In this document: positions 1 through 64,000 of the stretch, in pieces
How the letters are laid out: the number at the start of each line of letters is the position of its first letter
Position numbering within the stretch: the stretch's first letter is position 1
Origin: a phage
Sequence record: PZ402305.1
Reading direction: 5' to 3' (one strand)
Length of the DNA stretch: 64,000 nucleotides
Notes under the pieces: generated by a model
Database searches by the model: none
What the model was told of the DNA's origin: nothing
Seen by the model: only the letters and a program-made list of their open reading frames with translations
Position numbers and translations under genes: made by a program

Positions 1-262
1 CCAAAACCTTCTGTATGCCATTCTGACAAGCTTTTTGGCAGTATCTGTGTCATTGCCATGTGTTTGCTTAAAATCCCCGCCAAGAGATCCCTGTGCGTGT
101 TAACGAGGTGGGAAGGTTTGTTTGCATTCTCTCTAGTGTATGTTTCTGAAGTGCGATCTAAAAAAGAAAAAACATCTTGGTACAAATCTTTCATTATTAA
201 TCCTTATTTTGTGAGTAGAACTATTATTCTACCTCTTCTAACCGAAAAAAGCTTTGAGGAAA

Positions 263-293
263 ATCAAAAAAGGCGCAAAGTGCGCCTTTAAGT
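263..293 (-). terminator. Rho-independent terminator hairpin closing the minus-strand operon
   Basis: GC stem GGCGCAAAGTGCGCC flanked by A-run and T-run immediately 3' of the gene ending at 295; coordinates approximate. Confidence 0.5.
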
Positions 294-294
294 T

Positions 295-1683
295 TTATCG
301 TTTGGAGAGGAATTGTCTTCCCATGATCTTACCGTTCTTTACAGCGGTCCCATCGTGTCCATTATAATCCCAAGTTCCATCAATGTTACGCAAGAAGCTA
401 TCACGAACAGTGTAGGCTTTACCGTTCTCTACTTTACTTTCTTCAACAATGATTGCCATAACAAGCTTATTTTCAATTTCGGTAGTAACCGATTCTTTAA
501 TACCCTCTGTAACTTCACGATCATATTGGATATAAACTCGCTCCTCGGTCACTTGCACGTCTACCACATTTTTAAATGTGTATGTCTGCTGTGTAGTGTA
601 AAGGACACGAACAACACTCTTCTTACCTACTGGCGGCTTCTTACGAGGCTTACGGTAACGTGGTTTAGGGTTGTTAGTTGGAAGCCAACCAACAATATCC
701 CGATCATATCCAACATGACCCCAAGTGAAATGCGTAGCCGATCCACTATCCGTAGTTCCGTCACGAAAGAGAACTTCTACGTGACCACCACAAGGGCGGT
801 GTCCACCATTATTATAGTTGTATTTTGCCGTGCGCGGGAGAATGAAGTATTCTTTAATCGCCCACTCTTCCAGATTGTCGATATTCCAAGTGAATACTGT
901 TCCCTTAGCAACATCTGTTTGACCATTGTTGAAGCGAACCTGCACGAAATCTTCTGAAGGCATAACACCTGTGTTCGGCAGATATTCAAATGCAGTATCT
1001 TCCGCTACAAACTGTTCTTCCTCTTGCTCCTCAATACTTGGCACAGGCGCAGCTTCATCGTATTTCGCAGCAAACATATTTTTAAATTCTTGGGCCGTGA
1101 CTTCTACAAGGCCGCGATCACCAGTAGCAGCAGAGTGTGGGCGTGGTAAATCCCCAACTTCAATATGCATTGCATCTAAACCTGCTTGACGATCAAAGAA
1201 GATAACCTTGCGGAATTGTTTATCTTTATATTGTGGTAGTTCATACATACTTGGGTCGATTGTCTTTAAACGTTCAGCATCTTCTGGCTTCCAGAAGCTT
1301 TTACCTGTTGCAAATCTAAAGTCTACCAGTAGTTTAACAACATCTCCTAATGATAAACTATCTGCATCTACGAAAACGTCTTCGATTCCCAATAACCCTG
1401 ATTTCTTAAGAATCAGATCTAACATGTAACCTCCTGTGGTTTGTTCTGCGTCTGGATAACGATCAACACTGGTGCTGGTTACACCGTTTATTTCACCAGT
1501 GGAGGCATTGTAGGAAATATATGGGAAGGTCATATCGTTCATTGCAAAATCACCTGAACAGGTTGGATCATCTTCTCCCTCCCAGCCATACACCTTCACA
1601 ATACCTTCACACAATTTGTCATACACACCAGCGCGACGTGCTGCTTCAGCAACTTCCTGTTTACGGGCAAATTTATTAATCAT
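295..1683 (-). CDS. hypothetical protein (462 aa)
   Basis: Track ORF 295..1713; start moved to in-frame ATG at 1683 preceded by AGGAGG; basic PRYRKPRKKPP linker; no motif recognised. Confidence 0.65.
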   Translation of the reverse strand: MINKFARKQEVAEAARRAGVYDKLCEGIVKVYGWEGEDDPTCSGDFAMNDMTFPYISYNASTGEINGVTSTSVDRYPDAEQTTGGYMLDLILKKSGLLGIEDVFVDADSLSLGDVVKLLVDFRFATGKSFWKPEDAERLKTIDPSMYELPQYKDKQFRKVIFFDRQAGLDAMHIEVGDLPRPHSAATGDRGLVEVTAQEFKNMFAAKYDEAAPVPSIEEQEEEQFVAEDTAFEYLPNTGVMPSEDFVQVRFNNGQTDVAKGTVFTWNIDNLEEWAIKEYFILPRTAKYNYNNGGHRPCGGHVEVLFRDGTTDSGSATHFTWGHVGYDRDIVGWLPTNNPKPRYRKPRKKPPVGKKSVVRVLYTTQQTYTFKNVVDVQVTEERVYIQYDREVTEGIKESVTTEIENKLVMAIIVEESKVENGKAYTVRDSFLRNIDGTWDYNGHDGTAVKNGKIMGRQFLSKR

Positions 1684-2233
1684 GATTCCTCCTGTTAATT
1701 GCCATAGATGCACGAGGTTCGGCTATGGCTGTTGCATAAATATATGGATGACCTTGTGGGGACAATCTTGTTCCGAATGACCCTAATTCTAAACCATTCA
1801 TGTCTTCCACGTCAAGCCCTATTTCTGTTTCTACAATTCTTGTTTGGACTTTGTAGTAGGTCCAGAAGAAGTATCGCATTTCTTCGGCATACTCTTTCAC
1901 TTCACCAAAGCTGGGATAGAACTCAATCAACTCCAGTTTCAAGAAGATGTTGAAGTGAGAATCATCCAACACTTCCTCTGTGCGGTAACATGGTGTCAGG
2001 GCCATGTAGGGATGACCAGCGATAAACTCGTAGCCATCCTTTTCCATTTGCAAGAATGATTGCTCGGCACTGGCAACATAAAACTTCCCATTAGGATGCC
2101 CCAAAGGAGCATCTTCTTTGCCAGGTGGCAGTGTGAATGCCAAAATATCTGCATCCACTAAATAAGGAACATCTAACATTTCAGCAAAGCGTCCATAACT
2201 CTGGATGGCTTCGGCAATCACACCTGTGTTCAT
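1676..2233 (-). CDS. hypothetical protein (185 aa)
   Basis: Track ORF; ends 8 nt inside the next gene start; no motif recognised. Confidence 0.6.
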   Translation of the reverse strand: MNTGVIAEAIQSYGRFAEMLDVPYLVDADILAFTLPPGKEDAPLGHPNGKFYVASAEQSFLQMEKDGYEFIAGHPYMALTPCYRTEEVLDDSHFNIFLKLELIEFYPSFGEVKEYAEEMRYFFWTYYKVQTRIVETEIGLDVEDMNGLELGSFGTRLSPQGHPYIYATAIAEPRASMAINRRNHD

Positions 2234-2481
2234 GACCTTCCTCCTGTGCGAAACGCACGTTTAGTAATGTTTGACATAATGATCAAATCTTGTAAAGTCA
2301 TATCTGGGAACTGTTGTTCTAAAACTCCCTCGACAGCACCTATAATATCTGACAATTCAACAAGTTGCATTATTTTGCAATCCTGCTCAACAGCATCAAA
2401 AAGTTCTTCTACTTCCTCTTTAATCTTTTCTATGCTGCCATAAGGTTGTTTCTTAATGTCTGTTATGTGATACCCCGCCAT
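2230..2481 (-). CDS. hypothetical protein (83 aa)
   Basis: Track ORF with start/stop overlap to both neighbours. Confidence 0.55.
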   Translation of the reverse strand: MAGYHITDIKKQPYGSIEKIKEEVEELFDAVEQDCKIMQLVELSDIIGAVEGVLEQQFPDMTLQDLIIMSNITKRAFRTGGRS

Positions 2482-4074
2482 TTAACGATCCTCTCTGATT
2501 TGATTAATCTTACGAGCAAGGGCAGCTATAAGCTTATCTTCTTCGGATACAGGAGCCGTGCTCTTACCTAAACGATGCATGTCTAAAATCTCTTGAACAG
2601 TCCGGTTCCATTGCAGACATTTAATACAACGTGTATGTGCAACATACAGAAGATTTCGTTCTGATTCTTCAAGACCTACCCACTCACCCTTCTTATCATA
2701 ATTGGAAGGGAAGTCATTTGCAACAATAACCTGATCCCACTCCAAACCTTTTGATTTGTGGGCTGTAGTTAAAGTAACTTTAGCCGTTGGAGAGTTACGG
2801 TGCATACGTAAAGTATATGCAATATTATTAGCTTTACCAGAAACAACAATGTTTAAAAGTCGTTTTGCATCAGGATCTGATTCTGCACACTCTACAAATT
2901 CTTCCCAAGAAGTGTAAGGGAGAACTGTCTCATGCTTAACTTTGTCCAAATCACCTCTACGTAAAGCATTAACACTATCAACCATAGAAATGAAATCTTT
3001 GGTATCTACGTTAATAATAATCTCTTCTCCGTTAGCGATTCGGTCCATAGCTTCGAGCAACAGAGTCAAATTCTTACGGAAAATAATGGTGTAAGGTTTA
3101 CTATAATCTACCACATCAGAATGAAAACTTCCAGTGACAGTATCATAACCTTTGCCTACCAGCGGATGCTTCAGAGGTGAACGATCAGAAAGGATCGCAT
3201 TAGCAATTTCCGCAACTTTAGGACCAAAGCGAAAACAAGCTGTCAGAGGCAACTCAACCCCATATGTAGCCGTTTGCTTCATCATGTTCTGGCTTCCACG
3301 GAACTGATAAATACTCTGAAATTCATCACCCACAACAACAATACGTTTAGCCGATTTAGCATTGCGAAGGATAGACAGGAATGCAGGGTTAACATCCTGG
3401 AATTCATCTCCAAAAATAATATCGTATCCTAAGTCTTCTTTGCTCAATTCAAAGAGTTTCACATAGGTGTCATGAGTCATAATGGTTTCTGATTTAGGAT
3501 CAATACGCTCACGCCAAAGTTGCTTTGCATATTTAACAACTTCGTTAATAAGTTTTTGTTCGTTGATGTTCTTACGTTTAAGATCTGACATATGCACTTT
3601 AGGAAAATGTTTATGTCCAATATGTTCATCGTCAGAAAACTCGTATTTAGCTAGAGTTTGTTTTACCATTAACCCGATCATTGCACGAGTCAGTAGCACT
3701 TTACCATTCTTATCGATCAAGTTTTGAATCTTGAATTTCTTGGCAATCTCACTACCAGTTCCAGCTACGTTAACATATTGACCTTCTGGACGAGATAATT
3801 TGTGTCGAAGGTTTTGTGGAAGACGCTGGTAACAGATTGAATGTAGCGTTCGGCACATAACGTTAGGCGGCATTTTACGTCGAGCTTCCTCTGCCATACT
3901 TTTGTTAAATGCCAAATATAGAATACTATCATTTGTGCCATTAGCCAACATATACAGTGTTGACGTTTTACCTGATCCAGATTTAGCTTGAATTGTAACG
4001 AAACGATTTTCTTTATACCCGCTTTCAATAGCGTATTGTTCATCAGTAGGTGTAAAACTCAATTGTGTAGACAC
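2482..4074 (-). CDS. UvrD/PcrA-like superfamily 1 DNA helicase
   Basis: Walker A AKSGSGKTST; FGDEFQDV (motif II); VVVGDEFQSIYQFRGS (motif III); TAHKSKGLEWDQVIV and LLYVAHTRC (motifs V/VI). Confidence 0.75.
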   Translation of the reverse strand: MSTQLSFTPTDEQYAIESGYKENRFVTIQAKSGSGKTSTLYMLANGTNDSILYLAFNKSMAEEARRKMPPNVMCRTLHSICYQRLPQNLRHKLSRPEGQYVNVAGTGSEIAKKFKIQNLIDKNGKVLLTRAMIGLMVKQTLAKYEFSDDEHIGHKHFPKVHMSDLKRKNINEQKLINEVVKYAKQLWRERIDPKSETIMTHDTYVKLFELSKEDLGYDIIFGDEFQDVNPAFLSILRNAKSAKRIVVVGDEFQSIYQFRGSQNMMKQTATYGVELPLTACFRFGPKVAEIANAILSDRSPLKHPLVGKGYDTVTGSFHSDVVDYSKPYTIIFRKNLTLLLEAMDRIANGEEIIINVDTKDFISMVDSVNALRRGDLDKVKHETVLPYTSWEEFVECAESDPDAKRLLNIVVSGKANNIAYTLRMHRNSPTAKVTLTTAHKSKGLEWDQVIVANDFPSNYDKKGEWVGLEESERNLLYVAHTRCIKCLQWNRTVQEILDMHRLGKSTAPVSEEDKLIAALARKINQIREDR

Positions 4075-4088
4075 GTATTTCTCCTCTC

Positions 4089-4604
4089 TTAATAAAAACT
4101 CTTGACAATCCTCATCATTTCCTTAGCTCTGCTGGCGTAAGGTTCTTTTAGATTAGGTGGCAAATGTGCATTAATGTACCCCATTTGTTTTTCCCATGTC
4201 CACTTATCTTTAAATCTTGGCATGGTGTCTCCTGCTAAACTGTTTTCTTTTCGTGTTTGAATAATCCAATTACATGGAAAATGCACACCACCTTTACGGA
4301 AGGGAATATAATGTCCCAATGTGAATGCCTTATTGTTCTTTAAACGTCCAGCTAAATTAAGATTAACAATAAGACTACGAAACACGTAGTATTGATAAAG
4401 ATTGTCAACAGTATATACAGAGTAGTATGCTCTAAGTGCATTATCTCGACTAAGATTACCAACATCCAAACTACACCAGTTTAAATTACTTGGATCATAG
4501 TTGTGATTATCAATCCATTCTTCTCTTTCCTCAAATTCTGCATTAACAGCAGATTGCCCTGCTGTAGATACAAAAAGAGAATTTGCATCAAAGAACATAC
4601 TCAC
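4089..4604 (-). CDS. hypothetical protein (171 aa)
   Basis: Track ORF in co-directional operon. Confidence 0.6.
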   Translation of the reverse strand: MSMFFDANSLFVSTAGQSAVNAEFEEREEWIDNHNYDPSNLNWCSLDVGNLSRDNALRAYYSVYTVDNLYQYYVFRSLIVNLNLAGRLKNNKAFTLGHYIPFRKGGVHFPCNWIIQTRKENSLAGDTMPRFKDKWTWEKQMGYINAHLPPNLKEPYASRAKEMMRIVKSFY

Positions 4605-4612
4605 TCCCTCCT

Positions 4613-4966
4613 TTAGTTTACATCGTTTAAAGCATTACCAATCTTTAAGATAATAACATCGTTAAGAGCTTCTTCTCCATTAAGGCCAGAGAAAGCAGGA
4701 GTAACGAAAGTTACCATGTAATAATGGTCTTCTTGTAGGATTGCGATAACGCCGTCTAGTTTAACATCTCCTGTGAAACGAAAAACTTTCAACTTTTGTT
4801 CTAAAGGAAGATCTCCTTCAACATTTAAAACCATATCTCCGACACCAAACTTTTCTGCCCCGATGTAGATGTAAGCTTGGTCCTCTTTTTTATGATAATA
4901 CAGTGTTGCTTGTTTGTCTTGTAGTGTTGTGATACCAAACACATCCACATCAATAATATTTTTCAA
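4613..4966 (-). CDS. hypothetical protein (start uncertain)
   Basis: Track ORF 4613..5023 overlaps upstream gene by 60 nt; in-frame TTG at 4966 preceded by GGGAGGAG and overlapping the upstream TGA is the more plausible start. Confidence 0.5.
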   Translation of the reverse strand: MKNIIDVDVFGITTLQDKQATLYYHKKEDQAYIYIGAEKFGVGDMVLNVEGDLPLEQKLKVFRFTGDVKLDGVIAILQEDHYYMVTFVTPAFSGLNGEEALNDVIILKIGNALNDVN

Positions 4967-5331
4967 AAATTCTCCTCCCAAATCCAATAATTGTCTACAT
5001 AAGTAGGATGCCTTTTGTCCCACTCTTTTCTAGCCCAAGCTACGGCTGCTACCAATACATCTCCATGACAAGGTTGAGGTGAGCAGAAGCAAACTAAATC
5101 TTTCCCTTCTAACTCTAATAAATCTTCAAGAGTGATCTTACCACAACGAATTTGCTCCCACAACCACTCTTTATACCTTTGTATAGTTGATCCTCGTGGT
5201 TCATCATCTTTTAACTTAAAAGGGTTTGCAAACTTGGAGGCTTTTAGCCCCATGTGTGGCATTGCTCTACCAATATAAACAGCACCTTCTGGGATTGTTT
5301 TGCCTAAATGGTAAAAGTTTAATACCTTCAT
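4963..5331 (-). CDS. DUF4326-family protein
   Basis: VYIGRAMP...KASKFANPF...CFCSPQPCHGDVL matches the DUF4326 signature as recalled. Confidence 0.7.
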   Translation of the reverse strand: MKVLNFYHLGKTIPEGAVYIGRAMPHMGLKASKFANPFKLKDDEPRGSTIQRYKEWLWEQIRCGKITLEDLLELEGKDLVCFCSPQPCHGDVLVAAVAWARKEWDKRHPTYVDNYWIWEENF

Positions 5332-5332
5332 A

Positions 5333-5695
5333 TTAACCTAAACACATACGTGCGATCAGACCCTGGATGAGCTTATCTGCTTCTTCACGATCATAGTCGG
5401 TATCTTCTATACCACCATCTTCGTCACGATAAACTTTACCTTCCAGGTACCCAGCATCGATCAAACCAATAATCAAATCGAACTGCCAGCAAGAGTTACC
5501 GAAAGGGCGTTTTCCACTGAAACTATCTTCTTCTTCCCAAAGCGTAGAGAGCAGTCGTCTGAAATATTCACGTACAGTAACAGTGCCAAGATCATCGTCT
5601 TCAAAAACAACATCTAAAGCATCTGGTTCAGCTTTCTCTACAACAGGCACATAACGTTGACCATTAATAACAACATCTACGATTGTTTCTCTCAT
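5333..5695 (-). CDS. hypothetical acidic protein (120 aa)
   Basis: Track ORF, ATGA-type overlap with downstream gene. Confidence 0.6.
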   Translation of the reverse strand: MRETIVDVVINGQRYVPVVEKAEPDALDVVFEDDDLGTVTVREYFRRLLSTLWEEEDSFSGKRPFGNSCWQFDLIIGLIDAGYLEGKVYRDEDGGIEDTDYDREEADKLIQGLIARMCLG

Positions 5696-6054
5696 TTTTC
5701 CTCCTTTTTGTATTCAATGAACATATCTGCATAGTAAGCTTTACGTTCTTCAAATTTAGCAGGGTTTACCACAATGAACAACACCTTTCTGTTGTCTTGT
5801 GGTTCTTTGACTGTAATATATAAATCTTTTGTGCAATAGAAACCTGTGGCTTTGTAAGCGTCACCCCAATTATCCACTCCACGATCTATACGATCAAACT
5901 TACAGTTATACTTTTTATCATCCACCTGGTAGACAGCTTCACCACCATACCAAGTGAAGAATTGGCTACCTTCCACCCCAATCTTGAAACCATCACGGGC
6001 GGCTGTAGCATTGGTGGCAATCATCAACATCAGGACACAAAGTAGCCTTTTCAT
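5692..6054 (-). CDS. secreted/periplasmic protein with N-terminal signal peptide
   Basis: MKRLLCVLMLMIATNATAARDG: basic N-terminus, hydrophobic core, AxA-like cleavage site. Confidence 0.6.
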   Translation of the reverse strand: MKRLLCVLMLMIATNATAARDGFKIGVEGSQFFTWYGGEAVYQVDDKKYNCKFDRIDRGVDNWGDAYKATGFYCTKDLYITVKEPQDNRKVLFIVVNPAKFEERKAYYADMFIEYKKEEK

Positions 6055-6360
6055 TTAGAATTCCTCTTCAGTCTTCTGTCGGTTTTTGAAGAATACTACG
6101 TCATATACCTCTCCGTAACCATCATTTACACAGAACATAATAAAACGATCATCTTCTGCTGTTGGTGCGCGATGTTCAAGTTCAAAACTTTCAATAAAAC
6201 CGCGTGAATTTACGTAGTAGATTTCATCCTCACCAGAGAACATCCAATCCCTGTCTATCAGATGGAAAGCTAAACTCACAGGCGACAACTCATCCTTCAC
6301 AGAATCATTGTACAGCATGTGGGCTGCAACTGCCAAACTTAAAGTCGTATTGTGCCGCAT
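6055..6360 (-). CDS. hypothetical protein, tandem paralog 1
   Basis: Shares LSLAV..H..Y...VKD...P......YELE.RAP..EDD..IM..VN.G.GE...VVF with adjacent ORF. Confidence 0.6.
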   Translation of the reverse strand: MRHNTTLSLAVAAHMLYNDSVKDELSPVSLAFHLIDRDWMFSGEDEIYYVNSRGFIESFELEHRAPTAEDDRFIMFCVNDGYGEVYDVVFFKNRQKTEEEF

Positions 6361-6671
6361 TACATTTCCTCGTCGGACTTCAAGGCTTTAGAGAATACTA
6401 CATTAAACGTTTCACCGCAACCATTATTAACATAATACATGATGTAATTATCATCTTCGTCTACAGGCGCACGATACTCCAATTCATAACTATACAAATT
6501 AGAATTACTTGTGCAACCTTGTGGATACCAAAAGTAAAGTTCACCACAAGATTCTACCCACTTAAGACCGGTCCGATCTTCAAATACTAATGTAGATGGA
6601 TTTTCTGAATCTTTTACAGCTTCTTCGTAATACTGGTGCACCGTAACTGCTAATGATAATGTACTCATCAC
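6360..6671 (-). CDS. hypothetical protein, tandem paralog 2
   Basis: Paralog of 6055..6360; 1-nt stop/start overlap. Confidence 0.6.
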   Translation of the reverse strand: MMSTLSLAVTVHQYYEEAVKDSENPSTLVFEDRTGLKWVESCGELYFWYPQGCTSNSNLYSYELEYRAPVDEDDNYIMYYVNNGCGETFNVVFSKALKSDEEM

Positions 6672-6844
6672 GCCTCCAAATAGTGTTTACAAATGACAAA
6701 ACGCCATGTTTGTTTGTAATAGTCTCTTTTTTCAAGAGCCTCTTTGTAAGAGGGTATACGTTGCGACAGAAGCATCCATTCACAATCTGCACCCATTCTT
6801 CCATAAAGCGCGTAACGGATGTTACTTTGTTTATCTCCCATAAA
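6671..6844 (-). CDS. small hypothetical protein (~57 aa)
   Basis: Not in track (<60 aa); ATG preceded by AAGGAGG, fills gap, stop overlaps next start; coordinates approximate. Confidence 0.4.
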
Positions 6845-6884
6845 CGCCTCCTTAATCTTGTTTACAAGTATACCCTCTAATTAG

Positions 6885-7082
6885 TTACACTTTTTCCCAA
6901 GTACCAAAAGCACAGGAAGGGTAGATTCCAACTTGAGGGTTTCCGTTATCATCTTTGAAAGTAAAACTGTTGTTGTCTTTATCAAGAACTGTAGAATAAA
7001 TCTTACCAACAGTAACGCAGTTGGAAGCTTGACCCAGTTCAGTGAGAGTAAGACATTTCATTTTCTGTTTCTTTGTAGCCAT
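6885..7082 (-). CDS. hypothetical protein (65 aa)
   Basis: Track ORF; AAGGAG upstream of ATG. Confidence 0.55.
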   Translation of the reverse strand: MATKKQKMKCLTLTELGQASNCVTVGKIYSTVLDKDNNSFTFKDDNGNPQVGIYPSCAFGTWEKV

Positions 7083-7164
7083 TTATAAAATCTCCTTAGT
7101 AAGTGAATCTTTATTCTACACAAAGAGCTTTGCACATGTCAAGTAACTCTTTGTCAGATTAGTC

Positions 7165-7434
7165 TTAATGATTAGTGATGTTGATGACAATCTTAGTTTC
7201 AACCTTAGCCCAACAGTAATCTGCTTCATTAAAACGACTAGTCACAATGTATTCTCCTGCACGAGAACCTGTTAAGCACACTGCACCTGTATCTGTAGCT
7301 AAGTAGTAGTCCCGTTCTTGTTCACTTACTTCTGAATCGTAGTAGTAGAAAACAGACATAGGTTCAATTTCAGATAAACGGTATAACTTTGGAACAGGGG
7401 ATTTCTCGATAAACTCAACAGAAGTTTTACTCAT
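7165..7434 (-). CDS. hypothetical protein (89 aa)
   Basis: Track ORF. Confidence 0.6.
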   Translation of the reverse strand: MSKTSVEFIEKSPVPKLYRLSEIEPMSVFYYYDSEVSEQERDYYLATDTGAVCLTGSRAGEYIVTSRFNEADYCWAKVETKIVINITNH

Positions 7435-7667
7435 TTGTTTTCTCCTAGATCTAAACTAATTAAGAAGTCACGAAGGATGATCATTTGTTCTGTAGACAAT
7501 GATAATACACCTTCTCCATAAATATCACCAGACCATTCAGCAGTTAGATCTAGCGTACCAGTACCAGGAAACCAATCAATAGTGATCTGATTACCATTAG
7601 AGTCAGGTAGTATTTCACTGACTAACATAACACACTCTCCTATTATTGTTCTTGATCTTACGATCAT
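7431..7667 (-). CDS. hypothetical protein (78 aa)
   Basis: Track ORF, ATGA overlap with downstream gene. Confidence 0.6.
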   Translation of the reverse strand: MIVRSRTIIGECVMLVSEILPDSNGNQITIDWFPGTGTLDLTAEWSGDIYGEGVLSLSTEQMIILRDFLISLDLGENK

Positions 7668-7744
7668 CTACCGATAAGAACAAGTACTTAAATCTCTGTT
7701 CTTCGAACATCTAACGATAGAGATTAATCTATTACATAATCTAT

Positions 7745-7801
7745 ACTCGCTATCGCTCGACCCTTCGGGGTTAGGGTAGCATATTTTTTGAAAAAAGTCA
7801 A
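7745..7801. repeat. Conserved ~55 bp intergenic element, copy A
   Basis: ACTCGCTATCGCTCG + hairpin (ACCC-TTCG-GGGT) + TTAGGGTAGCATATTTTTTGAAAAAAGTCAA; near-identical flanks recur at 42215..42271. Confidence 0.6.
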
Positions 7802-8121
7802 CACTTATTTTTGGTAAGTAGATAAATCAATTGTTCACCTGCCTCTGGTGCATATAGTGCTTTAGTATCGAAGTCAAAGAAGTGAGTGACCCCTGTTACT
7901 TTGGATGCCTGAATAGATAATCGTGCAAGCTTAAGCAGATTATCCATTTCCGCAATCTTTGCACGAAACACTGCACGTGTAGCGTCAAAAGCTGCATGTG
8001 GCATGTATTTACGATTTAGACTACTACGTTTAAATTTACGATAATCTGCAATGATCCTGTTACGTTCTTTGTTCAAGTGCTTTACCAGTGCAGTATATAC
8101 GTGTGGTTCTTTGTTAGCCAT
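7798..8121 (-). CDS. hypothetical basic protein (107 aa)
   Basis: Track ORF 7798..8154; start moved to ATG at 8121 just past upstream stop. Confidence 0.55.
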   Translation of the reverse strand: MANKEPHVYTALVKHLNKERNRIIADYRKFKRSSLNRKYMPHAAFDATRAVFRAKIAEMDNLLKLARLSIQASKVTGVTHFFDFDTKALYAPEAGEQLIYLLTKNKC

Positions 8122-8326
8122 TGTTAATCTCCTCTTCATATGTTGGTAGTGCATGGTATGCGATCACAGGTGCCAAGTCAAAATAAAAATGACCATTGAT
8201 AACAGCTATCGTGCCATTGCGTGTTTTGTTAACTTCACAGAATCCCTTCTTGCCGTTTGCCATGATTACAAGCCACTCTCCGATAGGAACATCCTCGGTA
8301 CCAGATACTTTAATCCATCCACTCAC
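8114..8326 (-). CDS. hypothetical protein (70 aa)
   Basis: Track ORF. Confidence 0.6.
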   Translation of the reverse strand: MSGWIKVSGTEDVPIGEWLVIMANGKKGFCEVNKTRNGTIAVINGHFYFDLAPVIAYHALPTYEEEINNG

Positions 8327-8583
8327 TTTACTTCCCCTTTGTAATCGGACACTACACCAGGTCTTACTTTTGCCTTAAGATGTTTCAACTCTGCCATAGG
8401 AGTTGCCACTTGTATAAGGTTAATAATTTCAACCTCGTAGATAGTATACTCATAACCCGCATACTTCCCGATGGAATGCAGGTATTTGATAGCATGTTCA
8501 GGTGAATCTGCTTCAACATACCCCAAATCTTTTGTAGTGCGGCCTTCACAGTCGCCTTCTGTAGTTACGTGATAAAGTGTCAT
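8323..8583 (-). CDS. hypothetical protein (86 aa)
   Basis: Track ORF. Confidence 0.6.
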   Translation of the reverse strand: MTLYHVTTEGDCEGRTTKDLGYVEADSPEHAIKYLHSIGKYAGYEYTIYEVEIINLIQVATPMAELKHLKAKVRPGVVSDYKGEVK

Positions 8584-8729
8584 AAAACCTCCTCATAGTA
8601 AGGTAAAGCCTTGATCAGTTGTTCTGAAGTGCCATTTTGCACCCACGTAACACCCTTGTCAAGAGAAACATACCCTTTCTTATTGATAAATTTACGGAGA
8701 CAACCAGTGAACTTGTTTTTGTAGATCAT
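8580..8729 (-). CDS. small hypothetical protein (49 aa)
   Basis: Not in track; exactly bridges neighbours with ATGA overlaps at both ends. Confidence 0.45.
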   Translation of the reverse strand: MIYKNKFTGCLRKFINKKGYVSLDKGVTWVQNGTSEQLIKALPYYEEVL

Positions 8730-9169
8730 TTCTTCTTTCCTTTCTTTAATTTGTTGTGACCTTTACCCTTATAAAGCTTGTGATTACGAGCAGACGGGTT
8801 ATTTAGGTTCTCCAGTCGGCTAACAGGTGTATTCCAAAGGTTTCCTGCTACAAAAGATGCTGCCACAAGTTCTTCCAGGTATACAAAATCCAAAGCAGGT
8901 ATCTTTGTTTCCCTCATCTCGCGTTCTACATTAGACAACACGCCTTCTTCCTTACTGTCTTCTTTTTCAATTACAGACCAACCCTCTTCCTGCCAAGCTT
9001 CCCCTCTGAACCAAGTTTCCATGTTATAACCTTGTTCGTCGAGAATAACACCATCTCGCATCTCAAACCATTCGCCACCACAAAAATGGCGGTGCTCAAC
9101 ACGTCTACCTTCCTTCATTGCTTCTTTAGCTTCGGGCCAAGTCAGTTTGATGTTTTGGATGTTTTGCAT
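8726..9169 (-). CDS. hypothetical protein with DUF2829-like N-terminal region and lysine-rich tail
   Basis: First gene of minus operon; N-terminus W.EA..A...G..V resembles DUF2829 as recalled (weak); C-terminal KGKGHNKLKKGKKK. Confidence 0.6.
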   Translation of the reverse strand: MQNIQNIKLTWPEAKEAMKEGRRVEHRHFCGGEWFEMRDGVILDEQGYNMETWFRGEAWQEEGWSVIEKEDSKEEGVLSNVEREMRETKIPALDFVYLEELVAASFVAGNLWNTPVSRLENLNNPSARNHKLYKGKGHNKLKKGKKK

Positions 9170-9194
9170 TTGTTTTCTCCTTTTGTTTGGTAGG

Positions 9195-9230
9195 AGTTGA
9201 TCTTAACAAGATTAAAAAGTATGTCAATAC
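9195..9230 (-). promoter_or_regulatory. sigma70-like promoter for the minus-strand operon
   Basis: Reverse complement reads TTGACA-N16/17-TAAGAT upstream of AAGGAGA and ATG at 9169; approximate. Confidence 0.5.
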
Positions 9231-9283
9231 TTGATCTGAAATTATTTTCAGGTATCATGTATGAACATTAACAAGAGAGGTAG

Positions 9284-9577
9284 ATGATGAACATTACTTT
9301 AGCAACTAAGAATATTTCTGAAACAATTAACGGTTTTGGTGTGATTGTAGCCTTGCACGGTAACAATGAGAAATGGTTGGCTTCTTTTGAAGAGGATCGT
9401 CAGCACAACATCATTTTAGACGCTCCTATAAAAGTTATGCATATTGTTGGTGAAAGCAAAGTGCTCACTTCCTCCCGTTCAAAGGAACAAATTACAAACG
9501 AATTAGTAAAACTGCTTGACAATGTTCTTAACATGTTTGATAATGCACCCATCGACACAAAACGTGTCTTAATGTGA
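9284..9577 (+). CDS. hypothetical protein (97 aa)
   Basis: Track ORF, first gene of plus operon. Confidence 0.6.
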   Translation: MMNITLATKNISETINGFGVIVALHGNNEKWLASFEEDRQHNIILDAPIKVMHIVGESKVLTSSRSKEQITNELVKLLDNVLNMFDNAPIDTKRVLM

Positions 9578-9590
9578 AAGGAGAAATACA

Positions 9591-10082
9591 ATGGCTTACC
9601 CTGACTACATCGACGAACGTGCTACTGGCTTCTTCCGTAACTTCTTAGTCGGTCGTTCTCACGGAGATGATGGTTCCAGTTATAAAACAAGCTGGGATAG
9701 TCAATGTGGCGCTAAGGCTACCAAAACTTTGAAAATGCCGGGTCGTCCGTTGTGCGCGTATTGTGGTAATGAAGCCTTAGCTCTTCAACCTGGTATTGAA
9801 CATGGTGATTATACTATTAAAGGTTACACTTGTGTCTGCAAAGGTGCAATGGACGAGGCGGATTGGGTAAAAGAAAAAGCAGAGATGGAGGAACGTCATA
9901 AACGAGAAGTTTATGAAATGGAAAAACGTATGCCTGTTCCAGATTTGCAAGTTAAGAAAAATATTGTTGCGAAAATGATGGAAAAAGTCCAGAAAGCAGA
10001 GACGGAAGAAGACCTAAACCGTGCACTGGAAAACTTGCGTAATTTTAAAGAAGAAAAAGAGTTGCGCGAGATTATGTGGTAA
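9591..10082 (+). CDS. hypothetical protein (163 aa)
   Basis: Track ORF; Cys cluster then charged helical C-terminus. Confidence 0.6.
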   Translation: MAYPDYIDERATGFFRNFLVGRSHGDDGSSYKTSWDSQCGAKATKTLKMPGRPLCAYCGNEALALQPGIEHGDYTIKGYTCVCKGAMDEADWVKEKAEMEERHKREVYEMEKRMPVPDLQVKKNIVAKMMEKVQKAETEEDLNRALENLRNFKEEKELREIMW

Positions 10083-10119
10083 GGTATACTATTTCCATCA
10101 ATTAAGAGAGGAGAACCAA

Positions 10120-10407
10120 ATGTATTATTCACAAGATGAAGTAGCAAACATTAAACTGGCAGTGGGCGATCTTATTGTGTCACCTAACTACTATTGGGAT
10201 AACACAGATTTGGTTGAAGTAGTAACCTATGTTGGAGTTGAAGGTATTGTGCTCTACACACTAGGTGGAGGTGTTGTTGGGGAAATGGAACGTTATACGA
10301 CAACGAAGAAACTGGTAAGCTCTTATCACATGTTTTTACACCAAGGTTCGGAAGAGTATACAGCTTTCTTGTTGAAATTAGATGCAGATCGGGAGAAGGC
10401 ACGATGA
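10120..10407 (+). CDS. hypothetical protein (95 aa)
   Basis: Track ORF 10021..; start moved to ATG at 10120 after GAGGAGAA. Confidence 0.6.
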   Translation: MYYSQDEVANIKLAVGDLIVSPNYYWDNTDLVEVVTYVGVEGIVLYTLGGGVVGEMERYTTTKKLVSSYHMFLHQGSEEYTAFLLKLDADREKAR

Positions 10408-10760
10408 AAATTGTACACGATGAAATTCAAATAGAAGAAAGTGACCTGATGGATTTGGATGCAGCTTTGGGGAAGGTAATCTATGCAGGAATTAAAGCCT
10501 TCCGTGAGAAGGCAAACAATAGCACGTTTGTCATGATCCCCACTAAACTGATGCGTGTTTTGTATCCAAATAGAAGTGCGCCGTATACAGATGAAGAAGA
10601 GGAGACAGGTAGAAGAGAGTGGTTAAATATTTTAGAAAAGATGGAGAATGCTTTTATTGATAGTGGTAATCCAGAAATCGTGTATGCTGAAGATCAAAGG
10701 AAGGCACGATTAGAGGGCCGTCTTTTATTCGCTAGTTATTTTGATAATCTTTGGAGCTAA
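10404..10760 (+). CDS. hypothetical protein (118 aa)
   Basis: Track ORF, ATGA overlap. Confidence 0.6.
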   Translation: MKIVHDEIQIEESDLMDLDAALGKVIYAGIKAFREKANNSTFVMIPTKLMRVLYPNRSAPYTDEEEETGRREWLNILEKMENAFIDSGNPEIVYAEDQRKARLEGRLLFASYFDNLWS

Positions 10761-10762
10761 AT

Positions 10763-10939
10763 ATGTCTGAATTCTTCACAATGGCTTTCTTAGGGATCTA
10801 TCTGATTATTAGTGCTGTTGGCTTAATCATGTCTCTAATAGAGGAAATGGGAATTAAGTGGAATTGTGTATTCGGTACAGCTCTTATGCTCACTCCAGTT
10901 TGGATTTACATTTGCAAATCGGTTGAACTAATTGGTTAA
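10763..10939 (+). CDS. small membrane protein (58 aa)
   Basis: Start set to ATG after upstream stop; single hydrophobic helix. Confidence 0.5.
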   Translation: MSEFFTMAFLGIYLIISAVGLIMSLIEEMGIKWNCVFGTALMLTPVWIYICKSVELIG

Positions 10940-10949
10940 TGGAGGTAAT

Positions 10950-11288
10950 ATGTTTAGTAAAGAAATGAGAGAGGTAATCGCTACTCTGGTAGTTGATCAT
11001 GGTGTTGAAGTTGAGCGTCACGTTTGGAAAGATGAGCCTCCTTTCTTTGATTTGGCATCACGGGCTAAAAGTCACATGTATCTCCTTGAAGATGATAAGG
11101 ATTTTATTCTGCGTATGCGTTATGATCGAGAGTTTAGAATTCCTCTTGACACAGATCCTGATGATGTAGTATTGTGGTTGGCAGAGCATTTCGCATTTAA
11201 CGCTCTACATGGAAGAAGTTTTGGTAATGAACGTTGGGATACCATTTGTCGTAAACATAATATTGAACCAGAATACGGGAGTATGTAA
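10950..11288 (+). CDS. hypothetical protein (112 aa)
   Basis: GGAGG then ATG at 10950. Confidence 0.6.
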   Translation: MFSKEMREVIATLVVDHGVEVERHVWKDEPPFFDLASRAKSHMYLLEDDKDFILRMRYDREFRIPLDTDPDDVVLWLAEHFAFNALHGRSFGNERWDTICRKHNIEPEYGSM

Positions 11289-11539
11289 TGTTAAGCGTTA
11301 AGCCTAAGATGATCAGTGAAGACCAGAAAGATTTCATTTACAAGTGTGGACGAATCTGGAGAGAGTATACCAAGGGTAACGAGGTCGTGGTGGTTACTGA
11401 ACACCAGATTGAAATCTCTGATCTTTTCGGTGATTATTTGCAAGTGATCAAATTAGGCATTGACAGAGGTTTGGTGCAGGTGTTAACATTATCCCAAGTT
11501 GAAGCAGAACACTTAGACAAAATCATTGTCGAATTCTAA
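11288..11539 (+). CDS. hypothetical protein (83 aa)
   Basis: Track ORF. Confidence 0.6.
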   Translation: MLSVKPKMISEDQKDFIYKCGRIWREYTKGNEVVVVTEHQIEISDLFGDYLQVIKLGIDRGLVQVLTLSQVEAEHLDKIIVEF

Positions 11540-11552
11540 GAGGAGAAAGAAT

Positions 11553-11717
11553 ATGATCTCTTTAGAATCAATAGCTTTTAAGAAGGGGTATACCGCAGGG
11601 TTCAAGTTTGGTATGTTTAATAAAGTAAATCCATATTGTCCAAAGACACACAAAAAGGAATTCGAAGAATGGGAAGATGGATTTTCTAAAGGCTACCAGG
11701 CAAAGGGTTGGTTGTAA
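11553..11717 (+). CDS. hypothetical protein (54 aa)
   Basis: GAGGAGAAAGAAT then ATG at 11553. Confidence 0.5.
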   Translation: MISLESIAFKKGYTAGFKFGMFNKVNPYCPKTHKKEFEEWEDGFSKGYQAKGWL

Positions 11718-11726
11718 GGAGAGAAT

Positions 11727-11891
11727 ATGATTTTAAACTTCATCATCAACTTGTGTTTGACATTGGGACTACTTTGTGCAATAGTATCCCCTCTGGTTGG
11801 TGAATATTGTTCTGAACTGGCGATGTTTATAGTTCTTGGTGCGGCTATTGCTAATATGTTTGTCGCTGCGATTTGTATGTTGTGGGAATAG
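11727..11891 (+). CDS. small membrane protein (54 aa)
   Basis: Not in track; hydrophobic; fills gap; approximate. Confidence 0.4.
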   Translation: MILNFIINLCLTLGLLCAIVSPLVGEYCSELAMFIVLGAAIANMFVAAICMLWE

Positions 11892-11902
11892 GAGGGAAGT
11901 TT

Positions 11903-12259
11903 ATGAAAAAATTAATCTTAGCCACATTGCTGGCTACCGTAAGCTTCACCACTTACGCTCAAAAATTTGTAGCAGTTAAAACAGATATTGGTAAAGATGT
12001 TGTGATCACAGGCAACAAGTTTTACTATACACCTGGAAATGGTGTTCTAGAAGAGTGTAAAGATGTTGAGGCATATACAGGAAAAGAAGATAACACGGAA
12101 CGTCCTTTTTATTCGATTATAGCCACTTGCAAAAATGAAATAGTAGCTATTAAACAGTATAAAGATGCCCCTGGAGGAGAATACTTATTAGTCAAGAATA
12201 TTAAGAGTGAAAAAACTGCAAAGTTTACAGTAATTATTTTAAAAGGAGAAACGTTCTAA
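11903..12259 (+). CDS. secreted protein with signal peptide
   Basis: MKKLILATLLATVSFTTYAQ signal-peptide-like N-terminus; GGAGGGAAG upstream. Confidence 0.6.
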   Translation: MKKLILATLLATVSFTTYAQKFVAVKTDIGKDVVITGNKFYYTPGNGVLEECKDVEAYTGKEDNTERPFYSIIATCKNEIVAIKQYKDAPGGEYLLVKNIKSEKTAKFTVIILKGETF

Positions 12260-13398
12260 TGAAATACACTATTTTTGGAGATGTGGCTGTTGTAAATAAG
12301 GAATATGGTGTTGAAGCTAATAAACTTCCTGCTGGAGTTTGGGTTGTCAACTGCGATCCGCACGGTAACTACTCTTTAGTGCGTGGCGAAAGTTTCTCTC
12401 TTCCGAACACTCTTTATGGGGAAACTAAAGACCGCGCCGCACATGTTATTAAAACATTTGCTCGTCGTAGTAAAGAAGGTAAAAATACTGGGGTGTTACT
12501 GACAGGCACAAAAGGCAGTGGTAAGACGATGTTAGCTAAACTAATTAGCATGTCCCTAATGTCCACAGAAGGTTTAGGTATTCCAACCATTTTGGTTACA
12601 CAGCCTTACACAGATGCTGGCTTCTTAGAATTTATGAGTAAAATTACAGATCGTGCTGTTGTTTTATTTGACGAATTTGATAAAGTGTACGCTAAGAAAG
12701 AAGATCAGGAAGCACTGTTGACCTTGTTGGATGGAACAGGAAGTGGGAATAAACTTTACATCCTAACTAAAAATAGTGGTTATATCTCGGAATATTTTGT
12801 AAACCGTCCTAGTCGTATCTATTACAGTTTCAATTACGATAAACTGTCTAGTGAAACTATGTTAGATTACTTGGATAAGAACTTGGTAAATAAAAAACAC
12901 GTAGATAACTTCCAACGTTTATGGGATGTTAGCACAGAGTTGTCTTTCGATGTTATTCAAGGTATTGTAGAAGAATTGAATTTCTATCCAAAAATGACTT
13001 TTAAAGAATGTCTTGAAATGATGGGTATTTCTTTAGGCAACGATGCTAAATGGAATGTGGCTTCTATCGTAGCTAATGGCAAAACGCTGAAGGTGAATTG
13101 GATCAATAACTGGCACGACTTCACCCCTACTAAGTTTTTGTCGGGTGCTTGTTCCCTGAACATCTATCTACAAAGTTTGAAAGATGATGAAGTGGAAGCA
13201 ATGGAAACCAACAGTTATGTTATCCTGGATGAAGATGGTGATCCACATATTGATCTATGTGCAACGGCTGATGGTCTAACTTGTGATCTGATTGAAGGTG
13301 GTAAGATTCTGGTTATGAGCACTACACCAGGAAACACTCTGCGAGTGGTGCTGGAGCCTGTAACACAACGTTCCACTACCCTGGGTAGCGTATTCTGA
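12259..13398 (+). CDS. AAA+ family ATPase
   Basis: Walker A LLTGTKGSGKTMLAK; Walker B VVLFDEFDK. Confidence 0.7.
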   Translation: MKYTIFGDVAVVNKEYGVEANKLPAGVWVVNCDPHGNYSLVRGESFSLPNTLYGETKDRAAHVIKTFARRSKEGKNTGVLLTGTKGSGKTMLAKLISMSLMSTEGLGIPTILVTQPYTDAGFLEFMSKITDRAVVLFDEFDKVYAKKEDQEALLTLLDGTGSGNKLYILTKNSGYISEYFVNRPSRIYYSFNYDKLSSETMLDYLDKNLVNKKHVDNFQRLWDVSTELSFDVIQGIVEELNFYPKMTFKECLEMMGISLGNDAKWNVASIVANGKTLKVNWINNWHDFTPTKFLSGACSLNIYLQSLKDDEVEAMETNSYVILDEDGDPHIDLCATADGLTCDLIEGGKILVMSTTPGNTLRVVLEPVTQRSTTLGSVF

Positions 13399-13404
13399 TA
13401 CAGT

Positions 13405-13437
13405 ACAAATAGCTAAACCCGCTTCGGCGGGTTTTGT
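13405..13437 (+). terminator. Rho-independent terminator
   Basis: AAACCCGCTTCGGCGGGTTTTGTT after the ATPase gene. Confidence 0.6.
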
Positions 13438-13476
13438 TATATTGATTTCAGTTTAACAGGGAGATAATTGTTAGAT

Positions 13477-14466
13477 ATGCCAGTAAAGAAGAGTATTGAA
13501 CAATATATTGAAGAGTGTCAACCTATTGCTGCTGCTAAAGGGATTGAGATTATTGGAATTGTTGAGCCGTTTACAGGACAACACACGAAAATGATCAATC
13601 GTTGTCAGTATGCTCATGAATGGAACACTACAACATTTAAAAACTTTAAAACTGGTCGTGCTGGTTGTCCTGTCTGTGCAATTGGGAAAGGATTTGGGAA
13701 AGGAGGTAAGACAGACGATCAGCACATAAAAGATTTCATTAACACAGGAAAGTTTAAACCTGGTACCATTTTCACCAATACAGGCAAACGTAAAGGGAGT
13801 CATATTCTCTGGATGGTTGAATGTCCTGTTTGTTCTCATGATGAATACGTACAAGCAGGAGTGTGTGATGGTAAATTTTACATTGCAGGGAACGATCTTA
13901 AAAAAGGGATTATCCCTTGTCGTTGTACTAGAGTTTACCGTTATACAAAAGATCAGATCACTTACAAGGTGAGAAAAGGTTTAGAAAGTAAAGGATATAT
14001 CTGGATAGAGTGGATTAGTAAACCTTCCTCAACAGGAGAGTTTAAATATGGATGTAAGGATCACGGGGAGCAAATAGGGAATGCTGACCACTTATTACAT
14101 AAGGGGCGTGGTTGTCCGAAGTGTAAAGGGCATACACAACAACAGGCATACATCAACTATATCTACGATGAACAAAATCTTCTCTGTGCTTTGAAGTTTG
14201 GTATTGCCAATAGTAGTGATCGCCGTATCAAAGAACAAAATAGTCATAATGTGTTTACTATGAAACAGAGCCAAGTGTGGCACTTCCCTACTGTGAAGCA
14301 ATGCAAAGATGCAGAAAAGCGTTGTAAGCGTGTCCTTCACACGGAAGCAGTGAGCAAATATTCTATGCCAGATGGCTACACAGAAACAGTAGAGTTATCT
14401 TGCATGGCCTCAATACAAAACATTTATAAACTTTATGGTGGAACATTACAGGAGGAAACATGTTAG
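13477..14466 (+). CDS. Cys-rich putative multi-zinc-ribbon protein
   Basis: Repeated CPVC/CPxC/GRGCPKCKG pairs; start moved to ATG at 13477. Confidence 0.6.
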   Translation: MPVKKSIEQYIEECQPIAAAKGIEIIGIVEPFTGQHTKMINRCQYAHEWNTTTFKNFKTGRAGCPVCAIGKGFGKGGKTDDQHIKDFINTGKFKPGTIFTNTGKRKGSHILWMVECPVCSHDEYVQAGVCDGKFYIAGNDLKKGIIPCRCTRVYRYTKDQITYKVRKGLESKGYIWIEWISKPSSTGEFKYGCKDHGEQIGNADHLLHKGRGCPKCKGHTQQQAYINYIYDEQNLLCALKFGIANSSDRRIKEQNSHNVFTMKQSQVWHFPTVKQCKDAEKRCKRVLHTEAVSKYSMPDGYTETVELSCMASIQNIYKLYGGTLQEETC

Positions 14467-14825
14467 TTGACGTTCAAATTATGCGCAACGAAAGAATGGA
14501 CTTCTTTGAAGCAGTAGAGAAACATCTGATCAGATGGGACTATGAATTTGTTCCTGCTGGATGTGGACCAGTAGAGCATTTAGCGGAAGACGACGATGTA
14601 TACATGATCATTCGTCAAGTGTACCAGACAGACCAGTGTGAAGAAACTCCCGAACTAATTTTGTTTGAGTGCAAAGATCTTGCAAAATATTTTGACTATG
14701 GCGGAAAAGAGGGTCATAATCTCTCCAGATACAATAAACGCCTACTTATCTTAGACTACATGCGGAACAACAAACACAAACTAATCGACGCAGACGCAGT
14801 TTATGGCTACTGGTGGATGGATTAA
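14460..14825 (+). CDS. hypothetical protein (121 aa)
   Basis: Track ORF. Confidence 0.6.
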   Translation: MLVDVQIMRNERMDFFEAVEKHLIRWDYEFVPAGCGPVEHLAEDDDVYMIIRQVYQTDQCEETPELILFECKDLAKYFDYGGKEGHNLSRYNKRLLILDYMRNNKHKLIDADAVYGYWWMD

Positions 14826-14838
14826 CAAAGGAGAAACT

Positions 14839-15018
14839 ATGGCACGTTTAGCAGATCATGAAATCTTTAAACCTATTCTGAACCACTATGATGAACTTAA
14901 AGCAGTGTTGGATTGTTATAAAGAGGATGAAGAACGCTTGGAAGTCAATCTTAAGATAGTTCTGATGAAAGCTTTTCAAGACGGGCAAGCTAAAGTCTTA
15001 GAAGGTATGAAAAAATGA
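14839..15018 (+). CDS. hypothetical protein (59 aa)
   Basis: AAGGAGAAACT then ATG. Confidence 0.5.
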   Translation: MARLADHEIFKPILNHYDELKAVLDCYKEDEERLEVNLKIVLMKAFQDGQAKVLEGMKK

Positions 15019-15557
15019 GAATAACTGACGAATATGTATTCTTCTTTTCACATAAAGATGTTTTTAGTAATTGGTATATTGCACCCTTTACAGAAACCGA
15101 ACCAGGTTACAATCAGACATTTAATTGTGTCGAACAATACATGATGTGGCGTAAAGCTTTGCTTTTTAATGACCACAACACTGCACAGGCTATTCTGACT
15201 CATAGTTTGATACGGAAAGATGAGAAGATCCAAGCTTATTACAAACGTATGGGTAGGGCAGTGTCGGATTTTGATAACAACGTATGGGAAGAGAACCGTG
15301 AGCGTATTGTTATGCGAGGTTTATGCTTGAAATATGTACAGAATCCAGATTTGTATGCAGACTTACACCTTTACCAATACAAAACGTTTGTTGAAGCAAG
15401 CCCCTACGATAAGGTTTACGGAATTGGAATGGGGATGTATGAACCAGGGGTGCTAAACCCTGCCACCTGGAAAGGGCAGAATCTTTTAGGCAAATATCAT
15501 AACAAACTGATCGAAATACTTTTCCCAGACAAAATACCGCAAAGACGATATTTGTGA
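15015..15557 (+). CDS. NADAR-domain (DUF1768/YbiA-like) protein
   Basis: FFFSHKDVFSNWY, NCVEQYMMWRKALLFND, ASPYDKVYGIG fit the NADAR fold signature. Confidence 0.7.
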   Translation: MRITDEYVFFFSHKDVFSNWYIAPFTETEPGYNQTFNCVEQYMMWRKALLFNDHNTAQAILTHSLIRKDEKIQAYYKRMGRAVSDFDNNVWEENRERIVMRGLCLKYVQNPDLYADLHLYQYKTFVEASPYDKVYGIGMGMYEPGVLNPATWKGQNLLGKYHNKLIEILFPDKIPQRRYL

Positions 15558-15604
15558 TATTTTAACTTTTTTCATTTTTAGAACAAAGGTGTCACTTTGT
15601 AGCA

Positions 15605-15660
15605 CAGAAATAAGGCTCCTACAACACTGTAGAGAGCCTATTATTTTGTCCTATACAAAC
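15605..15660 (+). terminator. Hairpin terminator after NADAR gene
   Basis: Nested inverted repeat AGGCTC-CTACA-ACAC-TGTAG-GAGCCT followed by T-rich tract; approximate. Confidence 0.45.
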
Positions 15661-15779
15661 ACTTATCTTTTTCAGTTTGCATCATTAGGATTCGATCTAG
15701 GTGGGTTCCTGAAGGTCTGCCAATAAGATTAAAGGTTATCTCAAATTACCCCTACTTGTTATCTCAAAAATTCCTCAAA

Positions 15780-15990
15780 TTATTTAAACTTTTTAAGAAT
15801 TTACAAAAGTGAAAGTTGAAAACCAAAATTTAAAGTTTAGGAAAATTATCTTAAAATGTTAGATACAAAACAAAACTCAAAAGTCAAGGAAAATTTTAAA
15901 AATTTTGCGCGCCCACAGTATTTAAAGTTTTTTTGCTTTTACAAAAATGAAAGTACAAAAGCAAAATTTAAAGTTTACAAAAATTTATGC
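15780..15990. repeat. A-rich direct repeats (iteron-like)
   Basis: Two ~45 bp near-copies ACAAAAGTGAAAGTTGAAAACCAAAATTTAAAGTTTAGGAAAATT and ACAAAAATGAAAGTACAAAAGCAAAATTTAAAGTTTACAAAAATT plus shorter relatives. Confidence 0.55.
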
Positions 15991-16025
15991 AGATGGGAAT
16001 GAGAAGAGTTCTCATATGGAAATGC

Positions 16026-16046
16026 AAATGATAATGATTCGCATTT
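16026..16046. promoter_or_regulatory. Fur-box-like palindrome 1
   Basis: AAATGATAATGATTCGCATTT resembles Fur consensus GATAATGATAATCATTATC. Confidence 0.4.
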
Positions 16047-16083
16047 AGGTTTATAAATGAGATTGATTCTTATTCGATAAGGT

Positions 16084-16104
16084 AAATGATAATCATTCTC
16101 ATTT
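16084..16104. promoter_or_regulatory. Fur-box-like palindrome 2
   Basis: AAATGATAATCATTCTCATTT; 12 contiguous core matches to Fur consensus. Confidence 0.45.
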
Positions 16105-16362
16105 AGAGAATGACGCGCAGGGGCGGTGTTTGTCTCGCGTTCCCGTGTCCCCTCGCCATGTAATAAGAATAACAGATCCAGCCAGGAAAGCAAGCGATTA
16201 TTTCATCTTTACATTTCTTTACAAATATATAGCGCCCAGCCTACCGGCGATCAACCTTCCAACCAGTGCCCCTGGTATGTTAGCCCCGCCTTTACGCCGT
16301 GGGGTGGCGCTTCCTCTTCTGTATGTAAAACAGTATAAGCCCGATCCCTGGGCTTGTCAAGA

Positions 16363-16629
16363 TTATTTTTTGTTTTCTTGCCAGGATAGGACACCTAACC
16401 AAAAATACATATCGCCCCGCGCCCCTGGCGGGATCTTGCTTTCCCCGCCGCCACTGCAAGCCCATAGATAACCATTTGCGAACGTATCAAAATGATCTAT
16501 CTCTTCCACCTTATGATCGCCCAGGTTGAGAACGGTTTCAACCTTTAAGCCCGTTGCGCTTGCTACCTGGTGCACCGTGCCGCCTTGCCAGCCCAATGAG
16601 TGCATAAGGTGTAATGTAGTAGTTGTCAT
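16363..16629 (-). CDS. hypothetical protein (88 aa) in GC-rich island
   Basis: Only minus-strand ORF inside the plus-strand region; local GC clearly above surrounding phage DNA. Confidence 0.4.
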   Translation of the reverse strand: MTTTTLHLMHSLGWQGGTVHQVASATGLKVETVLNLGDHKVEEIDHFDTFANGYLWACSGGGESKIPPGARGDMYFWLGVLSWQENKK

Positions 16630-16736
16630 GGTATCGCCCTTTCTTTGTTGTGCGCCCTGGTTGGCGCGGTAGAAAGATGATAGCCCTTTCCTTTATATAT
16701 AGCAAGCAAAAAGAAAATAAAAAGATTGAAAAAGTG

Positions 16737-16795
16737 GTTGACGTTCGCCAGGTGGCGGCATAATATTTACCACGTAGGGCGGCAATGGTGCCGCT
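16737..16795 (+). promoter_or_regulatory. Early-type promoter + 5' hairpin module
   Basis: TTGACG-N17-TAATAT then CACGTAGGGCGGCAATGGTGCCGCTC. Confidence 0.6.
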
Positions 16796-16815
16796 CACTA
16801 TTTGGAGTTAAGATC

Positions 16816-17013
16816 ATGGCAACATTGCACATTGTGGCGAAAGCTGGACAAATCAACGTAATAGTAAACGGTTTTACTGAGTTCAGTCATCCCCAGGATG
16901 ATCATGAAACGGTTTTATCTTTCATTGATTCACTGTTAGAAATGGGAGTAATTACAGAAGATCAGCATACTGCAAAATGCAAGCGCGTTAAGCAGATTGC
17001 AGGAATAGAATAA
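16816..17013 (+). CDS. small hypothetical protein (65 aa)
   Basis: Start moved to ATG downstream of promoter/hairpin. Confidence 0.6.
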   Translation: MATLHIVAKAGQINVIVNGFTEFSHPQDDHETVLSFIDSLLEMGVITEDQHTAKCKRVKQIAGIE

Positions 17014-17018
17014 AAGTC

Positions 17019-17076
17019 TTGACAACAAGCCACAACCTGATAAGATGTATCACATAGGGGCGACAAGCGCCCCGCC
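17019..17076 (+). promoter_or_regulatory. Early-type promoter + 5' hairpin module
   Basis: TTGACA-N16-TAAGAT; hairpin GGGGCGACAAGCGCCCCGCC. Confidence 0.55.
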
Positions 17077-17097
17077 TAACAGAAGAGAGAAATCATC

Positions 17098-17370
17098 ATG
17101 GCATCATATAGCGCAACAATGATCGTAACTGGCACCACTGGTAAACCGATGAGCGGTGGCGGATCTTTCGCTAATATCAATATTGACGGGCGTTTATCCC
17201 TGGACGCAGCGATTGCCATTGCACGGGAAACATTTAAGAAAGAATGTAATTTCAACAAGCAAGATTATCTCGGTTTCGCTATTGAAAAAACCGCGCGCTT
17301 TGTTGATTATAAAAGCCCGAAAATGGTTGATACTACACTAAAAGCGCAAGATGTAGCGTTTTTGCTTTAA
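17098..17370 (+). CDS. small hypothetical protein (90 aa)
   Basis: Track ORF. Confidence 0.6.
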   Translation: MASYSATMIVTGTTGKPMSGGGSFANINIDGRLSLDAAIAIARETFKKECNFNKQDYLGFAIEKTARFVDYKSPKMVDTTLKAQDVAFLL

Positions 17371-17373
17371 GGC

Positions 17374-17429
17374 TTGACATTAACGAATAATTTGTTAATA
17401 TGTTACATAAAGCGGGAATAGTTCCCGCT
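17374..17429 (+). promoter_or_regulatory. Early-type promoter + 5' hairpin module
   Basis: TTGACA ... TAATAT; hairpin GCGGGAATAGTTCCCGC. Confidence 0.55.
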
Positions 17430-17446
17430 ATTTGTAAGGTGGTAGA

Positions 17447-17704
17447 ATGTTTTACATCAAATTAAAAGGTCACGTGATCGCGTTCAAAGATAACGCTTTT
17501 TACAGATTAGCAAAATATGCGTTAATACATCCCCACTATGTTTATATAAGGGGGCGTGACGAAATAAATATTTTTGATCAAACAACATGCGAAAACATCG
17601 AGATCCGCAAGGTTGGCGTACGTGATTATCGTACATCTTTCTACCCTTGCAAGGATTCAGCAAGTCTTTTTAAGGTATGTCAATTGTTGAAAAAAGGTGG
17701 TTAA
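17447..17704 (+). CDS. small hypothetical protein (85 aa)
   Basis: Track ORF. Confidence 0.6.
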   Translation: MFYIKLKGHVIAFKDNAFYRLAKYALIHPHYVYIRGRDEINIFDQTTCENIEIRKVGVRDYRTSFYPCKDSASLFKVCQLLKKGG

Positions 17705-17705
17705 T

Positions 17706-18263
17706 ATGGGCCGCGAATATGTGATCCAGTCTTGGGTAAAACATGAAGCAGATGATCCGCGCATCATTCCCGATCATCTTATCGATGAATCCACGGGATA
17801 TAGCGGTGAGCAAATAGGTAGCAGATTAGCACGTAGTAACGGCAACGTAAAAGCGCGTTATGTGCGCCCTGGCTGGCTGGCAAATGGTAACGCTGATTTA
17901 TCCAGTGCGGAAGATGCGAGCGACGGCGCGAAAGATAATCCTTTGTACAAAGTTGATCCGGCTTTTCGTGTCCTGGATGAATACCCCAGCAAGATAGCGG
18001 CGCTCGATCAGGCCCTGGAAAGTAAGCGCATCACCTGGACCGCTTACAACATGGCAAAAAACGTACTTGATGGTAAATTGATTCAAGCTGAAAGAAAATT
18101 AGCCAAAATTGCAGCCATAGCCCAGGAGGAAGACGAGGAGACAACGGAAGAGGAAGAGTACGAAGAGATCCCGCCGTTGTTGTGCGTTGATGCTTTTCCT
18201 GATTATCAGCCGACAGAGGAAGAAAAAAGGATCGCACTAGAAAACTTTGAAAATAGTCTTTGA
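17706..18263 (+). CDS. hypothetical protein with acidic C-terminus (185 aa)
   Basis: Start moved to ATG after AAAGGTGG; C-terminal EEDEETTEEEEYEE. Confidence 0.6.
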   Translation: MGREYVIQSWVKHEADDPRIIPDHLIDESTGYSGEQIGSRLARSNGNVKARYVRPGWLANGNADLSSAEDASDGAKDNPLYKVDPAFRVLDEYPSKIAALDQALESKRITWTAYNMAKNVLDGKLIQAERKLAKIAAIAQEEDEETTEEEEYEEIPPLLCVDAFPDYQPTEEEKRIALENFENSL

Positions 18264-18316
18264 CATATCGCCGCCACTGGCATAATATTTACCACGTAGG
18301 GCGGCAATGGTGCCGC
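18260..18316 (+). promoter_or_regulatory. Early-type promoter + 5' hairpin module
   Basis: TTGACA overlapping upstream stop; CATAAT; CACGTAGGGCGGCAATGGTGCCGC. Confidence 0.55.
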
Positions 18317-18345
18317 TCATAGTGAAATTATGCAAGAGGCTTACA

Positions 18346-18441
18346 ATGATTAATAAAGAAAATAGCTTGACGGTTGGAACGATTAACGCTATCATTTTCG
18401 CCGTTCCATTTTGGGTTGTATTAGCGGCTATTATTTTCTAA
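18346..18441 (+). CDS. small membrane peptide (31 aa)
   Basis: Not in track; only ORF behind this promoter; hydrophobic; approximate. Confidence 0.35.
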   Translation: MINKENSLTVGTINAIIFAVPFWVVLAAIIF

Positions 18442-18451
18442 AAAAATATTC

Positions 18452-18511
18452 TTGACAACGTTTTTTAATCTGATAAGATGTATCACATAGGGCGGCGGAA
18501 TACTTCCCCGC
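18452..18511 (+). promoter_or_regulatory. Early-type promoter + 5' hairpin module
   Basis: TTGACA ... TAAGAT; hairpin GGCGGCGGAATACTTCCCCGCC. Confidence 0.55.
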
Positions 18512-18533
18512 CAAAACAAAAAAGGGTAACACA

Positions 18534-18896
18534 ATGAGCAAGCAAATCAATACTATCATGTTTAATCTGGTATCTTTCCGCGATGATATGAAAAATTTAC
18601 CACGTGAAACGGTTGATATTCATGTTTCAGCTTATCGCGCCCTTATTGATATGTTACCGCTAAAACGTGATCAACATGCCGCTAATATGATGCTTAATGC
18701 TATGCTTAAAAAGATGATTCAAACGGATCTTACTCTGGCGTATGAGTATCAAGGGCGCTTATATGCTACTTACAACAAAGCGGTACCTGGTCTGGGAAGT
18801 ACCGAAGAGTTGCACGGCTTAAACCTGGATCAAAACACTTGGGATAGTATGCGCCGCGTTATGGTATGGGCCGAAAGCGGTAAAATTTACGAATAA
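18534..18896 (+). CDS. small hypothetical protein (120 aa)
   Basis: Track ORF. Confidence 0.6.
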   Translation: MSKQINTIMFNLVSFRDDMKNLPRETVDIHVSAYRALIDMLPLKRDQHAANMMLNAMLKKMIQTDLTLAYEYQGRLYATYNKAVPGLGSTEELHGLNLDQNTWDSMRRVMVWAESGKIYE

Positions 18897-18902
18897 AAAC
18901 GG

Positions 18903-18958
18903 TTGACACTGTTTAAAATTCTGGTATAGTTTATCACGTAGGGCGGCAATGGTGCCGC
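18903..18958 (+). promoter_or_regulatory. Early-type promoter + 5' hairpin module
   Basis: TTGACA ... TATAGT; CACGTAGGGCGGCAATGGTGCCGCC. Confidence 0.55.
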
Positions 18959-18979
18959 CAATAATAAAAGGTTAACATC

Positions 18980-19159
18980 ATGGCTATCATTGCAAAAACT
19001 GAGATTATAGGTTTAGATTCGATCCTCCTGGCTTATGAGGAAACTTTAAAAATGTATGTAGTGACCTATGGTGATTATGTGCGTGAATACGAATACATTG
19101 ATCTTGCTTTCGAATGTTACATTCGCCAGGTCAATAAAGCCTATAACGATTATCGTTAA
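18980..19159 (+). CDS. small hypothetical protein (59 aa)
   Basis: Not in track; sole ORF behind promoter; approximate. Confidence 0.45.
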   Translation: MAIIAKTEIIGLDSILLAYEETLKMYVVTYGDYVREYEYIDLAFECYIRQVNKAYNDYR

Positions 19160-19178
19160 AAGTTTTAGTCTTATACTA

Positions 19179-19236
19179 TTGACAATGAGTGATAGTATAA
19201 GCATAATAACTTTTATCGGGAATACTTCCCACTAAC
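19179..19236 (+). promoter_or_regulatory. Early-type promoter + 5' hairpin module
   Basis: TTGACA-N17-CATAAT; hairpin GGGAATACTTCCC. Confidence 0.5.
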
Positions 19237-19256
19237 CAAAAAGAGAGAGTGACACC

Positions 19257-19622
19257 ATGGCTATTAATATCAATGTTTCCGTTTATGCTACCCTGGCTGA
19301 CACGGCTAAAATTGAATTATCCAGCATTGAGGCGGTGCATATTAGCGCCCGTCGCTGGTTTCAACAGTCCTACGGTAACACATATTTTTCTTTAATAGTT
19401 GACGTTGAGATCGGCGGTAAACTGATCGAGGTGGTTAACGTTCCGTTTCAATATGGCTATGGTGATCATTTTGATACCGTCGCCCTGGAAGAATTTAGCA
19501 AGGTTATCAACCTTGAGGGCAAGGAATTTTCACGCGGCGCGTATCTTTCCCGTTTTTGCCGTGACAATGGGATCACTGTATACAGTCATGCAAGCGATGT
19601 AAAACGTAAAAAAGATTTATAA
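19257..19622 (+). CDS. small hypothetical protein (121 aa)
   Basis: Track ORF. Confidence 0.6.
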   Translation: MAININVSVYATLADTAKIELSSIEAVHISARRWFQQSYGNTYFSLIVDVEIGGKLIEVVNVPFQYGYGDHFDTVALEEFSKVINLEGKEFSRGAYLSRFCRDNGITVYSHASDVKRKKDL

Positions 19623-19627
19623 AAGTA

Positions 19628-19690
19628 TTGACAGCACGAATAAAAAGAGTAAACTGTATTACATAGAGAGCGGGAACACTTCCCGCCTCA
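19628..19690 (+). promoter_or_regulatory. Early-type promoter + 5' hairpin module
   Basis: TTGACA-N16-TAAACT; hairpin GCGGGAACACTTCCCGCC. Confidence 0.55.
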
Positions 19691-19710
19691 CTGAAAAAGA
19701 GAGAAAAATC

Positions 19711-19950
19711 ATGGCTAAATCTAAAATGTACAACGGTCACAAAAACAAAACTCATTGGAATGTAAGCCTTTGGATTAATAACGATGAATCATTATATCGG
19801 TTGGCGAAAGAATTTATCGCCGCTAATACTAATCGTAATGATGCTGCGCGGGATATGATGCTTTTTCTGGAACAAACTGGACAAGATAAAACGCCAGACG
19901 GTTTCAAATATAGCACTACTGCGATCCGCGCCGCGATGGTTGGAATGTAA
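19711..19950 (+). CDS. small hypothetical protein (79 aa)
   Basis: Track ORF. Confidence 0.6.
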   Translation: MAKSKMYNGHKNKTHWNVSLWINNDESLYRLAKEFIAANTNRNDAARDMMLFLEQTGQDKTPDGFKYSTTAIRAAMVGM

Positions 19951-19959
19951 TAAAAACAG

Positions 19960-20017
19960 TTGACAACGTTTAAAATTAGTGTAAGATGTATCACATAGGG
20001 CGGGAAGTGGTTTCCCG
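19960..20017 (+). promoter_or_regulatory. Early-type promoter + 5' hairpin module
   Basis: TTGACA ... TAAGAT; hairpin GGGCGGGAAGTGGTTTCCCGCC. Confidence 0.55.
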
Positions 20018-20041
20018 CCAACAACAGAGAGATTAAAGATT

Positions 20042-20269
20042 ATGGCTATCAATATTGTTCGCGTATCCGGCACCGTTGGCACTTCCCAGGTTATTGCAGT
20101 TGTAACAAACAAAAAGATTAATGATGTATGTGAGATCTTGAATAAGTGGGCTATTGCTAATTTTGGGGAATATGCAAGCGTCGAGTACATCGAATCCTAC
20201 CAGGTGCCAACCATCAGCCTAACCGATCTCAACGTTGATCGCCTGTTATGCCTGGATGAATTAATCTGA
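20042..20269 (+). CDS. small hypothetical protein (75 aa)
   Basis: Track ORF. Confidence 0.6.
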   Translation: MAINIVRVSGTVGTSQVIAVVTNKKINDVCEILNKWAIANFGEYASVEYIESYQVPTISLTDLNVDRLLCLDELI

Positions 20270-20278
20270 AAAAGATTG

Positions 20279-20335
20279 TTGACACGGGAAAGAAAAAGAG
20301 TAAACTATATTACGTAGGGCGGCAATGGTGCCGCT
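20279..20335 (+). promoter_or_regulatory. Early-type promoter + 5' hairpin module
   Basis: TTGACA-N16-TAAACT; ACGTAGGGCGGCAATGGTGCCGC. Confidence 0.55.
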
Positions 20336-20359
20336 CACAACAGAAGAGAGATTATCACG

Positions 20360-20572
20360 ATGGCTAATATCCGCACACTGTTAAAAAATGCAAAACAAGT
20401 TTTATTTTCTGATCACAATCATTTTAATAAAGATATTACAGGCGTGAAGAATATCAAAGATGTAAAAAGTGTTATGGGTATATATTGCAATGTTAAACGT
20501 GTTGGAACGTTCGGTGACAAGGTATTGTATCAATCAGGTGATTACAATTTTACTTTGACGATTATTTCATAA
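20360..20572 (+). CDS. small hypothetical protein (70 aa)
   Basis: Track ORF. Confidence 0.6.
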   Translation: MANIRTLLKNAKQVLFSDHNHFNKDITGVKNIKDVKSVMGIYCNVKRVGTFGDKVLYQSGDYNFTLTIIS

Positions 20573-20577
20573 AACGC

Positions 20578-20639
20578 TTGCAATACTGCAAAAATAAAGT
20601 AAACTGTATTACATCAAGGCGGGGAATGGTCCACCGCCT
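20578..20639 (+). promoter_or_regulatory. Early-type promoter + 5' hairpin module
   Basis: TTGCAA ... TAAACT; hairpin GGCGGGGAATGGTCCACCGCC. Confidence 0.5.
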
Positions 20640-20662
20640 AACAAAGAGAAGAGGAAAACATC

Positions 20663-20830
20663 ATGATTACTTTTACTACCCGTGAAGCCGCTCGCAACGT
20701 TGCACGTAAAGTTAACGCCGCCAACCTGGGTGCTACGCTTAAAGCCCCTGTAAAAGATGAATCAGGCAAATGGATCTTCCCTGGTCTGCGTCATGCTGAC
20801 AAGTTAGGTACTTTAAGCCTTAAAAAATAA
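20663..20830 (+). CDS. small hypothetical protein (55 aa)
   Basis: Not in track; approximate. Confidence 0.45.
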   Translation: MITFTTREAARNVARKVNAANLGATLKAPVKDESGKWIFPGLRHADKLGTLSLKK

Positions 20831-20833
20831 TCG

Positions 20834-20880
20834 TTGACTTTTCGTTATAGCGCCTTATAATGGGCGCTATAGAGAAGAGA
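20834..20880 (+). promoter_or_regulatory. Promoter with -10 embedded in a palindrome
   Basis: TTGACT-N16-TATAAT inside inverted repeat ATAGCGCC/GGCGCTAT. Confidence 0.5.
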
Positions 20881-20908
20881 AACCAATCACCAGAAAGAGA
20901 GAAAGAAA

Positions 20909-21127
20909 ATGGCAATCCGTAAAATTAAAGTTGTTTGCATTGAATCAACTGGTGGCGCGTTTGTAGTTGGTCAGAAGTATAATGCGGTTTTAATGGGCGT
21001 GGATTGGAAGGTTAAAGGTCTTGACGGTTACGAATACGGCACTACTCGCGGCTTGCGTGGTCGAATCGGATACGTGAGCTTTGACAACAAAGAAAAATTT
21101 GTTTTCGATACTGTTATGAGTAAATAG
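20909..21127 (+). CDS. small hypothetical protein (72 aa)
   Basis: Track ORF. Confidence 0.6.
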   Translation: MAIRKIKVVCIESTGGAFVVGQKYNAVLMGVDWKVKGLDGYEYGTTRGLRGRIGYVSFDNKEKFVFDTVMSK

Positions 21128-21200
21128 CACGAATTGCTAAAAACTAATCTGCGAATTGCTGTAATATCAACTAATCGAAACACATAAAGAGAAAAACATC

Positions 21201-21422
21201 ATGATCACTTTCGCTATTGTCACCGTTGTCGCTGGTCAAGTTTACGTAAATGAGACATTTACTACAGAAGACAAAGCAGCAGGAGATATAACCGCCGTTT
21301 ACAACGAGTGCAAGGCAGTAGAAAGGATGTTAGCGCCTTGTATGCTAATGAGTGAACGCCAGGACGGGATAACAGTGTTTAGCAACATTGAAACAGGGTA
21401 CCAAATGGTAGTAACAAAATAA
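21201..21422 (+). CDS. small hypothetical protein (73 aa)
   Basis: Track ORF. Confidence 0.6.
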   Translation: MITFAIVTVVAGQVYVNETFTTEDKAAGDITAVYNECKAVERMLAPCMLMSERQDGITVFSNIETGYQMVVTK

Positions 21423-21426
21423 AACT

Positions 21427-21485
21427 TGACACAGATTTAATTTTCAGTAAACTGTTACACATAGGGCGGGAATAGTTCCCGCTAA
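21427..21485 (+). promoter_or_regulatory. Early-type promoter + 5' hairpin module
   Basis: TTGACA ... TAAACT; hairpin GCGGGAATAGTTCCCGC. Confidence 0.55.
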
Positions 21486-21500
21486 AAAGAGAGAAAGACC

Positions 21501-21854
21501 ATGAAAGCACAAAATGCAATTAAAGAGTACATCCTTGCCGCTATCGATTTTAATGATTATGGTATTACAACCGAAAAAGAGAAGATCGCGGAATTGATGC
21601 GCCGTTTTAATTCCGAGTACTGGTACCCTGATAATCAATCACGTTTTAATTATAGTATTGTTAAAGCACTTGCATCATGGTTACAAGGTTTGCCATCAGA
21701 CATTAATATCGCTTTCGAATATTGGGAAATTGATCGTTTGTTAACATCCTGGGGATACATTAAAGAGAATAGCAGCGATGATAAAATCCAACGAGAAAGG
21801 GAAAATTATTGGCTTTATATTGCAGGCGTGATCCTTGCTTGCTCTTATGAATGA
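21501..21854 (+). CDS. small hypothetical protein (117 aa)
   Basis: Track ORF. Confidence 0.6.
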   Translation: MKAQNAIKEYILAAIDFNDYGITTEKEKIAELMRRFNSEYWYPDNQSRFNYSIVKALASWLQGLPSDINIAFEYWEIDRLLTSWGYIKENSSDDKIQRERENYWLYIAGVILACSYE

Positions 21855-21860
21855 TAAACC

Positions 21861-21918
21861 TTGACAATTTTACAAAACAGCTTAAATTAATAATATAGCG
21901 GCAATGGTGCCGCTCATA
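21861..21918 (+). promoter_or_regulatory. Early-type promoter + 5' hairpin module
   Basis: TTGACA ... TAATAT; hairpin GCGGCAATGGTGCCGC. Confidence 0.55.
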
Positions 21919-21933
21919 TAAAGAGGAAACAAA

Positions 21934-22080
21934 ATGAATACATCTAATCGCGCAGAAAAAATTCAATCTCCCAAGATCCGCAAGGCCTGGAACGAGGAAG
22001 TGATCCGCAAAGGCGACAAGCGTAATAAAACAAAGCGCGGGAAGAGTGACAAATATAATTGGATGGATTTAGAGGATTAA
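21934..22080 (+). CDS. small basic protein (48 aa)
   Basis: Not in track; Lys/Arg-rich; followed by terminator; approximate. Confidence 0.45.
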   Translation: MNTSNRAEKIQSPKIRKAWNEEVIRKGDKRNKTKRGKSDKYNWMDLED

Positions 22081-22084
22081 CATA

Positions 22085-22115
22085 ACAAGGGCGCACCAAG
22101 CGCCCTTTCTTTTTA
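22085..22115 (+). terminator. Rho-independent terminator
   Basis: AAGGGCGCACCAAGCGCCCTTTCTTTTT; same hairpin recurs at 27172. Confidence 0.6.
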
Positions 22116-22135
22116 CATGTAGAGGATAAACAAAA

Positions 22136-22321
22136 ATGACTTTAAACGAGCTTAAAACAGCCTACAACGCAACGTTAAAAATAGCCGTGCGTTACCGTGA
22201 CGAATACGGTTTTATTGCGCAGGGCGTGATCCTGGGCTTTTCTGACGATGGTTTGATTTATGTTGATGCACATCACAACAAGGTTAAACCGGAAAACGTT
22301 ATCAGTATAAAATATCTTTAA
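22136..22321 (+). CDS. small hypothetical protein (61 aa)
   Basis: Track ORF. Confidence 0.55.
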   Translation: MTLNELKTAYNATLKIAVRYRDEYGFIAQGVILGFSDDGLIYVDAHHNKVKPENVISIKYL

Positions 22322-22327
22322 AAGTGG

Positions 22328-22390
22328 TTGACACCATAACCGGACCTGTTAAACTGTATTACATCAGGCGGGGGAATAGTTCCCCACCAT
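22328..22390 (+). promoter_or_regulatory. Early-type promoter + 5' hairpin module
   Basis: TTGACA ... TAAACT; hairpin GGCGGGGGAATAGTTCCCCACC. Confidence 0.55.
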
Positions 22391-22407
22391 ACAAAAAGGT
22401 AAATATT

Positions 22408-22614
22408 ATGATCACCGCAAAACAAGAAAAAATCATTATCGACGTTGCAGCCGTTGCCGCTATTGCTATTATTGGATCTTATTATGATACCCGTTTCCCG
22501 TCGGCTATGCATGAGGTCGCCGCCGTTGCATCAGTTGGCGTACTGTTTTACGTTGGTAAACGCTATTTATCACCAATGATTAACAAGCTGACACCGTGGA
22601 AAAATAAAGGTTGA
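22408..22614 (+). CDS. small membrane protein (68 aa)
   Basis: Start moved to ATG after promoter; two hydrophobic segments. Confidence 0.55.
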   Translation: MITAKQEKIIIDVAAVAAIAIIGSYYDTRFPSAMHEVAAVASVGVLFYVGKRYLSPMINKLTPWKNKG

Positions 22615-22685
22615 TCCTGTTTTATATTGTGTTATAGTTATCGTGTAGGGCGGCAATGGTGCCGCGCCCCTTTGAGGATGCAATC

Positions 22686-22970
22686 ATGAGTAAAGCTAAC
22701 ACCGTGCTAATGTTTTCCCTGATTAATGATCCCGCTTACTTGTCCAACATGACGCAGGAGGGTAACACATTAACGGCAACATTCACCAATAAGCTTGACC
22801 GAGTGATCATCATCTCACTGAAAACAGTTAGTAAAGGCTTTTACTCGTTAGCTTATCATTGGATCACTGATACCGATGAGACAAGCCAGGACTATAGCGC
22901 CCCTTTCCCTGAATCAATGGCACGGGAGATCATCGCCGCCGTTGTAAATGATGGTTTGTTTACTGCATAA
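22686..22970 (+). CDS. small hypothetical protein (94 aa)
   Basis: Start moved to ATG after GAGG; hairpin GGGCGGCAATGGTGCCGC in leader. Confidence 0.55.
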   Translation: MSKANTVLMFSLINDPAYLSNMTQEGNTLTATFTNKLDRVIIISLKTVSKGFYSLAYHWITDTDETSQDYSAPFPESMAREIIAAVVNDGLFTA

Positions 22971-22985
22971 AAATTTAGAAAAGGC

Positions 22986-23045
22986 TTGCAATAATTTTGA
23001 GATAGTGTATATTTAATTCATAGGGCGGCGGGAATAGTTCCCAAA
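22986..23045 (+). promoter_or_regulatory. Early-type promoter + 5' hairpin module
   Basis: TTGCAA ... TATATT; hairpin GGGAATAGTTCCC. Confidence 0.5.
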
Positions 23046-23065
23046 GCAAACGAGAGGATTACACG

Positions 23066-23185
23066 ATGAGCAAGTACACAGTAGAATACACGGTAGAGAA
23101 TCCGGCAGTATCCGAAGGTAAAAAGATGACATTTGCCATCAGTATAATCGCTTTCGTTGTCACTATCTTATCAATCATCTTATAA
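23066..23185 (+). CDS. small membrane peptide (39 aa)
   Basis: Not in track; hydrophobic C-terminal half; approximate. Confidence 0.4.
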   Translation: MSKYTVEYTVENPAVSEGKKMTFAISIIAFVVTILSIIL

Positions 23186-23195
23186 GGTGCACACC

Positions 23196-23357
23196 ATGAA
23201 AATAACAGACATTATCAAAGAGATCGCCCTTGCCGCTGGCGTTGAAGTCGAGGAAGTGATCGCGCTCAATCTTACAGAAAACGATCTGCGCAACTATGAA
23301 GCGGAAAGCGTGAAAGCAAGCGGCGCGGTCCTGGTATATGATCCGGCTAACAAGTAA
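23196..23357 (+). CDS. small hypothetical protein (53 aa)
   Basis: In-frame ATG within track ORF 23157..23357. Confidence 0.5.
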   Translation: MKITDIIKEIALAAGVEVEEVIALNLTENDLRNYEAESVKASGAVLVYDPANK

Positions 23358-23366
23358 GGGGATAAC

Positions 23367-23477
23367 ATGAATCCGAAAGATATGCAAGCATGGAAAGGGT
23401 ACGACGATCTAAGCGCCTTGCGCAATAAGTCAAGCCGTAACCTTAGACGGTTGGAAGCAAAGAAAAAGAAAAAATAG
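23367..23477 (+). CDS. small basic peptide (36 aa)
   Basis: Not in track; AAGGGGA upstream; C-terminal KKKKK; approximate. Confidence 0.35.
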   Translation: MNPKDMQAWKGYDDLSALRNKSSRNLRRLEAKKKKK

Positions 23478-23478
23478 T

Positions 23479-23535
23479 TTGACAAGTCCGCGTAGTCTGA
23501 TAATATGTATCTTGTAGGGCGGCAATGGTGCCGCT
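23479..23535 (+). promoter_or_regulatory. Early-type promoter + 5' hairpin module
   Basis: TTGACA-N17-TAATAT; TTGTAGGGCGGCAATGGTGCCGC. Confidence 0.55.
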
Positions 23536-23555
23536 CACAAGAAGAGAGAAAAATC

Positions 23556-23840
23556 ATGAAAATTACAAAAAGCCTAACTAATTATGCAGCACGTCGCGGA
23601 TTATGTTTAACCGTTGAAAACTTAGGGAAAGAAGACTTTTTGTGTTTTTGGGAGCTTGAAAATGATTGCGAGTGGATGTTTTCTTATTCTATCTGCGAAG
23701 ATCAAAACGGTTGTTTGTTAACCTGGCGCGGTAATATCTATTTACCGGAAGAAATCAAAGAGGAACTACCAGGCACGATCATGACTGAGAAACAGCTTAA
23801 GGAAGTGATCAATTTTGTAGGGCAAAACATTAAAAAATAA
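23556..23840 (+). CDS. small hypothetical protein (94 aa)
   Basis: Start moved to ATG after promoter/hairpin. Confidence 0.6.
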   Translation: MKITKSLTNYAARRGLCLTVENLGKEDFLCFWELENDCEWMFSYSICEDQNGCLLTWRGNIYLPEEIKEELPGTIMTEKQLKEVINFVGQNIKK

Positions 23841-23841
23841 T

Positions 23842-23905
23842 TTGACAGTAGGCAAACAACGTAGTAAAGTTTATTACATAGAGCGGCGGAATGGTCCACC
23901 GCTCA
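23842..23905 (+). promoter_or_regulatory. Early-type promoter + 5' hairpin module
   Basis: TTGACA ... TAAAGT; hairpin GCGGCGGAATGGTCCACCGCTC. Confidence 0.55.
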
Positions 23906-23925
23906 CAACAGAAGAGAAACAAATC

Positions 23926-24096
23926 ATGATCCCGACTATGTTTTATGTATCGCGCAAAGGTCACAATATTTTTTGGTCTGAAGATTTAAATGAAGCTATG
24001 ACGTTTGCCCGTAATCGTGTTGCTATCGGTGGCGTTAACATCACCGTAACCGATGAAAATGGCATTGAATACTATAACGGCGACGATGAAGAATAA
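23926..24096 (+). CDS. small hypothetical protein (56 aa)
   Basis: Start moved to ATG after promoter/hairpin. Confidence 0.55.
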   Translation: MIPTMFYVSRKGHNIFWSEDLNEAMTFARNRVAIGGVNITVTDENGIEYYNGDDEE

Positions 24097-24174
24097 TTAA
24101 TGAGGCGGGGGGAGTATTCCCCGCCGTCAATATGGCGGGGCAATAAGGCAACGCCCATTAATGAGGGTAAAATC

Positions 24175-24279
24175 ATGTTAGAGAAAATTTTCACGGTTGC
24201 AGTGGTTGGCCTGGCGTTATCGGTTGGAGTGGTTGCAACTATGGCTAACATGATCCTATCTTCCCACGGTATCGGTTAA
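24175..24279 (+). CDS. small membrane peptide (34 aa)
   Basis: Not in track; preceded by two GC hairpins; approximate. Confidence 0.35.
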   Translation: MLEKIFTVAVVGLALSVGVVATMANMILSSHGIG

Positions 24280-24289
24280 GGTGAAACAA

Positions 24290-24505
24290 ATGATCACGAA
24301 CAAAACAGGCAAAACGGAATTTTTACGCGGCTTACAAGTTGGTAAGCCTGAGATCTGGCATTGCACGAAGTCCGCGCATAATGAAATGAAAGATTTCACC
24401 GCTACTTTACAACGTGTTAAAATATCTATTACACAGAAAAAAGCCTTGTTAGTAGTAGAAAACGAGATCCCACAAACTATTATTATTGTCGAGCGTACAG
24501 CATGA
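24290..24505 (+). CDS. small hypothetical protein (71 aa)
   Basis: AGGTGA then ATG at 24290. Confidence 0.55.
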   Translation: MITNKTGKTEFLRGLQVGKPEIWHCTKSAHNEMKDFTATLQRVKISITQKKALLVVENEIPQTIIIVERTA

Positions 24506-24888
24506 AAACAGAAATCATTATTGAAATCATCAACGGCTATAAAGAAGCTTTTATTTTTGCTGAATCAGCAAGGGATCATGAAGGTAATTTTATTGATAAC
24601 TTAGACGATTATGATTTTTCTCCTAGCGCGGACGAACGGATCGCCCAGGATGTAACAGCCTTTATTAATGCTAATCTTGCCGCTATCTCTGAGGCAATGA
24701 GCGACGGCGCAACAGCCAACCAGATCGGGAATGATTTACATTTTACCCGTAACAGTCACGGCGTAGGCTTTTGGGATCGCCCTGAAATATACACCACTAA
24801 CACGGCGAACCGCCTAACCAATGCAGCTAAGTTTATGCCGAACGTGTCGGCTTACATTGGTGAAGATAATTTGATTTATATTGAATAA
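24502..24888 (+). CDS. small hypothetical protein (128 aa)
   Basis: Track ORF, ATGA overlap. Confidence 0.6.
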   Translation: MKTEIIIEIINGYKEAFIFAESARDHEGNFIDNLDDYDFSPSADERIAQDVTAFINANLAAISEAMSDGATANQIGNDLHFTRNSHGVGFWDRPEIYTTNTANRLTNAAKFMPNVSAYIGEDNLIYIE

Positions 24889-24894
24889 AAAGTA

Positions 24895-24950
24895 TTGACA
24901 CAGATCGCCAGTGTGCTAATATTTACCACGTAGGGCGGCAATGGTGCCGC
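24895..24950 (+). promoter_or_regulatory. Early-type promoter + 5' hairpin module
   Basis: TTGACA ... TAATAT; CACGTAGGGCGGCAATGGTGCCGC. Confidence 0.55.
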
Positions 24951-24971
24951 TCCCCGAAAAAGGTAAACATT

Positions 24972-25163
24972 ATGGAAACCATCTCCTACCTGGAATCGAA
25001 TAACATGTTTTTTGCGCCCGTTGATGAAATCATCGAAGCATTAAACAACGAGGAAGGGATCAAAGGTTTATCTTATAGCCAACTTTTAGGAATGGTTGCA
25101 GCAAATGAAGAGCTTGCTTACTATGTTGAAAATTTTGATGAAGCTGTAATCTTTACAAAATAA
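24972..25163 (+). CDS. small hypothetical protein (63 aa)
   Basis: Track ORF. Confidence 0.6.
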   Translation: METISYLESNNMFFAPVDEIIEALNNEEGIKGLSYSQLLGMVAANEELAYYVENFDEAVIFTK

Positions 25164-25166
25164 TCC

Positions 25167-25225
25167 TTGATCTAATCTCTTAGATAACTTATATTTAATG
25201 CGTAGGGCGGCAATGGTGCCGCCGA
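25167..25225 (+). promoter_or_regulatory. Early-type promoter + 5' hairpin module
   Basis: TTGATC ... TATATT; GCGTAGGGCGGCAATGGTGCCGCC. Confidence 0.5.
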
Positions 25226-25241
25226 TAATGAGGAAAGTAAA

Positions 25242-25541
25242 ATGGAAACTATCGCTATTGTTACCGTAGAAAAACTGGTTGTTGGTGATGTATTCGCGTT
25301 AATGGTGCCTAACAGCAGCAAACTGGGCGCTTATGAAGTAATGGATCATAAAAATGAATCATTTGGCGACGGTTGCACAATGGCGGTAAAATCTTTAAAG
25401 GATGGAATCATCCGCCAGGCTAACTGGCACAAAGGGAATCAAGTCGGTTTAATATCAGCTAATTTCTTGCCAGAAGAGCAAACGTTAGACCAACTATCAG
25501 GCGGTAAGACGTTAGCCGAGCTACTGGAAACAGCGATCTAA
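25242..25541 (+). CDS. small hypothetical protein (99 aa)
   Basis: Track ORF. Confidence 0.6.
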   Translation: METIAIVTVEKLVVGDVFALMVPNSSKLGAYEVMDHKNESFGDGCTMAVKSLKDGIIRQANWHKGNQVGLISANFLPEEQTLDQLSGGKTLAELLETAI

Positions 25542-25585
25542 TCAACAAAGGGGCGGCAACGCCCCACATCAGAAAGGAAAAGATT

Positions 25586-25822
25586 ATGAGTATTGCAACA
25601 GTATTAAACGCCGTTAAAACCGCTGAATCATCCGGCTTGCATGTTGAGCTTATAGATCAACCAGGTGGCGATCTCCTTGTCCAGGTTTACCCGCCGAAAG
25701 TAGGGGATGATCATTATTGGTGCTATTCTGATACGTTCGAACAAGTAGACACGAAAGCGATCACGGCTTTTATTTTAAAAGCTATTGAAGAAAATAACTT
25801 TCATTATAACATCAATCAATAA
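25586..25822 (+). CDS. small hypothetical protein (78 aa)
   Basis: Track ORF; leader hairpin GGGGCGGCAACGCCCCAC. Confidence 0.6.
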   Translation: MSIATVLNAVKTAESSGLHVELIDQPGGDLLVQVYPPKVGDDHYWCYSDTFEQVDTKAITAFILKAIEENNFHYNINQ

Positions 25823-25879
25823 ACTTTAAGCAGGGGGCGGTAACGCCCTATTAAACGCAATAGGAAGAGGATAGAAAGC

Positions 25880-26170
25880 ATGAAAAAGATGATCGCAGTA
25901 GTTGCCCTGGTTGTTGGTATTAACGCGCCTGTAATGGCTAATGATTTGCCTGAATCCATCGCGTTAACCGATATCAACGCGGTAAACCGGATCGGCGTTA
26001 ATTATCGCCTATGCCTTGCCGCTAAAACTTTCCAGGACGGCACGACAGAATACCACGGATTCGAGGGTGTCCGGTGCGGTGAGCTTGCACGCGACCTTAA
26101 GGAAGATCCAGACCTTGAGGCCATACCGATGACCGTAAACGGTAAAGCTTACGTAAACCGCCAACAATGA
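25880..26170 (+). CDS. small secreted protein with signal peptide (96 aa)
   Basis: MKKMIAVVALVVGINAPVMAND; leader hairpin GGGGGCGGTAACGCCC. Confidence 0.6.
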   Translation: MKKMIAVVALVVGINAPVMANDLPESIALTDINAVNRIGVNYRLCLAAKTFQDGTTEYHGFEGVRCGELARDLKEDPDLEAIPMTVNGKAYVNRQQ

Positions 26171-26181
26171 GAAAGGTAATC

Positions 26182-26409
26182 ATGACAATGGGGATCATAG
26201 TAGCAACGCTGGCGCTGATCCCCTTCCTGGTTGAATATGTGCTGATTAGTGTTGTCCTGGTAGTCAGTGACTTATTGGAAACGGTTGGCACCTGGGAGCA
26301 GGGGAAGATAATCACCGGACGACCCCGCTATATATTGATAGCTAACATCTATCAAACAACAAAACATCAAAGAGATAAACTATCAAATCTTTACAATCCT
26401 ACCTATTGA
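26182..26409 (+). CDS. small membrane protein (75 aa)
   Basis: Start moved to ATG after AAAGG; hydrophobic N-terminal half. Confidence 0.55.
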   Translation: MTMGIIVATLALIPFLVEYVLISVVLVVSDLLETVGTWEQGKIITGRPRYILIANIYQTTKHQRDKLSNLYNPTY

Positions 26410-26465
26410 CACCGGATCACGCTTACATTATCATTTATCACGTAGGGCGGGAATGTTTCCCGCCT
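26406..26465 (+). promoter_or_regulatory. Early-type promoter + 5' hairpin module
   Basis: TTGACA ... CATTAT; CACGTAGGGCGGGAATGTTTCCCGCC. Confidence 0.55.
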
Positions 26466-26482
26466 GATTTAGGAGTCATATC

Positions 26483-26716
26483 ATGATCGAACAAATTAAA
26501 AGCACTAAACCAAATGTTAACGGTAATGTTTCTCACTTTATCGGGGATAATGAAAGAGGTACACCGTACGCCGCCGTAACCGTTCAACCGAACGGGGATT
26601 ATTGGTTTACCGTGTACGGATCTTACTCTTTTGGACGTTCGGCACATGATAAGATCTTGCAAGTGGTTAAGCCTACTGGGAAGAATATCACAGCAGAAAA
26701 ATTTTATAAAAAATAA
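26483..26716 (+). CDS. small hypothetical protein (77 aa)
   Basis: Track ORF. Confidence 0.6.
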   Translation: MIEQIKSTKPNVNGNVSHFIGDNERGTPYAAVTVQPNGDYWFTVYGSYSFGRSAHDKILQVVKPTGKNITAEKFYKK

Positions 26717-26717
26717 C

Positions 26718-26775
26718 TTGCTTTATAGCTCCTGTTAACTTATAGTTATTGCGTAGGGCGAGCAATACAGCAAGC
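26718..26775 (+). promoter_or_regulatory. Early-type promoter + 5' hairpin module
   Basis: TTGCTT ... TATAGT; GCGTAGGGCGAGCAATACAGCAAGCCC. Confidence 0.5.
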
Positions 26776-26794
26776 CCACAAAGAGGAAAAGAAG

Positions 26795-27163
26795 ATGAGC
26801 AAATCAGCAATTAAAGCACTTGAAAAAGCACAAGAAGTGATCGCAACGTCAACCACTGGCGCAAAGGTTAATCTCGTTGGTTATCTGACAGATGAAACTA
26901 TCCGTAAAAATTGGCGTAATGCTGATTTACTGGCTTGCTTATTGATTAATAGTGTCGCTAATGCTTTCCAGTGTGAAACAGCCGAGAGCCTGGAGGAAAA
27001 CTTGTTTGATAATATGGATCAAGCCATTGAAACCTATATACAATCAAACATGGATAGCTGGAACAGTAAAACATGGCCCGACAATTTACGCGATACAACT
27101 GATCAACTGATCCGCCTTGCCTTGATGGTTGAACGCGATAACGTTCACAACCGCACAAAGTAA
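26795..27163 (+). CDS. small hypothetical protein (122 aa), last gene of array
   Basis: Track ORF followed by terminator. Confidence 0.6.
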   Translation: MSKSAIKALEKAQEVIATSTTGAKVNLVGYLTDETIRKNWRNADLLACLLINSVANAFQCETAESLEENLFDNMDQAIETYIQSNMDSWNSKTWPDNLRDTTDQLIRLALMVERDNVHNRTK

Positions 27164-27171
27164 GATTATAC

Positions 27172-27200
27172 AAGGGGCGCACCAAGCGCCCTTTCTTTTT
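27172..27200 (+). terminator. Rho-independent terminator ending the small-gene array
   Basis: GGGGCGCACCAAGCGCCCTTTCTTTTTG; same hairpin as at 22086. Confidence 0.6.
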
Positions 27201-28273
27201 GCCCGAATAATGTTGATAGATTCCGCCTATGGAAAACCGACACAGAACAAAACTGAATAAATAGCGGTATCGAGCTAATCAACCATTAAACGAATAACCA
27301 TACCTCCCAGGGTAACAGGCTGTTAGAGAGCCATTTAGAGCGGTTAAAATCGATCAACAACCAACAAAAAACCATCAAAAACACCCTTTTACCTCCTTTC
27401 TAGTGCAATGATAACCATTATCATCTATCCATGTTTATCTATGCAATATAAGTGCATAACTATAATGTTGATAATAGTTCGCAACAACTAACTAACCAAC
27501 AACCTAAAACAATAAGCAAACTAATCATAATCAAAGGAATAATAGCAAGATGATTGATAACGACAAACAATCAAACCATGATGAATACTAAGCAAGATAA
27601 CGATAACACGACAAAACAACCAACTAACGAACAATAACAAACGAAACCATTAAAATAATAACTATTAGCAAAATAGTGCCTGAATGAAATCATTACAAAA
27701 CGAATCATTCACAGGATCATCATTAGCACGCTATGCCGGACACATAGCGAGCTAATAATAAGCCAACTACACCCCAACAATCATAACCATCGGTGATGGT
27801 TATTTCTTGTTACTGCGTAGCTTGCAATAATTGCAAGCGTAATACGCTTACACTTATTGCGCTGGCTTATTATTAGCATTATATGTAATTACCAAGATCA
27901 TAACATTAGCGCAATAACAATAATCATTGTGGTAATTACAAGATGAAATAATCGCTATCGCTCAAAGATCATTAGCAAGATGAATAATTGCACGTAGCAA
28001 CATGAGCGAATAGCGACAGGTTGCATAGTGTGCACATAGATGTACACGTAGTGTATAAACATACAGGAAAATAAAGGCTAATCTTTTGGGGGCGAATACT
28101 ATCGCGTAGCGATATGTTGAGCACTAAGAGAAGAGATAAACCTTAATCATGGGGGCGTAAATATCCGCAGGATTGCCAACGGCGATCCGGTAGGATGTTG
28201 AGCATCTTCTCTTAAACGTAAATAAAATCAGAAAATTCTTGATTTATTTTAGTTTTTATGTTAATAAACGTTT

Positions 28274-28301
28274 AAATAATAATCATTCTCATATGAATAA
28301 T
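28274..28301. promoter_or_regulatory. Fur-box-like palindrome 3
   Basis: AATAATAATCATTCTCATATGAATAAT shares ATAATCATTCTCAT core with 16084 site. Confidence 0.4.
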
Positions 28302-28450
28302 AGTCTGCTTGTCATGAGCGGGATCAGTTGACAATGTTCCGTCATATGATGAAGTTGCCAAACCATTGATAAATAAGTGTTTGTGTGATTTATAATCAAG
28401 TGGCCCACCTTGTCGCTATGTTGGCATGAGCCTTGCATAAGTCATTGAAT

Positions 28451-28480
28451 ACGAATGATAATTATTCTCATTCGCATGAT
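28451..28480. promoter_or_regulatory. Fur-box-like palindrome 4
   Basis: ACGAATGATAATTATTCTCATTCGCATGAT, near-perfect inverted repeat. Confidence 0.4.
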
Positions 28481-28813
28481 ATTTGAGAATTGTCGCTGCG
28501 TGGACCTGACGGCCCGAAAATTCGCGTTAAGCACTTCTTACGTATGCGCCATGATTTTTGCCATATGATATTGATTCTATTAGATATTCTTGCCATGATT
28601 GCCATGAAACAGGGTGTCCCGAAATAATCTCTCCCCGTAGATATTTTGGGTTACTTTTTATACAAGAGTGGGGTGTCAAAAATAATCGGTATATATGGGA
28701 TAATTGATAGGAATCCCCTATGATAATTCGATTGTAATTCCCTGAGATTGATCGTATGATGTTGGTGATTGATGATTGCCATGAAAGATGGCTAACAATG
28801 AGAGGAGATTATC

Positions 28814-29158
28814 ATGCAAGAGAGTAAAAATGTTCCGTTGAGTAGTTTACGTCTAATGAAGTTTTACAAAGCTTGGCTTGCTGGTGAGGTAGAAGGTCAC
28901 ACAACGAGTGGTTTGTGCATATGTTTGATTAAGTATGTAGAGGGAACATATCCTGATGAACTGTTACCTCGTCTACAACAGGAGATGAAATCACAGTTTA
29001 TTGGTGCAGGACTGGATTACAATTTCCCGTTTAATGAAGGTGGTTATGAGGAATACACCTTCGAACATAAAAAACATATTTGCCATAAAAACAAACATCG
29101 TATACAATGGGTGCTAGATAGAATTCAAGATTACGAAGGAGAGAAAAATGACAAATAG
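28814..29158 (+). CDS. Paralog family member 1 (FYxxWL / GLC / PFN / WVKDR family)
   Basis: FYKAWLAG, TSGLCICL, GLDYNFPFNE, RIQWVLDRI; GAGGAG RBS. Confidence 0.65.
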   Translation: MQESKNVPLSSLRLMKFYKAWLAGEVEGHTTSGLCICLIKYVEGTYPDELLPRLQQEMKSQFIGAGLDYNFPFNEGGYEEYTFEHKKHICHKNKHRIQWVLDRIQDYEGEKNDK

Positions 29159-29516
29159 TATTCCGTTGAGCAGTGCAACATTGCTTCGCTTCTATAAAGC
29201 ATGGATTGCCAACTATCCTGCAATGAATCGCACAACGAGTGGCTTATGTGGTTGTCTGGTAGATTATGTAAATGATTTTGTTGGTGAGACAACCAGAGAA
29301 GAAGATAGAAGATGGCGGGATAGTTTGTTGGACCGTTTGAAATATGAAATGAGGAAACAATTTACATGTGCAGGGCTGGACTACAATCTTCCGTTCAATA
29401 CAGATTGCATGGATTACCTTTCAGAGTGTATAAACTTGGCGTGTCATACCAACACGTTACGTCTTCAATGGGTGAAAGACAGAATTGAAGATGCAAATAA
29501 TGCTTGCATTGAATAA
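29148..29516 (+). CDS. Paralog family member 2
   Basis: FYKAWIAN, TSGLCGCL, GLDYNLPFN, RLQWVKDRI. Confidence 0.65.
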   Translation: MTNSIPLSSATLLRFYKAWIANYPAMNRTTSGLCGCLVDYVNDFVGETTREEDRRWRDSLLDRLKYEMRKQFTCAGLDYNLPFNTDCMDYLSECINLACHTNTLRLQWVKDRIEDANNACIE

Positions 29517-29566
29517 AGATGTTTGTATAATGGATGACATAACAGATAGCCAATGAGGAGATTGAA

Positions 29567-29776
29567 ATGTCAAATATGAAAACTGTATCCTTGTATTTAG
29601 CTAACACGGATCGTGTGCACACCCTTGCTAATGCAAGTCGTGTACTCGTGCAGTTCCGAAACTTTGCACCGTCCGTTGTGACAGGCAGTGAAACGTGTGT
29701 TATCGATTTCATTAACGAATACTTCCGAGGGAATCCGGTTGGTCGTTATTTCATTAAGGGTCTGAAGGATGCATAA
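29567..29776 (+). CDS. hypothetical protein (69 aa)
   Basis: Track ORF. Confidence 0.6.
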   Translation: MSNMKTVSLYLANTDRVHTLANASRVLVQFRNFAPSVVTGSETCVIDFINEYFRGNPVGRYFIKGLKDA

Positions 29777-29777
29777 T

Positions 29778-29999
29778 ATGAAACGCATGAAAATTCGTAT
29801 TGAGAATGATGGTGGTTATAAAGGATTGGCACATGCAAAATTTCCACTTGTGCTGGAAGCTACGGTGGAATACAGTGGGCTTGCTCATGTGCGATTCTCG
29901 AAGATGATGGAAGTGCAGGAATGGTTTTGGGACGAGATAGATGCACGAGAAGGGGAAGATTATGTTTTCTTTCCTCACGAATATGAAATTGTTTATTAA
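29778..29999 (+). CDS. hypothetical protein (73 aa), paralog of 33374..33595
   Basis: Shares MKIR / EWF / EG.DYVFF motifs with 33374..33595. Confidence 0.55.
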   Translation: MKRMKIRIENDGGYKGLAHAKFPLVLEATVEYSGLAHVRFSKMMEVQEWFWDEIDAREGEDYVFFPHEYEIVY

Positions 30000-30011
30000 A
30001 GGTTGTGTGCA

Positions 30012-30251
30012 ATGATCACACCACAACAGAATGAAGCAGCAATGGATCTTCTTGACAGTTTGTATTTCGATAATTGGTACTCTGAATGTGAATGGATGAA
30101 TATGCAAACTCTGAAAGAGAAGACAAAAGCGTTGATTACAGTAGATCAATTTCTTACAGAGACGGAAAGAATGAATTATGATATGGCATCTCGCGCACGA
30201 CGCGTTTCCATTTTCAATAAAATGTTAGCATTATGGGGAGGTAGAAAATGA
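30012..30251 (+). CDS. hypothetical protein (79 aa)
   Basis: Start set to first ATG. Confidence 0.55.
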   Translation: MITPQQNEAAMDLLDSLYFDNWYSECEWMNMQTLKEKTKALITVDQFLTETERMNYDMASRARRVSIFNKMLALWGGRK

Positions 30252-30709
30252 GACAACCATCTATACTGGAAGCGCATGTGCAATGTGTTGTAGATTATGT
30301 CAAAGAACACTCAAGTTTGTTGAATGTAACCTGTGCAGTGCAAAACGATGTAGGTATTGTCTGTGTGCAACATATCTTATCTGAAACTCGTTATGAAGTA
30401 TTTCGTGCCACGTTGTTTGGATGTGATCGAGTGCATGTAAACTTCCTGGACTCCAATTATCGTTATGCTTTAGAAAATATTGATGATTATCTTCCTTGCT
30501 CTCCGACAGGATATGTAATGGTAACAGCAAACGAAGTAACACCGAGCAACAGTGAACAGGAAGCTTTGTTACGGAAGAAAATACGCCAACTGCAAGTGTT
30601 GAATGAACTGAAAGAAGAGATTGAAAAAGAACTAAAAGAAGATTTTGGTATGCTTCCAAAAGACGCTTTGAAATGGTATGATGAGTTAGGAGGAGAGAAC
30701 AATGTTTAA
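30248..30709 (+). CDS. hypothetical protein (153 aa)
   Basis: Track ORF, ATGA overlap. Confidence 0.6.
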   Translation: MRQPSILEAHVQCVVDYVKEHSSLLNVTCAVQNDVGIVCVQHILSETRYEVFRATLFGCDRVHVNFLDSNYRYALENIDDYLPCSPTGYVMVTANEVTPSNSEQEALLRKKIRQLQVLNELKEEIEKELKEDFGMLPKDALKWYDELGGENNV

Positions 30710-31160
30710 AGAAGGTCATGTCTACCGTTTCCAGGATGAGGATTATATGCGATTATATTCTACCTTTGATAACAGTATTGCTGCTATCATTGGAGAGAAT
30801 TTTTTCGAGGTGTTGAGCACTGATGCAAATGGTAATATCTTGTCAATGGTTGTGATAGGTATGAGAGATGGTATTATCACTGCTAGTGATGGGGATCGTT
30901 ACATAATCAATTCTGCTCATATAGATTATTTTGTTGACGGTGGTATTCGTGGTGGTCGTGGAAAACCACAAGAAGAACCTGTTGATACAACAAAAGAAGA
31001 GTGGTATGTTGTAATGACTGATGACACCTGTATTTCTGGATTTGAAAGTTATGAAGAAGCTTTGAAAGAGGCAGCAGAGCATAAAATGTCTAATCCTACA
31101 GAAGAGGTTGAAGTTTATAAACGTTTGGTTGTTGCTACCATCGGCGTATCTTTTGTTTAA
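30702..31160 (+). CDS. hypothetical protein (152 aa)
   Basis: Track ORF. Confidence 0.6.
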   Translation: MFKEGHVYRFQDEDYMRLYSTFDNSIAAIIGENFFEVLSTDANGNILSMVVIGMRDGIITASDGDRYIINSAHIDYFVDGGIRGGRGKPQEEPVDTTKEEWYVVMTDDTCISGFESYEEALKEAAEHKMSNPTEEVEVYKRLVVATIGVSFV

Positions 31161-31173
31161 AAAGGGGAATGTT

Positions 31174-31611
31174 ATGTTTAAAGTTAATGCTGTTTATTGT
31201 TTCAAAAGTAAAGCTGCCTGTGAAGCTTTCTCTATGATCTCTGATGAAAATTTCAAAATGGCAGCTTTGATTGAAGGGTCTTGTTTCCGCGTCGAGGATG
31301 TTAGTGAATCAGGGTCTGTTTGCTCATTGACTTTATTGGACAGCGGGGATATTATTGAAGCTGGACAGTATCCGTTCAGGAGTTGGGAGATATTGTTAGC
31401 TCGCGGAGAGCGTAACTTTTTTATGTGCGTGTCTGCGGGGGAAGTTGTGAAAGAAACTAAGGATGTTTCTGTTTACAATTCTGAATTTATAAGTTATAGT
31501 GAGTATCAACATCTGGAAGGCATTGTTGGTCACTTGTTATCTCTGATTGACATTGAATGTGACCTGCCTGAATCATTGAAAGAAGAGTTGAAAGCATTAG
31601 ATCTGCTGTAA
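31174..31611 (+). CDS. hypothetical protein (145 aa)
   Basis: Start moved to ATG after AAGGGGAA. Confidence 0.6.
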   Translation: MFKVNAVYCFKSKAACEAFSMISDENFKMAALIEGSCFRVEDVSESGSVCSLTLLDSGDIIEAGQYPFRSWEILLARGERNFFMCVSAGEVVKETKDVSVYNSEFISYSEYQHLEGIVGHLLSLIDIECDLPESLKEELKALDLL

Positions 31612-31638
31612 TGTTTCGCACAACGAAAGGAGAATAAG

Positions 31639-31938
31639 ATGAATCTGACCGAACAGTTACGCCGTATTGCAAAAGAAGCTTCCTTCAACTTCCCTGTTGA
31701 AGAAGTGATCGAGACATGTTTTGCTGAAGCACGAGCGGGAAACTCTTCAAGAAATTTCACGCCATCTGATTTTGGTCTGAATAATTCTCCCACCCACCCA
31801 GAGCAGATCTACAATCAGGTGAAGTGGATGGATGAAGCAGTAGCAATTCTTCGTGAGCGTGGGCTTATTGTTTATAAAGAAATGGATCTGAACGGGGCAT
31901 ACGAGTGGATCACTATTGATTGGTCCGAGGTGAAATGA
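31639..31938 (+). CDS. hypothetical protein (99 aa)
   Basis: Track ORF. Confidence 0.6.
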   Translation: MNLTEQLRRIAKEASFNFPVEEVIETCFAEARAGNSSRNFTPSDFGLNNSPTHPEQIYNQVKWMDEAVAILRERGLIVYKEMDLNGAYEWITIDWSEVK

Positions 31939-32171
31939 TGAAAGGTAACAAGATGAAAGTTAATCAAGTGCCGAGCGCATACACTTTGTGGCTTGCGCGA
32001 GCGTTACACCAGACGATCAAAGACCCTAAGAAGCCAATGAAGAGTGGGAAGAAGTTTATGTCTAAGGGCAAAACAACCTTTGGCTTCACTCGTATGTCTA
32101 TCAAGATGAAAAGGCTGGGGTACAAGCCAAACTACGCTCGTTACCCTTCTGAATACAACTGGTTTGACTAA
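31935..32171 (+). CDS. hypothetical basic protein (78 aa)
   Basis: ATGA overlap; GAGGTGA upstream; Lys-rich. Confidence 0.55.
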   Translation: MMKGNKMKVNQVPSAYTLWLARALHQTIKDPKKPMKSGKKFMSKGKTTFGFTRMSIKMKRLGYKPNYARYPSEYNWFD

Positions 32172-32186
32172 AGAGGAGAACAAAAC

Positions 32187-32471
32187 ATGAAAACATCTAT
32201 TCGCGTAAAACATGATCCAAACAGCAGTTACCCATACGCGGATGTTGAACGTCACGAAGGAGACTATTACACCATAAAACGTAAAGTCCCAACTGATACA
32301 GGGTTTAACTTTGATGTTATTGCGCTGGATGATCAAGGTGTTGATAATCTGGTGAATGCATTACTCGCATTGAAGGAAGTACGATATGAAAATCAGACTA
32401 AAGGTAAAGTGGCTTTCGATTCTTGTGATCGTTTAGCCGAAGAGATTGCCGAATGGCGCGACACTCACTAA
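32187..32471 (+). CDS. hypothetical protein (94 aa)
   Basis: Track ORF. Confidence 0.6.
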   Translation: MKTSIRVKHDPNSSYPYADVERHEGDYYTIKRKVPTDTGFNFDVIALDDQGVDNLVNALLALKEVRYENQTKGKVAFDSCDRLAEEIAEWRDTH

Positions 32472-32486
32472 AACAGGAGAAAGACT

Positions 32487-32663
32487 ATGGCTACTTTTCA
32501 ACAATTGAAAGATGTTTCACGTTTAGTAAGAAAAATCCGAGAAGCAGACGCTGCTGTGCGGAATGCACTAACGCCAGCAGAGCGTGAAGATCTTGAAGAG
32601 GAGGTGAAAACAGCCGAGAATGCTTTTGCTGTGTATCTTTCAACCCTGTACACAGGAGGTTAA
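32487..32663 (+). CDS. small hypothetical protein (58 aa)
   Basis: Not in track; ACAGGAGA upstream; stop abuts next ATG. Confidence 0.45.
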   Translation: MATFQQLKDVSRLVRKIREADAAVRNALTPAEREDLEEEVKTAENAFAVYLSTLYTGG

Positions 32664-32978
32664 ATGTCAGAAGAACTTAAAGAATTTTATCAAGCATATC
32701 ATAACTGGCTGTTAGCTGGTGCTCCAGATAATAATCCTTTCTGGCATGATAAAGGATTATGTAGTTGCCTCTACCTTTGGACTGGAGGTTATGATGATCT
32801 AAATTATGAAATGCAAATGCAATTCCGTGAGGCAGGATTGTCTGAAGAATACCCGTTTGATGACGGAGACTGGTTTAAATATGATTTTGCACAAAGAAAC
32901 GGGCTATTGCATTTGAATGCTGCCCGTATAAAATGGGTAAAAGACCATGCTACACAGGAGGATGTGCAATGCCAATAG
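32664..32978 (+). CDS. Paralog family member 3
   Basis: FYQAYHNWLLAGAP, KGLCSCL, AGLSEEYPFD, RIKWVKDH. Confidence 0.65.
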   Translation: MSEELKEFYQAYHNWLLAGAPDNNPFWHDKGLCSCLYLWTGGYDDLNYEMQMQFREAGLSEEYPFDDGDWFKYDFAQRNGLLHLNAARIKWVKDHATQEDVQCQ

Positions 32979-33169
32979 TGTTTAGTTTCTTAGTAATTGT
33001 TATGGTTGTTCTTTTCGCGGCATGGCTTTGGGATTTTGACCCAGGAGCAGCGCAGCAAAGAGCTACAGACTGGAAAGAACAATGTATTGTGCTCAAACAT
33101 GAACGAAATGCGGAGAAATTTCTTGACCTGGAGTGTGATCGCCTTGTAAGATACAAGCAAGATAAATAA
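32969..33169 (+). CDS. small membrane protein (66 aa)
   Basis: Start moved to ATG after AGGAGG; N-terminal hydrophobic helix. Confidence 0.55.
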   Translation: MPIVFSFLVIVMVVLFAAWLWDFDPGAAQQRATDWKEQCIVLKHERNAEKFLDLECDRLVRYKQDK

Positions 33170-33183
33170 CCTTGAGGTGCAAA

Positions 33184-33372
33184 ATGGTAATTGAGATTAA
33201 ACTTGAATATGCTGGGGCTGTTGCTCTGATCGCACAAACGCTTGGAGCAAAGATTGAAGAAGTGTATATCAATGCCTGGAGCGTAGAGATTGATGTTCCT
33301 ATGGACAACATTGCTAATCGCTTGCTGGTGGCAGAGTGTGAACGCACCAACATAATCTACAAAGGAGCATAA
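33184..33372 (+). CDS. hypothetical protein (62 aa)
   Basis: GAGGTG then ATG. Confidence 0.55.
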   Translation: MVIEIKLEYAGAVALIAQTLGAKIEEVYINAWSVEIDVPMDNIANRLLVAECERTNIIYKGA

Positions 33373-33373
33373 T

Positions 33374-33595
33374 ATGAAAATTAGAGTTTGTGATGTATTG
33401 GGTTATGTTGGTTTTGAGAATGTTCAGATTCCTTTTGTTGTTGAAGCACATCTTGTTAGCGATGACATGACAACATTCTTTGTTACGATAGAAGAAATGT
33501 CCAAAGTTGAGGGATGGGAGTGGTTTGAAGAAGATGTTTGGGAAGGTTGTGATTACGTATTTTTCTCTGATGAAGTGAATATTCTTGCGGAGTAG
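33374..33595 (+). CDS. hypothetical protein (73 aa), paralog of 29778..29999
   Basis: Shared motifs with 29778..29999. Confidence 0.55.
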   Translation: MKIRVCDVLGYVGFENVQIPFVVEAHLVSDDMTTFFVTIEEMSKVEGWEWFEEDVWEGCDYVFFSDEVNILAE

Positions 33596-33597
33596 GT

Positions 33598-33804
33598 ATG
33601 TCTTGTTTTACAAAAGCAGTGTCCATATGTAAGAAACAGTATGAAAGCGATTACGGAATATTTAATATTCCAGCAGATCATACGGAGTATTGTTCATGTG
33701 GTGGCAGAATGAAGAAAACAGTGATTTATGCGGATAGTGGAGACGAACTTGTTCCGGTTATGGTTTGCAAAGCTTGTCATTCTGTTAAAACATTAAAAGC
33801 GTAA
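33598..33804 (+). CDS. zinc-ribbon protein (68 aa)
   Basis: CSCGGRMKK ... CKACH. Confidence 0.55.
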   Translation: MSCFTKAVSICKKQYESDYGIFNIPADHTEYCSCGGRMKKTVIYADSGDELVPVMVCKACHSVKTLKA

Positions 33805-33885
33805 GGAGTCGGGACACCCGACGATTGGAGCTAAAAATTTTGCGTACAACCCTTTCCGCCCAACAGGGGCGCGTCGGGTAAATAA
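33805..33885 (+). terminator. Tandem GC hairpins after operon
   Basis: GAGTCGGGACACCCGAC and GCCCAACAGGGGCGCGTCGGG; approximate. Confidence 0.4.
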
Positions 33886-33899
33886 AGAGGAGAGTTTAT

Positions 33900-34298
33900 A
33901 TGAAAAAGATCATCGTAGGTTTATTGTTACTCATTGCATCACTTGGAACAGCAAATGCGTCTCAAGTTTATGAGTGTGTGTCAGATGTGGTTGTTAAAAA
34001 TCTGAAAGGTGAAGTTATTTCTGGTCCTAAGAAAATGGCTTCTGTTGTCATTAATAAAGATAACTCCTTTATCCTTAAAAATTCAGGTGGTGCTTTGATG
34101 AGTGGCATTCTGCAACACACGGGAGAAAAAAGTAAAGATGGTAGTGCTATGTACGGTTCACAACAGTTTATTGGCACTACTGAAGTTGTGATGATGCGCA
34201 CAGAGTATCGAGACACTTTGGCTTGGTTTGCATTTCTAAAAAATGATAAAACAATAACGAATGTTCTTACTCTAGAAGCTGATTGTACGCAACGGTAA
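33900..34298 (+). CDS. secreted protein with signal peptide (132 aa)
   Basis: MKKIIVGLLLLIASLGTANASQ. Confidence 0.6.
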   Translation: MKKIIVGLLLLIASLGTANASQVYECVSDVVVKNLKGEVISGPKKMASVVINKDNSFILKNSGGALMSGILQHTGEKSKDGSAMYGSQQFIGTTEVVMMRTEYRDTLAWFAFLKNDKTITNVLTLEADCTQR

Positions 34299-34308
34299 GG
34301 GGGATATT

Positions 34309-34557
34309 ATGCTGAATGTTTTTACTGCTGATCGTGTAGGAACACCGATTACCGAAGAAGAACGTGCAGAGATTACAAAAGAGTTGGAAGATCTTTACCG
34401 TGTTTTCTCTGATGAAGAAAGCATTAAAAAAGATGCTGAAAAGATGACAGATCTGTTGGGTTTTACTTGGTCCCCAGAATGGACCGCTGTTGCTCTTAGT
34501 GCAGATATTTGGGGGTATGAAGAAACCCTACGCACTGGGGTAGTGGCAGCTTGGTAA
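34309..34557 (+). CDS. hypothetical protein (82 aa)
   Basis: Track ORF. Confidence 0.6.
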   Translation: MLNVFTADRVGTPITEEERAEITKELEDLYRVFSDEESIKKDAEKMTDLLGFTWSPEWTAVALSADIWGYEETLRTGVVAAW

Positions 34558-34629
34558 TATGATAGAGACTATCATTTTCATTGTTCTGGCTATTATTTTG
34601 GGTTTCTTAATATATGAATAGAGGTATTT

Positions 34630-35085
34630 ATGACTAAAATGAGACATTACGCTGTAAACTGCAACGATGCTTGGCGTTTGTGTCCTGATGATCCGACAGA
34701 AGGCACATTTGTAAGATATGAGGATTATAAAGAGTTATCGGATGCTGTAATCGCATTGTTAACTGATATCCGTTCACGTTATCCAGGACAAGATTTCACT
34801 TGCCCTCACATCAAACTTCTTGCTTGCTTGGTAGAAGGTGAGAAAGAAGTGGAAGATGGCTTCAAGCGTGTAGAGTATCAAGGTGAAACTTTAGATGTTC
34901 CTGAATTTGTTAATTATATTGCAACAGATTCAAGTGGCGAGCGTTATGGTTACACTCATAAACCGGAGATTCCAGATTTCGCTTATGCGTGGCGTATTCC
35001 TTATGAAGTTTTTAATGTTGCAGATTGCTGGTATTTAGGAGAAGGAAACAACCTTAATTGGCGTGATTCCTTGGTTCAGGTTTAA
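34630..35085 (+). CDS. hypothetical protein (151 aa)
   Basis: Track ORF. Confidence 0.6.
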   Translation: MTKMRHYAVNCNDAWRLCPDDPTEGTFVRYEDYKELSDAVIALLTDIRSRYPGQDFTCPHIKLLACLVEGEKEVEDGFKRVEYQGETLDVPEFVNYIATDSSGERYGYTHKPEIPDFAYAWRIPYEVFNVADCWYLGEGNNLNWRDSLVQV

Positions 35086-35089
35086 CAAT

Positions 35090-35353
35090 ATGAAAGAGAC
35101 ATTGCCAGCAGCATACCGTTTGAATGATGAACGTATTTGGGAGTGGACCGACGTTTCTTGTTTTTACCCTGAAATAGTTCAATATTGGCGAGCAAAAGGG
35201 TGTGTTGTAGTTATCAACCCATGTGGACCAGTGGATGAAGATTGCTTGTATCTCGATGGAAAGTGGCACAGTTATTGTCGCTGGCCTTTTGAGTGGATGT
35301 GTAAAGAAGATCTCCCAGAGGGTTGGGAGTATCCAAAAGCAAATAGGAGATAA
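35090..35353 (+). CDS. hypothetical protein (87 aa)
   Basis: Start moved to ATG after upstream stop. Confidence 0.55.
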   Translation: MKETLPAAYRLNDERIWEWTDVSCFYPEIVQYWRAKGCVVVINPCGPVDEDCLYLDGKWHSYCRWPFEWMCKEDLPEGWEYPKANRR

Positions 35354-35354
35354 T

Positions 35355-35717
35355 ATGTCTAAAGATTTTGTTGAAATGTTTGTCAAAGATGAAGAAACTG
35401 GTTTAGGCACAGGTTTCATTTGTGAAGAAACCTTTAAGCGTGAACAAGAAAAAGCTATTCTTATGCGAAACTATGATCACGCATTAGAACAATGGAAAAA
35501 TGCAGAACAAAAATGCAAAAACCTTTATGCAGAAAATAGAAAACTACAAGATCAAATGGAGTTGTTAGCTATCAGTTTACGATCTCTCATTTTGGCTGTA
35601 GAAGATGGTTTTAAAAATCCAGATGGTTTTCCTGTGAGCGATATTGAACATGATTTGTATCTTGCTCGTGGTGCTTACTTCTATGTTAAACAGAAGTCTG
35701 TAGAAGGAGAGAAGTGA
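35355..35717 (+). CDS. hypothetical coiled-coil protein (120 aa)
   Basis: Start moved to ATG after upstream stop; track ORF 35223.. overlaps upstream gene. Confidence 0.55.
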   Translation: MSKDFVEMFVKDEETGLGTGFICEETFKREQEKAILMRNYDHALEQWKNAEQKCKNLYAENRKLQDQMELLAISLRSLILAVEDGFKNPDGFPVSDIEHDLYLARGAYFYVKQKSVEGEK

Positions 35718-35914
35718 TGGAAGAAAAACTGGAACGTATTATCGAGTTAGCTATGTCTATTGGCTACGACGATTGTTTTCTCCAAACTATTGGAGAAACA
35801 GAGAACGATTACGACTCTTGGGTGAAAGAGTTGGAAGAACTTAAAACTTCCTTGATTGCTGACTTTGCTGAAGCAGAGGATAAAGCAGATCGTTACAACT
35901 ATCTGTGTCGATAA
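35714..35914 (+). CDS. hypothetical acidic protein (66 aa)
   Basis: Track ORF. Confidence 0.6.
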   Translation: MMEEKLERIIELAMSIGYDDCFLQTIGETENDYDSWVKELEELKTSLIADFAEAEDKADRYNYLCR

Positions 35915-35917
35915 GCC

Positions 35918-35950
35918 TTGACATTTATTTTATGTATGGTATACATACAT
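35918..35950 (+). promoter_or_regulatory. sigma70-like promoter
   Basis: TTGACA-N17-ATACAT; approximate. Confidence 0.4.
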
Positions 35951-35976
35951 TATCAACGTGAGCAAGGTGGTGTAAT

Positions 35977-36249
35977 ATGAATAAAGATCGGTTTCTTTCT
36001 TTAGTCGCGGAAGCTCCTTTTGATGTTCTTGGAGTGAGATTATGGAAAGACAGAAACTATGGGTTAGATGTTCAAACATACTCTCTTTGGTTGGTTGGGG
36101 AGCACAGCTTAGATGAAAGCTTGTGCATGGGTAGGGATTCTCGTTCCCTCTGTTTAAAGTTCAGAAGCTTAGAACGCGCAAACAAAGAGCAAGAAAAACT
36201 AACGAGGTGGCTAAATGAAAACAAGCGCAAGGTTGATGGAGTTTTATAA
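35977..36249 (+). CDS. hypothetical protein (90 aa)
   Basis: Track ORF. Confidence 0.6.
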   Translation: MNKDRFLSLVAEAPFDVLGVRLWKDRNYGLDVQTYSLWLVGEHSLDESLCMGRDSRSLCLKFRSLERANKEQEKLTRWLNENKRKVDGVL

Positions 36250-36541
36250 AATTTATCTAGCATGGATTGATGTTGGTGCTCCTGATGGTAAACCTTTTCG
36301 GCGGGATTGCGGTTTGTGTGCCAACTTATTCGACTATGTGCACAGAGGCAATTACAACCCCATTATAACAACCTTATCAGATGAAATGCACGCGCAGTTC
36401 CACTATAAAGGGTTGAGTCAAGAACTCCCTTTCAATGAGAACTATGATGCATATGTTTTAGAGTCAGATGCAGATGCCTGTCACCTGAACGTGGACAGGA
36501 TTAATTGGGTGAAAGATCGTATTGCAGAGGAGAATGAATAG
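36215..36541 (+). CDS. Paralog family member 4
   Basis: FYKIYLAWIDVGAP, CGLCANL, KGLSQELPFNE, RINWVKDRI; GAGGTGG RBS; start may instead be ATG at 36236. Confidence 0.6.
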   Translation: MKTSARLMEFYKIYLAWIDVGAPDGKPFRRDCGLCANLFDYVHRGNYNPIITTLSDEMHAQFHYKGLSQELPFNENYDAYVLESDADACHLNVDRINWVKDRIAEENE

Positions 36542-36768
36542 TGGCTGCTTATAATTGGTATGAACTTGAAGCTGTTTGTCAGTTTTATGACTCAATAGTT
36601 CTGCGTGATCCAATCTGTCAAGAATTGAGTCGCCGTGCAAGTGCATTGGCAATCCGTGTTAAAATAAACGGTTGGAACGCAGATTTGGAAAAAGAGTTGG
36701 AATTTCTCTTAGAAAACACGCGGGTCTTCCGCAAAGTGTTCCCTGAATGGTTTGAGATGGAAGAATGA
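36541..36768 (+). CDS. hypothetical protein (75 aa)
   Basis: Track ORF. Confidence 0.6.
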   Translation: MAAYNWYELEAVCQFYDSIVLRDPICQELSRRASALAIRVKINGWNADLEKELEFLLENTRVFRKVFPEWFEMEE

Positions 36769-36986
36769 TCATGTGGATTGTGCGTCTTAAGTATGATGGC
36801 CCTAATCCTTGGGTGAGAACAGTTTGCGGATGTGATACTAAAGAGTCAGCAGATAAAGCTGGAAGAATGATAAGTGCCTTTTATAATAGTAAACCTCTTT
36901 GTTTAGAAATGTCTGGTGTGGTTTGTATGAGCATGTTCGAATACTACTCTTATGAGATCAAAGAACACCAAGGGGAATGGAAATAA
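36765..36986 (+). CDS. hypothetical protein (73 aa)
   Basis: Track ORF. Confidence 0.6.
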   Translation: MIMWIVRLKYDGPNPWVRTVCGCDTKESADKAGRMISAFYNSKPLCLEMSGVVCMSMFEYYSYEIKEHQGEWK

Positions 36987-36990
36987 ATAG

Positions 36991-37020
36991 TTGACAGAAG
37001 GATCTGTCTTTGTCATAATC
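36991..37020 (+). promoter_or_regulatory. sigma70-like promoter
   Basis: TTGACA-N17-CATAAT. Confidence 0.5.
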
Positions 37021-37048
37021 ATCTCATCGAAACAAAGAGGAGAAAATC

Positions 37049-37462
37049 ATGAAAAAGTTTATTTGCACCCGTTCCACTAACAGTGATATCCTTGTAGGTA
37101 AGGTTATCAAAGGAGAACTCTTCCATGCAAACGGTAAGAAATATATTTTGCTGAAAGATTCTTTCAACGGGGAATATCCGCGCTGCACTTTCTTCAATTA
37201 CAACACTCCATTTGCTTTAGAAGGAGATGCTTGGGACTGGGCTGAACTCAATCCTTGTTGTGAGGAAGAAGAATCTATGTTCTTGGGTTTAAACGTTTAC
37301 CGTGTAGATTACACCATGTGCGGAGCGGAACATTCTGTTCGCGTAGAAGCCGAATCCAAACTACAAGCACCTTTCAAGGCGGGATTGACTTTGGGTCATT
37401 GTTTGGCAAACATTGAAGATGTTGTGATCCAAAGGGTTGTTTTAGAGAAAGAGGCTATTTGA
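37049..37462 (+). CDS. hypothetical protein (137 aa)
   Basis: Track ORF. Confidence 0.6.
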   Translation: MKKFICTRSTNSDILVGKVIKGELFHANGKKYILLKDSFNGEYPRCTFFNYNTPFALEGDAWDWAELNPCCEEEESMFLGLNVYRVDYTMCGAEHSVRVEAESKLQAPFKAGLTLGHCLANIEDVVIQRVVLEKEAI

Positions 37463-37514
37463 GAGAAGACGGCACAATATTTAAATATAAAGATTAACCA
37501 CAAAGGAGATAGAT

Positions 37515-37814
37515 ATGCAAGTTGAAGACCTGATCAAAATTTTGAATGAAGCCAAAGAGAAAGGTGCTATCAAAGACTGGAAACGTGAAACAAGTGAAGA
37601 TCTATCTCACTGTTGCCGAGAATTTTACATCGAAGGTATTGCTGACGATCATTATATTATCGAATGGTATATCAACTTAATGACTCTTAAGCACGGTTCG
37701 TTTGAGGTTTGGTTTGATGACATTGATGTAAATGGTTTTCATCCTGGCTATAAAATCGCTATGCAGTTATCTTATCGTAGAGAAGTTGTAGCACATTTAG
37801 GTTTACATAACTAA
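37515..37814 (+). CDS. hypothetical protein (99 aa)
   Basis: Track ORF. Confidence 0.6.
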   Translation: MQVEDLIKILNEAKEKGAIKDWKRETSEDLSHCCREFYIEGIADDHYIIEWYINLMTLKHGSFEVWFDDIDVNGFHPGYKIAMQLSYRREVVAHLGLHN

Positions 37815-37824
37815 GGAGAAAAGA

Positions 37825-38148
37825 ATGCAAGCAGTTGTTAACGAAGCTATTATGAACTTATCCTTCTTGTTAGCTGGTTTAGGAGGTGTTCTCATAGGTT
37901 TGGCTCTTATCTGGTGTATTCGTCGATTAATCGGGTACCGACAAAAAGGTGTTTCATGTTTTGTATCTTACAATTTTACAACTGCTTACAGCAATGAAGT
38001 TGGATCTGGCAATGCTCAAGCATTTTTACCAACATATCCTCCTACGGTGGAAGATATTCGAAACTTGGAAGTAGAACTTATGGGACTAAGTGATAACTAT
38101 ACATCTCTAGTTATTCAAAATATTTTTCGACTAAAACAGGAGGCGTGA
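37825..38148 (+). CDS. membrane protein (107 aa)
   Basis: Hydrophobic N-terminal helix. Confidence 0.6.
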   Translation: MQAVVNEAIMNLSFLLAGLGGVLIGLALIWCIRRLIGYRQKGVSCFVSYNFTTAYSNEVGSGNAQAFLPTYPPTVEDIRNLEVELMGLSDNYTSLVIQNIFRLKQEA

Positions 38149-38361
38149 ATGAAGGTACATTACCCTCATCCATTTGATCCTAAAAACAAAGCCGTAATTC
38201 TTCGTCAGTGGCAACGGGTTTGTCGTACTAAATGTCCAATCAATAGCCCACACAATGTAGACAAGGACTATCTTGGGACATTTGTTGAATACACTTACAT
38301 AGACAAAAACAAGCGTAAACAACATGTCGAGGAATACTGCTTAAGAGTAGAATGGCTGTAA
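38149..38361 (+). CDS. hypothetical protein (70 aa)
   Basis: Track ORF. Confidence 0.6.
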   Translation: MKVHYPHPFDPKNKAVILRQWQRVCRTKCPINSPHNVDKDYLGTFVEYTYIDKNKRKQHVEEYCLRVEWL

Positions 38362-38374
38362 ATAATAAATACCT

Positions 38375-38405
38375 TGACAAGTGTTTATTCGTTTTGTAAA
38401 GTGAG
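38375..38405 (+). promoter_or_regulatory. sigma70-like promoter of recombinase gene
   Basis: TTGACA-N17-TAAAGT; approximate. Confidence 0.45.
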
Positions 38406-38431
38406 AATACAGCAATGGTTTAGGAGTGGTT

Positions 38432-39103
38432 ATGAAAAAGTTTGTTGTTTACAGTCGTCTTTCTAAACAGAAAAAAGGTGAGGCACAATATGGTATGGAG
38501 AGCCAAGAGAATGATATCCGTTACTTCTTAGACTCTGTGCCTGATGCGGAAGTTATTGGTCAATTTTCTGAATACTATTCGGGTAAGGGCGATTGGAAGC
38601 AACGTAAGGAACTGGTTAAAGCGGTTGAAATGTGTAAAGCTACCGGAGCAACTTTATTGGTAGCTAAAGTTGACCGCTTGGGTCGTAATAACGCCTCCGT
38701 AGCAACTCTTCTAGAAATGATTGATGTTAAGATAGCCATCATGCCAGACGCAGATAAAATGGTTATACAGCTTCTGTCTGTTCTGGCTGAACAAGAAGTT
38801 AGAGGTATTGCTGATCGTATTAAAAAGGGTCTTGCTGTAGCAAAAAGCAAAGGTGTTTTATTAGGCAGTGCCAATCCTAAAACTGCCGCTGCACGTAGAA
38901 AAGGAAAAATGGAATACAACTCTGTTAAAGCAGACGCTTTTGCAGAGACATTCCGTGAACGCTTGGAGATCCTTAGAGATTTAAATACACCTTACAAAAC
39001 TATTGCTGAAAAATTCAATAGTAAGAAAATAGCAACAGCACGTGGTGGTAAATGGGATGCTAAAACTGTTTCTCGTTTGTGTGCCAGACTGAACATTAAA
39101 TAG
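38432..39103 (+). CDS. Serine recombinase (resolvase/invertase family)
   Basis: VYSRLSK, TLLVAKVDRLGRNNASVATLLEMI, LLSVLAEQEVRGIADRIKKGLAVAKSKG align with Hin/Gin catalytic domain; C-terminal GGKWDAKTVSRL; start ATG after AGGAG. Confidence 0.75.
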   Translation: MKKFVVYSRLSKQKKGEAQYGMESQENDIRYFLDSVPDAEVIGQFSEYYSGKGDWKQRKELVKAVEMCKATGATLLVAKVDRLGRNNASVATLLEMIDVKIAIMPDADKMVIQLLSVLAEQEVRGIADRIKKGLAVAKSKGVLLGSANPKTAAARRKGKMEYNSVKADAFAETFRERLEILRDLNTPYKTIAEKFNSKKIATARGGKWDAKTVSRLCARLNIK

Positions 39104-39111
39104 GAGAGGAT

Positions 39112-39534
39112 ATGAAACAAGAAAATGAACCTGTAGATCACTTAATCATGCTGTCAGCCCTTTTTGCCGGATGGGACGTATTTTTTGAAAATTTGTTCAA
39201 TTCTGCTACAGATGGTTCCGATTTTATGCGCCAGTTTAAACGACGAACTGTTGAGGACTATGCTTTCTATTCAGGTCGGATTGAAAAAGGTTACGAAGAT
39301 ACAAATACAACACTCACCATTAAAGTTTTAGATGTGATGTTTAGTGTTATAGATGCTATCGACGAAAGTCTTCCGATCCTAGATAATTGTAATACGAAAG
39401 TCTATGTTTACAAAATAGCTCGTGCTTATGTGTCTGCAAACAGTTGTCTTCTTTCCACCCAGATTGCCGTGAACAATCTTGCCAACTTGTTTGATGAAGG
39501 AGAAACTTTTTATGACAATCGATTTGAAGTGTAA
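39112..39534 (+). CDS. hypothetical protein (140 aa)
   Basis: Track ORF. Confidence 0.6.
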   Translation: MKQENEPVDHLIMLSALFAGWDVFFENLFNSATDGSDFMRQFKRRTVEDYAFYSGRIEKGYEDTNTTLTIKVLDVMFSVIDAIDESLPILDNCNTKVYVYKIARAYVSANSCLLSTQIAVNNLANLFDEGETFYDNRFEV

Positions 39535-39877
39535 GAGGATTCTTTTAGATTTCTATAATAATTGGTTAGAACACCTCCGGCTCTTTCCAAGAGAAAGTGG
39601 TTACGCTGATGTTGGCTTATGCCGAGGTCTACGTATGTATATAAGTGATGAATTTCGGGCCGAGCATTCTTTAGCATATTCTGTTTATGGTATGCAATTA
39701 GCCAGTTTTGAAAACGCTGGCTTAGATACAACTTTCCCATTTAACACAGCAAAATCTTTTGAGCAAGAGTGTAAGGAAAAACGTTGCATGTTTAATGAAA
39801 AACGTGTACAGTGGGTTAAGGATCGAGTTAAACAACTGGAACAAGAGTTGGATTTCTTCTATGATGAGGCAGAATAA
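39512..39877 (+). CDS. Paralog family member 5
   Basis: FYNNWLEH, VGLCRGL, AGLDTTFPFN, RVQWVKDRV; GAAGGAGAAA RBS. Confidence 0.6.
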   Translation: MTIDLKCKRILLDFYNNWLEHLRLFPRESGYADVGLCRGLRMYISDEFRAEHSLAYSVYGMQLASFENAGLDTTFPFNTAKSFEQECKEKRCMFNEKRVQWVKDRVKQLEQELDFFYDEAE

Positions 39878-40149
39878 TGGATAGACAAACCTTAAAAACA
39901 ATGGCAGATGCCACTAATTCCCCGTACTTTGAAAAAGTAAGTAAATTGGTAGCTCAAGCCGCAGAGGAAGGATATTATAACATAAACATCCACAACCCAA
40001 GTCTTATACTAGAAATGCCAAGTGATAAGAAGATACAAGAGAGTATCTGTGAAGGTATTGTTAGTTACTGGCGCGAGCGTGGGTGTGGTGCAAACATGGC
40101 TTTAGACAGTGCAAACATTGTAAGATATATAAATATTTCTTGGGGGTGA
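39877..40149 (+). CDS. hypothetical protein (90 aa)
   Basis: Track ORF. Confidence 0.6.
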   Translation: MDRQTLKTMADATNSPYFEKVSKLVAQAAEEGYYNINIHNPSLILEMPSDKKIQESICEGIVSYWRERGCGANMALDSANIVRYINISWG

Positions 40150-40153
40150 TTTT

Positions 40154-40765
40154 ATGATTCAATGCACTCATATCCAAATTACTTGGAGAGATGAACTTTA
40201 CCATTTGGGACAATTTACTGTAGGGGAAACATACCCTGTCATTAAACATAATCCTAACATCGCAAACTTTGATAGGATGGTTCTTGTTGAGGACGATCTG
40301 GGTCAAACTTATTCTTTAGATCTAAAATATCCGTTTTCTTACGGCTACGATTGGATCGTTACTTTTGAAGACGTGGAGGAAAATAAAACAATGAACGAAA
40401 AAAATTCTTGGTATTATCGTTGTGAACTGCCGCCAGTAGGTGAAAAGGTTATCTTTGTTCCTGATTTGGAAAGATATTCTTGGGACAGTTCTTATTCTGT
40501 TCCTAAAGAAGGCACCGAAGTTGAAGTTATTGCACATCGCACGACTTCGCATGGTAACGATGTAGCAGTTGTTTTCTGGGATGATGAAGGCGCTGCTTGT
40601 GCAGGTGGCTTTGTTGCAGGTAACTTTGAACCCCTGCCAGATCCTTTGAAGGAGGCAATTTTAGGCGTAGCTTCTTTTGGACTCTCTTACACGTCTGCAC
40701 AGGAGATCGTAGAAGGTATTTTAAACGGTACTGTTCCAAACGAAATTTTCAAACAGATTAAATAA
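40154..40765 (+). CDS. hypothetical protein (203 aa)
   Basis: Track ORF. Confidence 0.6.
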   Translation: MIQCTHIQITWRDELYHLGQFTVGETYPVIKHNPNIANFDRMVLVEDDLGQTYSLDLKYPFSYGYDWIVTFEDVEENKTMNEKNSWYYRCELPPVGEKVIFVPDLERYSWDSSYSVPKEGTEVEVIAHRTTSHGNDVAVVFWDDEGAACAGGFVAGNFEPLPDPLKEAILGVASFGLSYTSAQEIVEGILNGTVPNEIFKQIK

Positions 40766-40800
40766 CAGTTGCACCCCGTTCTGCGGGGTGTTATTGTATA
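40766..40800 (+). terminator. Rho-independent terminator
   Basis: GCACCCCGTTCTGCGGGGTGTTATTG. Confidence 0.5.
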
Positions 40801-40816
40801 TGTAAAGGAGGCGCTA

Positions 40817-41155
40817 ATGTATTACACTGAAGACTACATATTGTATAACTTTTTTAAAGGTTGGTTGAAATGGGCGGAACAAGCTCCTGTCGGAGATTGT
40901 GTTTTTCCTTGGGATTCTCGTCAAGGCTTGTGTCGTTGTTTGGAAGATTGGCTTATAACCACAAACTACAATTCAGAAACTAAGAAATCTACATCAAACA
41001 GATTAAAAATGTTGTTTGAAGAAGATGGTTTAGATCCAATTTATCCTTTCGGTGAGGAAAGTTTCCACAATGGTCTTTTCCTTGGCACTCAACATTATGA
41101 TAAAGATCGTGTAGATTGGGTAAAAGAAAAGGTAGCACAGTATGAATGGGGTTAA
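40817..41155 (+). CDS. Paralog family member 6
   Basis: FFKGWLKWAEQAP, QGLCRCL, DGLDPIYPFGE, RVDWVKEKV; AAAGGAGG RBS. Confidence 0.6.
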   Translation: MYYTEDYILYNFFKGWLKWAEQAPVGDCVFPWDSRQGLCRCLEDWLITTNYNSETKKSTSNRLKMLFEEDGLDPIYPFGEESFHNGLFLGTQHYDKDRVDWVKEKVAQYEWG

Positions 41156-41345
41156 GAATTATCACCGCTGGTTAGAAAGCTATCTTAAGAAATGTGAACT
41201 TGGTGTTCCAGGTTATACTTACGACACGGATGAGATTCTTGACGAAATGGAAGTTTGGTTTAAAGAGCCTCGTGAACTATTGGAAAACATTCTAATGGCT
41301 TGGGATGGTACGGCACAAAGCATTGAAGGAGGTAGAAATGAGTAA
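41142..41345 (+). CDS. hypothetical protein (67 aa)
   Basis: Track ORF. Confidence 0.6.
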   Translation: MNGVKNYHRWLESYLKKCELGVPGYTYDTDEILDEMEVWFKEPRELLENILMAWDGTAQSIEGGRNE

Positions 41346-41472
41346 GAAATTGTTTAATATTCGTGAGAACCGTGATGGATCGTTCTCTGTAGTCAATGAG
41401 TTTAACGTTTCGGTTGGGACTTTTATTACTAAACGTCAAGCAGAACAAGTAAGAGATACTTTAAACAAGTAA
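41338..41472 (+). CDS. small hypothetical protein (44 aa)
   Basis: Not in track; GGAGGTAGAA upstream; overlaps previous stop. Confidence 0.4.
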   Translation: MSKKLFNIRENRDGSFSVVNEFNVSVGTFITKRQAEQVRDTLNK

Positions 41473-41489
41473 ATTTTTAAGGGGGACTT

Positions 41490-41909
41490 ATGTTAGGTAA
41501 GATCAAAGCTTTTTTCAAACGTATTGTTGAAGGAAGTCCAACAGAAGGTGCATTAGGAAGATCTCTAACAGGAGAACCACTTGCCATAATTTCTATCAGT
41601 CGGCATGGGGGATATTCCATTCGACAAACACCTTTAGGTATAAAAGGTAGTATGCTTTCTTGGACAATATCTCAAGTTGGTGATAACAGACTTGCAGCTA
41701 TAGCATTGCTTCGTGGGGAGTATGACTATTGTTTATCAGCATCTTGTAAAAAGCACCTTATAGAGCACATTAAAGACAGAGTAGAAAGAGAAGGCGGATA
41801 CTTTTTCGAAACTAAGAGAAACGAACAAGGAACTCTTGACTTCACTAAGGTTTACTGGGACAATCATACTCGTCAAACTGTTGAACAACTTCTGGAGGAA
41901 AGATGTTAA
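41490..41909 (+). CDS. hypothetical protein (139 aa)
   Basis: Track ORF. Confidence 0.6.
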   Translation: MLGKIKAFFKRIVEGSPTEGALGRSLTGEPLAIISISRHGGYSIRQTPLGIKGSMLSWTISQVGDNRLAAIALLRGEYDYCLSASCKKHLIEHIKDRVEREGGYFFETKRNEQGTLDFTKVYWDNHTRQTVEQLLEERC

Positions 41910-42112
41910 AAGCTTTTGCTGTATACTCTACTGTAGGATTCTTTTATTGGATTATAGTTGTTGTTGGATGTTGGTTGGGTTCTTCTGTTGTGATGGGAGA
42001 ATGGTTAACATACAATGTATTTGAATGGGATGTAGTTTGTAGATCATTACTTGTTATATGGACTGCTATTGTTTGTTGGATAACTGTTAGTCTAACATTA
42101 GATCTATATTGA
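41903..42112 (+). CDS. small membrane protein (69 aa)
   Basis: Two hydrophobic helices. Confidence 0.6.
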   Translation: MLKAFAVYSTVGFFYWIIVVVGCWLGSSVVMGEWLTYNVFEWDVVCRSLLVIWTAIVCWITVSLTLDLY

Positions 42113-42214
42113 TTAATAGATGGTAGATAGATGATCATAGTTTATCTACCTTCACTTACGTTTCATACCTCACTATCGTGAGTAACATGAAACATTATTA
42201 TATAGAAATCTACT

Positions 42215-42271
42215 ACTCGCTATCGCTCGTAAACATATGTTTAGGGTACCATATTTTTTTGAAAAAGTCAA
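42215..42271. repeat. Conserved ~55 bp intergenic element, copy B
   Basis: ACTCGCTATCGCTCG + hairpin (TAAACA-TA-TGTTTA) + TAGGGTACCATATTTTTTTGAAAAAGTCAA; same orientation as copy A. Confidence 0.6.
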
Positions 42272-42404
42272 TGCTGACTCACCTATCAATTATCTGTTTA
42301 AGATAAGTCTTACCTATCAATCTAACTCTTAACTAGTATTGTACCTATAGTAAGACTATTCCTATAGTTATTAACCATCTTCTTCTGTAGAATGTAATTA
42401 GATC

Positions 42405-42435
42405 CTTGACAAACTCACAAAGCTTGTGTTACATT
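42405..42435 (+). promoter_or_regulatory. sigma70-like promoter
   Basis: TTGACA-N17-TTACAT upstream of AGGAGG and ATG at 42473. Confidence 0.45.
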
Positions 42436-42472
42436 GTGTCTCACAGGTGAATAATACCGAACAGGAGGAAGA

Positions 42473-42688
42473 ATGAGTTCCAATTTTCTATACAAAGCAA
42501 AAGATTCACGAGATGGAGAGAACCATTGGTGGTTGATCACAGTAGATGGTGTTATCATCCTACCGTGGGACGGAGAGACGAAAGTTCAAATACTAGAGAA
42601 AGTAAAAGGTGTTAGTTTTAATGTTAGTCATGACATAACAACTTTCAAAGCTTTTGCTATGAATCCTAGTCTTGTTGCTGAATGGTAA
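42473..42688 (+). CDS. hypothetical protein (71 aa)
   Basis: Track ORF. Confidence 0.6.
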   Translation: MSSNFLYKAKDSRDGENHWWLITVDGVIILPWDGETKVQILEKVKGVSFNVSHDITTFKAFAMNPSLVAEW

Positions 42689-42701
42689 TCCAGGAGAAAA
42701 T

Positions 42702-42920
42702 ATGACTAAAATGTATGCAGCCGTTGATAAGCTGGATGGGTCTGATTCTGTTTTTATTTTGAATAAAATGGGTGTCTTAGTTTATGCCCGAACTTCTCAA
42801 AACATAGAGCACCAAGTGGAAGCAGCGCAAATTTTAGAGCAAATAACCCCTCCATACCTATATTCAAATGTTGAGCGTTTTAACGATGCACTTGGTCTGA
42901 CATTAATAGCGGAGTGGTAA
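42702..42920 (+). CDS. hypothetical protein (72 aa)
   Basis: Start moved to ATG after AGGAGAAAAT. Confidence 0.55.
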   Translation: MTKMYAAVDKLDGSDSVFILNKMGVLVYARTSQNIEHQVEAAQILEQITPPYLYSNVERFNDALGLTLIAEW

Positions 42921-42922
42921 TA

Positions 42923-43120
42923 ATGGCGAAAATGTTAGCAATTGATGATGTTGTAACAATTACTACGTCCATACCTTGTCCTCCTATGCCTTGCCCCTAT
43001 TGTGGTGGTGCAGGGTATGTTATGGCGGATGTAGGTCAAATCTACGAGTGTAATCCGTGCAAAACCACGGGCTATATCCAAACAGAGTCAGAGGAGAAAT
43101 ACTATGAGCCAAAACGCTAA
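42923..43120 (+). CDS. Cys-rich zinc-finger-like protein (65 aa)
   Basis: CPPMPCPYCGGAGY ... CNPCKTTGY (CxxCxGxG-like). Confidence 0.55.
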   Translation: MAKMLAIDDVVTITTSIPCPPMPCPYCGGAGYVMADVGQIYECNPCKTTGYIQTESEEKYYEPKR

Positions 43121-43553
43121 AGAAAGAGAAGTAATCACGGTAATCCGTCAGATGGAAGGTGCAGAAAACAATGCATTTGTTACTAAGATTCTTCTTAATA
43201 TTTTTGAAGATGTTGTTTTAAACAATCCTGGTCATAAAGATTATCAGTATGATGTTATGATGGGTGCTTTGCTTGAGATTAACAAAAACACTTTTGCTGA
43301 ATATGAGCAACACATGCTTTTACCAGAGGAAGATCAGGATTATTTGTTATCTGGTGCTTTAAGTGCACAAGAAAATTTCTACCACGTTCTTAATATGGCT
43401 TATGCAGATGAACTTGCTGTCTCCCTTGAAGAGCGGATTCAAATGGTTCGTGACGTAATGAATGAACAAATCCAAGAAGTTGAAGATCTGGTAGCAGAGC
43501 CTTTAGCAGAAATTCGTGCAGCTATTGAAAAACAAAAAGGAACTCAATCATGA
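43104..43553 (+). CDS. hypothetical protein (149 aa)
   Basis: Track ORF. Confidence 0.6.
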   Translation: MSQNAKEREVITVIRQMEGAENNAFVTKILLNIFEDVVLNNPGHKDYQYDVMMGALLEINKNTFAEYEQHMLLPEEDQDYLLSGALSAQENFYHVLNMAYADELAVSLEERIQMVRDVMNEQIQEVEDLVAEPLAEIRAAIEKQKGTQS

Positions 43554-43717
43554 TGCAAGTAGGTGATGTGGTTTGTCTTAAAGGTGCAAACAAACAAATG
43601 ACAGTAATAGAAAGTTATGGTGAATCTTGTAAAGTAACTTGGTTTGATGAAAACGGGGAGTTGCAACACGCTATATTCGATCAAAAAGCTTTGAGGAAGG
43701 TTGAAGAAAAAGAATGA
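43550..43717 (+). CDS. DUF2158-like small protein (55 aa)
   Basis: Not in track; VGDVVCLKGANKQMTV...CKVTWFDENGEL fits DUF2158 pattern as recalled; ATGA overlaps both ends. Confidence 0.5.
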   Translation: MMQVGDVVCLKGANKQMTVIESYGESCKVTWFDENGELQHAIFDQKALRKVEEKE

Positions 43718-43977
43718 GCCATCCGTCAATATTTTTCTGTTTTGTAGATCTTGAAAACGAGTCTTTAATCGTTGATAGTGAGGGTTACTTCACTTATTGG
43801 GAATCCGAGCACGAAACTATAAGTGTAGTGAAAGAAATTATGCAAACCAATCCAAACCTACCAGCGCATAAGTACGGTATTGCAAAAGTGTTTGTTACTA
43901 AAACAGAGTACACAAAAGAGCGAAGCACTTTGTACCATAATATTGAAGTGATTCACTATTTCAAAGATGTTATTTAG
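43714..43977 (+). CDS. hypothetical protein (87 aa)
   Basis: Track ORF. Confidence 0.6.
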   Translation: MSHPSIFFCFVDLENESLIVDSEGYFTYWESEHETISVVKEIMQTNPNLPAHKYGIAKVFVTKTEYTKERSTLYHNIEVIHYFKDVI

Positions 43978-43985
43978 GAGGTTAT

Positions 43986-44594
43986 ATGGAAGAGAAGATT
44001 TGGGATGGTAAAGATCCTTTAGAAGTTGGACACGTAGCGCGTGTCAAAAAATCTACTACAGGTCCTGGTTTTTCTGGTTTGTATCATATACCAGAAGAAG
44101 GTCAGCACGTTACAATTTTGGCTCGTGACAAACAAAACGGAGCAACGCCTGTGTGGATTGTTCGTTGGTATGACAAAGATCTTAACATTTGCTTGTCACC
44201 TATTATGGCTCATTTGCTGGAAGCCCCTTGCTCTGAAGAAGCTCTAATTTTTGTTTCGGCTTTTCAGAAAGCCACAGGTTTAACATTAGATGCAAAAGAT
44301 GTGCAAAAAGCATTTGACATTATTCAGGAAGACAACGATACTACATCTAACGACGAACTGGTTGAAGTTACAATCTTATCTTCAGCAGATATCCGAGAGA
44401 TTGATAATTGTGATTTTCCAATCACATTTAAAATGTCGCAGAAAGACATGCAGTCATCTGGAAGTTGTTTTGGTATACCTCGTTGGTTTTTTGATTCTAT
44501 CGAAAATTCTACTACAGAGGGATCAGACTATGATCAAGATGACATGCTTTGGTTCTTAAAAAACCGAGAGATTGTTCTCTCACCACTTAAATAA
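43986..44594 (+). CDS. hypothetical protein (202 aa)
   Basis: Track ORF. Confidence 0.6.
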   Translation: MEEKIWDGKDPLEVGHVARVKKSTTGPGFSGLYHIPEEGQHVTILARDKQNGATPVWIVRWYDKDLNICLSPIMAHLLEAPCSEEALIFVSAFQKATGLTLDAKDVQKAFDIIQEDNDTTSNDELVEVTILSSADIREIDNCDFPITFKMSQKDMQSSGSCFGIPRWFFDSIENSTTEGSDYDQDDMLWFLKNREIVLSPLK

Positions 44595-44603
44595 GGAGAA
44601 ATA

Positions 44604-44705
44604 ATGGTTTCATTTATCGTAGGTGTAGTTGTAGGCTATCTTATTAACAAATATCAAGACGTTATCACGGCAAAAGTAAAAGACATTTTAGACTCATCTA
44701 AATAA
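44604..44705 (+). CDS. small membrane peptide (33 aa)
   Basis: Not in track; AAGGAGAAATA upstream; followed by hairpin. Confidence 0.4.
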   Translation: MVSFIVGVVVGYLINKYQDVITAKVKDILDSSK

Positions 44706-44707
44706 TC

Positions 44708-44745
44708 TATCAAAGCTGCATCTTCAATAGGTGCAGCCTTTTAAA
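44708..44745 (+). terminator. Hairpin terminator
   Basis: GCTGCATCTTCAATAGGTGCAGCCTTTT. Confidence 0.45.
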
Positions 44746-44757
44746 AGGAGATATGGC

Positions 44758-44931
44758 ATGACTAAACGCACTGATTTTAAATGTATGCATTGTGGGAAAT
44801 CTTTTGGGGATCATCAAGCTCGCACATTCAACTGTCCACGTAAAGGTCGCGGAAATTTTAAAGGTTTTAATCCCGCACATGTTTATTCTCCAGATTACGA
44901 TAAGCCAGAAGAAGAAAAATTTGTTATTTAA
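44758..44931 (+). CDS. small zinc-ribbon protein (57 aa)
   Basis: CMHCGK ... NCPRKG; start moved to ATG at 44758. Confidence 0.5.
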   Translation: MTKRTDFKCMHCGKSFGDHQARTFNCPRKGRGNFKGFNPAHVYSPDYDKPEEEKFVI

Positions 44932-44943
44932 TAAGGAGGTCAT

Positions 44944-53735: not shown

Positions 53736-54326
53736 TCAAATTATTAACGAAACCGCATGACTAAATCTTGGTTCAGATATAACCTCTGCTACAGTCACAT
53801 ATGTATCGTGCAGCCAAAAAGATTCTACTCTACAAACACAAATACCGTTGATAATGAAATCTACACAGGCTTTATTATTTTCGCACACTTGTTGACTATA
53901 AACAACCCCTAAAGAGTCATAAAGTGATCTCACTGTTGCTACCATTTCATCTGTTTCGTCTTCCTGTGAAACAAAGAAAACGAATACAGACAAGTTATTA
54001 GCGAAAGTATTGCTATTCTCTACTTCAACCGACTTACAAGGTAAAAAGGAGTAATATTTACCGTTAGGTATCAATTTCGCCTCAACCTGGTTAAGTATGC
54101 TTTGAGATGGTTTTGTTACATAAAAAAGATTTTCTGTTGGGTTTTCAACATTGCTCCTTACTATGCAACGAGTGGGGTTCGAAGGATCAAAAACATGATC
54201 GAAATCGACACACACAGGTAAGTTAACAACTTTAAACTTTTTGCTAAGAATGCTTACTGCTGTAAAAATCAAACCAGCATTTATTTTGCCAGTGAAAGTT
54301 GAACGCATAACTACTCCTCGGATCAT
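53736..54326 (-). CDS. hypothetical protein (196 aa)
   Basis: Track ORF. Confidence 0.6.
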   Translation of the reverse strand: MIRGVVMRSTFTGKINAGLIFTAVSILSKKFKVVNLPVCVDFDHVFDPSNPTRCIVRSNVENPTENLFYVTKPSQSILNQVEAKLIPNGKYYSFLPCKSVEVENSNTFANNLSVFVFFVSQEDETDEMVATVRSLYDSLGVVYSQQVCENNKACVDFIINGICVCRVESFWLHDTYVTVAEVISEPRFSHAVSLII

Positions 54327-54517
54327 TCTACCAAAGAGAATTCCGCCTCTTCCAGGTAGATTACAGACCTTGTTGCATGATATTTAACGCTCCAGAAATT
54401 ACCTTCGCGCCGTAAAAGTATCTCATTCACATCAAGATTGCTTAGAAAAACCATATAACTTAAAGCTTGTTGACGCGTTGAGAATTGTTTCTCTAAAAGT
54501 TCTTCTCCGCTCTGCAT
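54323..54517 (-). CDS. hypothetical protein (64 aa)
   Basis: Track ORF. Confidence 0.55.
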   Translation of the reverse strand: MQSGEELLEKQFSTRQQALSYMVFLSNLDVNEILLRREGNFWSVKYHATRSVIYLEEAEFSLVE

Positions 54518-54562
54518 AATCCCTCCTTAAAATACTCCCTCCGAAAAGGGAGTATAAGTATA

Positions 54563-54766
54563 TCACGTAGTTGTTATGTTGTCTTCTTGGATTCTAGAAT
54601 CCACTTCTGCAAACATATCTTCTGCACTGTAATTATTTCCAGTCCAGCGTGATAAAAGGATAGCACCAATCTCTTTTGCATGAGATTCGGACTCCGCATA
54701 AACGTTAGTCCCAGTGTCACCTTTTTTCTTTTCATGTGCATAAATGCAGTAATAATTGTAAGCCAT
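54563..54766 (-). CDS. hypothetical protein (67 aa)
   Basis: Track ORF. Confidence 0.55.
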   Translation of the reverse strand: MAYNYYCIYAHEKKKGDTGTNVYAESESHAKEIGAILLSRWTGNNYSAEDMFAEVDSRIQEDNITTT

Positions 54767-55002
54767 TAATCTTCCCAGTCATTGCCCTCGGTAGAGTGAA
54801 CTAAAGCTCGCACGATACCACCGTAATCTACTGCCTGATTTGCAGCATGTTCGGCATAAACTTCAATGGCTTTTTTGAAGAAAAGAGCAGTAGCTGCTTC
54901 AATATTATCCATTTCGCCATCTACGTCAGTAGAAAGTGAAAGGTTGAGGCTTTCATCTACTTCATCAAAATCAATAGCCACTGTCATAATTAGTTTACCC
55001 AT
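54766..55002 (-). CDS. hypothetical acidic protein (78 aa)
   Basis: Track ORF. Confidence 0.55.
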   Translation of the reverse strand: MGKLIMTVAIDFDEVDESLNLSLSTDVDGEMDNIEAATALFFKKAIEVYAEHAANQAVDYGGIVRALVHSTEGNDWED

Positions 55003-55014
55003 AGTTCACACTCC

Positions 55015-55524
55015 TTAAACAAAATAAAATGGTTGAGAGAGGCCCAAACGATTCTTTGGGTCGTATACATACCAAGCGTATGCTGTCTTATCTGTTCCAC
55101 CTGCAACAAACGAAGGCCGTTCTGAAAGGACTATAAGGTTTGTTGGTGGATTCTTTTGATGGAACTCTCGTCGTTTCTTTGACTCCAAGAAGCCCAACCG
55201 AAGAAGATAAATACAAACATCCGCCTCTTTTAAGCTCTTTTCCAAGAACTCCATTGCTAACTTAAATGGAGGATTTGTGATTATAATGTCGGGACGATTT
55301 TCCCATTCATGACTAAAATAATCTTTACCTTCTTCAAGTTCGCAATATTCTGAACCTTCAGGAAAATGGCGATAAATCGCTTCAGCTTCACCTCTGCAAG
55401 GTTCTGCAAAAACCCAACCTTCTTCCTTTAGATTTTTGAAATCTATAACACTAAACAAACTATTGATTGCTTTTTGCGGTGTTGGATAATAATCGCTCGT
55501 TGGGCGATCATAATCTAATGCCAT
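55015..55524 (-). CDS. Putative amino-methyltransferase-like protein (NPPF motif)
   Basis: IIITNPPFKLA matches N6-adenine/N4-cytosine methyltransferase motif IV; only 169 aa, assignment tentative. Confidence 0.45.
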   Translation of the reverse strand: MALDYDRPTSDYYPTPQKAINSLFSVIDFKNLKEEGWVFAEPCRGEAEAIYRHFPEGSEYCELEEGKDYFSHEWENRPDIIITNPPFKLAMEFLEKSLKEADVCIYLLRLGFLESKKRREFHQKNPPTNLIVLSERPSFVAGGTDKTAYAWYVYDPKNRLGLSQPFYFV

Positions 55525-55942
55525 CTAAAATCTCCTCTTTTGTAATATTATCCAACTCTTTAAAGGATGAAATCTCGTTTAATAATCCTATTTGATCAGC
55601 TTCTAGAGGATAAGTGTTTTTATCTGTTTTTCTAGACAGAATATCTTCAACAAACTTATCAATAGCCAAAGAAGAATCATAAAATTTTAAAAGTTGGTAA
55701 TCCATAGGAGATATTTTGTCATCTCTTAGAAATATTTCTAACATGTTTTCAGGAGTATCGTGGTTTAGTTTATGTTCACCAAAAATATTAACTTCGTAAA
55801 CATCTTTGCCAAACCAACGTTTCTTCTTTTCAACAGTATAGGTTTTTGCCACCAGACCATCTAAACAGTTTCTTGCCCTCTTACATGTTTGACGGTAAGA
55901 GTGGATAGCGCCTTCAACAAACTTAGCAGGAACTTGTAACAT
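55508..55942 (-). CDS. hypothetical protein (144 aa)
   Basis: Track ORF. Confidence 0.6.
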   Translation of the reverse strand: MLQVPAKFVEGAIHSYRQTCKRARNCLDGLVAKTYTVEKKKRWFGKDVYEVNIFGEHKLNHDTPENMLEIFLRDDKISPMDYQLLKFYDSSLAIDKFVEDILSRKTDKNTYPLEADQIGLLNEISSFKELDNITKEEILDGIRL

Positions 55943-55959
55943 TATTAATCTCCTATGTT

Positions 55960-55986
55960 TAAGAAATGCCCCCGAAGGGGCAGTTT
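55960..55986 (-). terminator. Hairpin terminator
   Basis: Reverse complement GCCCCTTCGGGGGCATTTCTT. Confidence 0.45.
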
Positions 55987-55987
55987 G

Positions 55988-56680
55988 TTAAATAGCGGTT
56001 CCTTCGAAATCCGCCACATTTACGAGATTAATATTTTCAGATTTAGAAGTCAAGTTGTTTTCTGCAACAGATTTTTCTTCAGTATCCGCCTCGTTACCTG
56101 CCACGTTACGAGGTTCTTCTTCACCGTAGGGATTACCGAATTTCAAAAGATTGATCAATTCTTCTTTGGAGAAGTTTTCTAAATCATCGTCTGTTAATTC
56201 AATAATCTCGTCTTGTTCTTCAATAAATGTTTCACCACCAGAAAAAGCATCTCGCTTTTTAGCTACTTCCATAGCCTGTTCTGGTGTTGCCCCTGCATCA
56301 AGAGCAGCTAAAGCAAAGTCTGACCCACTCCCTACTGCATAATATTCTTCATCAATCGGATATGCACGTGTTGGGTTGTTACCCTCGTGCAGGAAAATAC
56401 GTCCGTCTGGATGAACAACAAGTGCAATAAACTCTTCATCTTCTTTGTCTGGATCAGAGTGAATCATCAAACCAGGGACAGCATCACGTGCTGCTTCGCA
56501 CTGTAGATTTTGTTCAAACCATTGAAAGAAAGAAAGCACGGAGGTCAGACGACCAGCACCACCTACAAGGTAATCTCCAATTTTTCGGACCTTTTTGAAA
56601 TTAATAGAATCTACACGTCCACCAAAAGTTACCTTACCGTCACTCAAAATCTTATTTTTGGTTGCAATAATTGTCGTCAC
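55988..56680 (-). CDS. HslV-like Ntn-hydrolase peptidase with acidic C-terminal extension
   Basis: N-terminal MTTIIATK (Thr nucleophile at +2 as in HslV MTTIVSV), GGR, YAVGSGSDFALAA (HslV GSGG box). Confidence 0.7.
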   Translation of the reverse strand: MTTIIATKNKILSDGKVTFGGRVDSINFKKVRKIGDYLVGGAGRLTSVLSFFQWFEQNLQCEAARDAVPGLMIHSDPDKEDEEFIALVVHPDGRIFLHEGNNPTRAYPIDEEYYAVGSGSDFALAALDAGATPEQAMEVAKKRDAFSGGETFIEEQDEIIELTDDDLENFSKEELINLLKFGNPYGEEEPRNVAGNEADTEEKSVAENNLTSKSENINLVNVADFEGTAI

Positions 56681-57183
56681 TATTCTTCCTCCTCTGTTAA
56701 TGTTTTAAGAACCGCTTTCCCGCCATTCACATATTTGCAGATGTATTCTATCGCACGTAGTGTCTCTTTGTCAACAAAAATTTGATCAGACGTTGCGAGC
56801 GGGTTATTAAGAAGATCACTGCAATCACGAACAAGCAGTGCTTTCTTATTAAACAAATTACTTAAGAACAGTAACTTCGCCTCTTCTTCTGTTATGTGCA
56901 GAAGGCTAGGATCGGAGCCAGCTATTCCTATTATACAATCAAACAAGCTTTCTTTACTATCAGAAAGTTCTTGAAAATGGTTTAAAAGCCAATCTTCTCC
57001 TAGACACCAACATTTAAACATTTCCAGCTTATCTCGGAGGGTCATATTCTCTAAAGTAAGAGCAATCTCTTTTTCAATATGGTTTACACAAATTTGACGA
57101 AATTCGTTAGGTTTTACGAGTCCCGTTTGATAGCACTCATCTATACCGCTTCTTCCGATAGCTATTGTTGCTACACCCATCAA
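56680..57183 (-). CDS. hypothetical protein (167 aa)
   Basis: Track ORF. Confidence 0.6.
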   Translation of the reverse strand: MMGVATIAIGRSGIDECYQTGLVKPNEFRQICVNHIEKEIALTLENMTLRDKLEMFKCWCLGEDWLLNHFQELSDSKESLFDCIIGIAGSDPSLLHITEEEAKLLFLSNLFNKKALLVRDCSDLLNNPLATSDQIFVDKETLRAIEYICKYVNGGKAVLKTLTEEEE

Positions 57184-57215
57184 TCCTCCTTATAAATGGC
57201 TTCCCTGCCATGTTA

Positions 57216-57974
57216 TTAAATAAACACTTCAGTAATCAGTTTAGACAAACGTCCACGTTTATTATCGTCCGTTGTCAGTTCAACGTATCCAATAAAATCT
57301 ACAATTGGCTCACGAACACCTTCTTCATTTTCTGGATATAAAAGTTCCAAAATTTGATGCAGACCATTGCTACGTTTTTTAATTGCATATGTCTGGCGAA
57401 CATCGCCTAATACAATAACATGCGTATTAATACCTGCACGTTCAATAAGAAGTTTAAGTGTTTCTGTTGACATAAGTTGTGCTTCGTCAATAATGACGAT
57501 TGTATTATCCAGGGTGGCCCCCAACAAATAGTTAGGAATATTCAATTCGATCTTACCTGATCCAATATCGTTTTCCAATTTGTTGGCTGTCATGAATTGC
57601 TGGAAAATACGTTTTGTAGATTCATAGTGTGCTGCTAGTTTATCTGTTTTATCTCCAGACAAGAAACCAATCTGGTCATCTCCGACTTCAGTAGGGTTCT
57701 TGATAAAAAGTAGTTTACGGAAGTCTCCTGAACGAAGCATCTGCAAAGCTTTCCATAAAGCAACAGAGGTTTTACCAGTCCCTGCCGGAGCATTTACAAC
57801 AGTCAGATCATTCCAAATCATGCTTTGAACAATCTTATTTTGGTCCCCTTCAGGCATAAATTCATCTAAACGGTAATCGTCATTACCTACCGCTTTTGCT
57901 GCATAACGGCTTTCAATCTTTGCTGAATTAGCCAGTTTCTGCCGTTGTGTTTTAGCTGCGGTTTTATTTCCCAT
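57216..57974 (-). CDS. phoH: PhoH-like ATPase
   Basis: Walker A NAPAGTGKTSVA, Walker B IVIIDEAQ; start moved to ATG after AAGGAG, downstream of hairpin. Confidence 0.8.
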   Translation of the reverse strand: MGNKTAAKTQRQKLANSAKIESRYAAKAVGNDDYRLDEFMPEGDQNKIVQSMIWNDLTVVNAPAGTGKTSVALWKALQMLRSGDFRKLLFIKNPTEVGDDQIGFLSGDKTDKLAAHYESTKRIFQQFMTANKLENDIGSGKIELNIPNYLLGATLDNTIVIIDEAQLMSTETLKLLIERAGINTHVIVLGDVRQTYAIKKRSNGLHQILELLYPENEEGVREPIVDFIGYVELTTDDNKRGRLSKLITEVFI

Positions 57975-57984
57975 AGTAGCACTC

Positions 57985-58010
57985 CTTTTAGAAGGGGCCG
58001 AAGCCCCTTT
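57985..58010. other. GC hairpin between lysozyme and phoH
   Basis: GAAGGGGCCGAAGCCCCTT; U-tract only on plus-strand side. Confidence 0.4.
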
Positions 58011-58011
58011 A

Positions 58012-58512
58012 TTAGTTGTAAGCATCTAAAGTTCCAGAAGTCAGAACTTTAATTACTCGTTCAGCACGGTTTGGCGTCTGGCTATACCATCGGCTTTTAC
58101 GCATGTTTTTACCTGCTTGAGTATAATATGCATTGCTGATTAAAGTCAAGCTATTTTGAAACCCTTCAGCACCTTTTAATCCCAACTGGAAAACCATGTT
58201 GATTATTCCCAATTTACGAGTATCACTAACCTTATCATAGATTGGTGATAAGATAGCACTGTTTTTTATGTCTCTCTTCACTTTTGCAACATCGTCAGCA
58301 AAGATTTGACGGGCTTCTTTTTCTGTGATAACTCCATTAGTCTTACGACCAAGAAGATTATCTAAGATTTGAATAGCCTTTGCTTTATCTTTTATTTTAG
58401 TCAGAAGGTGTCCTATGCCGACTGTCCAATAACCAAGATGGTCTTGATAAACAGTAAGCTTCAGTCCTTCATCGACTCGTAGCATATCGAACTCATCTAC
58501 TACTTTAGCCAT
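58012..58512 (-). CDS. e: T4-type lysozyme (endolysin)
   Basis: MLRVDEGLKLTVYQDHLGYWTVGIGHLLTK and SRWYSQTPNRAERVIKVLTSGTLDAY align with T4 lysozyme incl. catalytic Glu/Asp/Thr. Confidence 0.9.
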   Translation of the reverse strand: MAKVVDEFDMLRVDEGLKLTVYQDHLGYWTVGIGHLLTKIKDKAKAIQILDNLLGRKTNGVITEKEARQIFADDVAKVKRDIKNSAILSPIYDKVSDTRKLGIINMVFQLGLKGAEGFQNSLTLISNAYYTQAGKNMRKSRWYSQTPNRAERVIKVLTSGTLDAYN

Positions 58513-58519
58513 TTACTTC

Positions 58520-58669
58520 CTATTCGTCGTCTCCTACTCCGTGATCCAACTCGTTAAACAACAGATGTTCTGGAGAAGTTTCACGTTTTGGTTTCGTTTT
58601 CTTTATGTTGGACTTCAGCTCATTTGCCAAAGCACGAGAAAAGATCTTACGTTTCTGTTTACTTTTCAT
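58520..58669 (-). CDS. small basic protein (49 aa)
   Basis: Not in track; fills gap between glutaredoxin and lysozyme; approximate. Confidence 0.35.
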   Translation of the reverse strand: MKSKQKRKIFSRALANELKSNIKKTKPKRETSPEHLLFNELDHGVGDDE

Positions 58670-58674
58670 AATTG

Positions 58675-58935
58675 TTACTCCGCAATTTGAGCCATGAGAT
58701 CACGCAGTTCGGTAAAACCGCCTACGTATGTTACCTCCCCGTTCACTTCGGACAGAATTTGTGGAAATGTGCGTGGAGGAACTCCGGTAAGATCAACAAC
58801 TGTTTTAGTCATTGATTCTAAATCATAGTCTTGATCAAGACTTAAATATTCAAACTGTTTATTGCGCATGGTTAATAGTTGTTTTGACATTTCACAAAAT
58901 TGACAGTTAGGTTTACCAAAAATTACAAATTCCAT
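58675..58935 (-). CDS. Glutaredoxin/thioredoxin-like protein (NrdC-like)
   Basis: N-terminal FGKPNCQFCEMSK (CxxC active site), C-terminal GGFTELRDL; near nrdB. Confidence 0.7.
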   Translation of the reverse strand: MEFVIFGKPNCQFCEMSKQLLTMRNKQFEYLSLDQDYDLESMTKTVVDLTGVPPRTFPQILSEVNGEVTYVGGFTELRDLMAQIAE

Positions 58936-59777
58936 TACCTCTCCTTATTAAGTAATACTGCTAAAGACTGTTCAATACCTTTATTTAAATCTGATTTTGT
59001 AAGATAGTGACTGGTTACTAGTTGTGACTTCACCGGACGTGCTGCTGGAGCATTATAGGTTGAAGCTGATACCGCCGATATCTTAACAGGTTCTGGCATC
59101 TGTGTCAAGATCTTTTCCGCAAACTCCGCCCAAGAAATAAGATGGCTTCCTGCAAAATGGTAAGTCTTAACAGACCTTGACCAACCTGTTTTTAATACTT
59201 CAAAAATAGCTTCTGCTAAATCTGGAGCATATGTTGGACAAGAGAACTGATCAGCAACAATAATAAAATCACGTTGTCCATCATTATAGCGAGACAACAT
59301 GGTTTTTAGAAAGTTATTTCCAAATTCGCTATATACCGAGGCTGTTCGAATAATATATGCATTTGGGTTAACTCCTCGCACCATTTTTTCACCAAGTTCT
59401 TTCGTATACCCATAATTGTTTATTGGGTTAGGTGTAGTATCTTCAAAAATAGGATGAGAATAATTAAAAATATAGTCTGTAGAAATATGCACAAAATCAA
59501 TTTTAAGTTTGCTGCACACTGCCGCAATATTTGCAGGTCCATACGCATTAACAGCCAAAGCAGTAGCAAAATCATGTTCTGCTTTATCTACAGCCGTATA
59601 AGCGGCGCAATTAATAACACCATCTACATAATCTTCAATAATAGCGTTTCGCACAGCTTCAAAATTTGTAATATCTACACGTTCTTTAGGATAAATTAAA
59701 GATACATTTGAAGGAGCCACTTTACGTAAAGCTTGTCCCAGTTGTCCATTACCGCCCAATACCAGATATGTTAGCAT
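58935..59777 (-). CDS. rmlD: dTDP-4-dehydrorhamnose reductase
   Basis: N-terminal LVLGGNGQLG Rossmann motif; last gene of rml cluster. Confidence 0.8.
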   Translation of the reverse strand: MLTYLVLGGNGQLGQALRKVAPSNVSLIYPKERVDITNFEAVRNAIIEDYVDGVINCAAYTAVDKAEHDFATALAVNAYGPANIAAVCSKLKIDFVHISTDYIFNYSHPIFEDTTPNPINNYGYTKELGEKMVRGVNPNAYIIRTASVYSEFGNNFLKTMLSRYNDGQRDFIIVADQFSCPTYAPDLAEAIFEVLKTGWSRSVKTYHFAGSHLISWAEFAEKILTQMPEPVKISAVSASTYNAPAARPVKSQLVTSHYLTKSDLNKGIEQSLAVLLNKER

Positions 59778-60337
59778 ACACCCTCGCTACGTAACTGTTG
59801 AAAAGATTTAGCCATTGCATCTTTTGTTGATAGAATAGGTTTAAAACCTTCGTCAAAAATCATATCGAAGCCCCAATCGATCCCTATATCAGGATCATCC
59901 CAACGTAAACTTTGTTCACTAGAAGGGTCGTATGGAGTTGTGCATTTGTATTCAAAGATAGCATCCATACTCAAAACTATAAAACCATGAGCCAAACCAG
60001 GCGGAAGCCAAAACTGCGTATGGTGTCGTGCACGAAGAACAACACCGTCCCAAGCACCGTAAGTTGGACTATCTTTACGTAAATCTACAGCGAAATCCAA
60101 TACTTCCCCACTTACACAACGAACTAGCTTACCTTGCGGGTTATTTGTTTGAAAGTGCATTCCTCGCAAAACACCGAAGTTTGATTTAGACATGTTATCT
60201 TGAACGAAAGTTTGTCTACCAATAATATCTTCGTATTTTTGTTCATTATATGTTTCTAGAAAGAAACCACGATCATCTTTATAAACGTCTGGTTTGATAA
60301 TTACCGCACCTTCAATTTTTGTTTTTTCTACTTTCAT
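59771..60337 (-). CDS. rmlC: dTDP-4-dehydrorhamnose 3,5-epimerase
   Basis: RGMHFQ and cupin-type motifs; start moved to ATG overlapping rmlA stop. Confidence 0.8.
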
Positions 60338-61212
60338 TTTCTCTCCGCTAATTTGAGTAGGTATTGCCCGTACTCTGTTTTCTTCAGTGAGTTTCCATGA
60401 TACACCAAAGTCTCTAAAGAAATCCACCCTTTTTTGAAAGCAATTTCTTCCAGGCACGCAATCTTCAATCCTTGACAGTTCTCAATAGTCTGCACGAATT
60501 GACCAGCTTCCATCAGACTGGCGTGTGTTCCTGTGTCAAGCCAAGTAAATCCTCGTCCGAGAACTTCCACTTGTAACTTCCTGTCTTCTAGGTAGCTGCG
60601 ATTGATATCAGTGATCTCCAGTTCTCCACGCGCGGAAGGGGTTACTTCTAATGCACGTTGAATAACAGAGTTATCATAGAAATACAAACCTGTGACAGCA
60701 TAATCTGATTTAGGATTTTCAGGTTTCTCTTCAATAGAAATAGCTTGACGATTACTCCCAAATTCAACCACACCGAATCGTTCAGGATCTTTCACCAAAT
60801 ACCCGAAAATACAAGCTCCGCCCCAAACATCTACCATCTCACTGGCGTTAATCAGTAGTTTACCAAAGCTTTGTCCGAAGAATAGGTTGTCACCTAAAAT
60901 AAGAGCAACAGAGTCTTCTCCGATAAAATCTTTACCTATGATGAAAGCTTCCGCAAGACCTCGTGGCTCGGATTGGATTGCGTAAGTGAGTTTTATCCCA
61001 AACATAGATCCATCTCCGAGAAGATACTCAAAGTCTTCCTGATCGCCTGGTGTGGTGATTATTAAAATATCCTTAATGTCAGCCAACATCAATACCGATA
61101 AAGGGTAGTAGATCATGGGTTTGTCATACACAGGGAGTAATTGCTTGCTCACACTGCGTGTTACTGGATGAAGGCGGGTTCCACTTCCTCCCGCCAAAAT
61201 AATACCTTTCAT
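60334..61212 (-). CDS. rmlA: Glucose-1-phosphate thymidylyltransferase
   Basis: [18 protein letters not shown] ... [16 protein letters not shown]. Confidence 0.85.
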
Positions 61213-61220
61213 AACCCTCC

Positions 61221-62213
61221 TTAAATTTTCTCACTCCACCATTGAGGGTTGTTTAAGTACCATTCAATCGTTGAGTAGAGATCTTGTTCAAATGTAGAGT
61301 TTGCACTCCAACCCAGTTCAGACTCTATTTTAGAAGGATTGATTTCATAACGCAAGTCATGTCCTTTACGATCTTCAACAAAAGTTATCAAGTTGGAAGA
61401 AGGGTAGGTTCCTGCCTCTGGATGTACAGCATCCATGTAGTCACAAACCATATAGATGATCTCCATATTGGTTTTGGGATTACGTGTTCCAACATTATAC
61501 GTTTGACCTGGTTCTCCACCTGTTGCCACTTGAAGAATAGCTCGCGCATGATCCTCAACAAAAAGCCAGTCTCGCACCTGATCGCCTTTACCATACACCG
61601 GAATCTCTTTATTCGTCAAGATACTTGTGATGATTTTTGGGATCAGCTTTTCTGGATGTTGATAAGGCCCAAAGTTATTGGAGCAGTTGGTTATCACAAC
61701 AGGCAAATCGTAGGTACGGTGCCAAGCTTTCACAAGATGGTCAGATGCTGCCTTAGACGCGCTGTACGGGCTTGAAGGGGCATAAGCTGTCTCTTCAGTA
61801 AAGGGAACGCCAGAGTCTGCCATATCGCCGTACACTTCGTCTGTGGAGACGTGTACGAACATCTTCAGTTTATTTTTTGGGAGGAGCCTTGCAGCTTCCA
61901 ATAAATTGTATGTACCAATAATATTGGAGTCGATGAAAACTCGTGGATTCTTGATAGAATTATCCACATGACTTTCTGCCGCTAAGTGAATGATGAAGTC
62001 AGGATTGCACTCTACTACTAAACTTTTGACCTGGGTTTCGTTTGCCAAATCTGTTATGCTTAGTTTAACGTGAGTGATATCGCCTACATTCTCAATGTCT
62101 GCTGCATAGCCCATCTTATCAACGACAAAAACTTCGTTATTGGGATCTTGACAAAGAGAGCGCACCACGGCACTCCCAATAAAACCAAGACCACCTGTTA
62201 CCAGATAGCGCAT
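61221..62213 (-). CDS. rmlB: dTDP-glucose 4,6-dehydratase
   Basis: [35 protein letters not shown] short-chain dehydratase motifs. Confidence 0.85.
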
Positions 62214-62222
62214 CAGTTCTCC

Positions 62223-62549
62223 TTACCAAACATGTTGAGAAATAATAGTTTCCGTTTTAATGTTATATTTTTCAAGTAGCTTTGCATAGGCTTCTTTTGC
62301 ATTCTCATTCAATTGCTCAAGATCTACAGCTATGCTTCCTTCTCCGCCTTCTAAATCAAGGCCATATATGCAATAAGACTCATCCGCATCGTAGAAAGGA
62401 GAGATGCGGCTTAAGTCAAGACCTTCTTGTAAGAACCAGTTAAAATCTCCGTCAAATTCTTCTTCAATTCTAGGATCTTCTCCTACAGCCTCTTCCCACT
62501 TATTAAAAGGTGCACCCTGTAACATACGCCATTCGATATCAATACCCAT
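62223..62549 (-). CDS. hypothetical acidic protein (108 aa)
   Basis: Track ORF. Confidence 0.6.
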   Translation of the reverse strand: MGIDIEWRMLQGAPFNKWEEAVGEDPRIEEEFDGDFNWFLQEGLDLSRISPFYDADESYCIYGLDLEGGEGSIAVDLEQLNENAKEAYAKLLEKYNIKTETIISQHVW

Positions 62550-62703
62550 TTTTCATCTCCTCCTCTTCTTGAGCAGCTTTAATAATTGCTTCATAAATAT
62601 CGTAAGCAATGCCTCCACAACATCTAGCTTCGAAAGCTATTGCTTCTGCAATGTGATCTGTTAATTCTCGTGGAATGCGAACATACTCTTTTTCACTCTC
62701 CAT
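62539..62703 (-). CDS. small hypothetical protein (54 aa)
   Basis: Not in track; overlaps both neighbours by 11 nt; approximate. Confidence 0.4.
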   Translation of the reverse strand: MESEKEYVRIPRELTDHIAEAIAFEARCCGGIAYDIYEAIIKAAQEEEEMKNGY

Positions 62704-62845
62704 CTTCTACCTCCAACCCTTCTTTTTCAAAGATTACTACTCGTCCTTCACCATGACAATTCAGGCAAGGAAATGTTACCATAATTTCCACTTCCATCTG
62801 TCCAGTCCCACCGCACACAGGACAAAAAATAAGTTTTTCAGCCAT
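62693..62845 (-). CDS. small zinc-ribbon protein (50 aa)
   Basis: Not in track; CPVCGG ... CLNCHG; TAATG overlap with upstream gene. Confidence 0.4.
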   Translation of the reverse strand: MAEKLIFCPVCGGTGQMEVEIMVTFPCLNCHGEGRVVIFEKEGLEVEDGE

Positions 62846-63054
62846 TATTCCTCCTTAATTATTTCAAACTTGGCAACACCATTTACAATAATATGACCAC
62901 AAGACATAACTCCTAGCCAAGGATCGCCGTTTTTCTTCGGGCGTTTACCGAATACATCACAAAAACCATTCTTCATTTCGGAGGCTTCATAAGAAGCCTC
63001 TTTGTCAAAAACGTCTTTGAATGTGTCGATTATACCAACACATCTCAAAATCAT
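62845..63054 (-). CDS. hypothetical protein (69 aa)
   Basis: Track ORF. Confidence 0.55.
   Translation of the reverse strand: MILRCVGIIDTFKDVFDKEASYEASEMKNGFCDVFGKRPKKNGDPWLGVMSCGHIIVNGVAKFEIIKEE

Positions 63055-64000: not shown

Follow-up and report, generated by a model that had tools for sequence, protein, structure and literature searches.

At the concatemer junction of phages T7 and T3, a short terminal repeat lies between the pacB region of the right end and the early promoters of the left end, and elsewhere structured transcripts prime replication, as RNA II does at the ColE1 origin and as transcripts do at the R-loop origins oriF and oriG of T4. To our knowledge, end replication, duplication and cutting are poorly understood outside T7, in the large myoviruses with short direct terminal repeats (DTRs). 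Here we analyze a long non-coding gap in a Phapecoctavirus, a phAPEC8-like coliphage, using a window of 64,000 nucleotides (record PZ402305.1) to which 74 phage records match at 90-99%. Judged by comparison with the record ends of relatives, both physical ends of the linear genome come together in this gap, which the first-pass annotation had missed. We consider it probable (about 0.6) that the gap combines this end junction, with its DTR, and a conserved right-end module that acts as a single strand.

The resemblance to T7 and T3 includes a short DTR set between right-end and left-end unique DNA, a conserved and essential-looking non-coding stretch directly left of the repeat, host-type promoters a few hundred base pairs inside the left end, and palindromic DNA near the right end. 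In contrast to those phages, ours is a 150-kb myovirus with no known phage RNA polymerase promoter, its repeat of 329 bp has the same direct motif at both borders, and a G-depleted tract is accompanied by a three-way junction that covaries and lies on the strand directed away from the end, a combination of which we know no described counterpart in T7. A structured RNA domain followed by an easily unwound, skewed stretch, whose RNA would contain more G than C, recalls the ColE1 and T4 origins, and its placement here would let leftward synthesis copy almost the whole genome; unlike at those origins, the RNA here and its promoter, RNase H site and primer end are putative, and the tract is GU-rich rather than purine-rich. 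The tract also resembles rut sites, with more than 200 nt of unstructured RNA in which C lies well above G downstream of an operon end, but differs from them in being conserved in sequence within the genus and in adjoining a structure on the opposite strand.

Two further systems share fewer traits with the locus. Like the injection-stop region of T5, the gap is a large non-coding block, rich in repeats and hairpins and tied to early genes and genome ends; in T5, however, the block belongs to a terminal repeat of 10 kb and marks the inner edge of the first-transferred DNA, whereas the block here spans the termini themselves with a repeat of only 329 bp, and we rejected a T5-type stop signal on these grounds. 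The would-be RNA of ~170 nt, with its three-way junction encoded beside a genome end, recalls the pRNA of phi29 (~120-174 nt), but we found no sequence or Rfam similarity and no link to a portal, and the genome is of the terminal-repeat type rather than protein-primed as in phi29, so this candidate was also dismissed.

The gap and the ends of the genome

As the first-pass annotation had claimed, the region is free of open reading frames (ORFs): 27186-28813 (1628 nt) holds none of at least 60 aa on either strand, which makes it by far the longest such gap in the window, the runner-up measuring 417 nt. Apart from terminators, it carries no annotation in the related GenBank records examined. No ORF of at least 20 aa within it is conserved beyond the level that nucleotide identity explains, and a minus-strand ORF of 32 aa (27286-27384), whose Shine-Dalgarno sequence is perfect, was discarded as absent in Justusliebigvirus. 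A tRNA/tmRNA scan found nothing, and when a host or plasmid source of 27200-27900 was sought, neither 5,426 E. coli genomes nor 72,556 plasmids contained a match. From left to right, the gap comprises the early-operon terminator, ~1 kb of non-coding right-end DNA, the DTR and ~280 nt of promoter/operator DNA for the first left-arm operon (Table 1).

Table 1. Features of the gap, with positions in the window
Feature	Position	Strand	Basis
Intrinsic terminator at the end of the right-arm early operon, AAGGGGCGCACCAAGCGCCCTTT then a T-run	27172-27194	+	terminator scan
Conserved block ..GAATAAATAGCGGTATCGAGCTAATCAA, common to several genera	27252-27282		alignments
G-depleted, A+C-rich, AT-rich tract, including the direct repeats at 27544 and 27591	27340-27708	+	composition, folding
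Fur-box-like palindrome TGCAATGATAACCATTATC	27404-27428		15/19 matches to E. coli Fur consensus
Small hairpin TATGCAATATAAGTGCATA, after the Fur-box-like palindrome	27440-27458		
Structured three-way-junction element, 175 nt	27709-27883	-	covariation, covariance model R1, folding
Hairpin TGTAATTACCAAGATCAT / ATCATTGTGGTAATTACA	27884-27940		inverted repeat I7
Variable spacer with CACGTAG hairpins (27991, 28045)	27946-28200		alignment, motif positions
11-nt tandem repeat within the variable spacer	28024-28055		tandem repeat finder
Motif at the left border of the DTR, ATGTTG/AGCATCTTCTCTTAA; cut between 28200 and 28201	28195-28215	+	
Direct terminal repeat (DTR), 329 bp, single copy in this assembly	28201-28529		
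Fur-box-like site within the DTR, TTAAATAATAATCATTCTC, 14/19	28272-28290		consensus scan
Two overlapping Fur-box-like sites within the DTR, ACGAATGATAATTATTCTCATTCGC, 14-15/19	28451-28475		consensus scan
Motif at the right border of the DTR, AAAATTCGCGTTA/AGCACTTCTTAC; cut between 28529 and 28530	28517-28541	+	
Left-end control region for the next operon	28530-28813	+	promoter scan, repeats

The assignment of the ends comes from the relatives. The block at 28201-28529 matches an exact 329-bp repeat found at both ends of the Schickermooser record (MK373788), and the Schickermooser paper gives a terminal repeat of 328 bp from PacBio data. More than ten further GenBank records have their start or end exactly at this block, and in several, for example Mt1B1_P17, BI-EHEC and WPEC1/2/4/6, it stands at both record ends; close relatives (95-99% identical) thus carry the same sequence at both ends, the arrangement that defines the DTR class. 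The repeat is single copy in our window because the assembly was joined (circularly) through it.

On both sides the DTR is flanked by a border motif, GTTR/AGCA (the slash marks the cut), at the points where the virion DNA of relatives ends. The left motif is conserved in five lineages, and the pair lies 321-344 bp apart in four of the five and, of the two phiWec phages analyzed, in one; in phiWec188 the right motif is a one-base variant that our search pattern missed. Independently determined ends in two genera coincide with GTTR/AGCA. In BME3, which belongs to another genus and has a terminal repeat of 342 bp by PhageTerm, the record ends at the position homologous to the left cut, and position 1 of the record misses the homologous GCGTTA at the right border by one base. 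DTR genome ends are already known for the subfamily, and according to one paper every member of the Stephanstirmvirinae has them; our comparison pins the cut sites of the whole subfamily to one conserved motif pair. As many GenBank records of these therapeutic-candidate phages have been opened arbitrarily, the motif pair also permits their correct orientation. We envisage that the terminase would cut concatemers at the two border motifs, and that the DTR would be duplicated as in T7-type phages.

The DNA on either side of the DTR is organized in distinct ways. The early-operon terminator is annotated in phAPEC8, ASO2A, Schickermooser and Paula, and is conserved in Justusliebigvirus, Klebsiella phi1_175008 and Av-05. 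The variable spacer contains two units, each made up of GGGGGCG, a hairpin and ATGTTGAGCA, and the first GGGGGCG unit holds an extra copy of the cut-site motif (28114-28123); among relatives, the aligned spacer shows indels and one or two unit copies. Elsewhere in the phage, CACGTAG is the start of early transcripts, downstream of TTGACA-N17-TAATAT; the CACGTAG units of the spacer, which the earlier annotation had correctly described as accompanied by hairpins, both lack that sequence upstream and were rejected as promoters. Beyond the right border, the left-end control region has promoter-like sites at 28599-28628 and 28732-28760, TTGCCATGA repeats at 28590, 28599 and 28776 and a 20-nt repeat at 28595 and 28772, with a ribosome-binding site, GAGAGGAG, preceding the ATG at 28814, and it retains conserved sub-blocks in phiWec179/188.

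Conservation, composition and folding of the right-end DNA

The ~690 nt at 27200-27885, to the left of the DTR, are the best-conserved DNA of the neighborhood. Relative to phiWec179 they are 90-93% identical, compared with 65% for the DTR and 67% for the left-end region, and the flanking genes cannot be aligned with that phage. The DNA beside the right end is thus under stronger constraint than the DTR itself and is not filler; both this strong conservation and the folded element beside the DTR appear to be new. Within the conserved stretch, the block at 27252-27282 forms a weak hairpin with a U-run on the minus strand in a hairpin scan and also occurs in Av-05, and L007 retains a remnant, CGGTATCG. 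The hairpin at 27884-27940 is not conserved in phiWec phages or other genera.

The first-pass annotation had described the entire 1.6 kb as strand-asymmetric and A+C-rich. This holds for ~27200-27800, but ~27800-28813 shows no asymmetry (A+C 0.43-0.54), and since the A+C excess ends at ~27800 the asymmetric part amounts to ~600 nt. Its peak, an A+C fraction of 0.72 with G at 9-12% (250-nt windows, 27411-27730), lies about +5 SD out, further than any other value in the window. Over 200 nt of the tract, the plus strand has 3-10% G and 17-23% C in all five lineages, and A+T amounts to 0.71-0.80. The tract is 92% identical to that of phiWec179 and 92-99% identical within the genus; other genera keep its composition only. 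Neither strand is structured (folding z +0.08 for minus and -0.18 for plus), the plus-strand RNA reaching a minimum free energy (MFE) of only -11.7 kcal/mol over 231 nt, and the tract has the composition of a Rho-dependent terminator, with at least 80 nt of unstructured plus-strand RNA in which C is well above G.

Other repeats reported by the first-pass annotation were also found. Its direct repeats at 27544 and 27591 form one degenerate two-copy pair, and ATTAGCA indeed recurs, with four copies in 27664-27971 against nine on the entire plus strand of the window; the broader ATTAGC[AG] has five copies in the gap, all within 307 nt, whereas the full window contains 13 on the same strand. A three-fold repeat of ~130 nt in the gap was weak, and we rejected it.

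Next to the tract lies the folded element, in which a 15-bp closing helix (GCUAAUAAUAAGCCA / UGGCUUAUUAUUAGC), pairing 27751-27765 with 27862-27876, surrounds a three-way junction with two arms, a 16-bp imperfect hairpin and a long hairpin rod; on the 3' side comes a further, separate hairpin of 8 bp. Across 19 distinct homologues, 95.4% of cells in the alignment are paired (slid controls, 25-49%), and compensatory change occurs at 15 pairs, with 80 cells changed on both sides, a result matched by none of 500 shuffles. Part of this alignment was collected with a pattern taken from one helix (GTAGCTTGCAA....TGCAAGC), and the invariance of that helix is therefore uninformative. G·U cells number 78, at 12 pair positions, when the minus strand is read, and two when the plus strand is read; RNAalifold gives -59.2 kcal/mol for minus and -46.5 kcal/mol for plus, and the element itself has a minus-strand MFE of -93.4 kcal/mol (z -7.75). 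The strand predicted to fold is thus the minus strand, opposite to the one that the first-pass annotation stressed, and the wobble asymmetry is equally compatible with RNA and with single-stranded DNA. Some pairings compete with alternatives (H4 with Hc, and H2 with H1x). A hairpin at 27783-27803 was rejected as a plus-strand terminator, since the A·C mismatches that relatives have there are G·U pairs on the minus strand.

A covariance model of the element, R1, detects a single copy in the window, at 195.8 bits, and misses the distant lineages Av-05 and L007; in both of these, a junction closed by a long helix lies in the same place and is more stable on the minus strand. The distance from the element to the left DTR border is 325 nt here and ~10 nt in L007. 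The Rfam/Infernal scan proposed by the first-pass annotation matched no described RNA family: with Rfam 15 there was no match at the gathering threshold in the full window, and with relaxed filters the best scores, 12-19 bits, stayed below thresholds of 39-315. Our analysis defines a folded element, specific to one strand and supported by covariation, that has no Rfam family. In IMG/VR, searches with a flanking protein and with conserved DNA words yielded 4-5 loci each, and about two-thirds of the metagenome pattern matches are attributable to chance.

The best minus-strand promoter candidate is a weak extended -10-like sequence, TGTTATGAT (27897-27905), 14-20 nt upstream of the element. A sigma-70 scan of the upstream minus strand gave no convincing promoter, this candidate being unconserved outside the core genus, and the -10-like sites at 17-44 nt upstream are weak or non-conserved. 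A scan for minus-strand terminators found none that was consistent and none common to the genera, and a literature search found no transcriptome of a Stephanstirmvirinae phage.

Possible roles of the right-end module

In its most likely form, the single-stranded module would be a leftward transcript of ~0.25-0.65 kb, with the three-way junction as its 5' domain and a C-poor body that would escape Rho. Such a candidate RNA may prime leftward replication from the right end, help in end processing or packaging, or act in regulation. Read rightward, the tract would be an ideal Rho loading site, so the module would also block early transcription from entering the genome end. A more specific version, in which a C-depleted, Rho-immune leftward "end RNA" common to rV5/phi92-like myoviruses primes right-end replication via an R-loop or acts in end duplication or packaging, strikes us as doubtful. 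The element at 27709-27883 together with the G-depleted tract offers a mutable target for investigating an RNA or single-stranded DNA role in end replication, packaging and transcriptional insulation.

Several other readings address parts of the same evidence. It is possible, if tentative, that the A+C tract is mainly a Rho-dependent backup terminator or insulator that stops escaped rightward transcripts before they reach the genome end and the cut sites, a view encouraged by the position of the tract, which starts directly downstream of the terminator that closes a strongly promoted operon, and by a plus-strand RNA that is essentially unstructured, with C above G in all lineages. A loading site needs composition rather than sequence, however, yet this tract is kept within the genus at a level of identity far above the 65% of neighboring DNA, and the minus-strand structure would go unexplained; the insulator is in any case compatible with the single-strand module rather than exclusive of it. 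We regard as somewhat unlikely that the element acts instead as single-stranded DNA, the minus strand being exposed during replication or DTR duplication and forming a snap-back or priming structure. By analogy, this might resemble a single-strand initiation signal or the hairpin intermediate that has reportedly been proposed for T7 concatemer processing. DNA hairpins tolerate G·T wobbles, so that the covariation and wobble data fit equally well, the element always lies just inside the left DTR border, and no good promoter or terminator for an RNA was found; against this, a 15-bp helix closing a ~130-nt junction with conserved loops is more typical of RNA, nothing indicates that the minus rather than the plus strand becomes single-stranded, and the G-depleted tract of 350 nt is left unexplained.

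Readings based on double-stranded DNA or on the plus strand fare less well. That the right-end DNA might, as a duplex similar to pacB of T3 and T7, be recognized by the small terminase subunit, with ATTAGC, GATAAC and the Fur-box-like palindromes binding a protein that directs cutting ~0.3-1 kb to the right, is in our judgment unlikely: the proximity to the cut site, the high sequence conservation, the ATTAGC[AG] clustering and the excess of Fur-box-like sites would suit it, but protein sites should keep their sequence, and the helices here change on both sides with pairing kept, the mismatches are of the one-strand wobble type, and other genera retain only the composition of the tract. That the gap is a classical replication origin, equipped with an unwinding element and initiator boxes, is very improbable; an origin was among the candidates of the first-pass annotation. 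The region is non-coding and its tract AT-rich and strand-asymmetric; nevertheless, a single mismatched DnaA-like site and a single IHF site represent no enrichment, the gap has no clear iterons, and the GC-skew check that had been suggested reveals a local dip that reflects the tract only. A better candidate lies at 15.6-16.1 kb, where 15558-16000 combines a GC content of 0.34 with iteron-like repeats. Chi and GATC are likewise not enriched in the gap. We give almost no credence to the original proposal that the plus strand yields a long A+C-rich non-coding RNA or a protein sponge, despite its striking composition and many AAC and CAA triplets, as a terminator lies directly upstream with no plus-strand promoter after it, the adjoining structure folds on the other strand, and Rfam gives no match. 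The broader non-coding RNA proposal is genuinely supported by the 175-nt element with its 15 covarying pairs, on the minus strand and beside an unstructured A+C tract; for a sequestering element, we found nothing in favor beyond the Fur-box-like sites.

Fur-box-like sites at the genome ends

The gap contains eight Fur-box-like sites (at least 13/19 matches), compared with 1.4 expected, and none of 300 simulations reached eight. Compared with the E. coli Fur box (GATAATGATAATCATTATC), sites in the right-end DNA, two in the DTR and others at 16024-16106 (16.0-16.1 kb) match at 14-16 of 19 positions, the best in the gap reaching 15/19 and one at 16082 reaching 16/19; unlike in E. coli, these sites belong to a virulent phage and lie at the ends of its genome. 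A ..ATTCTCAT half-site is common to all of them, and their true ligand may therefore be a phage protein rather than Fur. The palindrome at 27404-27428 is conserved in every lineage aligned, Av-05 included, and within the DTR the site at 28272-28290 is kept even in phiWec179/188, where most of the DTR has diverged, while the overlapping sites at 28451-28475 are conserved in phiWec179/188 and Justusliebigvirus.

The ORF-free gap and the genome ends

Nearly all of the 74 phage records that match the gap and its flanks (90-99% identity) belong to Phapecoctavirus (phAPEC8-like, subfamily Stephanstirmvirinae; genomes ~150 kb), and the homologous stretch in the related GenBank records examined is annotated solely with a terminator at its left edge. 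The first-pass annotation had flagged a real region: neither strand of its 1628 nt holds an ORF of at least 60 aa, no other such gap in the window exceeding 417 nt, and the direct repeats it quoted and the recurring ATTAGCA and CACGTAG units are all present, ATTAGC[AG] accounting for five sites here against 13 on the same strand of the whole window. The strand asymmetry it described is confined to part of the gap, with plus-strand A+C reaching 0.72 in 250-nt windows at 27411-27730 (G 9-12%), the top value in the 64 kb and ~5 SD over the mean, and composition ordinary from 27800 on. GenBank MG065650 and its relatives, OP562383 and others are labelled Campylobacter, Acinetobacter or Pseudomonas phages yet are 95-99% identical to these coliphages, and their host labels look doubtful.

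A distant-mode search placed the start or stop of many GenBank records within the gap. The record of Schickermooser, a PacBio-sequenced phage whose paper gives a 328-bp terminal repeat, carries at each end an exact 329-bp copy of one block of the gap, the repeat. Mt1B1_P17, BI-EHEC, WPEC1/2/4/6, KKP 3954, Ro121lw and three SA_NWU phages start or end on this block, most of them precisely at its border (KKP 3954 matches 320 of 329 bases) and several with the block at both ends. In BME3, of another genus, PhageTerm gave a 342-bp repeat, and the two ends of its record, separated by 342 nt, fall on homologous sequences, a shifted annotation notwithstanding. A 2025 paper states that direct terminal repeats end the genomes of all Stephanstirmvirinae. 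The terminal-repeat junction, the main identity of the gap, is already known for the subfamily. The window carries a single copy, presumably because assembly joined through the repeat. The BME3 record (PP239276) contains Ns, its DTR-L coordinates are shifted against the true repeat and the sequence beside DTR-L looks misjoined; its physical ends still fall on the conserved motif pair.

That pair is one motif common to both borders (left, ..ATGTTG/AGCATCTTCTCTT; right, ..CGCGTTA/AGCACTTCTTAC, the slash marking the border), spaced 321-344 bp in Phapecoctavirus, the phiWec lineage (phiWec179), Justusliebigvirus, Klebsiella phi1_175008 and Citrobacter Tr1, phiWec188 differing by one base at its right border. 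GTT[GA]AGCA[CT] has five plus-strand matches in the window, three of them in the gap. We infer that the border motifs are terminase cut sites, and their conserved pairing is part of what this study adds. An additional left motif sits 81 nt before the true border and precedes TAAGAGAAGAG, which is complementary to CTTCTCTTA just within the repeat; some relatives share this extra motif, and phAPEC8 and ASO2A are without it.

Features of the gap and other sites in the window
Feature	Position	Strand	Remarks
ORF-free gap	27186-28813	both	
Hydrophobic 32-aa ORF, MFLMVFCWLLIDFNRSKWLSNSLLPWEVWLFV	27286-27384	minus	perfect AAGGAGGT ribosome-binding site precedes it
A+C tract	~27340-27708	plus	directly beside element
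Quoted direct repeats	27544, 27591		
ATTAGC[AG] sites	27664-27971		
Folded element	27709-27883	minus	175-nt three-way junction
CACGTAG copies	27991, 28045		
Extra left motif copy, ATGTTGAGCA	28114-28123		
Left border motif of repeat	28195-28204		
Direct terminal repeat	28201-28529		329 bp
Left-end region	28530-28813		promoter-like sites and repeated TTGCCATGA boxes, upstream of first left-arm gene
TTGCCATGA, three copies	28590-28791		
20-nt direct repeat, ATGATTGCCATGAAA..	28595, 28772		177 nt apart
Second large non-coding stretch	15558-16770		GC 0.34
Iteron-like repeats TTTACAAAA, AATTTAAAGTTTA	~15790-15990		
Fur-box-like sites	16024-16048, 16076-16106		the latter 16/19
Early-promoter cassette	16771, 18293, 18935, 24927, 26439	plus	TTGACA-N17-TAATAT/CATAAT, then CACGTAGGGCGGCAATGGTGCCGC
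Additional GTAGGGCGG	20314, 22645, 23514, 25202	plus	

A minus-strand fold beside a G-depleted tract

DNA at the right end is under strong constraint: 27200-27885 is 90-93% identical to phiWec179, a phage with flanking genes that do not align here; the repeat is 65% and the left-end region 67% identical. Nucleotide similarity between genera is limited to the terminator, a CGGTATCGAGCTAATC block, a Fur-box-like palindrome and the module at 27717-27885, and 27946-28200 is variable, with one or two copies of the unit GGGGGCG - hairpin - ATGTTGAGCA. The 32-aa ORF, which Justusliebigvirus does not conserve, is the complement of a conserved polypyrimidine run on the plus strand.

Homologues of the module from GenBank, IMG/VR and metagenomes comprised 29 loci, 23 of them distinct, and the 19 full-length ones were used. 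Their alignment shows four fully compensated versions (AAGCC/GGCTT, AACGC/GCGTT, ACCGC/GCGGT and AACAC/GTGTT) at the variable end of a 15-bp closing helix, ~9 compensated variants of a hairpin rod, and two further hairpins, an imperfect one of 16 bp and an outer one of 8 bp; the invariance of helix GCTTGCAA/TTGCAAGC is uninformative, because it was part of the search pattern. Minus-strand pairing holds in 95.4% of 1006 cells, with 15 pairs changed on both sides, a result matched by none of 500 shuffles (slid controls, 25-49%), and plus-strand pairing of the same alignment is 87.9%. The fold is specific to that single strand: read on the minus strand, nearly every non-Watson-Crick cell is a G·U (78 cells, 12 positions; two G·U cells on the plus strand), and RNAalifold gives -59.2 kcal/mol for minus versus -46.5 for plus, with one additional minus-specific helix. 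The window's own minus strand folds at -93.4 kcal/mol (z -7.75), the element folded by itself reproduces the covariation model exactly, and the covariance model R1 finds one copy in the window (195.8 bits). The structure includes two pairs of mutually exclusive pairings. Nothing resembling the element was found in Rfam or in E. coli genomes and plasmids; together with its G-depleted companion tract it is undescribed, and forms part of the added value here.

The tract is unstructured on both strands (folding z-scores +0.08 and -0.18). Plus-strand G falls to 7-10% in Phapecoctavirus and phiWec phages. It is lower still, 3-6%, in Justusliebigvirus and the Klebsiella and Citrobacter phages, whose sequences are otherwise unalignable in this tract, and this depletion is the conserved property that defines it. 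Av-05 (Vequintavirinae; L054 2973-4890) has a terminator, an CGGTATCG block, a G-poor tract with a Fur-like box and a junction with a long closing helix, and an IMG/VR contig (L007; 4621-5800) has all of these in order, then TGTTGAG. Order is kept in unrelated sequence; the R1 search detected neither relative, their closing helices are 16-19 bp, and the minus strand is again the more stable.

Interpretation of the right-end module

The module probably acts as a single strand. We favor, at about 45%, a leftward RNA of ~0.25-0.65 kb whose 5' end would carry the junction; no convincing minus-strand promoter for the element and no terminator shared across genera for such an RNA were found. Ranked second, and rather improbable, is that minus-strand DNA is the acting strand, exposed in replication or repeat duplication. 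Double-stranded recognition by terminase may account for some of the conservation but leaves the compensatory changes unexplained. The replication origin proposed in the first-pass annotation is not supported in its classical form, 15.6-16.1 kb being more origin-like; priming of leftward replication at the right end would agree with skew and position, and is speculative.

The tract may serve both directions. Read rightward it resembles a near-ideal Rho loading site directly after the operon terminator, which would stop early transcription ahead of the genome end; read leftward, on the element's folding strand, the RNA is almost without C and therefore should not load Rho, letting transcripts through.

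Left-end region and other sites

In T7, promoters are located just inside the left genome end, and the left-end region here has a T7-like layout. Its TTGCCATGA copies and 20-nt repeat are possible operator sites. Matches to the Fur consensus at 13-16 of 19 positions number eight in the gap against 1.4 expected, a count reached in none of 300 simulations, and two clusters within the repeat are conserved where the remainder has diverged; their ligand could be either Fur or a phage protein.

The second non-coding stretch, in which Fur-box-like sites follow iteron-like repeats, immediately precedes the first strong early promoter and is a better candidate than the gap for a classical origin or regulatory region. 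In the early-promoter cassette CACGTAGGGCGGCAATGGTGCCGC forms a 5' stem-loop, and it is this hairpin, not a promoter, that the phAPEC8 annotation lists as 'PHIRE promoters'.

What the first reader, a model, noticed from the sequence alone, without database searches (positions are those of the whole stretch)
28814..41155. Six-member paralogous family of ~110 aa proteins dispersed through one operon region
ORFs at 28814, 29148, 32664, 36215, 39512 and 40817 share the ordered motifs FY..WL..(AP) / GLC..L / (A)GLD(Y).(F)PF(N) / R(I/V).WVKDR(I/V) but are otherwise diverged. Six diverged copies within 12 kb suggests diversifying selection, as seen in host-interaction or anti-defence families. I cannot assign the family to a named domain.
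Basis: seen in the sequence. Interest (0 to 1): 0.7.

Follow-up and report, generated by a model that had tools for sequence, protein, structure and literature searches.

The report
Expanded unknown early phage protein family
Six real, anciently diverged copies of a small helical protein of unknown function (the family of coliphage N4 gp3) sit in the early-gene block of a phAPEC8-like E. coli phage; the family is widespread in phages, is in no domain database and resembles no solved structure, but each copy is evolving conservatively, not under diversifying selection.

The parts
28814..29158 (+). Paralog p1 (114 aa), ortholog of phAPEC8 gp245. It is the first gene after the 1.65 kb non-coding region and overlaps p2 by 11 nt.
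   Evidence: ORF. SD sequence GAGGAG. phrog_2510 at E 5.6e-26. 100% identical to the SKA64 and phAPEC8 orthologs, omega 0.00. Absent from vB_Ec-G1.
29148..29516 (+). Paralog p2 (122 aa), ortholog of phAPEC8 gp244. It is the tandem partner of p1; the two are 45% identical and each other's closest relatives.
   Evidence: (E 5.8e-26). Omega 0.40 over four orthologs.
32664..32978 (+). Paralog p3 (104 aa), ortholog of phAPEC8 gp233.
   Evidence: E 8e-29. Its closest relative is the external representative P0029 (48.5%), ahead of the best in-genome paralog at 41%. Omega 0.03.
36215..36541 (+). Paralog p4 (108 aa), ortholog of phAPEC8 gp222. It is the member closest to the family consensus and was the one used for the structure model.
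   Evidence: E 6.9e-32. AF2 model with pLDDT 95.8 and five helices. Omega 0.23 over five orthologs.
39512..39877 (+). Paralog p5 (121 aa), ortholog of phAPEC8 gp214. It lies two genes downstream of the serine recombinase and lacks the usual His90 (it has Met).
   Evidence: (E 2.2e-26). The start agrees with the GenBank annotation of relatives. Omega 0.03.
40817..41155 (+). Paralog p6 (112 aa), ortholog of phAPEC8 gp211. It is the most divergent copy, 23-31% identical to the others.
   Evidence: (E 6.1e-27). Omega 0.08.
28814..46000 (+). Same-strand block of about 48 small genes that holds all six copies. It is inferred to be an early, accessory gene block. Apart from a serine recombinase (38426-39103), its products have no recognisable function.
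   Evidence: ORF orientation and positive GC skew. The ten larger non-family genes scanned match only unknown-function PHROGs, apart from the serine recombinase (Pfam Resolvase) and a 65-aa protein that hits a PHROG labelled 'DNA ligase'. Early timing is inferred from the position of homologs in N4, JG068 and phi92.

Best explanation
**Shown**
- The six genes are old paralogs of a large, apparently phage-restricted family of ~100-aa, five-helix, mildly acidic, soluble-looking domains.
- The family comprises PHROG 2510, coliphage N4 gp3, phi92 gp006/gp010, and phAPEC8 gp245, gp244, gp233, gp222, gp214 and gp211.
- In this genome type the family is confined to one same-strand block of small genes that begins right after a long conserved non-coding region.
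- Each copy is kept by purifying selection.
- The number and identity of copies differ among related phages.

**Inferred**
- The proteins are made early in infection, in the cytoplasm.
- They are accessory host-takeover or counter-defence factors, not core replication or virion proteins.
- The invariant core (Cys35 at the N-terminus of helix 2, Pro72-Phe73, Arg95 and Trp98, with Glu57, Gln61, Glu83, His90 and Asn92 highly conserved) forms one shared functional site, or the scaffold for it.
- The variable surface and loop residues give each paralog a different partner or specificity. A phage would then carry a panel of them and exchange members with other phages.
- The domains work in pairs. 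This follows from natural two- and three-domain fusions and from overlapping tandem genes such as p1/p2.

The molecular target is not known.
For: **Family reality and membership**
- establish the six as one family.
- N4 gp3, JG068 gp5, and phi92 gp006 and gp010 match the family HMM at E 2e-21, 1e-19, 5e-28 and 2e-23.

**Breadth and phage restriction**
- 1,858 representatives at E <= 1e-3.
- 255 phage records but only 1 plasmid record, a P1-like phage-plasmid.
- All named members are phage proteins, or E. coli entries on ~150 kb phage-sized contigs.
- All 18 BFVD structural matches at E <= 1e-3 that carry a description are uncharacterised phage proteins; five carry none.

**Early position**
- N4 gp3 lies among gp1-gp14, upstream of RNAPII. 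PMC4496689 describes gp1, gp2 and RNAPII as early products.
- JG068 gp5 lies between the annotated host promoters and the first terminator.
- The phi92 members lie within 4 kb of the left terminal repeat.
- In the window, p1 is the first gene after the non-coding region.

**Accessory character**
- Copy number is 5, 6, 7, 10 and at least 10 in relatives, including a seven-gene tandem array.
- p1 is missing in vB_Ec-G1.
- The family is absent from the other ~85 kb of the genome.

**Constraint**
- Omega is 0.00-0.40.
- The invariant residues are listed.

**Cytoplasmic and soluble**
- pI is 4.5-6.2 and there is no N-terminal hydrophobic segment of the kind seen in a few relatives.

**Pairing**
- Seventeen two-domain proteins keep the core motif in both halves.
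- The two-domain model has pLDDT 94.3 and pTM 0.75.
Against: - No experiment on any member was found.
- No known domain is fused to any of the six long or extended members examined.
- No conserved neighbouring gene recurs across phage groups.
- Early expression in this phage is inferred from position only. The promoter scan is not enriched over shuffles: 63 sites against 56 +/- 7 expected.
- The invariant residues could be purely structural.
- A few relatives carry N-terminal transmembrane segments, so the site of action may differ among members.
Confidence: 0.4

Rival explanations
1. The domain is a small enzyme with a cysteine-centred active site (Cys35 with His90, Asn92 and Glu57/Glu83, and Arg95 binding the substrate). 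It would chemically modify or cleave a host or phage molecule early in infection, and the paralogs would differ in substrate.
For: Cys35 and Arg95 are invariant in 123 diverse sequences. Asn92 is conserved at 91%, Gln61 at 86%, Glu57 at 85%, His90 at 83% and Glu83 at 73%. Cys35 sits at the N-terminus of a helix. Both halves of the tandem fusions retain Cys, Pro-Phe and Arg. That is more conserved polar residues than a 100-aa helical bundle needs for folding.
Against: p5 lacks His90 (it has Met) and p6 has Asp in place of Asn92. No structural similarity to any enzyme fold was found. A domain of about 100 aa that is entirely helical is small for an enzyme.
Confidence: 0.2
2. The proteins are sponges or binders of a small nucleotide-type immune signal or metabolite. 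Oligomers would sequester the ligand through the conserved Arg and aromatic residues, in the manner of Acb2 or Tad1/Tad2.
For: The proteins are small, early and probably oligomeric. Arg95 and Trp98 are invariant and there are many conserved aromatic residues: Tyr11, Tyr/Trp14, Trp17, Phe28, Phe62, Phe73 and Tyr80. Tandem fusions imply multimers. The comparison with sponge proteins rests on my own knowledge of those families.
Confidence: 0.1
3. The proteins regulate the phage's own gene expression or DNA transactions, as transcription factors or DNA-binding proteins.
Confidence: 0.08
4. This is the first reader's model: a lineage-specific burst of duplications whose copies are being driven apart by positive (diversifying) selection on their sequences.
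For: There are six copies within 12 kb at 23-45% identity. p2 and p4 have the highest omega values of the family, 0.40 and 0.23.
Against: All omega values are below 1 and comparable to the neighbouring genes. Four of the six are closer to homologs in other phages than to any copy in their own genome. There are no duplication scars at the DNA level. dS between paralogs is saturated, so dN/dS between the paralogs themselves cannot be estimated.
Confidence: 0.05

Closest known systems
PHROG phrog_2510 (unknown function), which includes coliphage N4 gp3, phi92 gp006/gp010, Burkholderia phage JG068 gp5, and phAPEC8 gp245/244/233/222/219/214/211
   Same: Direct sequence-family membership. All six hit phrog_2510 at E 1e-26 to 1e-32. 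The family HMM recovers N4 gp3, JG068 gp5, and phi92 gp006 and gp010. The size, the five-helix prediction and the early-region position are shared.
   Different: Nothing separates the six from this family. The family itself has no assigned function, no Pfam or NCBIfam model and no solved structure. N4-like and T7-like phages carry one copy, whereas Stephanstirmvirinae carry 2 to at least 10.
Multigene families of small early accessory proteins in large virulent phages, and anti-defence genes that vary by gain, loss or amplification (for example T4 dmd/tifA-type loci and anti-CRISPR loci); this comparison rests on my own knowledge
   Same: The genes are small, sit in early blocks and are dispensable-looking. 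Copy number and repertoire differ between close relatives, and members appear to be exchanged between phage lineages.
   Different: No member of this family has a demonstrated target or phenotype. Its core is far more conserved across distant phages (Rhizobium to Escherichia) than is typical of anti-CRISPR-like proteins.
Small oligomeric sponge proteins that sequester immune signals (Acb2, Tad1, Tad2)
   Same: They are of similar size, are phage accessory proteins and act as multimers (my own knowledge of those families). Here multimer formation is only suggested, by the natural fusions.
   Different: No detectable sequence or fold similarity to any solved chain. The multi-copy expansion is not explained by this model.
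DNA-mimic anti-restriction proteins (Ocr, ArdA)
   Same: Both are early-expressed, acidic, helical phage or plasmid proteins.
   Different: This family is only mildly acidic: pI 4.5-6.2 for the six, with the wider family ranging up to 9.3. It has no fold match and is essentially absent from plasmids.

Membership tests
PHROG phrog_2510 / N4 gp3-like family | A significant match to the family profile over the whole ~100-aa domain. | tested here: met
   All six match at E 6e-26 to 7e-32 and cover profile positions ~4-113. In the reciprocal direction, an HMM of 123 members recovers N4 gp3 (E 2e-21), JG068 gp5, and phi92 gp006 and gp010.
PHROG phrog_2510 / N4 gp3-like family | The conserved core motif: G-L-C at the start of helix 2, P-F, and R-x-x-W-V in the last helix. 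| tested here: met
   C35, P72, F73, R95 and W98 are invariant in 123 sequences and present in all six. G33, L34 and V99 are at least 98% conserved.
Any Pfam / NCBIfam family | A match above the curated threshold. | tested here: not met
   No family reaches its threshold for the six or for the 123 diverse members (the two stray hits each involve 1 of the 123 sequences).
Known anti-phage defence system components (PADLOC-DB) | A match to a PADLOC model. | tested here: not met
   No matches at E <= 1.
Solved anti-defence or host-takeover proteins (Acb2, Tad1/2, Ocr, ArdA and others in the PDB) | Sequence or fold similarity to a solved chain. | tested here: not met
Curated anti-defence families (dbAPIS / AntiDefenseFinder type HMM sets) | A match to a curated anti-defence model. 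| not testable with these tools
   No such library is offered. The PHROGs annotation of every matching family is 'unknown function'.
DNA-mimic anti-restriction proteins (Ocr/ArdA-like) | Very strong negative charge that mimics the DNA backbone. | tested here: not met
   Net charge at pH 7 is -2 to -10 and pI is 4.5-6.2. The family median pI is 5.5 and the maximum is 9.3.
Gene family under diversifying (positive) selection | dN/dS above 1, or clearly elevated relative to neighbouring genes, among orthologs. | tested here: not met
   Pooled omega is 0.00, 0.40, 0.03, 0.23, 0.03 and 0.08. In the first analysis the five family genes scored had a median of 0.08, against 0.15 for 40 neighbouring genes. 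Site-level tests were not run because there are too few divergent orthologs.
Early (pre-replicative) phage genes | Transcription in the first minutes of infection. | not testable with these tools
   Only positional evidence is available. No transcriptome for this phage group was found.

The most novel reading that the evidence does not exclude
The N4 gp3-like domain is a previously unrecognised superfamily of phage counter-defence or host-takeover effectors with a new helical fold and a conserved Cys/His/Asn/Arg site. Large myoviruses such as phAPEC8 carry interchangeable panels of 5 to at least 10 specificity variants, an arms race fought by repertoire turnover and not by point mutation. Each variant would neutralise a different host factor or defence system.
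Probability: 0.3. Interest if true: 0.75.

Novelty: new member of a known kind. Interest (0 to 1): 0.45.

Why it matters
This is one of the larger phage protein families still missing from domain databases. It has about 1,900 clusters at 50% identity, no Pfam model and no solved or recognisable fold. It is also the most expanded gene family in the early block of a phage group now used in therapy work, the phAPEC8/phi92-like phages. It has a single-copy member, gp3, in the genetically tractable model phage N4, so its function is directly testable. If it proves to be a counter-defence or host-takeover module, it would explain a sizeable part of the dark matter in these genomes and add a new fold to that toolkit. 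If it proves dispensable everywhere, it is simply another ORFan family.

Tried and rejected
1. **bas54_0140 lead.** HIDEN-SEQ (bioRxiv 10.1101/2025.11.20.689424) reports bas54_0140, a 99-aa protein of unknown function next to a long essential intergenic region in an rV5-like phage, as an anti-defence gene. I fetched Bas54 (MaxBurger, MZ501093). The protein does not match the family HMM, and there is no member anywhere in those 31 kb. Rejected.
2. **Conserved gene module.** p2 and p3 are each followed two genes later by a member of a second small family (29769 and 33374). This adjacency holds only within Phapecoctavirus and is absent from N4, JG068, phi92 and L010. The intervening genes are unrelated. 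It reflects synteny and is not a functional module.
3. **Fused domains as a clue.** The long members P0102, P0104 and P0016 have no significant Pfam domain.
5. **Word-indexed protein searches.** These returned only near-identical orthologs and no informative names. Cluster look-ups gave only 'hypothetical protein'.
6. **The search for related loci with alignments.** It failed because no stretch was conserved enough. With p4 alone it gave 2 loci. The afdb50 fold library was unavailable.
7. **Literature.** I found nothing on phrog_2510, N4 gp3, phAPEC8 early genes or Stephanstirmvirinae transcriptomes.
8. **dN/dS between the paralogs themselves.** Not attempted. At 23-45% amino-acid identity the synonymous sites are saturated.
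9. **Rfam on the upstream non-coding region.** No match.
Full report
**1.

The six ORFs are present at the stated coordinates on the + strand. They are 28814-29158, 29148-29516, 32664-32978, 36215-36541, 39512-39877 and 40817-41155. Each start codon has a Shine-Dalgarno sequence 5-9 nt upstream. Deposited relatives annotate genes of matching size and position at these sites.

The six-way alignment has 15 invariant columns.

- Pairwise BLASTP identities are 23-45%, with E-values from 3e-4 to 4e-32.
- All six match one PHROG, phrog_2510 ('unknown function'), at E 6e-26 to 7e-32.
- A profile of the six recovers only these six from every six-frame ORF of the window; the next hit has E = 0.81.
- An all-against-all comparison shows this is the largest paralog family in the window. 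The only others are two pairs.

**2. Where the window comes from**

The region is 96-98% identical to many Phapecoctavirus genomes (Stephanstirmvirinae; phAPEC8-like E. coli myoviruses of about 150 kb). In phAPEC8 the orthologs are gp245, gp244, gp233, gp222, gp214 and gp211. All are annotated 'hypothetical protein'.

The window plus two further phAPEC8 stretches cover the whole genome type. The remaining ~85 kb, which holds the replication, nucleotide-metabolism, tRNA and virion modules, has no further member (best E 0.2). The family is therefore confined to a single + strand block of about 48 small genes (28.8-46 kb).

That block starts immediately after a 1.65 kb non-coding region. The ten larger non-family genes of the block that I scanned match only unknown-function PHROGs, apart from a serine recombinase and a 65-aa protein whose PHROG is labelled 'DNA ligase'.

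**3. What the family is**

A profile of the six, searched exhaustively against 1.84 billion representative proteins, finds 1,858 clusters at E <= 1e-3 and 894 at E <= 1e-10.

- Most of the 150 best-scoring representatives are 95-125 aa single-domain proteins.
- Some are two- or three-domain tandem fusions, for example P0007, P0008 and BcepSaruman gp339 (P0016).
- A few carry N-terminal hydrophobic segments.

tblastn with one member hits 255 phage records. Their hosts are mainly Escherichia, Klebsiella, Rhizobium, Achromobacter, Salmonella, Erwinia, Ralstonia and Delftia. It hits only one plasmid, and that is a P1-like phage-plasmid.

The family HMM confirms four members in well-known phages:

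| Protein | Position in its genome |
|---|---|
| Coliphage N4 gp3 | among gp1-gp14, upstream of RNAPII |
| Burkholderia phage JG068 gp5 | between the annotated host promoters and the first terminator |
| phi92 gp006 and gp010 | within 4 kb of the left terminal repeat |

The N4 review describes gp1, gp2 and RNAPII as early products transcribed by the injected virion RNA polymerase. It says nothing about gp3.

There is no Pfam, NCBIfam or PADLOC match for the six or for 123 diverse members. PDB sequences give no significant match either. Every named member in public sources is 'hypothetical' or 'uncharacterised'.

**4. Structure and conserved residues**

AlphaFold2 was run on the 123-sequence alignment. 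It gives a very confident model for p4: pLDDT 95.8 and pTM 0.88, with five helices at residues 5-19, 34-42, 50-64, 77-85 and 93-107.

- Foldseek against BFVD returns 18 matches at E <= 1e-3. All that carry a description are uncharacterised phage proteins.

The family thus appears to have a fold without a solved representative. One caveat applies: small helical bundles are hard to classify.

Across the 123 sequences (mean column identity 25%), Cys35, Pro72, Phe73, Arg95 and Trp98 are invariant. Leu7, Phe10, Tyr11, Gly33, Leu34, Phe62, Leu67, Asn92 and Val99 are at least 90% conserved. Glu57 (85%), Gln61 (86%), His90 (83%) and Glu83 (73%) are also strongly conserved.

Both halves of the tandem fusions keep the motif. 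Among the six window copies, p5 has Met in place of His90 and p6 has Asp in place of Asn92. I could not access the model coordinates, so I did not verify whether these residues cluster in space.

The six are mildly acidic, with pI 4.5-6.2.

**5. Evolution: constraint on each copy, turnover of the repertoire**

I compared each gene with its orthologs in vB_Ec-G1, SKA64, phAPEC8, PsgM04F and an IMG/VR contig, using Nei-Gojobori dN/dS.

| Copy | Pooled omega |
|---|---|
| p1 | 0.00 |
| p2 | 0.40 |
| p3 | 0.03 |
| p4 | 0.23 |
| p5 | 0.03 |
| p6 | 0.08 |

In the first analysis, the five family genes scored had a median of 0.08. The median for 40 other genes of the block was 0.15, with an interquartile range of 0.08-0.23.

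The copies are old. Only the tandem pair p1/p2 are each other's closest relatives (45%). p3, p4, p5 and p6 each have closer relatives among external representatives than in their own genome: 48%, 53%, 60% and 37%, against 41%, 41%, 33% and 31%. At the DNA level, only the conserved R..WVKD coding motif and a short p1/p2 stretch remain alike, at 62-74% identity.

What varies is gene content.

- vB_Ec-G1 has 5 copies, with p1 missing.
- The window and SKA64 have 6.
- phAPEC8 has 7. The extra copy is gp219, which is 54% identical to p4. In the window its site is a 62-bp spacer with a promoter-like site and a hairpin.
- PsgM04F has 10.
- Metagenomic relatives have at least 7 and at least 10, including a seven-gene tandem array within 3 kb.
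- In the more distant relatives, the slots syntenic to p3, p5 and p6 hold members only 25-55% identical to them.

This pattern fits gain, loss and replacement of old sub-types. It does not fit positive selection on point substitutions. The rest of the block is also mosaic, so the turnover is not unique to this family.

**6. How it most likely works**

*Shown.* The family is a constrained, apparently phage-restricted helical domain. It sits at the early end of unrelated virulent phage genomes. It is expanded and variable in copy number in Stephanstirmvirinae. It occurs as tandem genes and as tandem-domain fusions.

*Inferred.*
- The proteins are expressed early in the cytoplasm.
- They are accessory factors acting on the host, in takeover or counter-defence.
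- The invariant core provides a common site or scaffold, and the variable surfaces provide specificity.
- The domains act in pairs.

I put about 0.4 on this composite. None can be excluded without experiments.

**7. Leads that failed**

The most promising lead was a reported anti-defence gene of unknown function in the rV5-like phage Bas54, bas54_0140 (99 aa). It proved unrelated to the family. A recurring neighbour family (29769/33374) is linked only within the genus. No fused domains, informative names or papers were found.

**8. Comparison with what is known, and verdict**

By every test available, the six are members of PHROG 2510, the N4 gp3-like family. They are not members of any functionally defined family. 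They behave like other multigene families of small accessory early proteins in large virulent phages, so I rate them as a new member of a known kind, not as categorically new. The genes themselves are already deposited as hypothetical proteins in more than 100 genomes.

The interest lies in four things:
- the size of the family;
- its absence from domain and structure databases;
- its strong core conservation;
- the single-copy member in phage N4, which makes it tractable.

Interest is 0.45.

Noticed in passing
window 27164-28813: A 1.65 kb stretch with no ORF of 50 aa or more lies directly upstream of p1. It opens with a strong intrinsic terminator (27172-27194), followed by an A-rich, G-poor segment (27200-28000: A 0.41, G 0.14). 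It is 91-98% identical in other Phapecoctaviruses. Its first 720 nt are still 92% identical to the divergent PsgM04F, which is more conserved than many neighbouring proteins. Several GenBank records of the genus start inside it. There is no Rfam match and no similarity to the insertion-free ~2 kb intergenic region reported for rV5-like Bas54.
   Followed up: partly
window 29769-29999 and 33374-33595 (+); 6055-6360 and 6360-6668 (-): There are two further small paralog pairs, at 38% and 44% identity. The first pair sits two genes downstream of p2 and p3 respectively. That arrangement is conserved within the genus but not in other phage groups.
   Followed up: yes
window 36986-37049; L003 (phAPEC8) 10254-10583: phAPEC8 and several relatives carry a seventh family member here: gp219, or the P0026 cluster, which is 53-54% identical to p4. 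The window instead has a 62-bp spacer containing the best sigma-70-like promoter match of the region (36991-37019, 11/12 with an extended -10) and an overlapping hairpin (36993-37008).
   Followed up: partly
L001 (vB_Ec-G1) 2222-2596, against window 28814-29516: vB_Ec-G1 has a single gene where the window has the overlapping tandem pair p1/p2. That gene is 96% identical to p2 and 56% identical to p1, so p1 is absent from an otherwise ~97% identical phage.
   Followed up: partly
L016 (Logan SRR17326406 contig, 66 kb) 1-3023: A related phage carries seven family members back to back within 3 kb, and at least 10 within 20 kb. This is the largest expansion seen.
   Followed up: partly
window 38426-39103: A serine recombinase or DNA invertase gene (Pfam Resolvase, E 5e-18) sits in the middle of the block of small unknown genes. 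It is conserved in all relatives examined, at 74-100% amino-acid identity. No inverted-repeat target was looked for.
   Followed up: no
window 42923-43120: A 65-aa protein with a CxxC...CxxC zinc-ribbon-like motif is annotated inconsistently in relatives, as 'DNA ligase' in phAPEC8 and vB_Ec-G1 and as 'restriction alleviation protein, Lar family' in SKA64. Pfam gives only a sub-threshold DUF5351 hit. The 'DNA ligase' label comes from phrog_13972 and looks like an annotation artefact for so small a protein.
   Followed up: partly
search results and L004: Records labelled 'Campylobacter phage' (for example B15, with 96% nucleotide identity over 14 kb) and 'Pseudomonas phage PsgM04F' (whose p4 ortholog is 85% identical at the protein level) match this E. 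coli Phapecoctavirus region. The host labels of these records may be unreliable.
   Followed up: no
window 30702-31160 and 31174-31611: Two adjacent genes are annotated 'goF mRNA metabolism modulator' in vB_Ec-G1. Here they match only unknown-function PHROGs (phrog_3710, phrog_22975, phrog_622). They share phrog_3710 weakly, so they may be distant paralogs.
   Followed up: partly

Follow-up and report, generated by a model that had tools for sequence, protein, structure and literature searches.

The recombinase gene and its product

The window, by which we mean the whole stretch of 64,000 nucleotides analysed here (record PZ402305.1), is Phapecoctavirus DNA, that of a phAPEC8-like member of the Stephanstirmvirinae, virulent E. 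coli myoviruses with genomes of about 150 kb. On its + strand, at 38432..39103, lies the coding sequence of a serine recombinase (223 codons plus stop), which was recognised from the ORF list and from Pfam, PHROG, PDB and alignment evidence. The enclosing frame in the ORF list of the window is 38426..39103 (+). The start codon is likely to be the ATG at 38432, where the orthologues and the UP17 GenBank CDS also begin, and a Shine-Dalgarno sequence, AGGAG (38422..38426, +), stands 5 nt ahead of it.

The gene is real and is already annotated in public records. It is gp053, a 'DNA invertase', in phi92, a 'resolvase' in ESCO13, a 'serine recombinase' in UP17 and ORF101 in SKA64, and several GenBank records also use 'recombinase family protein' or 'DNA invertase' for the identical protein. 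The GenBank annotation is inconsistent and extends as far as 'methionine ABC transporter ATP-binding protein'. SKA64 ORF101 has been suggested, as a speculation without data, to be what keeps concatemers as single genomes (PMC10282059). ESCO5 and ESCO37 have been said to encode no recombinase (PMC10269720); in contrast, we find that both carry the gene, at 99.6-100% identity.

The catalytic domain and E-helix (residues 1-139; 38432..38848, +) were delimited from Pfam, invariant alignment columns, an AlphaFold2 model and structural matches. The Pfam Resolvase family PF00239 matches residues 5-142 (E=5.2e-18, 66 bits against a curated cut-off of 23.3), and PHROG 125, 'DNA invertase', matches with E=2.6e-32. 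The best matches in a PDB sequence search are Tn3 and gamma-delta resolvase, with Sin and Gin also found, and the structural matches of the catalytic part are Sin, gamma-delta resolvase and TP901-1. Across 29 homologues, with identity down to about 30%, the residues Y7, R9, S11, Q25, R58, D81, R82, R85 and E120 are invariant. The Y-x-R-x-S and D-R-x-x-R motifs are present, within YSRLS (residues 7-11) and VDRLGRN (80-86), the nucleophile being Ser11 and the active-site arginines R9, R58, R82 and R85. The AlphaFold2 model (mean pLDDT 88.6) has the catalytic fold, a long E-helix at 109-139 and then four further helices. By its PF00239 score, its catalytic residues and its E-helix the protein belongs to the serine recombinase superfamily and, with every catalytic residue intact, it is apparently an active, catalytically competent small serine recombinase. 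The sequence-only reading had already described a full resolvase/invertase catalytic domain with YSRLS, VDRLGRN and an E-helix, and Pfam, alignment and model bear this out. Loss of the catalytic serine or arginines on alignment, which it had named as the result that would count against it, is not the case, S11 and the arginines being invariant in the 29 homologues.

A C-terminal domain resembling that of large serine recombinases

A C-terminal DNA-binding domain of four helices occupies residues 149-223 (38876..39100, +), as judged from PF07508, profile alignment, Foldseek and the helices of the AlphaFold2 model (149-172, 175-183, 188-197 and 210-219). It carries the motif IAxxxNxxxxxTxRGGKWxxxTVSRL, with GGKW at residues 205-208 and TVSRL at 212-216. 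The DNA-binding segment with GGKW...TVSRL that had been recognised earlier is thus present, although its type has to be corrected, as it resembles the 'Recombinase' domain of large serine recombinases (LSRs) and not the HTH_7 domain of Hin, Gin and the resolvases. HTH_7 (PF02796) gave no match in the C-terminus at E<=0.1 in Pfam. PF07508, 'Recombinase', gave a weak match below its curated cut-off (E=0.003) between residues 187-216 and profile positions 19-48 of 102. The family profile aligns the C-terminal region with residues 135-244 of SPbeta SprA/YokA and with the LSR integrase chain 9iu2, and a Foldseek search of the AlphaFold2 model against the PDB placed Bxb1 integrase (9iu2) first, followed by the catalytic domains of Sin and TP901-1. 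Pfam gave no match to a zinc ribbon, and the protein has no coiled coil. To judge from the weak PF07508 match, the sequence and the model, the C-terminal segment probably represents the first part of the LSR 'Recombinase' domain in truncated form. As it would consist only of a catalytic domain, an E-helix and the first helices of the recombinase domain, the protein may be called a 'short LSR-like' serine recombinase. The LSR-like nature of the C-terminus is new here, as are the distribution of the gene and the selection on it, its change of position with a promoter of its own, and the outcome of the substrate search, all of which are described below. A codon-level profile shows conservation to be much lower in the DNA-binding domain than in the catalytic one.

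Comparison with known systems places the protein between two groups. It shares with the resolvase/invertase group (gamma-delta/Tn3, Sin, Gin and Hin) a length of about 200 amino acids and an arrangement of catalytic domain, E-helix and C-terminal DNA-binding domain, as well as the catalytic Y-x-R-x-S, D-R-x-x-R and E-helix residues and the best PDB sequence matches, but differs from it in that the C-terminal domain is not HTH_7. With the large serine integrases (Bxb1, phiC31, TP901-1 and SprA) it shares the C-terminal helices, the motif IAxxLNxxGxxTxRGxxW and Bxb1 as the top structural match. Those enzymes, however, have about 450-600 amino acids whereas the phage protein has 223, ending after some 75 residues of the 'Recombinase' domain and lacking the zinc ribbon and coiled coil. 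The IS607-type transposases differ in having a MerR-like N-terminus, whereas in the phage protein it is the catalytic domain that is N-terminal.

The promoter and its surroundings

A sigma70-type promoter is predicted upstream of the gene, with a -35 hexamer, TTGACA, at 38374..38379 (+) and a -10 hexamer, TAAAGT, at 38397..38402 (+), 17 nt past the -35 hexamer. Both come from a consensus scan and have equivalents in four orthologues. TTGACA-17-TAAAGT matches 10 of the 12 consensus positions. Taken by itself the promoter scan is at chance level (37 sites against 35 expected in shuffles), and it is the comparison of orthologues, not the consensus scan, that makes the predicted promoter convincing. 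All four of these orthologues, which come from other lineages and two of which sit elsewhere in the genome, have a promoter immediately upstream: TTGACA-18-TAAAAT in phiWec181, TTGACT-17-(TG)CATACT in phi92, TTGACA-17-(TG)CATACT in Klebsiella phage phi1_175008 and TTGATC-17-TATATT in Citrobacter phage Tr1. The recurrence of a host-type promoter in five lineages suggests that the gene is expressed early in infection.

The promoter lies in a gap of 70 bp, one of the few intergenic gaps in the block, and the gene stands within a run of small early ORFs on the + strand. It had been proposed from the letters alone that the gene has its own promoter inside a lytic-style block. The elements at 38374-38402 and their equivalents at the four orthologues agree with the former, and the latter is borne out by the small + strand early ORFs and by the 99% identity of the window to virulent Phapecoctavirus genomes. 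The neighbouring genes gave no functional clue, as Pfam matched only DUF7202 among them and PADLOC returned zero defence or anti-defence matches. The window gave no match in Rfam and no tRNA in a tRNA scan.

A 26-bp imperfect palindrome, AATAAATACCTTGACAAGTGTTTATT (38364..38389, no strand assigned), overlaps the -35 hexamer and was rejected as a binding site for the recombinase. It occurs as a single copy in the window and in one whole genome, its RNA fold is no better than that of shuffles (z=-0.66), and its right arm is lost in phiWec181. Autorepression is known from serine recombinases, resolvase for example, and the position of the palindrome over the -35 hexamer would suit a protein that has lost recombination and is now a sequence-specific DNA-binding regulator. 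However, the palindrome is not conserved, whereas the nucleophile and all the active-site arginines are invariant across the family, and we regard a purely regulatory role as highly improbable.

Distribution and selection

The region 37000-41000 matches vB_EcoM_UP17, ASO2A, tuntematon and about 60 further records at 99% identity. The identical protein is found in 63 GenBank phage records and 884 metagenome-index blocks, and tblastn detected the gene in 163 phage records. It is present in essentially all Phapecoctavirus, Justusliebigvirus and related Klebsiella and Citrobacter phage records examined, and from these sequences it appears to be carried by nearly all Stephanstirmvirinae genomes examined. 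Identity of the orthologous proteins is 75% in phiWec181, 67% in Citrobacter phage Tr1, 57% in phi92 (Justusliebigvirus) and 55% in related Klebsiella phages. Homologues with lower identity were found in large contigs of virulent type (46-51%), in large Vibrio phages (35-39%) and in a handful of ICP1 isolates (30%).

Twelve Phapecoctavirus copies have 35 variable nucleotide sites and zero amino-acid changes, a count that is biased by the choice of 10 of the 12 through an exact protein match, although the two chosen by DNA similarity behave alike. In pairwise comparisons within Phapecoctavirus dN is 0, with no non-synonymous difference against up to 16 synonymous ones, and dS reaches 0.118 at most; dN/dS against phiWec181 is 0.16. 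These values point to strong purifying selection on the gene.

Among 185,579 representative bacterial and archaeal genomes, one per species, no relative above 36% identity was found, and the clade is therefore taken to be phage-only. The family to which it belongs is large, with at least 542 relatives in IMG/VR contigs. Distant members were met at one end of a Pseudomonas prophage and at a prophage end that also carries a large serine integrase, and P0082 belongs to a satellite-like island along with primase and packaging genes. Many relatives in viral contigs of 30-50 kb adjoin terminase genes or contig ends. Such positions tie the family as a whole to mobile or temperate elements. Within it the Stephanstirmvirinae clade is an exception, being housed in virulent phages.

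Small serine recombinases can be integrases, as in Ralstonia phage phiRSM, and the position of distant relatives at prophage ends would also be in keeping with a lysogeny-type integrase that occasionally inserts the phage into the host chromosome. Against this, a search of 5,426 complete E. coli genomes gave no DNA match to the gene region, and hence no sign of the prophages that attP x attB integration yields, and the representative bacterial genomes contain no close homologue. The phages themselves have been described as strictly virulent (PMC10282059, PMC10269720). Integration, one of the roles put forward in the sequence-only reading, is accordingly unsupported; as an explanation it is already largely refuted, and we give it almost no credence.

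Different positions in different genera

The gene of phi92, VEcB and Klebsiella phage phi1_175008 is encoded on the opposite strand, flanked by gp054 and gp052 and adjoining a DNA methyltransferase, a linkage that is also seen at relatives with 51% and 39% identity. The equivalent slot in the window, 54518-54562, has a terminator hairpin only and no recombinase. Conversely, the DUF7202 gene stands just ahead of the recombinase in the window, and its VEcB homologue (47% identity) is not followed by one. Phapecoctavirus and phi92-like genomes are otherwise collinear, one small inversion apart. The occupation of different slots in otherwise collinear genera indicates that the gene moved once, keeping a host-type promoter. 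We read the retention of that promoter after the move as selection for early expression by host RNA polymerase.

It is possible to see in this history a mobile or relic cassette of promoter and gene, whose origin would be a temperate ancestor or some integrative element and whose part in lytic growth would be small or nil. Position and orientation differ between the two genera while the flanking genes are collinear, the distribution outside the subfamily is patchy, and many relatives lie near contig ends, terminase genes or prophage ends. The patchiness is exemplified by the ICP1-type records, 8 of 85 of which have a homologue, there inside a replaced accessory block and not as a clean insertion. 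However, the gene is near-universal in the subfamily, with very strong purifying selection and invariant catalytic residues, and its surroundings are invariant within each genus, the locus of the window recurring in 24 metagenomic contigs and 63 records. Neither the filled nor the empty site has flanking repeats or target duplications. On balance a cassette of this kind seems to us quite unlikely.

The search for a substrate

No site-like inverted or direct repeats were found beside the gene, and the scan of the whole window returned promoter, hairpin and terminator families together with pairs at chance level, in tests that are blind to imperfect 26-30-bp sites with many mismatches. That flanking inverted repeats were not obvious by eye therefore holds for the whole-window search as well, which yields no convincing site-like pair, and the earlier statement that the substrate could not be named stands after local and genome-wide scans, neither of which returned a target site. 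A genome-wide scan for palindromes with 12-bp arms in one Phapecoctavirus and one Justusliebigvirus gave no shared site-like candidate; the reference used for whole-genome scans, OQ031492, has runs of N. The palindromes common to both genomes fall in structural-gene coding sequence, terminators, promoter hairpins and Fur-box-like motifs. Nor is there a shared site-like motif at the breakpoints of indels between genomes, which are ribosome-binding sites, start codons and promoter hairpins. A 31-nt stretch within the gene that is 97% identical to VEcB was considered as an enhancer-like element and set aside, since codon-level conservation shows no outlier there.

Three of the segments examined bear on DNA inversion. 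An inverted-repeat pair brackets the gene at 37959-37996 and 40095-40132, with 28 of 38 nt matching, and is one of just two pairs in the window at a spacing of 0.7-4 kb. It was rejected as a pair of recombination sites because its arms lie inside two ORFs and are absent in phiWec181, Tr1 and L021, and the bracketed segment is inverted in none of 63 GenBank records and none of 24 metagenomic contigs. The second is a segment of four genes at a divergent early promoter (about 8954-10760). In phi92, VEcB and BME3 its orientation is opposite to that in Phapecoctavirus, and W22, also a Justusliebigvirus, has the Phapecoctavirus-like orientation. As a switch this segment was rejected too. Its terminal inverted repeats are not above a shuffled null, its identity is 86.8% against 95-97% in its flanks, it lies 28-36 kb away from the recombinase gene, and it has one orientation across the Phapecoctavirus records listed. 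In our view the four genes were rearranged long ago or exchanged as a module, and do not form a switch. A further candidate inverton at 27742-27886, in a conserved non-coding block (27719-27890) and with 15-bp perfect inverted repeats 97 nt apart, showed zero orientation variants. Taken together, the regions 37000-41000, 7600-12300 and 27640-27990 have no orientation variants among the Phapecoctavirus records listed (more than 60 genomes), a comparison of records that would miss rearrangements of low frequency.

These results make it very unlikely that the enzyme is an invertase of the Gin, Cin or Hin type which flips tail-fibre genes or a promoter and so switches host range or expression. The name 'DNA invertase' in PHROG 125 and in several GenBank records would favour such a role, as would the four-gene inversion between phi92-type genomes and Phapecoctavirus or W22 and the rarity of the repeat pair that brackets the gene. 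Against it stand the absence of HTH_7, the location of the bracketing repeat in ORFs and its absence from three relatives, the divergence, distance and null-level repeats of the four-gene segment, the single orientation at all three segments among the records listed and the collinearity of the two genera elsewhere. In the Hin/Gin/Cin/Pin systems there are flanking inverted repeats of about 26 bp, hix or gix; the phage gene has neither these nor an invertible tail-fibre segment, and the two segment orientations that would be expected among isolates were not found in the Phapecoctavirus records listed, which have one. The gene is likewise unlike those of the Tn3 and gamma-delta resolvases in that no res-like array or transposase accompanies it, the upstream gap being taken up by the promoter and the non-conserved palindrome and the neighbours being small phage ORFs.

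Inversion, resolution and integration had all been offered in the sequence-only reading as usual roles of such enzymes, with inversion linked to host-range switching. As neither convincing flanking repeats nor orientation polymorphism, prophage copies or close homologues in bacteria were found, the enzyme is unlikely to invert DNA in the manner of tail-fibre switches or to integrate the phage as a lysogen, and a reaction of the resolution type is the part of that proposal which may apply.

A possible role early in infection

The explanation that we prefer, tentatively and in the knowledge that it may well prove wrong, is that the enzyme acts early and in trans on the phage's own DNA, in a reaction of the resolution or deletion type. 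The grounds for this preference are the timing, the conservation of the gene and the elimination of other roles, with Cre/loxP of P1 as an analogy, and action in trans is suggested by the invariance of the gene's surroundings and their lack of site-like repeats. The analogy is a functional one only, the likeness being that the phage's own genome would be cyclised or resolved and not integrated into a chromosome. Differences are that P1 is temperate and that Cre, whose site is known, belongs to the tyrosine recombinases.

Under the preferred explanation host RNA polymerase would transcribe the gene from its own sigma70-type promoter, and the enzyme would be made at the start of infection. From what holds for the family, the C-terminal helical domain would bind a dimer to a dyad-symmetric site of about 30 bp, and two site-bound dimers would synapse into a tetramer. 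Ser11 would then cut both strands with a 2-nt stagger, forming 5'-phosphoserine links, after which half of the tetramer would rotate and the ends be religated. The target may be one site, or a few, that do not adjoin the gene. Such a reaction could, for example, circularise the incoming genome via short terminal repeats, or separate joined copies of the genome as Cre does for P1.

The first of these examples can be given a location. A direct terminal repeat of 342 bp has been reported in BME3 (PMC12210895). It maps to about 28.3-28.6 kb in the window, some 10 kb upstream of the recombinase gene in the direction of early transcription, and what suggests a role for the enzyme at the terminal repeat is this position together with the timing. 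That T7 and other well-studied phages with short direct terminal repeats manage without a site-specific recombinase counts against the idea.

Alternatively, the target could be foreign DNA, the early enzyme rearranging or breaking the host chromosome, a prophage, a satellite or the DNA of a co-infecting phage. Early host-type promoters are kept in all the lineages compared, and the phage genome yielded no site. Both genera are reported to have Odn-like nucleases directed against E. coli satellites, some of which use a serine recombinase (PMC10055350). An attack on foreign DNA would fit this reported arms race, as it would the presence of the distant member P0082 in a satellite-like island and the much faster change of the DNA-binding domain relative to the catalytic domain. 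However, with no relative above 36% identity in the 185,579 genomes, no DNA-binding module shared with an Enterobacterial element was seen, and DNA homology in the 5,426 E. coli genomes is zero. To our knowledge there is also no precedent for a phage site-specific recombinase as a weapon. We consider a foreign target unlikely, though less so than the other alternatives to the preferred explanation.

The rapid evolution of the DNA-binding domain is in itself equally compatible with a target that varies between lineages, for instance in host or satellite DNA, and in this respect it counts against the preferred explanation of a target in the phage's own genome.

Implications

As a discovery the gene is ordinary, and its weight lies mainly in the screening of genomes for phage therapy. 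Pipelines used for this purpose read 'recombinase' or 'integrase' matches as signs of lysogeny, and the gene is near-universal in two widely used coliphage genera. An orphan recombinase without any trace of integration helps in interpreting such lysogeny flags. Finding the target site might also provide a compact recombinase for engineering.

It is conceivable, if on present indications not likely, that this phage-only clade of truncated LSR-like enzymes, long retained in large, strictly virulent myoviruses and always wired to a host-type early promoter, could serve a lytic-cycle task not described before for site-specific recombinases, whether the circularising or processing of genomes with short direct terminal repeats on entry or an attack on host or satellite DNA. 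To find the target site of so strongly conserved a recombinase, of the early type and in strictly virulent phages, would add to phage biology in a modest but genuine way.

Annotation and relatives of the recombinase

Comparison of the GenBank records matching window 38432-39100 revealed little agreement on what the recombinase should be called. The identical protein is variously named 'serine recombinase', 'DNA invertase', 'resolvase', 'recombinase family protein' and 'hypothetical protein', and several records list it as a 'methionine ABC transporter ATP-binding protein'. According to one published comparison, neither ESCO5 nor ESCO37 has a recombinase gene (PMC10269720), yet both carry this one. 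A distant homologue with 30% identity is encoded by Vibrio phage ICP1 2017_DRC_82 (positions 4001-4756 of our comparison sequence L007), where it lies within a gene block found in place of the genes lying between gp30 and gp41 in the reference. Only 8 of the 85 ICP1-type records possess this homologue.

The recombinase gene is flanked by two members of a family of small early proteins that share the C-terminal motif (R)(V/I)xWVK(D/E)(R/K). The paralogues are encoded at window 28815-29151, 29148-29516, about 32600-32970, 36215-36541, 39512-39877 and 40817-41155, and Justusliebigvirus VEcB has at least three copies. A search of these proteins against Pfam matched no family. In phi92-type phages the recombinase gene and its promoter occupy a slot at whose exact position the present phage has an intergenic gap filled by a terminator-like hairpin on the minus strand (window 54518-54562), consisting of ATACTCCCTTTTCGGAGGGAGTAT followed by a run of T. 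A perfect terminator hairpin, AACCCGCTTCGGCGGGTTTT(TT), is present in three identical copies (window 13416-13435, 45270-45291 and 49996-50017) and is found in VEcB too.

Rearrangement and repetition in the early regions

A segment of four genes spanning a divergent early promoter (window ~8954-10760; VEcB 75092-76352, under the handle jus/VEcB; 2933-4088 of comparison sequence L110; also comparison sequence L111) occurs in two orientations: phi92, VEcB and BME3 have it the other way round from Phapecoctavirus and Justusliebigvirus W22. One result of the inversion in BME3 is a fusion of the segment's first gene with the gene outside it. No terminal inverted repeats were found at the segment, which has diverged further (86.8%) than the sequence on either side (95-97%). 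An insertion of about 520 bp (window 9585-10106), containing an ORF at 9591-10082, is shared by this phage and a few relatives. Most Phapecoctavirus records do not have the insertion, and it is for this reason that they cover 89% of the query.

Window 16700-26800, the region in which gene content varies most among Phapecoctavirus genomes, holds an array of at least nine copies of a repeated cassette, each with a small ORF behind it. Within every cassette, a promoter of sigma70 type (TTGACA-N17-TAAGAT or TAAACT) leads directly into a GC-rich hairpin, of which GGGCGGCAATGGTGCCGCTC is an example. Differences between the stems, both from copy to copy and from genus to genus, take the form of paired changes, which points to a 5' stem-loop in RNA rather than a protein-binding site.

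The gene-free stretch and its palindromes

Two early gene blocks flank a 1.65-kb stretch free of genes (window 27165-28814). Strand bias is strong at 27200-27800, with an AT skew of up to +0.5 and a GC skew of about -0.3, and the cumulative GC skew reaches its minimum near 27.9 kb. The stretch is the counterpart of the BME3 region containing the 342-bp direct terminal repeat, and many GenBank records start and end in the matching region. Window 27719-27890 is a conserved non-coding cluster of palindromes, which includes TTAGCACGCTATG-CCGGACA-CATAGCGAGCTAA, whose arms show compensatory changes in VEcB, and a 15-bp inverted repeat whose arms, GCTAATAATAAGCCA and TGGCTTATTATTAGC, match perfectly and are separated by 97 nt. 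Conservation of this block is 72-83% across Stephanstirmvirinae, Klebsiella phages included. A search of the block against Rfam gave no match, and no variants in its orientation were found. The block may serve as an origin or a packaging signal, or may represent a non-coding RNA.

Palindromes near-identical to the E. coli Fur-box consensus (AATGATAATnATTCTCATT) lie at window 16021-16113, 27407-27425, 28275-28293 and 28448-28470. Scanning with this consensus at no more than four mismatches gave seven matches in the window, compared with 0-3 in 20 shuffles. The matches are clustered, and these clusters recur at syntenic positions in VEcB (12 matches). One border of the terminal repeat annotated in BME3 lies on such a palindrome, as does the first base of the reference genome record OQ031492. 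These palindromes could mark early promoters that respond to iron, or else sites associated with the ends of the genome, and they may hold more interest than the recombinase.

Follow-up and report, generated by a model that had tools for sequence, protein, structure and literature searches.

The 64-kb window analysed here, a stretch of 64,000 nucleotides from a phAPEC8-like coliphage (Phapecoctavirus), encodes on its minus strand an HslV-like peptidase with an acidic C-terminal extension, and the locus raises the question of whether such an enzyme pairs with the HslU unfoldase of its host or acts alone. An earlier reading, made from the sequence only, had left these two possibilities side by side. 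Our results suggest, with a probability that we put at about 0.6 for the explanation as a whole, that the product is a catalytically competent Ntn threonine peptidase, that it belongs to the phage PPH/RPC clade, which derives distantly from HslV, and that it works without an AAA+ unfoldase, the clade being assigned by its published description.

The region is 99.5-100% identical to Phapecoctavirus genomes (100% to Escherichia phage SKA64 and 99.5% to phAPEC8). Public labels of the gene include 'peptidase HslV family' (RefSeq), 'ATP-dependent protease subunit HslV' and 'putative 20S proteasome', and because RefSeq and several GenBank records already name it, the observation is not new at the level of annotation. 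Beyond annotation-level mention, no functional study of any phage homologue was found in the literature searched.

The gene, its catalytic core and its clade

The features of the locus that enter the argument are the following.

55967..55982, minus strand: terminator-like hairpin (UGCCCC-UUCG-GGGGCA, then UUUCUU), 5 nt past the peptidase stop, z = -3.2
55988..56680, minus strand: peptidase coding sequence, 230 aa, GTG start and TAA stop
55988..56119, minus strand: distal tail, residues 188-230 plus the stop; disordered, acidic and poorly conserved
56120..56215, minus strand: proximal tail, residues 156-187, with two short predicted helices (164-169 and 172-181)
56216..56680, minus strand: catalytic Ntn-hydrolase core, residues 1-155, delimited by pLDDT and invariant catalytic residues
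56680..57180, minus strand: coupled upstream gene, 166 aa from the ATG at 57180; phrog_14834, all-alpha
56688..56694, minus strand: Shine-Dalgarno match GAGGAGG, 7 nt before the peptidase GTG, read from the sequence
56745..56774, minus strand: sigma-70-like promoter match (TTGACA-18-TAGAAT, 11/12), inside the upstream gene
57216..57974, minus strand: PhoH-like P-loop ATPase, 252 aa from the ATG at 57974, two genes upstream of the peptidase

The open reading frame, the N-terminus M-T-T-I-I-A-T-K (from the start GTG-ACT-ACC) and the G-S-G-S box at residues 117-120 are as the sequence-only reading had described them. The GTG start shares one nucleotide with the TAG stop of the upstream gene (TAGTG), an overlap that indicates translational coupling of the peptidase to that gene. 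The sigma-70-like match lies about 65 nt before the peptidase start, is patchily conserved and is taken here as a mere match to the consensus. In relatives a hairpin is found at the same position after the peptidase gene, with differing stem sequences. Hairpins of this kind occur in the lysozyme/phoH gap, in the gap between phoH and the upstream gene, and after the peptidase gene; the idea that they bracket a PhoH-X-peptidase cassette was rejected, since small hairpins are common to the gaps that were checked across this stretch.

The protein matches the PHROG family phrog_1040 ('peptidase HslV family') over residues 1-229 with E=1.6e-63, and Pfam PF00227 (proteasome-beta/HslV-type Ntn hydrolase) with 25.6 bits against a cutoff of 22.4. 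Its top sequence matches among solved structures are HslV proteins (T. maritima HslV 1m4y, E=4.9e-9). Structure prediction, proposed earlier as a check, gave an AlphaFold2 monomer model, built on 61 sequences, with pLDDT >90 over most of residues 1-155 and an alpha-beta-beta-alpha sandwich fold, which Foldseek matches with a probability of 1.00 to HslV, to BPH (the beta-proteobacterial proteasome homologue, PDB 5ovs/5ovt) and to archaeal and eukaryotic 20S beta subunits. Relatives are numerous: an exhaustive search returned 2,334 at E<=1e-3, 46 fold matches were obtained among viral models, and 234 phage records carry relatives.

Multisequence alignment of the peptidase and 82 homologues (83 phage-family sequences) with HslV from the E. 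coli K-12 genome revealed that Thr1, Asp17, Lys33 and the Gly-Ser-Gly loop (Ser129-equivalent) are invariant in 83/83 phage-family sequences, so that the Thr nucleophile and the other catalytic residues, whose conservation the earlier reading had left to a full alignment, are retained throughout. In precursor numbering, mature Thr1 is Thr2, HslV Asp17 and Lys33 correspond to Asp14 and Lys30, and the loop is Gly117-Ser118-Gly119. An (M/V/L)-T-T start is present in almost all of 80 further viral loci.

The HslV-like identity holds for the Ntn fold, which is that of HslV and the proteasome beta subunits, but it does not extend to HslV proper. The NCBIfam HslV equivalogs TIGR03692 and NF003964 score 31.4 bits (cutoff 157.75) and 32.2 bits (cutoff 137), respectively, and identity to E. 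coli HslV is ~27% over 157 aa. In the alignment, the phage proteins differ from E. coli HslV by a first hairpin that is 4 residues shorter, by a shortened Pro/Gly-rich segment in place of HslV helix H2, and by a 9-residue deletion between H3 and H4. In the peptidase model H1 (residues 45-67) runs into a coil (68-83), from which we conclude that H2 is absent, while H3 and H4 occupy residues 120-128 and 133-143. On these criteria, the peptidase is not an orthologue of HslV.

In 'An astonishing wealth of new proteasome homologs', Fuchs, Alva and Lupas (2021; PMC8665760) describe PPH/RPC as the only group that 'lacks the second helix (H2)', with WP_042125023.1 (PPH) and WP_140207863 (RPC) as reference sequences. 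The peptidase matches proteins of 131-156 aa from Caulobacter, Rhizobium and Rhodobacter phages with E-values of ~1e-8 to 1e-15, and among the BFVD viral models its core superposes best on 131-146-aa Caulobacter phage proteins (TMt 0.80-0.89). The loss of H2, the phage origin and the homology to PPH-sized phage proteins lead us to assign it to the PPH/RPC clade. With its 155-aa core and 75-aa tail, the peptidase is nearer in length to the description of RPC, in which a structurally uncharacterised C-terminal extension follows a PPH-like core and which are reported from Proteobacteria only, than to that of PPH, which are phage-encoded and ~140 aa long (PMC8665760).

The acidic tail and the PhoH neighbour

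The acidic tail had been put at ~60 aa in the sequence-only reading; its acidity is borne out (20 acidic and 5 basic residues, net charge -15, pI 4.05), and its length is 75 aa (residues 156-230). The proximal part is modelled with a pLDDT of about 86-88, has a mean top-residue frequency of 0.70 vs 0.87 for the core, and carries the motif E-[IL]-T-x-[ED]-x-L-x-x-[FLM]-[ST]-[KR]-E-[EQ]-L-[IL]-x-[LM]-[LI]-x-x-G. An HMM of this motif matches 64 of 81 relatives of at least 190 aa vs 5 of 144 shorter ones, and the motif is kept in Vibrio and Aeromonas phage proteins at ~36% core identity. The distal part, in contrast to the proximal one, is poorly conserved (top-residue frequency 0.29, 38% gaps), with pLDDT <50 at residues 189-220. 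Family tails of at least 30 aa are nevertheless net negative in 74/74 cases, with a median charge of -12, which argues that charge is conserved in the distal tail where sequence is not. In some relatives the distal part is replaced by longer unrelated domains, none of them recognised by Pfam, giving proteins of up to 379 aa, and the most distant relatives, from Caulobacter, Rhizobium and Rhodobacter phages, are tail-less.

The conserved, amphipathic helical motif of the proximal part is most likely a docking or regulatory element. Two further readings of the tail were considered. A SAP/HeH/Rho_N domain is not supported: a Pfam search of the query's tail gave no match, and a lone SAP match, below threshold (E=0.017, 15.2 bits vs 23.9), was seen in a single distant relative with a long tail. 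The idea that the motif is a docking tag common to several phage proteins was rejected, the motif HMM matching no other phage ORF.

The peptidase gene lies in a long minus-strand early/middle nucleotide-metabolism operon that includes ribonucleotide reductase, thymidylate synthase, dTDP-rhamnose genes, glutaredoxin, lysozyme, PhoH, the 166-aa protein and the peptidase. The 166-aa upstream gene accompanies the peptidase in the rV5/phi92-like supergroup only. In a sample of 80 related viral loci (1.09 Mb, with at most 10 kb of flank per side), PhoH is found within 3.5 kb of the peptidase in 25/25 tailed loci (at least 193 aa) and in 0/55 tail-less ones. The earlier statement that no AAA+ partner gene stands beside the peptidase is thus correct as far as it goes, but it overlooks the PhoH P-loop ATPase two genes upstream, and given so constant a neighbour 'no ATPase partner' is not strictly true. 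PADLOC defence and counter-defence models gave no match for the peptidase, and their matches to PhoH reflect generic P-loop similarity.

Within the rV5/phi92-like supergroup, the PhoH linkage is plainly inherited synteny, the whole Grx-lysozyme-PhoH-X-peptidase block being syntenic in the rV5-like phages. In the most distant tailed set (loci L034, L035, L036 and L006, and Vibrio phage 1.193.O), no gene of the window other than PhoH and the peptidase has a homologue. Different genes lie between the two in these loci, the order of PhoH and peptidase is inverted in L036, and the main spacer between the two in Vibrio phage 1.193.O is an inserted transposase.

A natural deletion touches the same genes. 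In phage VEcB, 1,121 bp are missing by comparison with phi92, so that the 5' part of phoH runs directly into the peptidase gene at about codon 63; the rest of phoH (its 3' part) is lost, as are the whole middle gene and, with Thr1, the N-terminal third of the peptidase. The deletion suggests that the peptidase gene is dispensable, and since VEcB was isolated and propagated despite it, all three genes seem to be accessory in laboratory growth.

These observations bear on an alternative in which the tailed peptidase and the co-transcribed PhoH ATPase, possibly with the 166-aa protein, form a functional module in which the tail helix docks, acting either as a non-AAA+ ATP-dependent degradation machine or as a remodeller of RNA-protein complexes. 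Consistent with such a module are the distribution of PhoH between tailed and tail-less loci, the retention of the pair alone in the most distant tailed loci, the inverted order and the transposase spacer described above, the VEcB deletion, which hits all three genes together, and the hexameric rings with a central pore that PhoH domains form (PMC7390352). Block synteny in the rV5-like supergroup speaks against it, as does the known activity of PhoH, for which ssRNA unwinding (helicase activity) and not protein unfolding has been shown. Moreover, the correlation between PhoH and the tail may be inherited gene order, because the tailed proteins form one clade, and PhoH, which evolves slowly, is easier to detect than other neighbours. 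We hold this module to be a tentative and unlikely explanation. Its most specific form, a two-component machine in which a tailed peptidase ring would be docked on a PhoH ring via the tail helix, is distinctly improbable; if true, it would constitute an ATP-dependent protease with a non-AAA+ motor of the SF1/RecA-like type, or else a device for removing proteins from RNA and degrading them, and would for the first time set phage PhoH, a viral gene that is very common but has no known function, in a mechanistic context.

Activity, unfoldase partner and host HslU

Catalytic competence is what we infer from the conserved residues, and the term 'peptidase' carries the same qualification, since the characterised stand-alone relatives BPH and Anbu are not known to show more than slight peptidase activity, and connectase acts as a ligase. 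No biochemical data for PPH or RPC proteins were found in the literature searched. An alternative to general proteolysis would be a specific processing enzyme, a ligase or transpeptidase (connectase-like), or an amidohydrolase with a non-protein substrate, each using the same Thr1 chemistry. Non-protease members such as connectase exist in the proteasome-like family, and the lack of H2 and the extra tail of the peptidase may not fit a closed double-ring chamber, as has been suggested for some homologues (PMC8665760); the stand-alone arrangement without an unfoldase would also accord with such a role. The nearest sequence and structure matches, however, are the proteolytic HslV and proteasome beta subunits, the full proteasome-type catalytic set is kept, Gly-Ser-Gly loop included, and no ligase-specific feature was identified. 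We consider a non-proteolytic or narrowly specific enzyme of this kind quite unlikely and retain the reading of a threonine peptidase.

For this threonine peptidase, the next question is the unfoldase. The absence of an adjacent HslU, claimed in the sequence-only reading, is borne out and extends well beyond the neighbourhood: a tblastn search with E. coli HslU at E<=10 found nothing in the window, nor anywhere in the 147.7 kb of the complete phAPEC8 genome. Among the 80 related viral loci, HslU, ClpX, Lon, ClpP and gp014 were found in 0/80 (tblastn, E<=1e-3), in a screen that could miss very divergent ATPases, as the bacterial loci intended as a control proved to be hslU-free. The bacterial loci retrieved hold homologues that are weak (25-30% identity) and stand alone, HslU and PhoH both being absent from their surroundings. 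No AAA+ Pfam families were present in the five Pfam-labelled contigs (four with upstream flank; L121 at a contig end). The sole AAA-family gene of the phage, gp014 (window positions 12259-13395; PF00004, 29.9 bits), was considered as the unfoldase and rejected: it lies 43 kb off, is absent from 80/80 loci, belongs to another phage set and has weak clamp-loader similarity. Its relatives occur in Enterococcus, Bacillus and Staphylococcus myoviruses and are sometimes annotated as clamp loader.

A further alternative, in which HslV-like rings of the phage protein dock E. coli HslU and redirect or titrate the unfoldase, draws on the relationship to HslV at the identity given above, on the presence of HslU in the E. 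coli host, and on the conservation of the equivalents of Arg35, Glu61 and Phe57 in the phage family. The C-terminal tails of HslU enter pockets between HslV subunits that are lined by Phe54, Phe57, Gln114 and Ala79/Lys80 (PMC6429459). When Lys28 is counted with these, one of the six positions is kept, namely Phe57: the position of Lys28 is Gln, Ser, Asp or Thr, with Lys in 0/83 phage-family sequences, Phe54 is replaced by Leu and Gln114 by Pro, and Ala79 and Lys80 fall within the H2-less coil. Lys28 is presumably the residue that binds the terminal carboxylate of the HslU tail in the H. influenzae HslUV structure. The segment with Arg86 is deleted, and the HslV equivalog scores stand far under their cutoffs.

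Docking of E. coli HslU is therefore unlikely on the alignment and the model, as H2, which is part of the pocket for the HslU C-terminal tail, is gone and a single pocket residue of six is left. The same altered surface, with identical deletions, is found in phages of Caulobacter, Rhizobium, Rhodobacter, Vibrio and Aeromonas; its occurrence in phages of such different hosts likewise makes docking unlikely and argues that the peptidase is not tuned to the HslU of one host. Placement in the H2-less PPH/RPC clade instead of HslV gives little reason to expect stimulation by HslU. We also considered whether the extreme C-terminus of the peptidase, ADFEGTAI, mimics the HslU tail EDLSRFIL, and discarded the idea: the last residues are unconserved outside the genus, and conservation of the distal tail is that given above, 0.29. 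Capture of host HslU is highly improbable, and, with no HslU, ClpX or Lon homologue found in the phage genome or the 80 related loci, action independent of an ATPase is the best reading. Of the two possibilities left side by side at the outset, acting alone is the one that we favour.

Lastly, a virion maturation (prohead) protease or another protease of the structural module, a reading suggested by the head-maturation proteases that phages commonly encode, is effectively ruled out by the separate XkdF-type S78 protease (PF14550) that adjoins the portal gene in the head module, and it fits neither the location of the peptidase gene in a nucleotide-metabolism operon (RNR, thymidylate synthase, glutaredoxin, PhoH), outside the head module, nor the viability of VEcB without the N-terminal third that holds Thr1.

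Proposed mechanism and relation to known systems

For an unfoldase-independent PPH/RPC peptidase, the proposed steps would run as follows; removal of Met, the oligomeric state, independence of an ATPase, the substrates and the role of the tail are all inferred. Translation would start at the GTG, coupled to that of the upstream gene, within the early/middle nucleotide-metabolism operon. The initiator Met would be removed by the host methionine aminopeptidase, exposing Thr1 without a propeptide, as in E. coli HslV; removal is expected because Thr is a small penultimate residue, and cleavage of Met before Thr by this aminopeptidase is established enzymology. Thr1, Asp17 and Lys33 with the Gly-Ser-Gly loop would then constitute the usual proteasome-type active site, and the enzyme would probably work without an AAA+ unfoldase. 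Given that no phage unfoldase was found and that the HslU-docking surface is lost, it would act on peptides, on unfolded proteins or on specifically recruited proteins. The C-terminal extension may serve as an accessory module, made up of a helical docking or regulatory motif and, beyond it, a polyanionic end that is disordered.

Many phages have proteasome-like peptidases that lack an unfoldase, none with a known function. PPH/RPC were described bioinformatically in 2021, and the gene itself is annotated in databases; new here are the placement of the peptidase in the H2-less clade, the argument from the lost pocket, the two-part acidic tail and the association of the tail with PhoH. The tail anatomy and the association with PhoH, strict in the sampled loci, provide concrete constructs and partners. 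If the PhoH link is functional, it would help to explain viral phoH, which is in wide use as a marker and has no known function; otherwise, the peptidase would be an ordinary, already annotated and probably dispensable accessory gene.

Among known systems, the closest likeness is to PPH/RPC, with which the peptidase shares a compact HslV-derived core, Thr1/Asp17/Lys33, the lack of H2 and a stand-alone arrangement without an ATPase. It differs from PPH in length (~140 aa vs 230 aa with a 75-aa tail), and the tail motif, the constant acidity and the PhoH linkage seen here are not part of the published account of PPH/RPC (PMC8665760).

With HslV the peptidase has in common the fold, the catalytic residues and a Met-Thr-Thr start without a propeptide (E. 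coli hslV also begins GTG-Thr-Thr); in contrast to HslV, it is without H2, without the pocket for the HslU tail and without an hslU gene, and it has an acidic tail. HslV proper is a dodecamer of two hexameric rings, and its proteolysis is stimulated by ATP and HslU.

BPH and Anbu resemble the peptidase in being stand-alone, with no known ATPase partner, and their Foldseek E-values match those of HslV (~4e-10). They differ from it in being bacterial, in keeping both helix pairs and in having no acidic tail; BPH forms heptameric double rings. Their structural overlap with the peptidase (TMt 0.52-0.55) is below that of HslV (0.65-0.69).

Rearrangements at the peptidase locus in related phages

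A deletion affecting the block of the proteasome-like threonine peptidase was found in Escherichia phage VEcB (NC_052663; locus L011, 2165-2968): relative to phi92 (L005), 1,121 bp are missing, and phoH is fused in frame, through its 5' part, with the peptidase gene at approximately codon 63. Lost through this deletion are Thr1 of the peptidase, the entire translationally coupled gene upstream of it and the 3' part of phoH, and the resulting chimera of 267 aa retains the RefSeq label "peptidase HslV family". VEcB is a natural triple knockout, and the phage is viable.

A gain of DNA was observed in Vibrio phage 1.193.O, where NVP1193O_018 (L006, 2267-3367), annotated as "coil containing protein", lies between PhoH and the peptidase and matches phrog_506 (E = 3.6e-97). 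NVP1193O_018 is an IS-type transposase and represents a mobile-element insertion within a lytic phage genome.

Gene starts and surroundings in the window

For two genes, phoH and the coupled upstream gene, the start of the longest open reading frame is wrong, and the short intergenic gaps of the operon contain small hairpins rich in GC, of which two have a UUCG tetraloop. The revised starts and the hairpins are as follows:

57974, minus strand: ATG start of phoH (252 aa), preceded by an AAGGAG site
57180, minus strand: ATG start of the coupled upstream gene (166 aa)
57991-58010, ~57196-57212 and 55967-55982, minus strand: small GC-rich hairpins

Directly upstream of the glutaredoxin-lysozyme-PhoH-peptidase block lies a dTDP-rhamnose-type sugar-nucleotide gene set (58935 to ~62000, minus strand) comprising a reductase/epimerase, a 3,5-epimerase, a thymidylyltransferase and a dehydratase-like gene; in the relative L119, two genes of this set sit directly downstream of the peptidase instead.

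An AAA-family gene is encoded elsewhere in the window and is followed by a gene annotated "endonuclease":

12259-13395, plus strand: AAA-family ATPase (PF00004; phrog_2376) that weakly resembles clamp loaders
13468-14463, plus strand: the annotated "endonuclease", which contains CapR-homology repeats as well as a zinc finger of the treble-clef type

By distribution, this pair is unrelated to the peptidase.

Database labels and a probable contaminant

In GenBank record OM362897 (phage SKA64), which is 100% identical, the PhoH-like gene (57216-57974) is labeled "CRISPR-associated helicase"; the weak PADLOC matches of its product to Cas3, Nhi and AbiO (E ~1e-6) reflect generic P-loop similarity. 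Located right after the portal gene, phAPEC8 gp117 (NC_020079, 66487-66966; L003, 16487-16966) matches Pfam PF14550, Peptidase_S78_2 (XkdF), with 44.9 bits and is probably the prohead protease, its RefSeq label, "DNA methyltransferase", probably being a mis-annotation. The protein encoded on a 425-bp contig assigned to "Lysobacteraceae bacterium JHOS43" (L093, JAPMLR010000072.1) is 100% identical to the coliphage peptidase over residues 68-208; this contig almost certainly stems from phage DNA that contaminated the draft assembly of a bacterial genome.

Long-tailed relatives and tandem genes in Aeromonas phages

The extreme C-termini of the long-tailed relatives L029, L030, L031, L034 and L035 resemble the nucleic-acid-binding SAP/HeH (helix-extension-helix) motif, as exemplified by LPDLKRYADLLGVKFPHNIGQETLAQKL; the SAP match is sub-threshold in Pfam (E = 0.017), and the motif is absent from the tail of the window's own peptidase.

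Two proteasome-like genes occur in tandem in Aeromonas phage 2L372D (L007, 2932-3483 and 3501-4385), and likewise in the Aeromonas phage loci L031 and L033, which may reflect a two-subunit organization. The downstream copy, directly after the first, is a tailed PPH-type protein of 294 aa. The upstream copy (183 aa) begins with MTC, keeps Asp17 and Lys33, carries Gly-Cys-Gly instead of Gly-Ser-Gly, and retains H2 and H3-H4 segments of HslV type.
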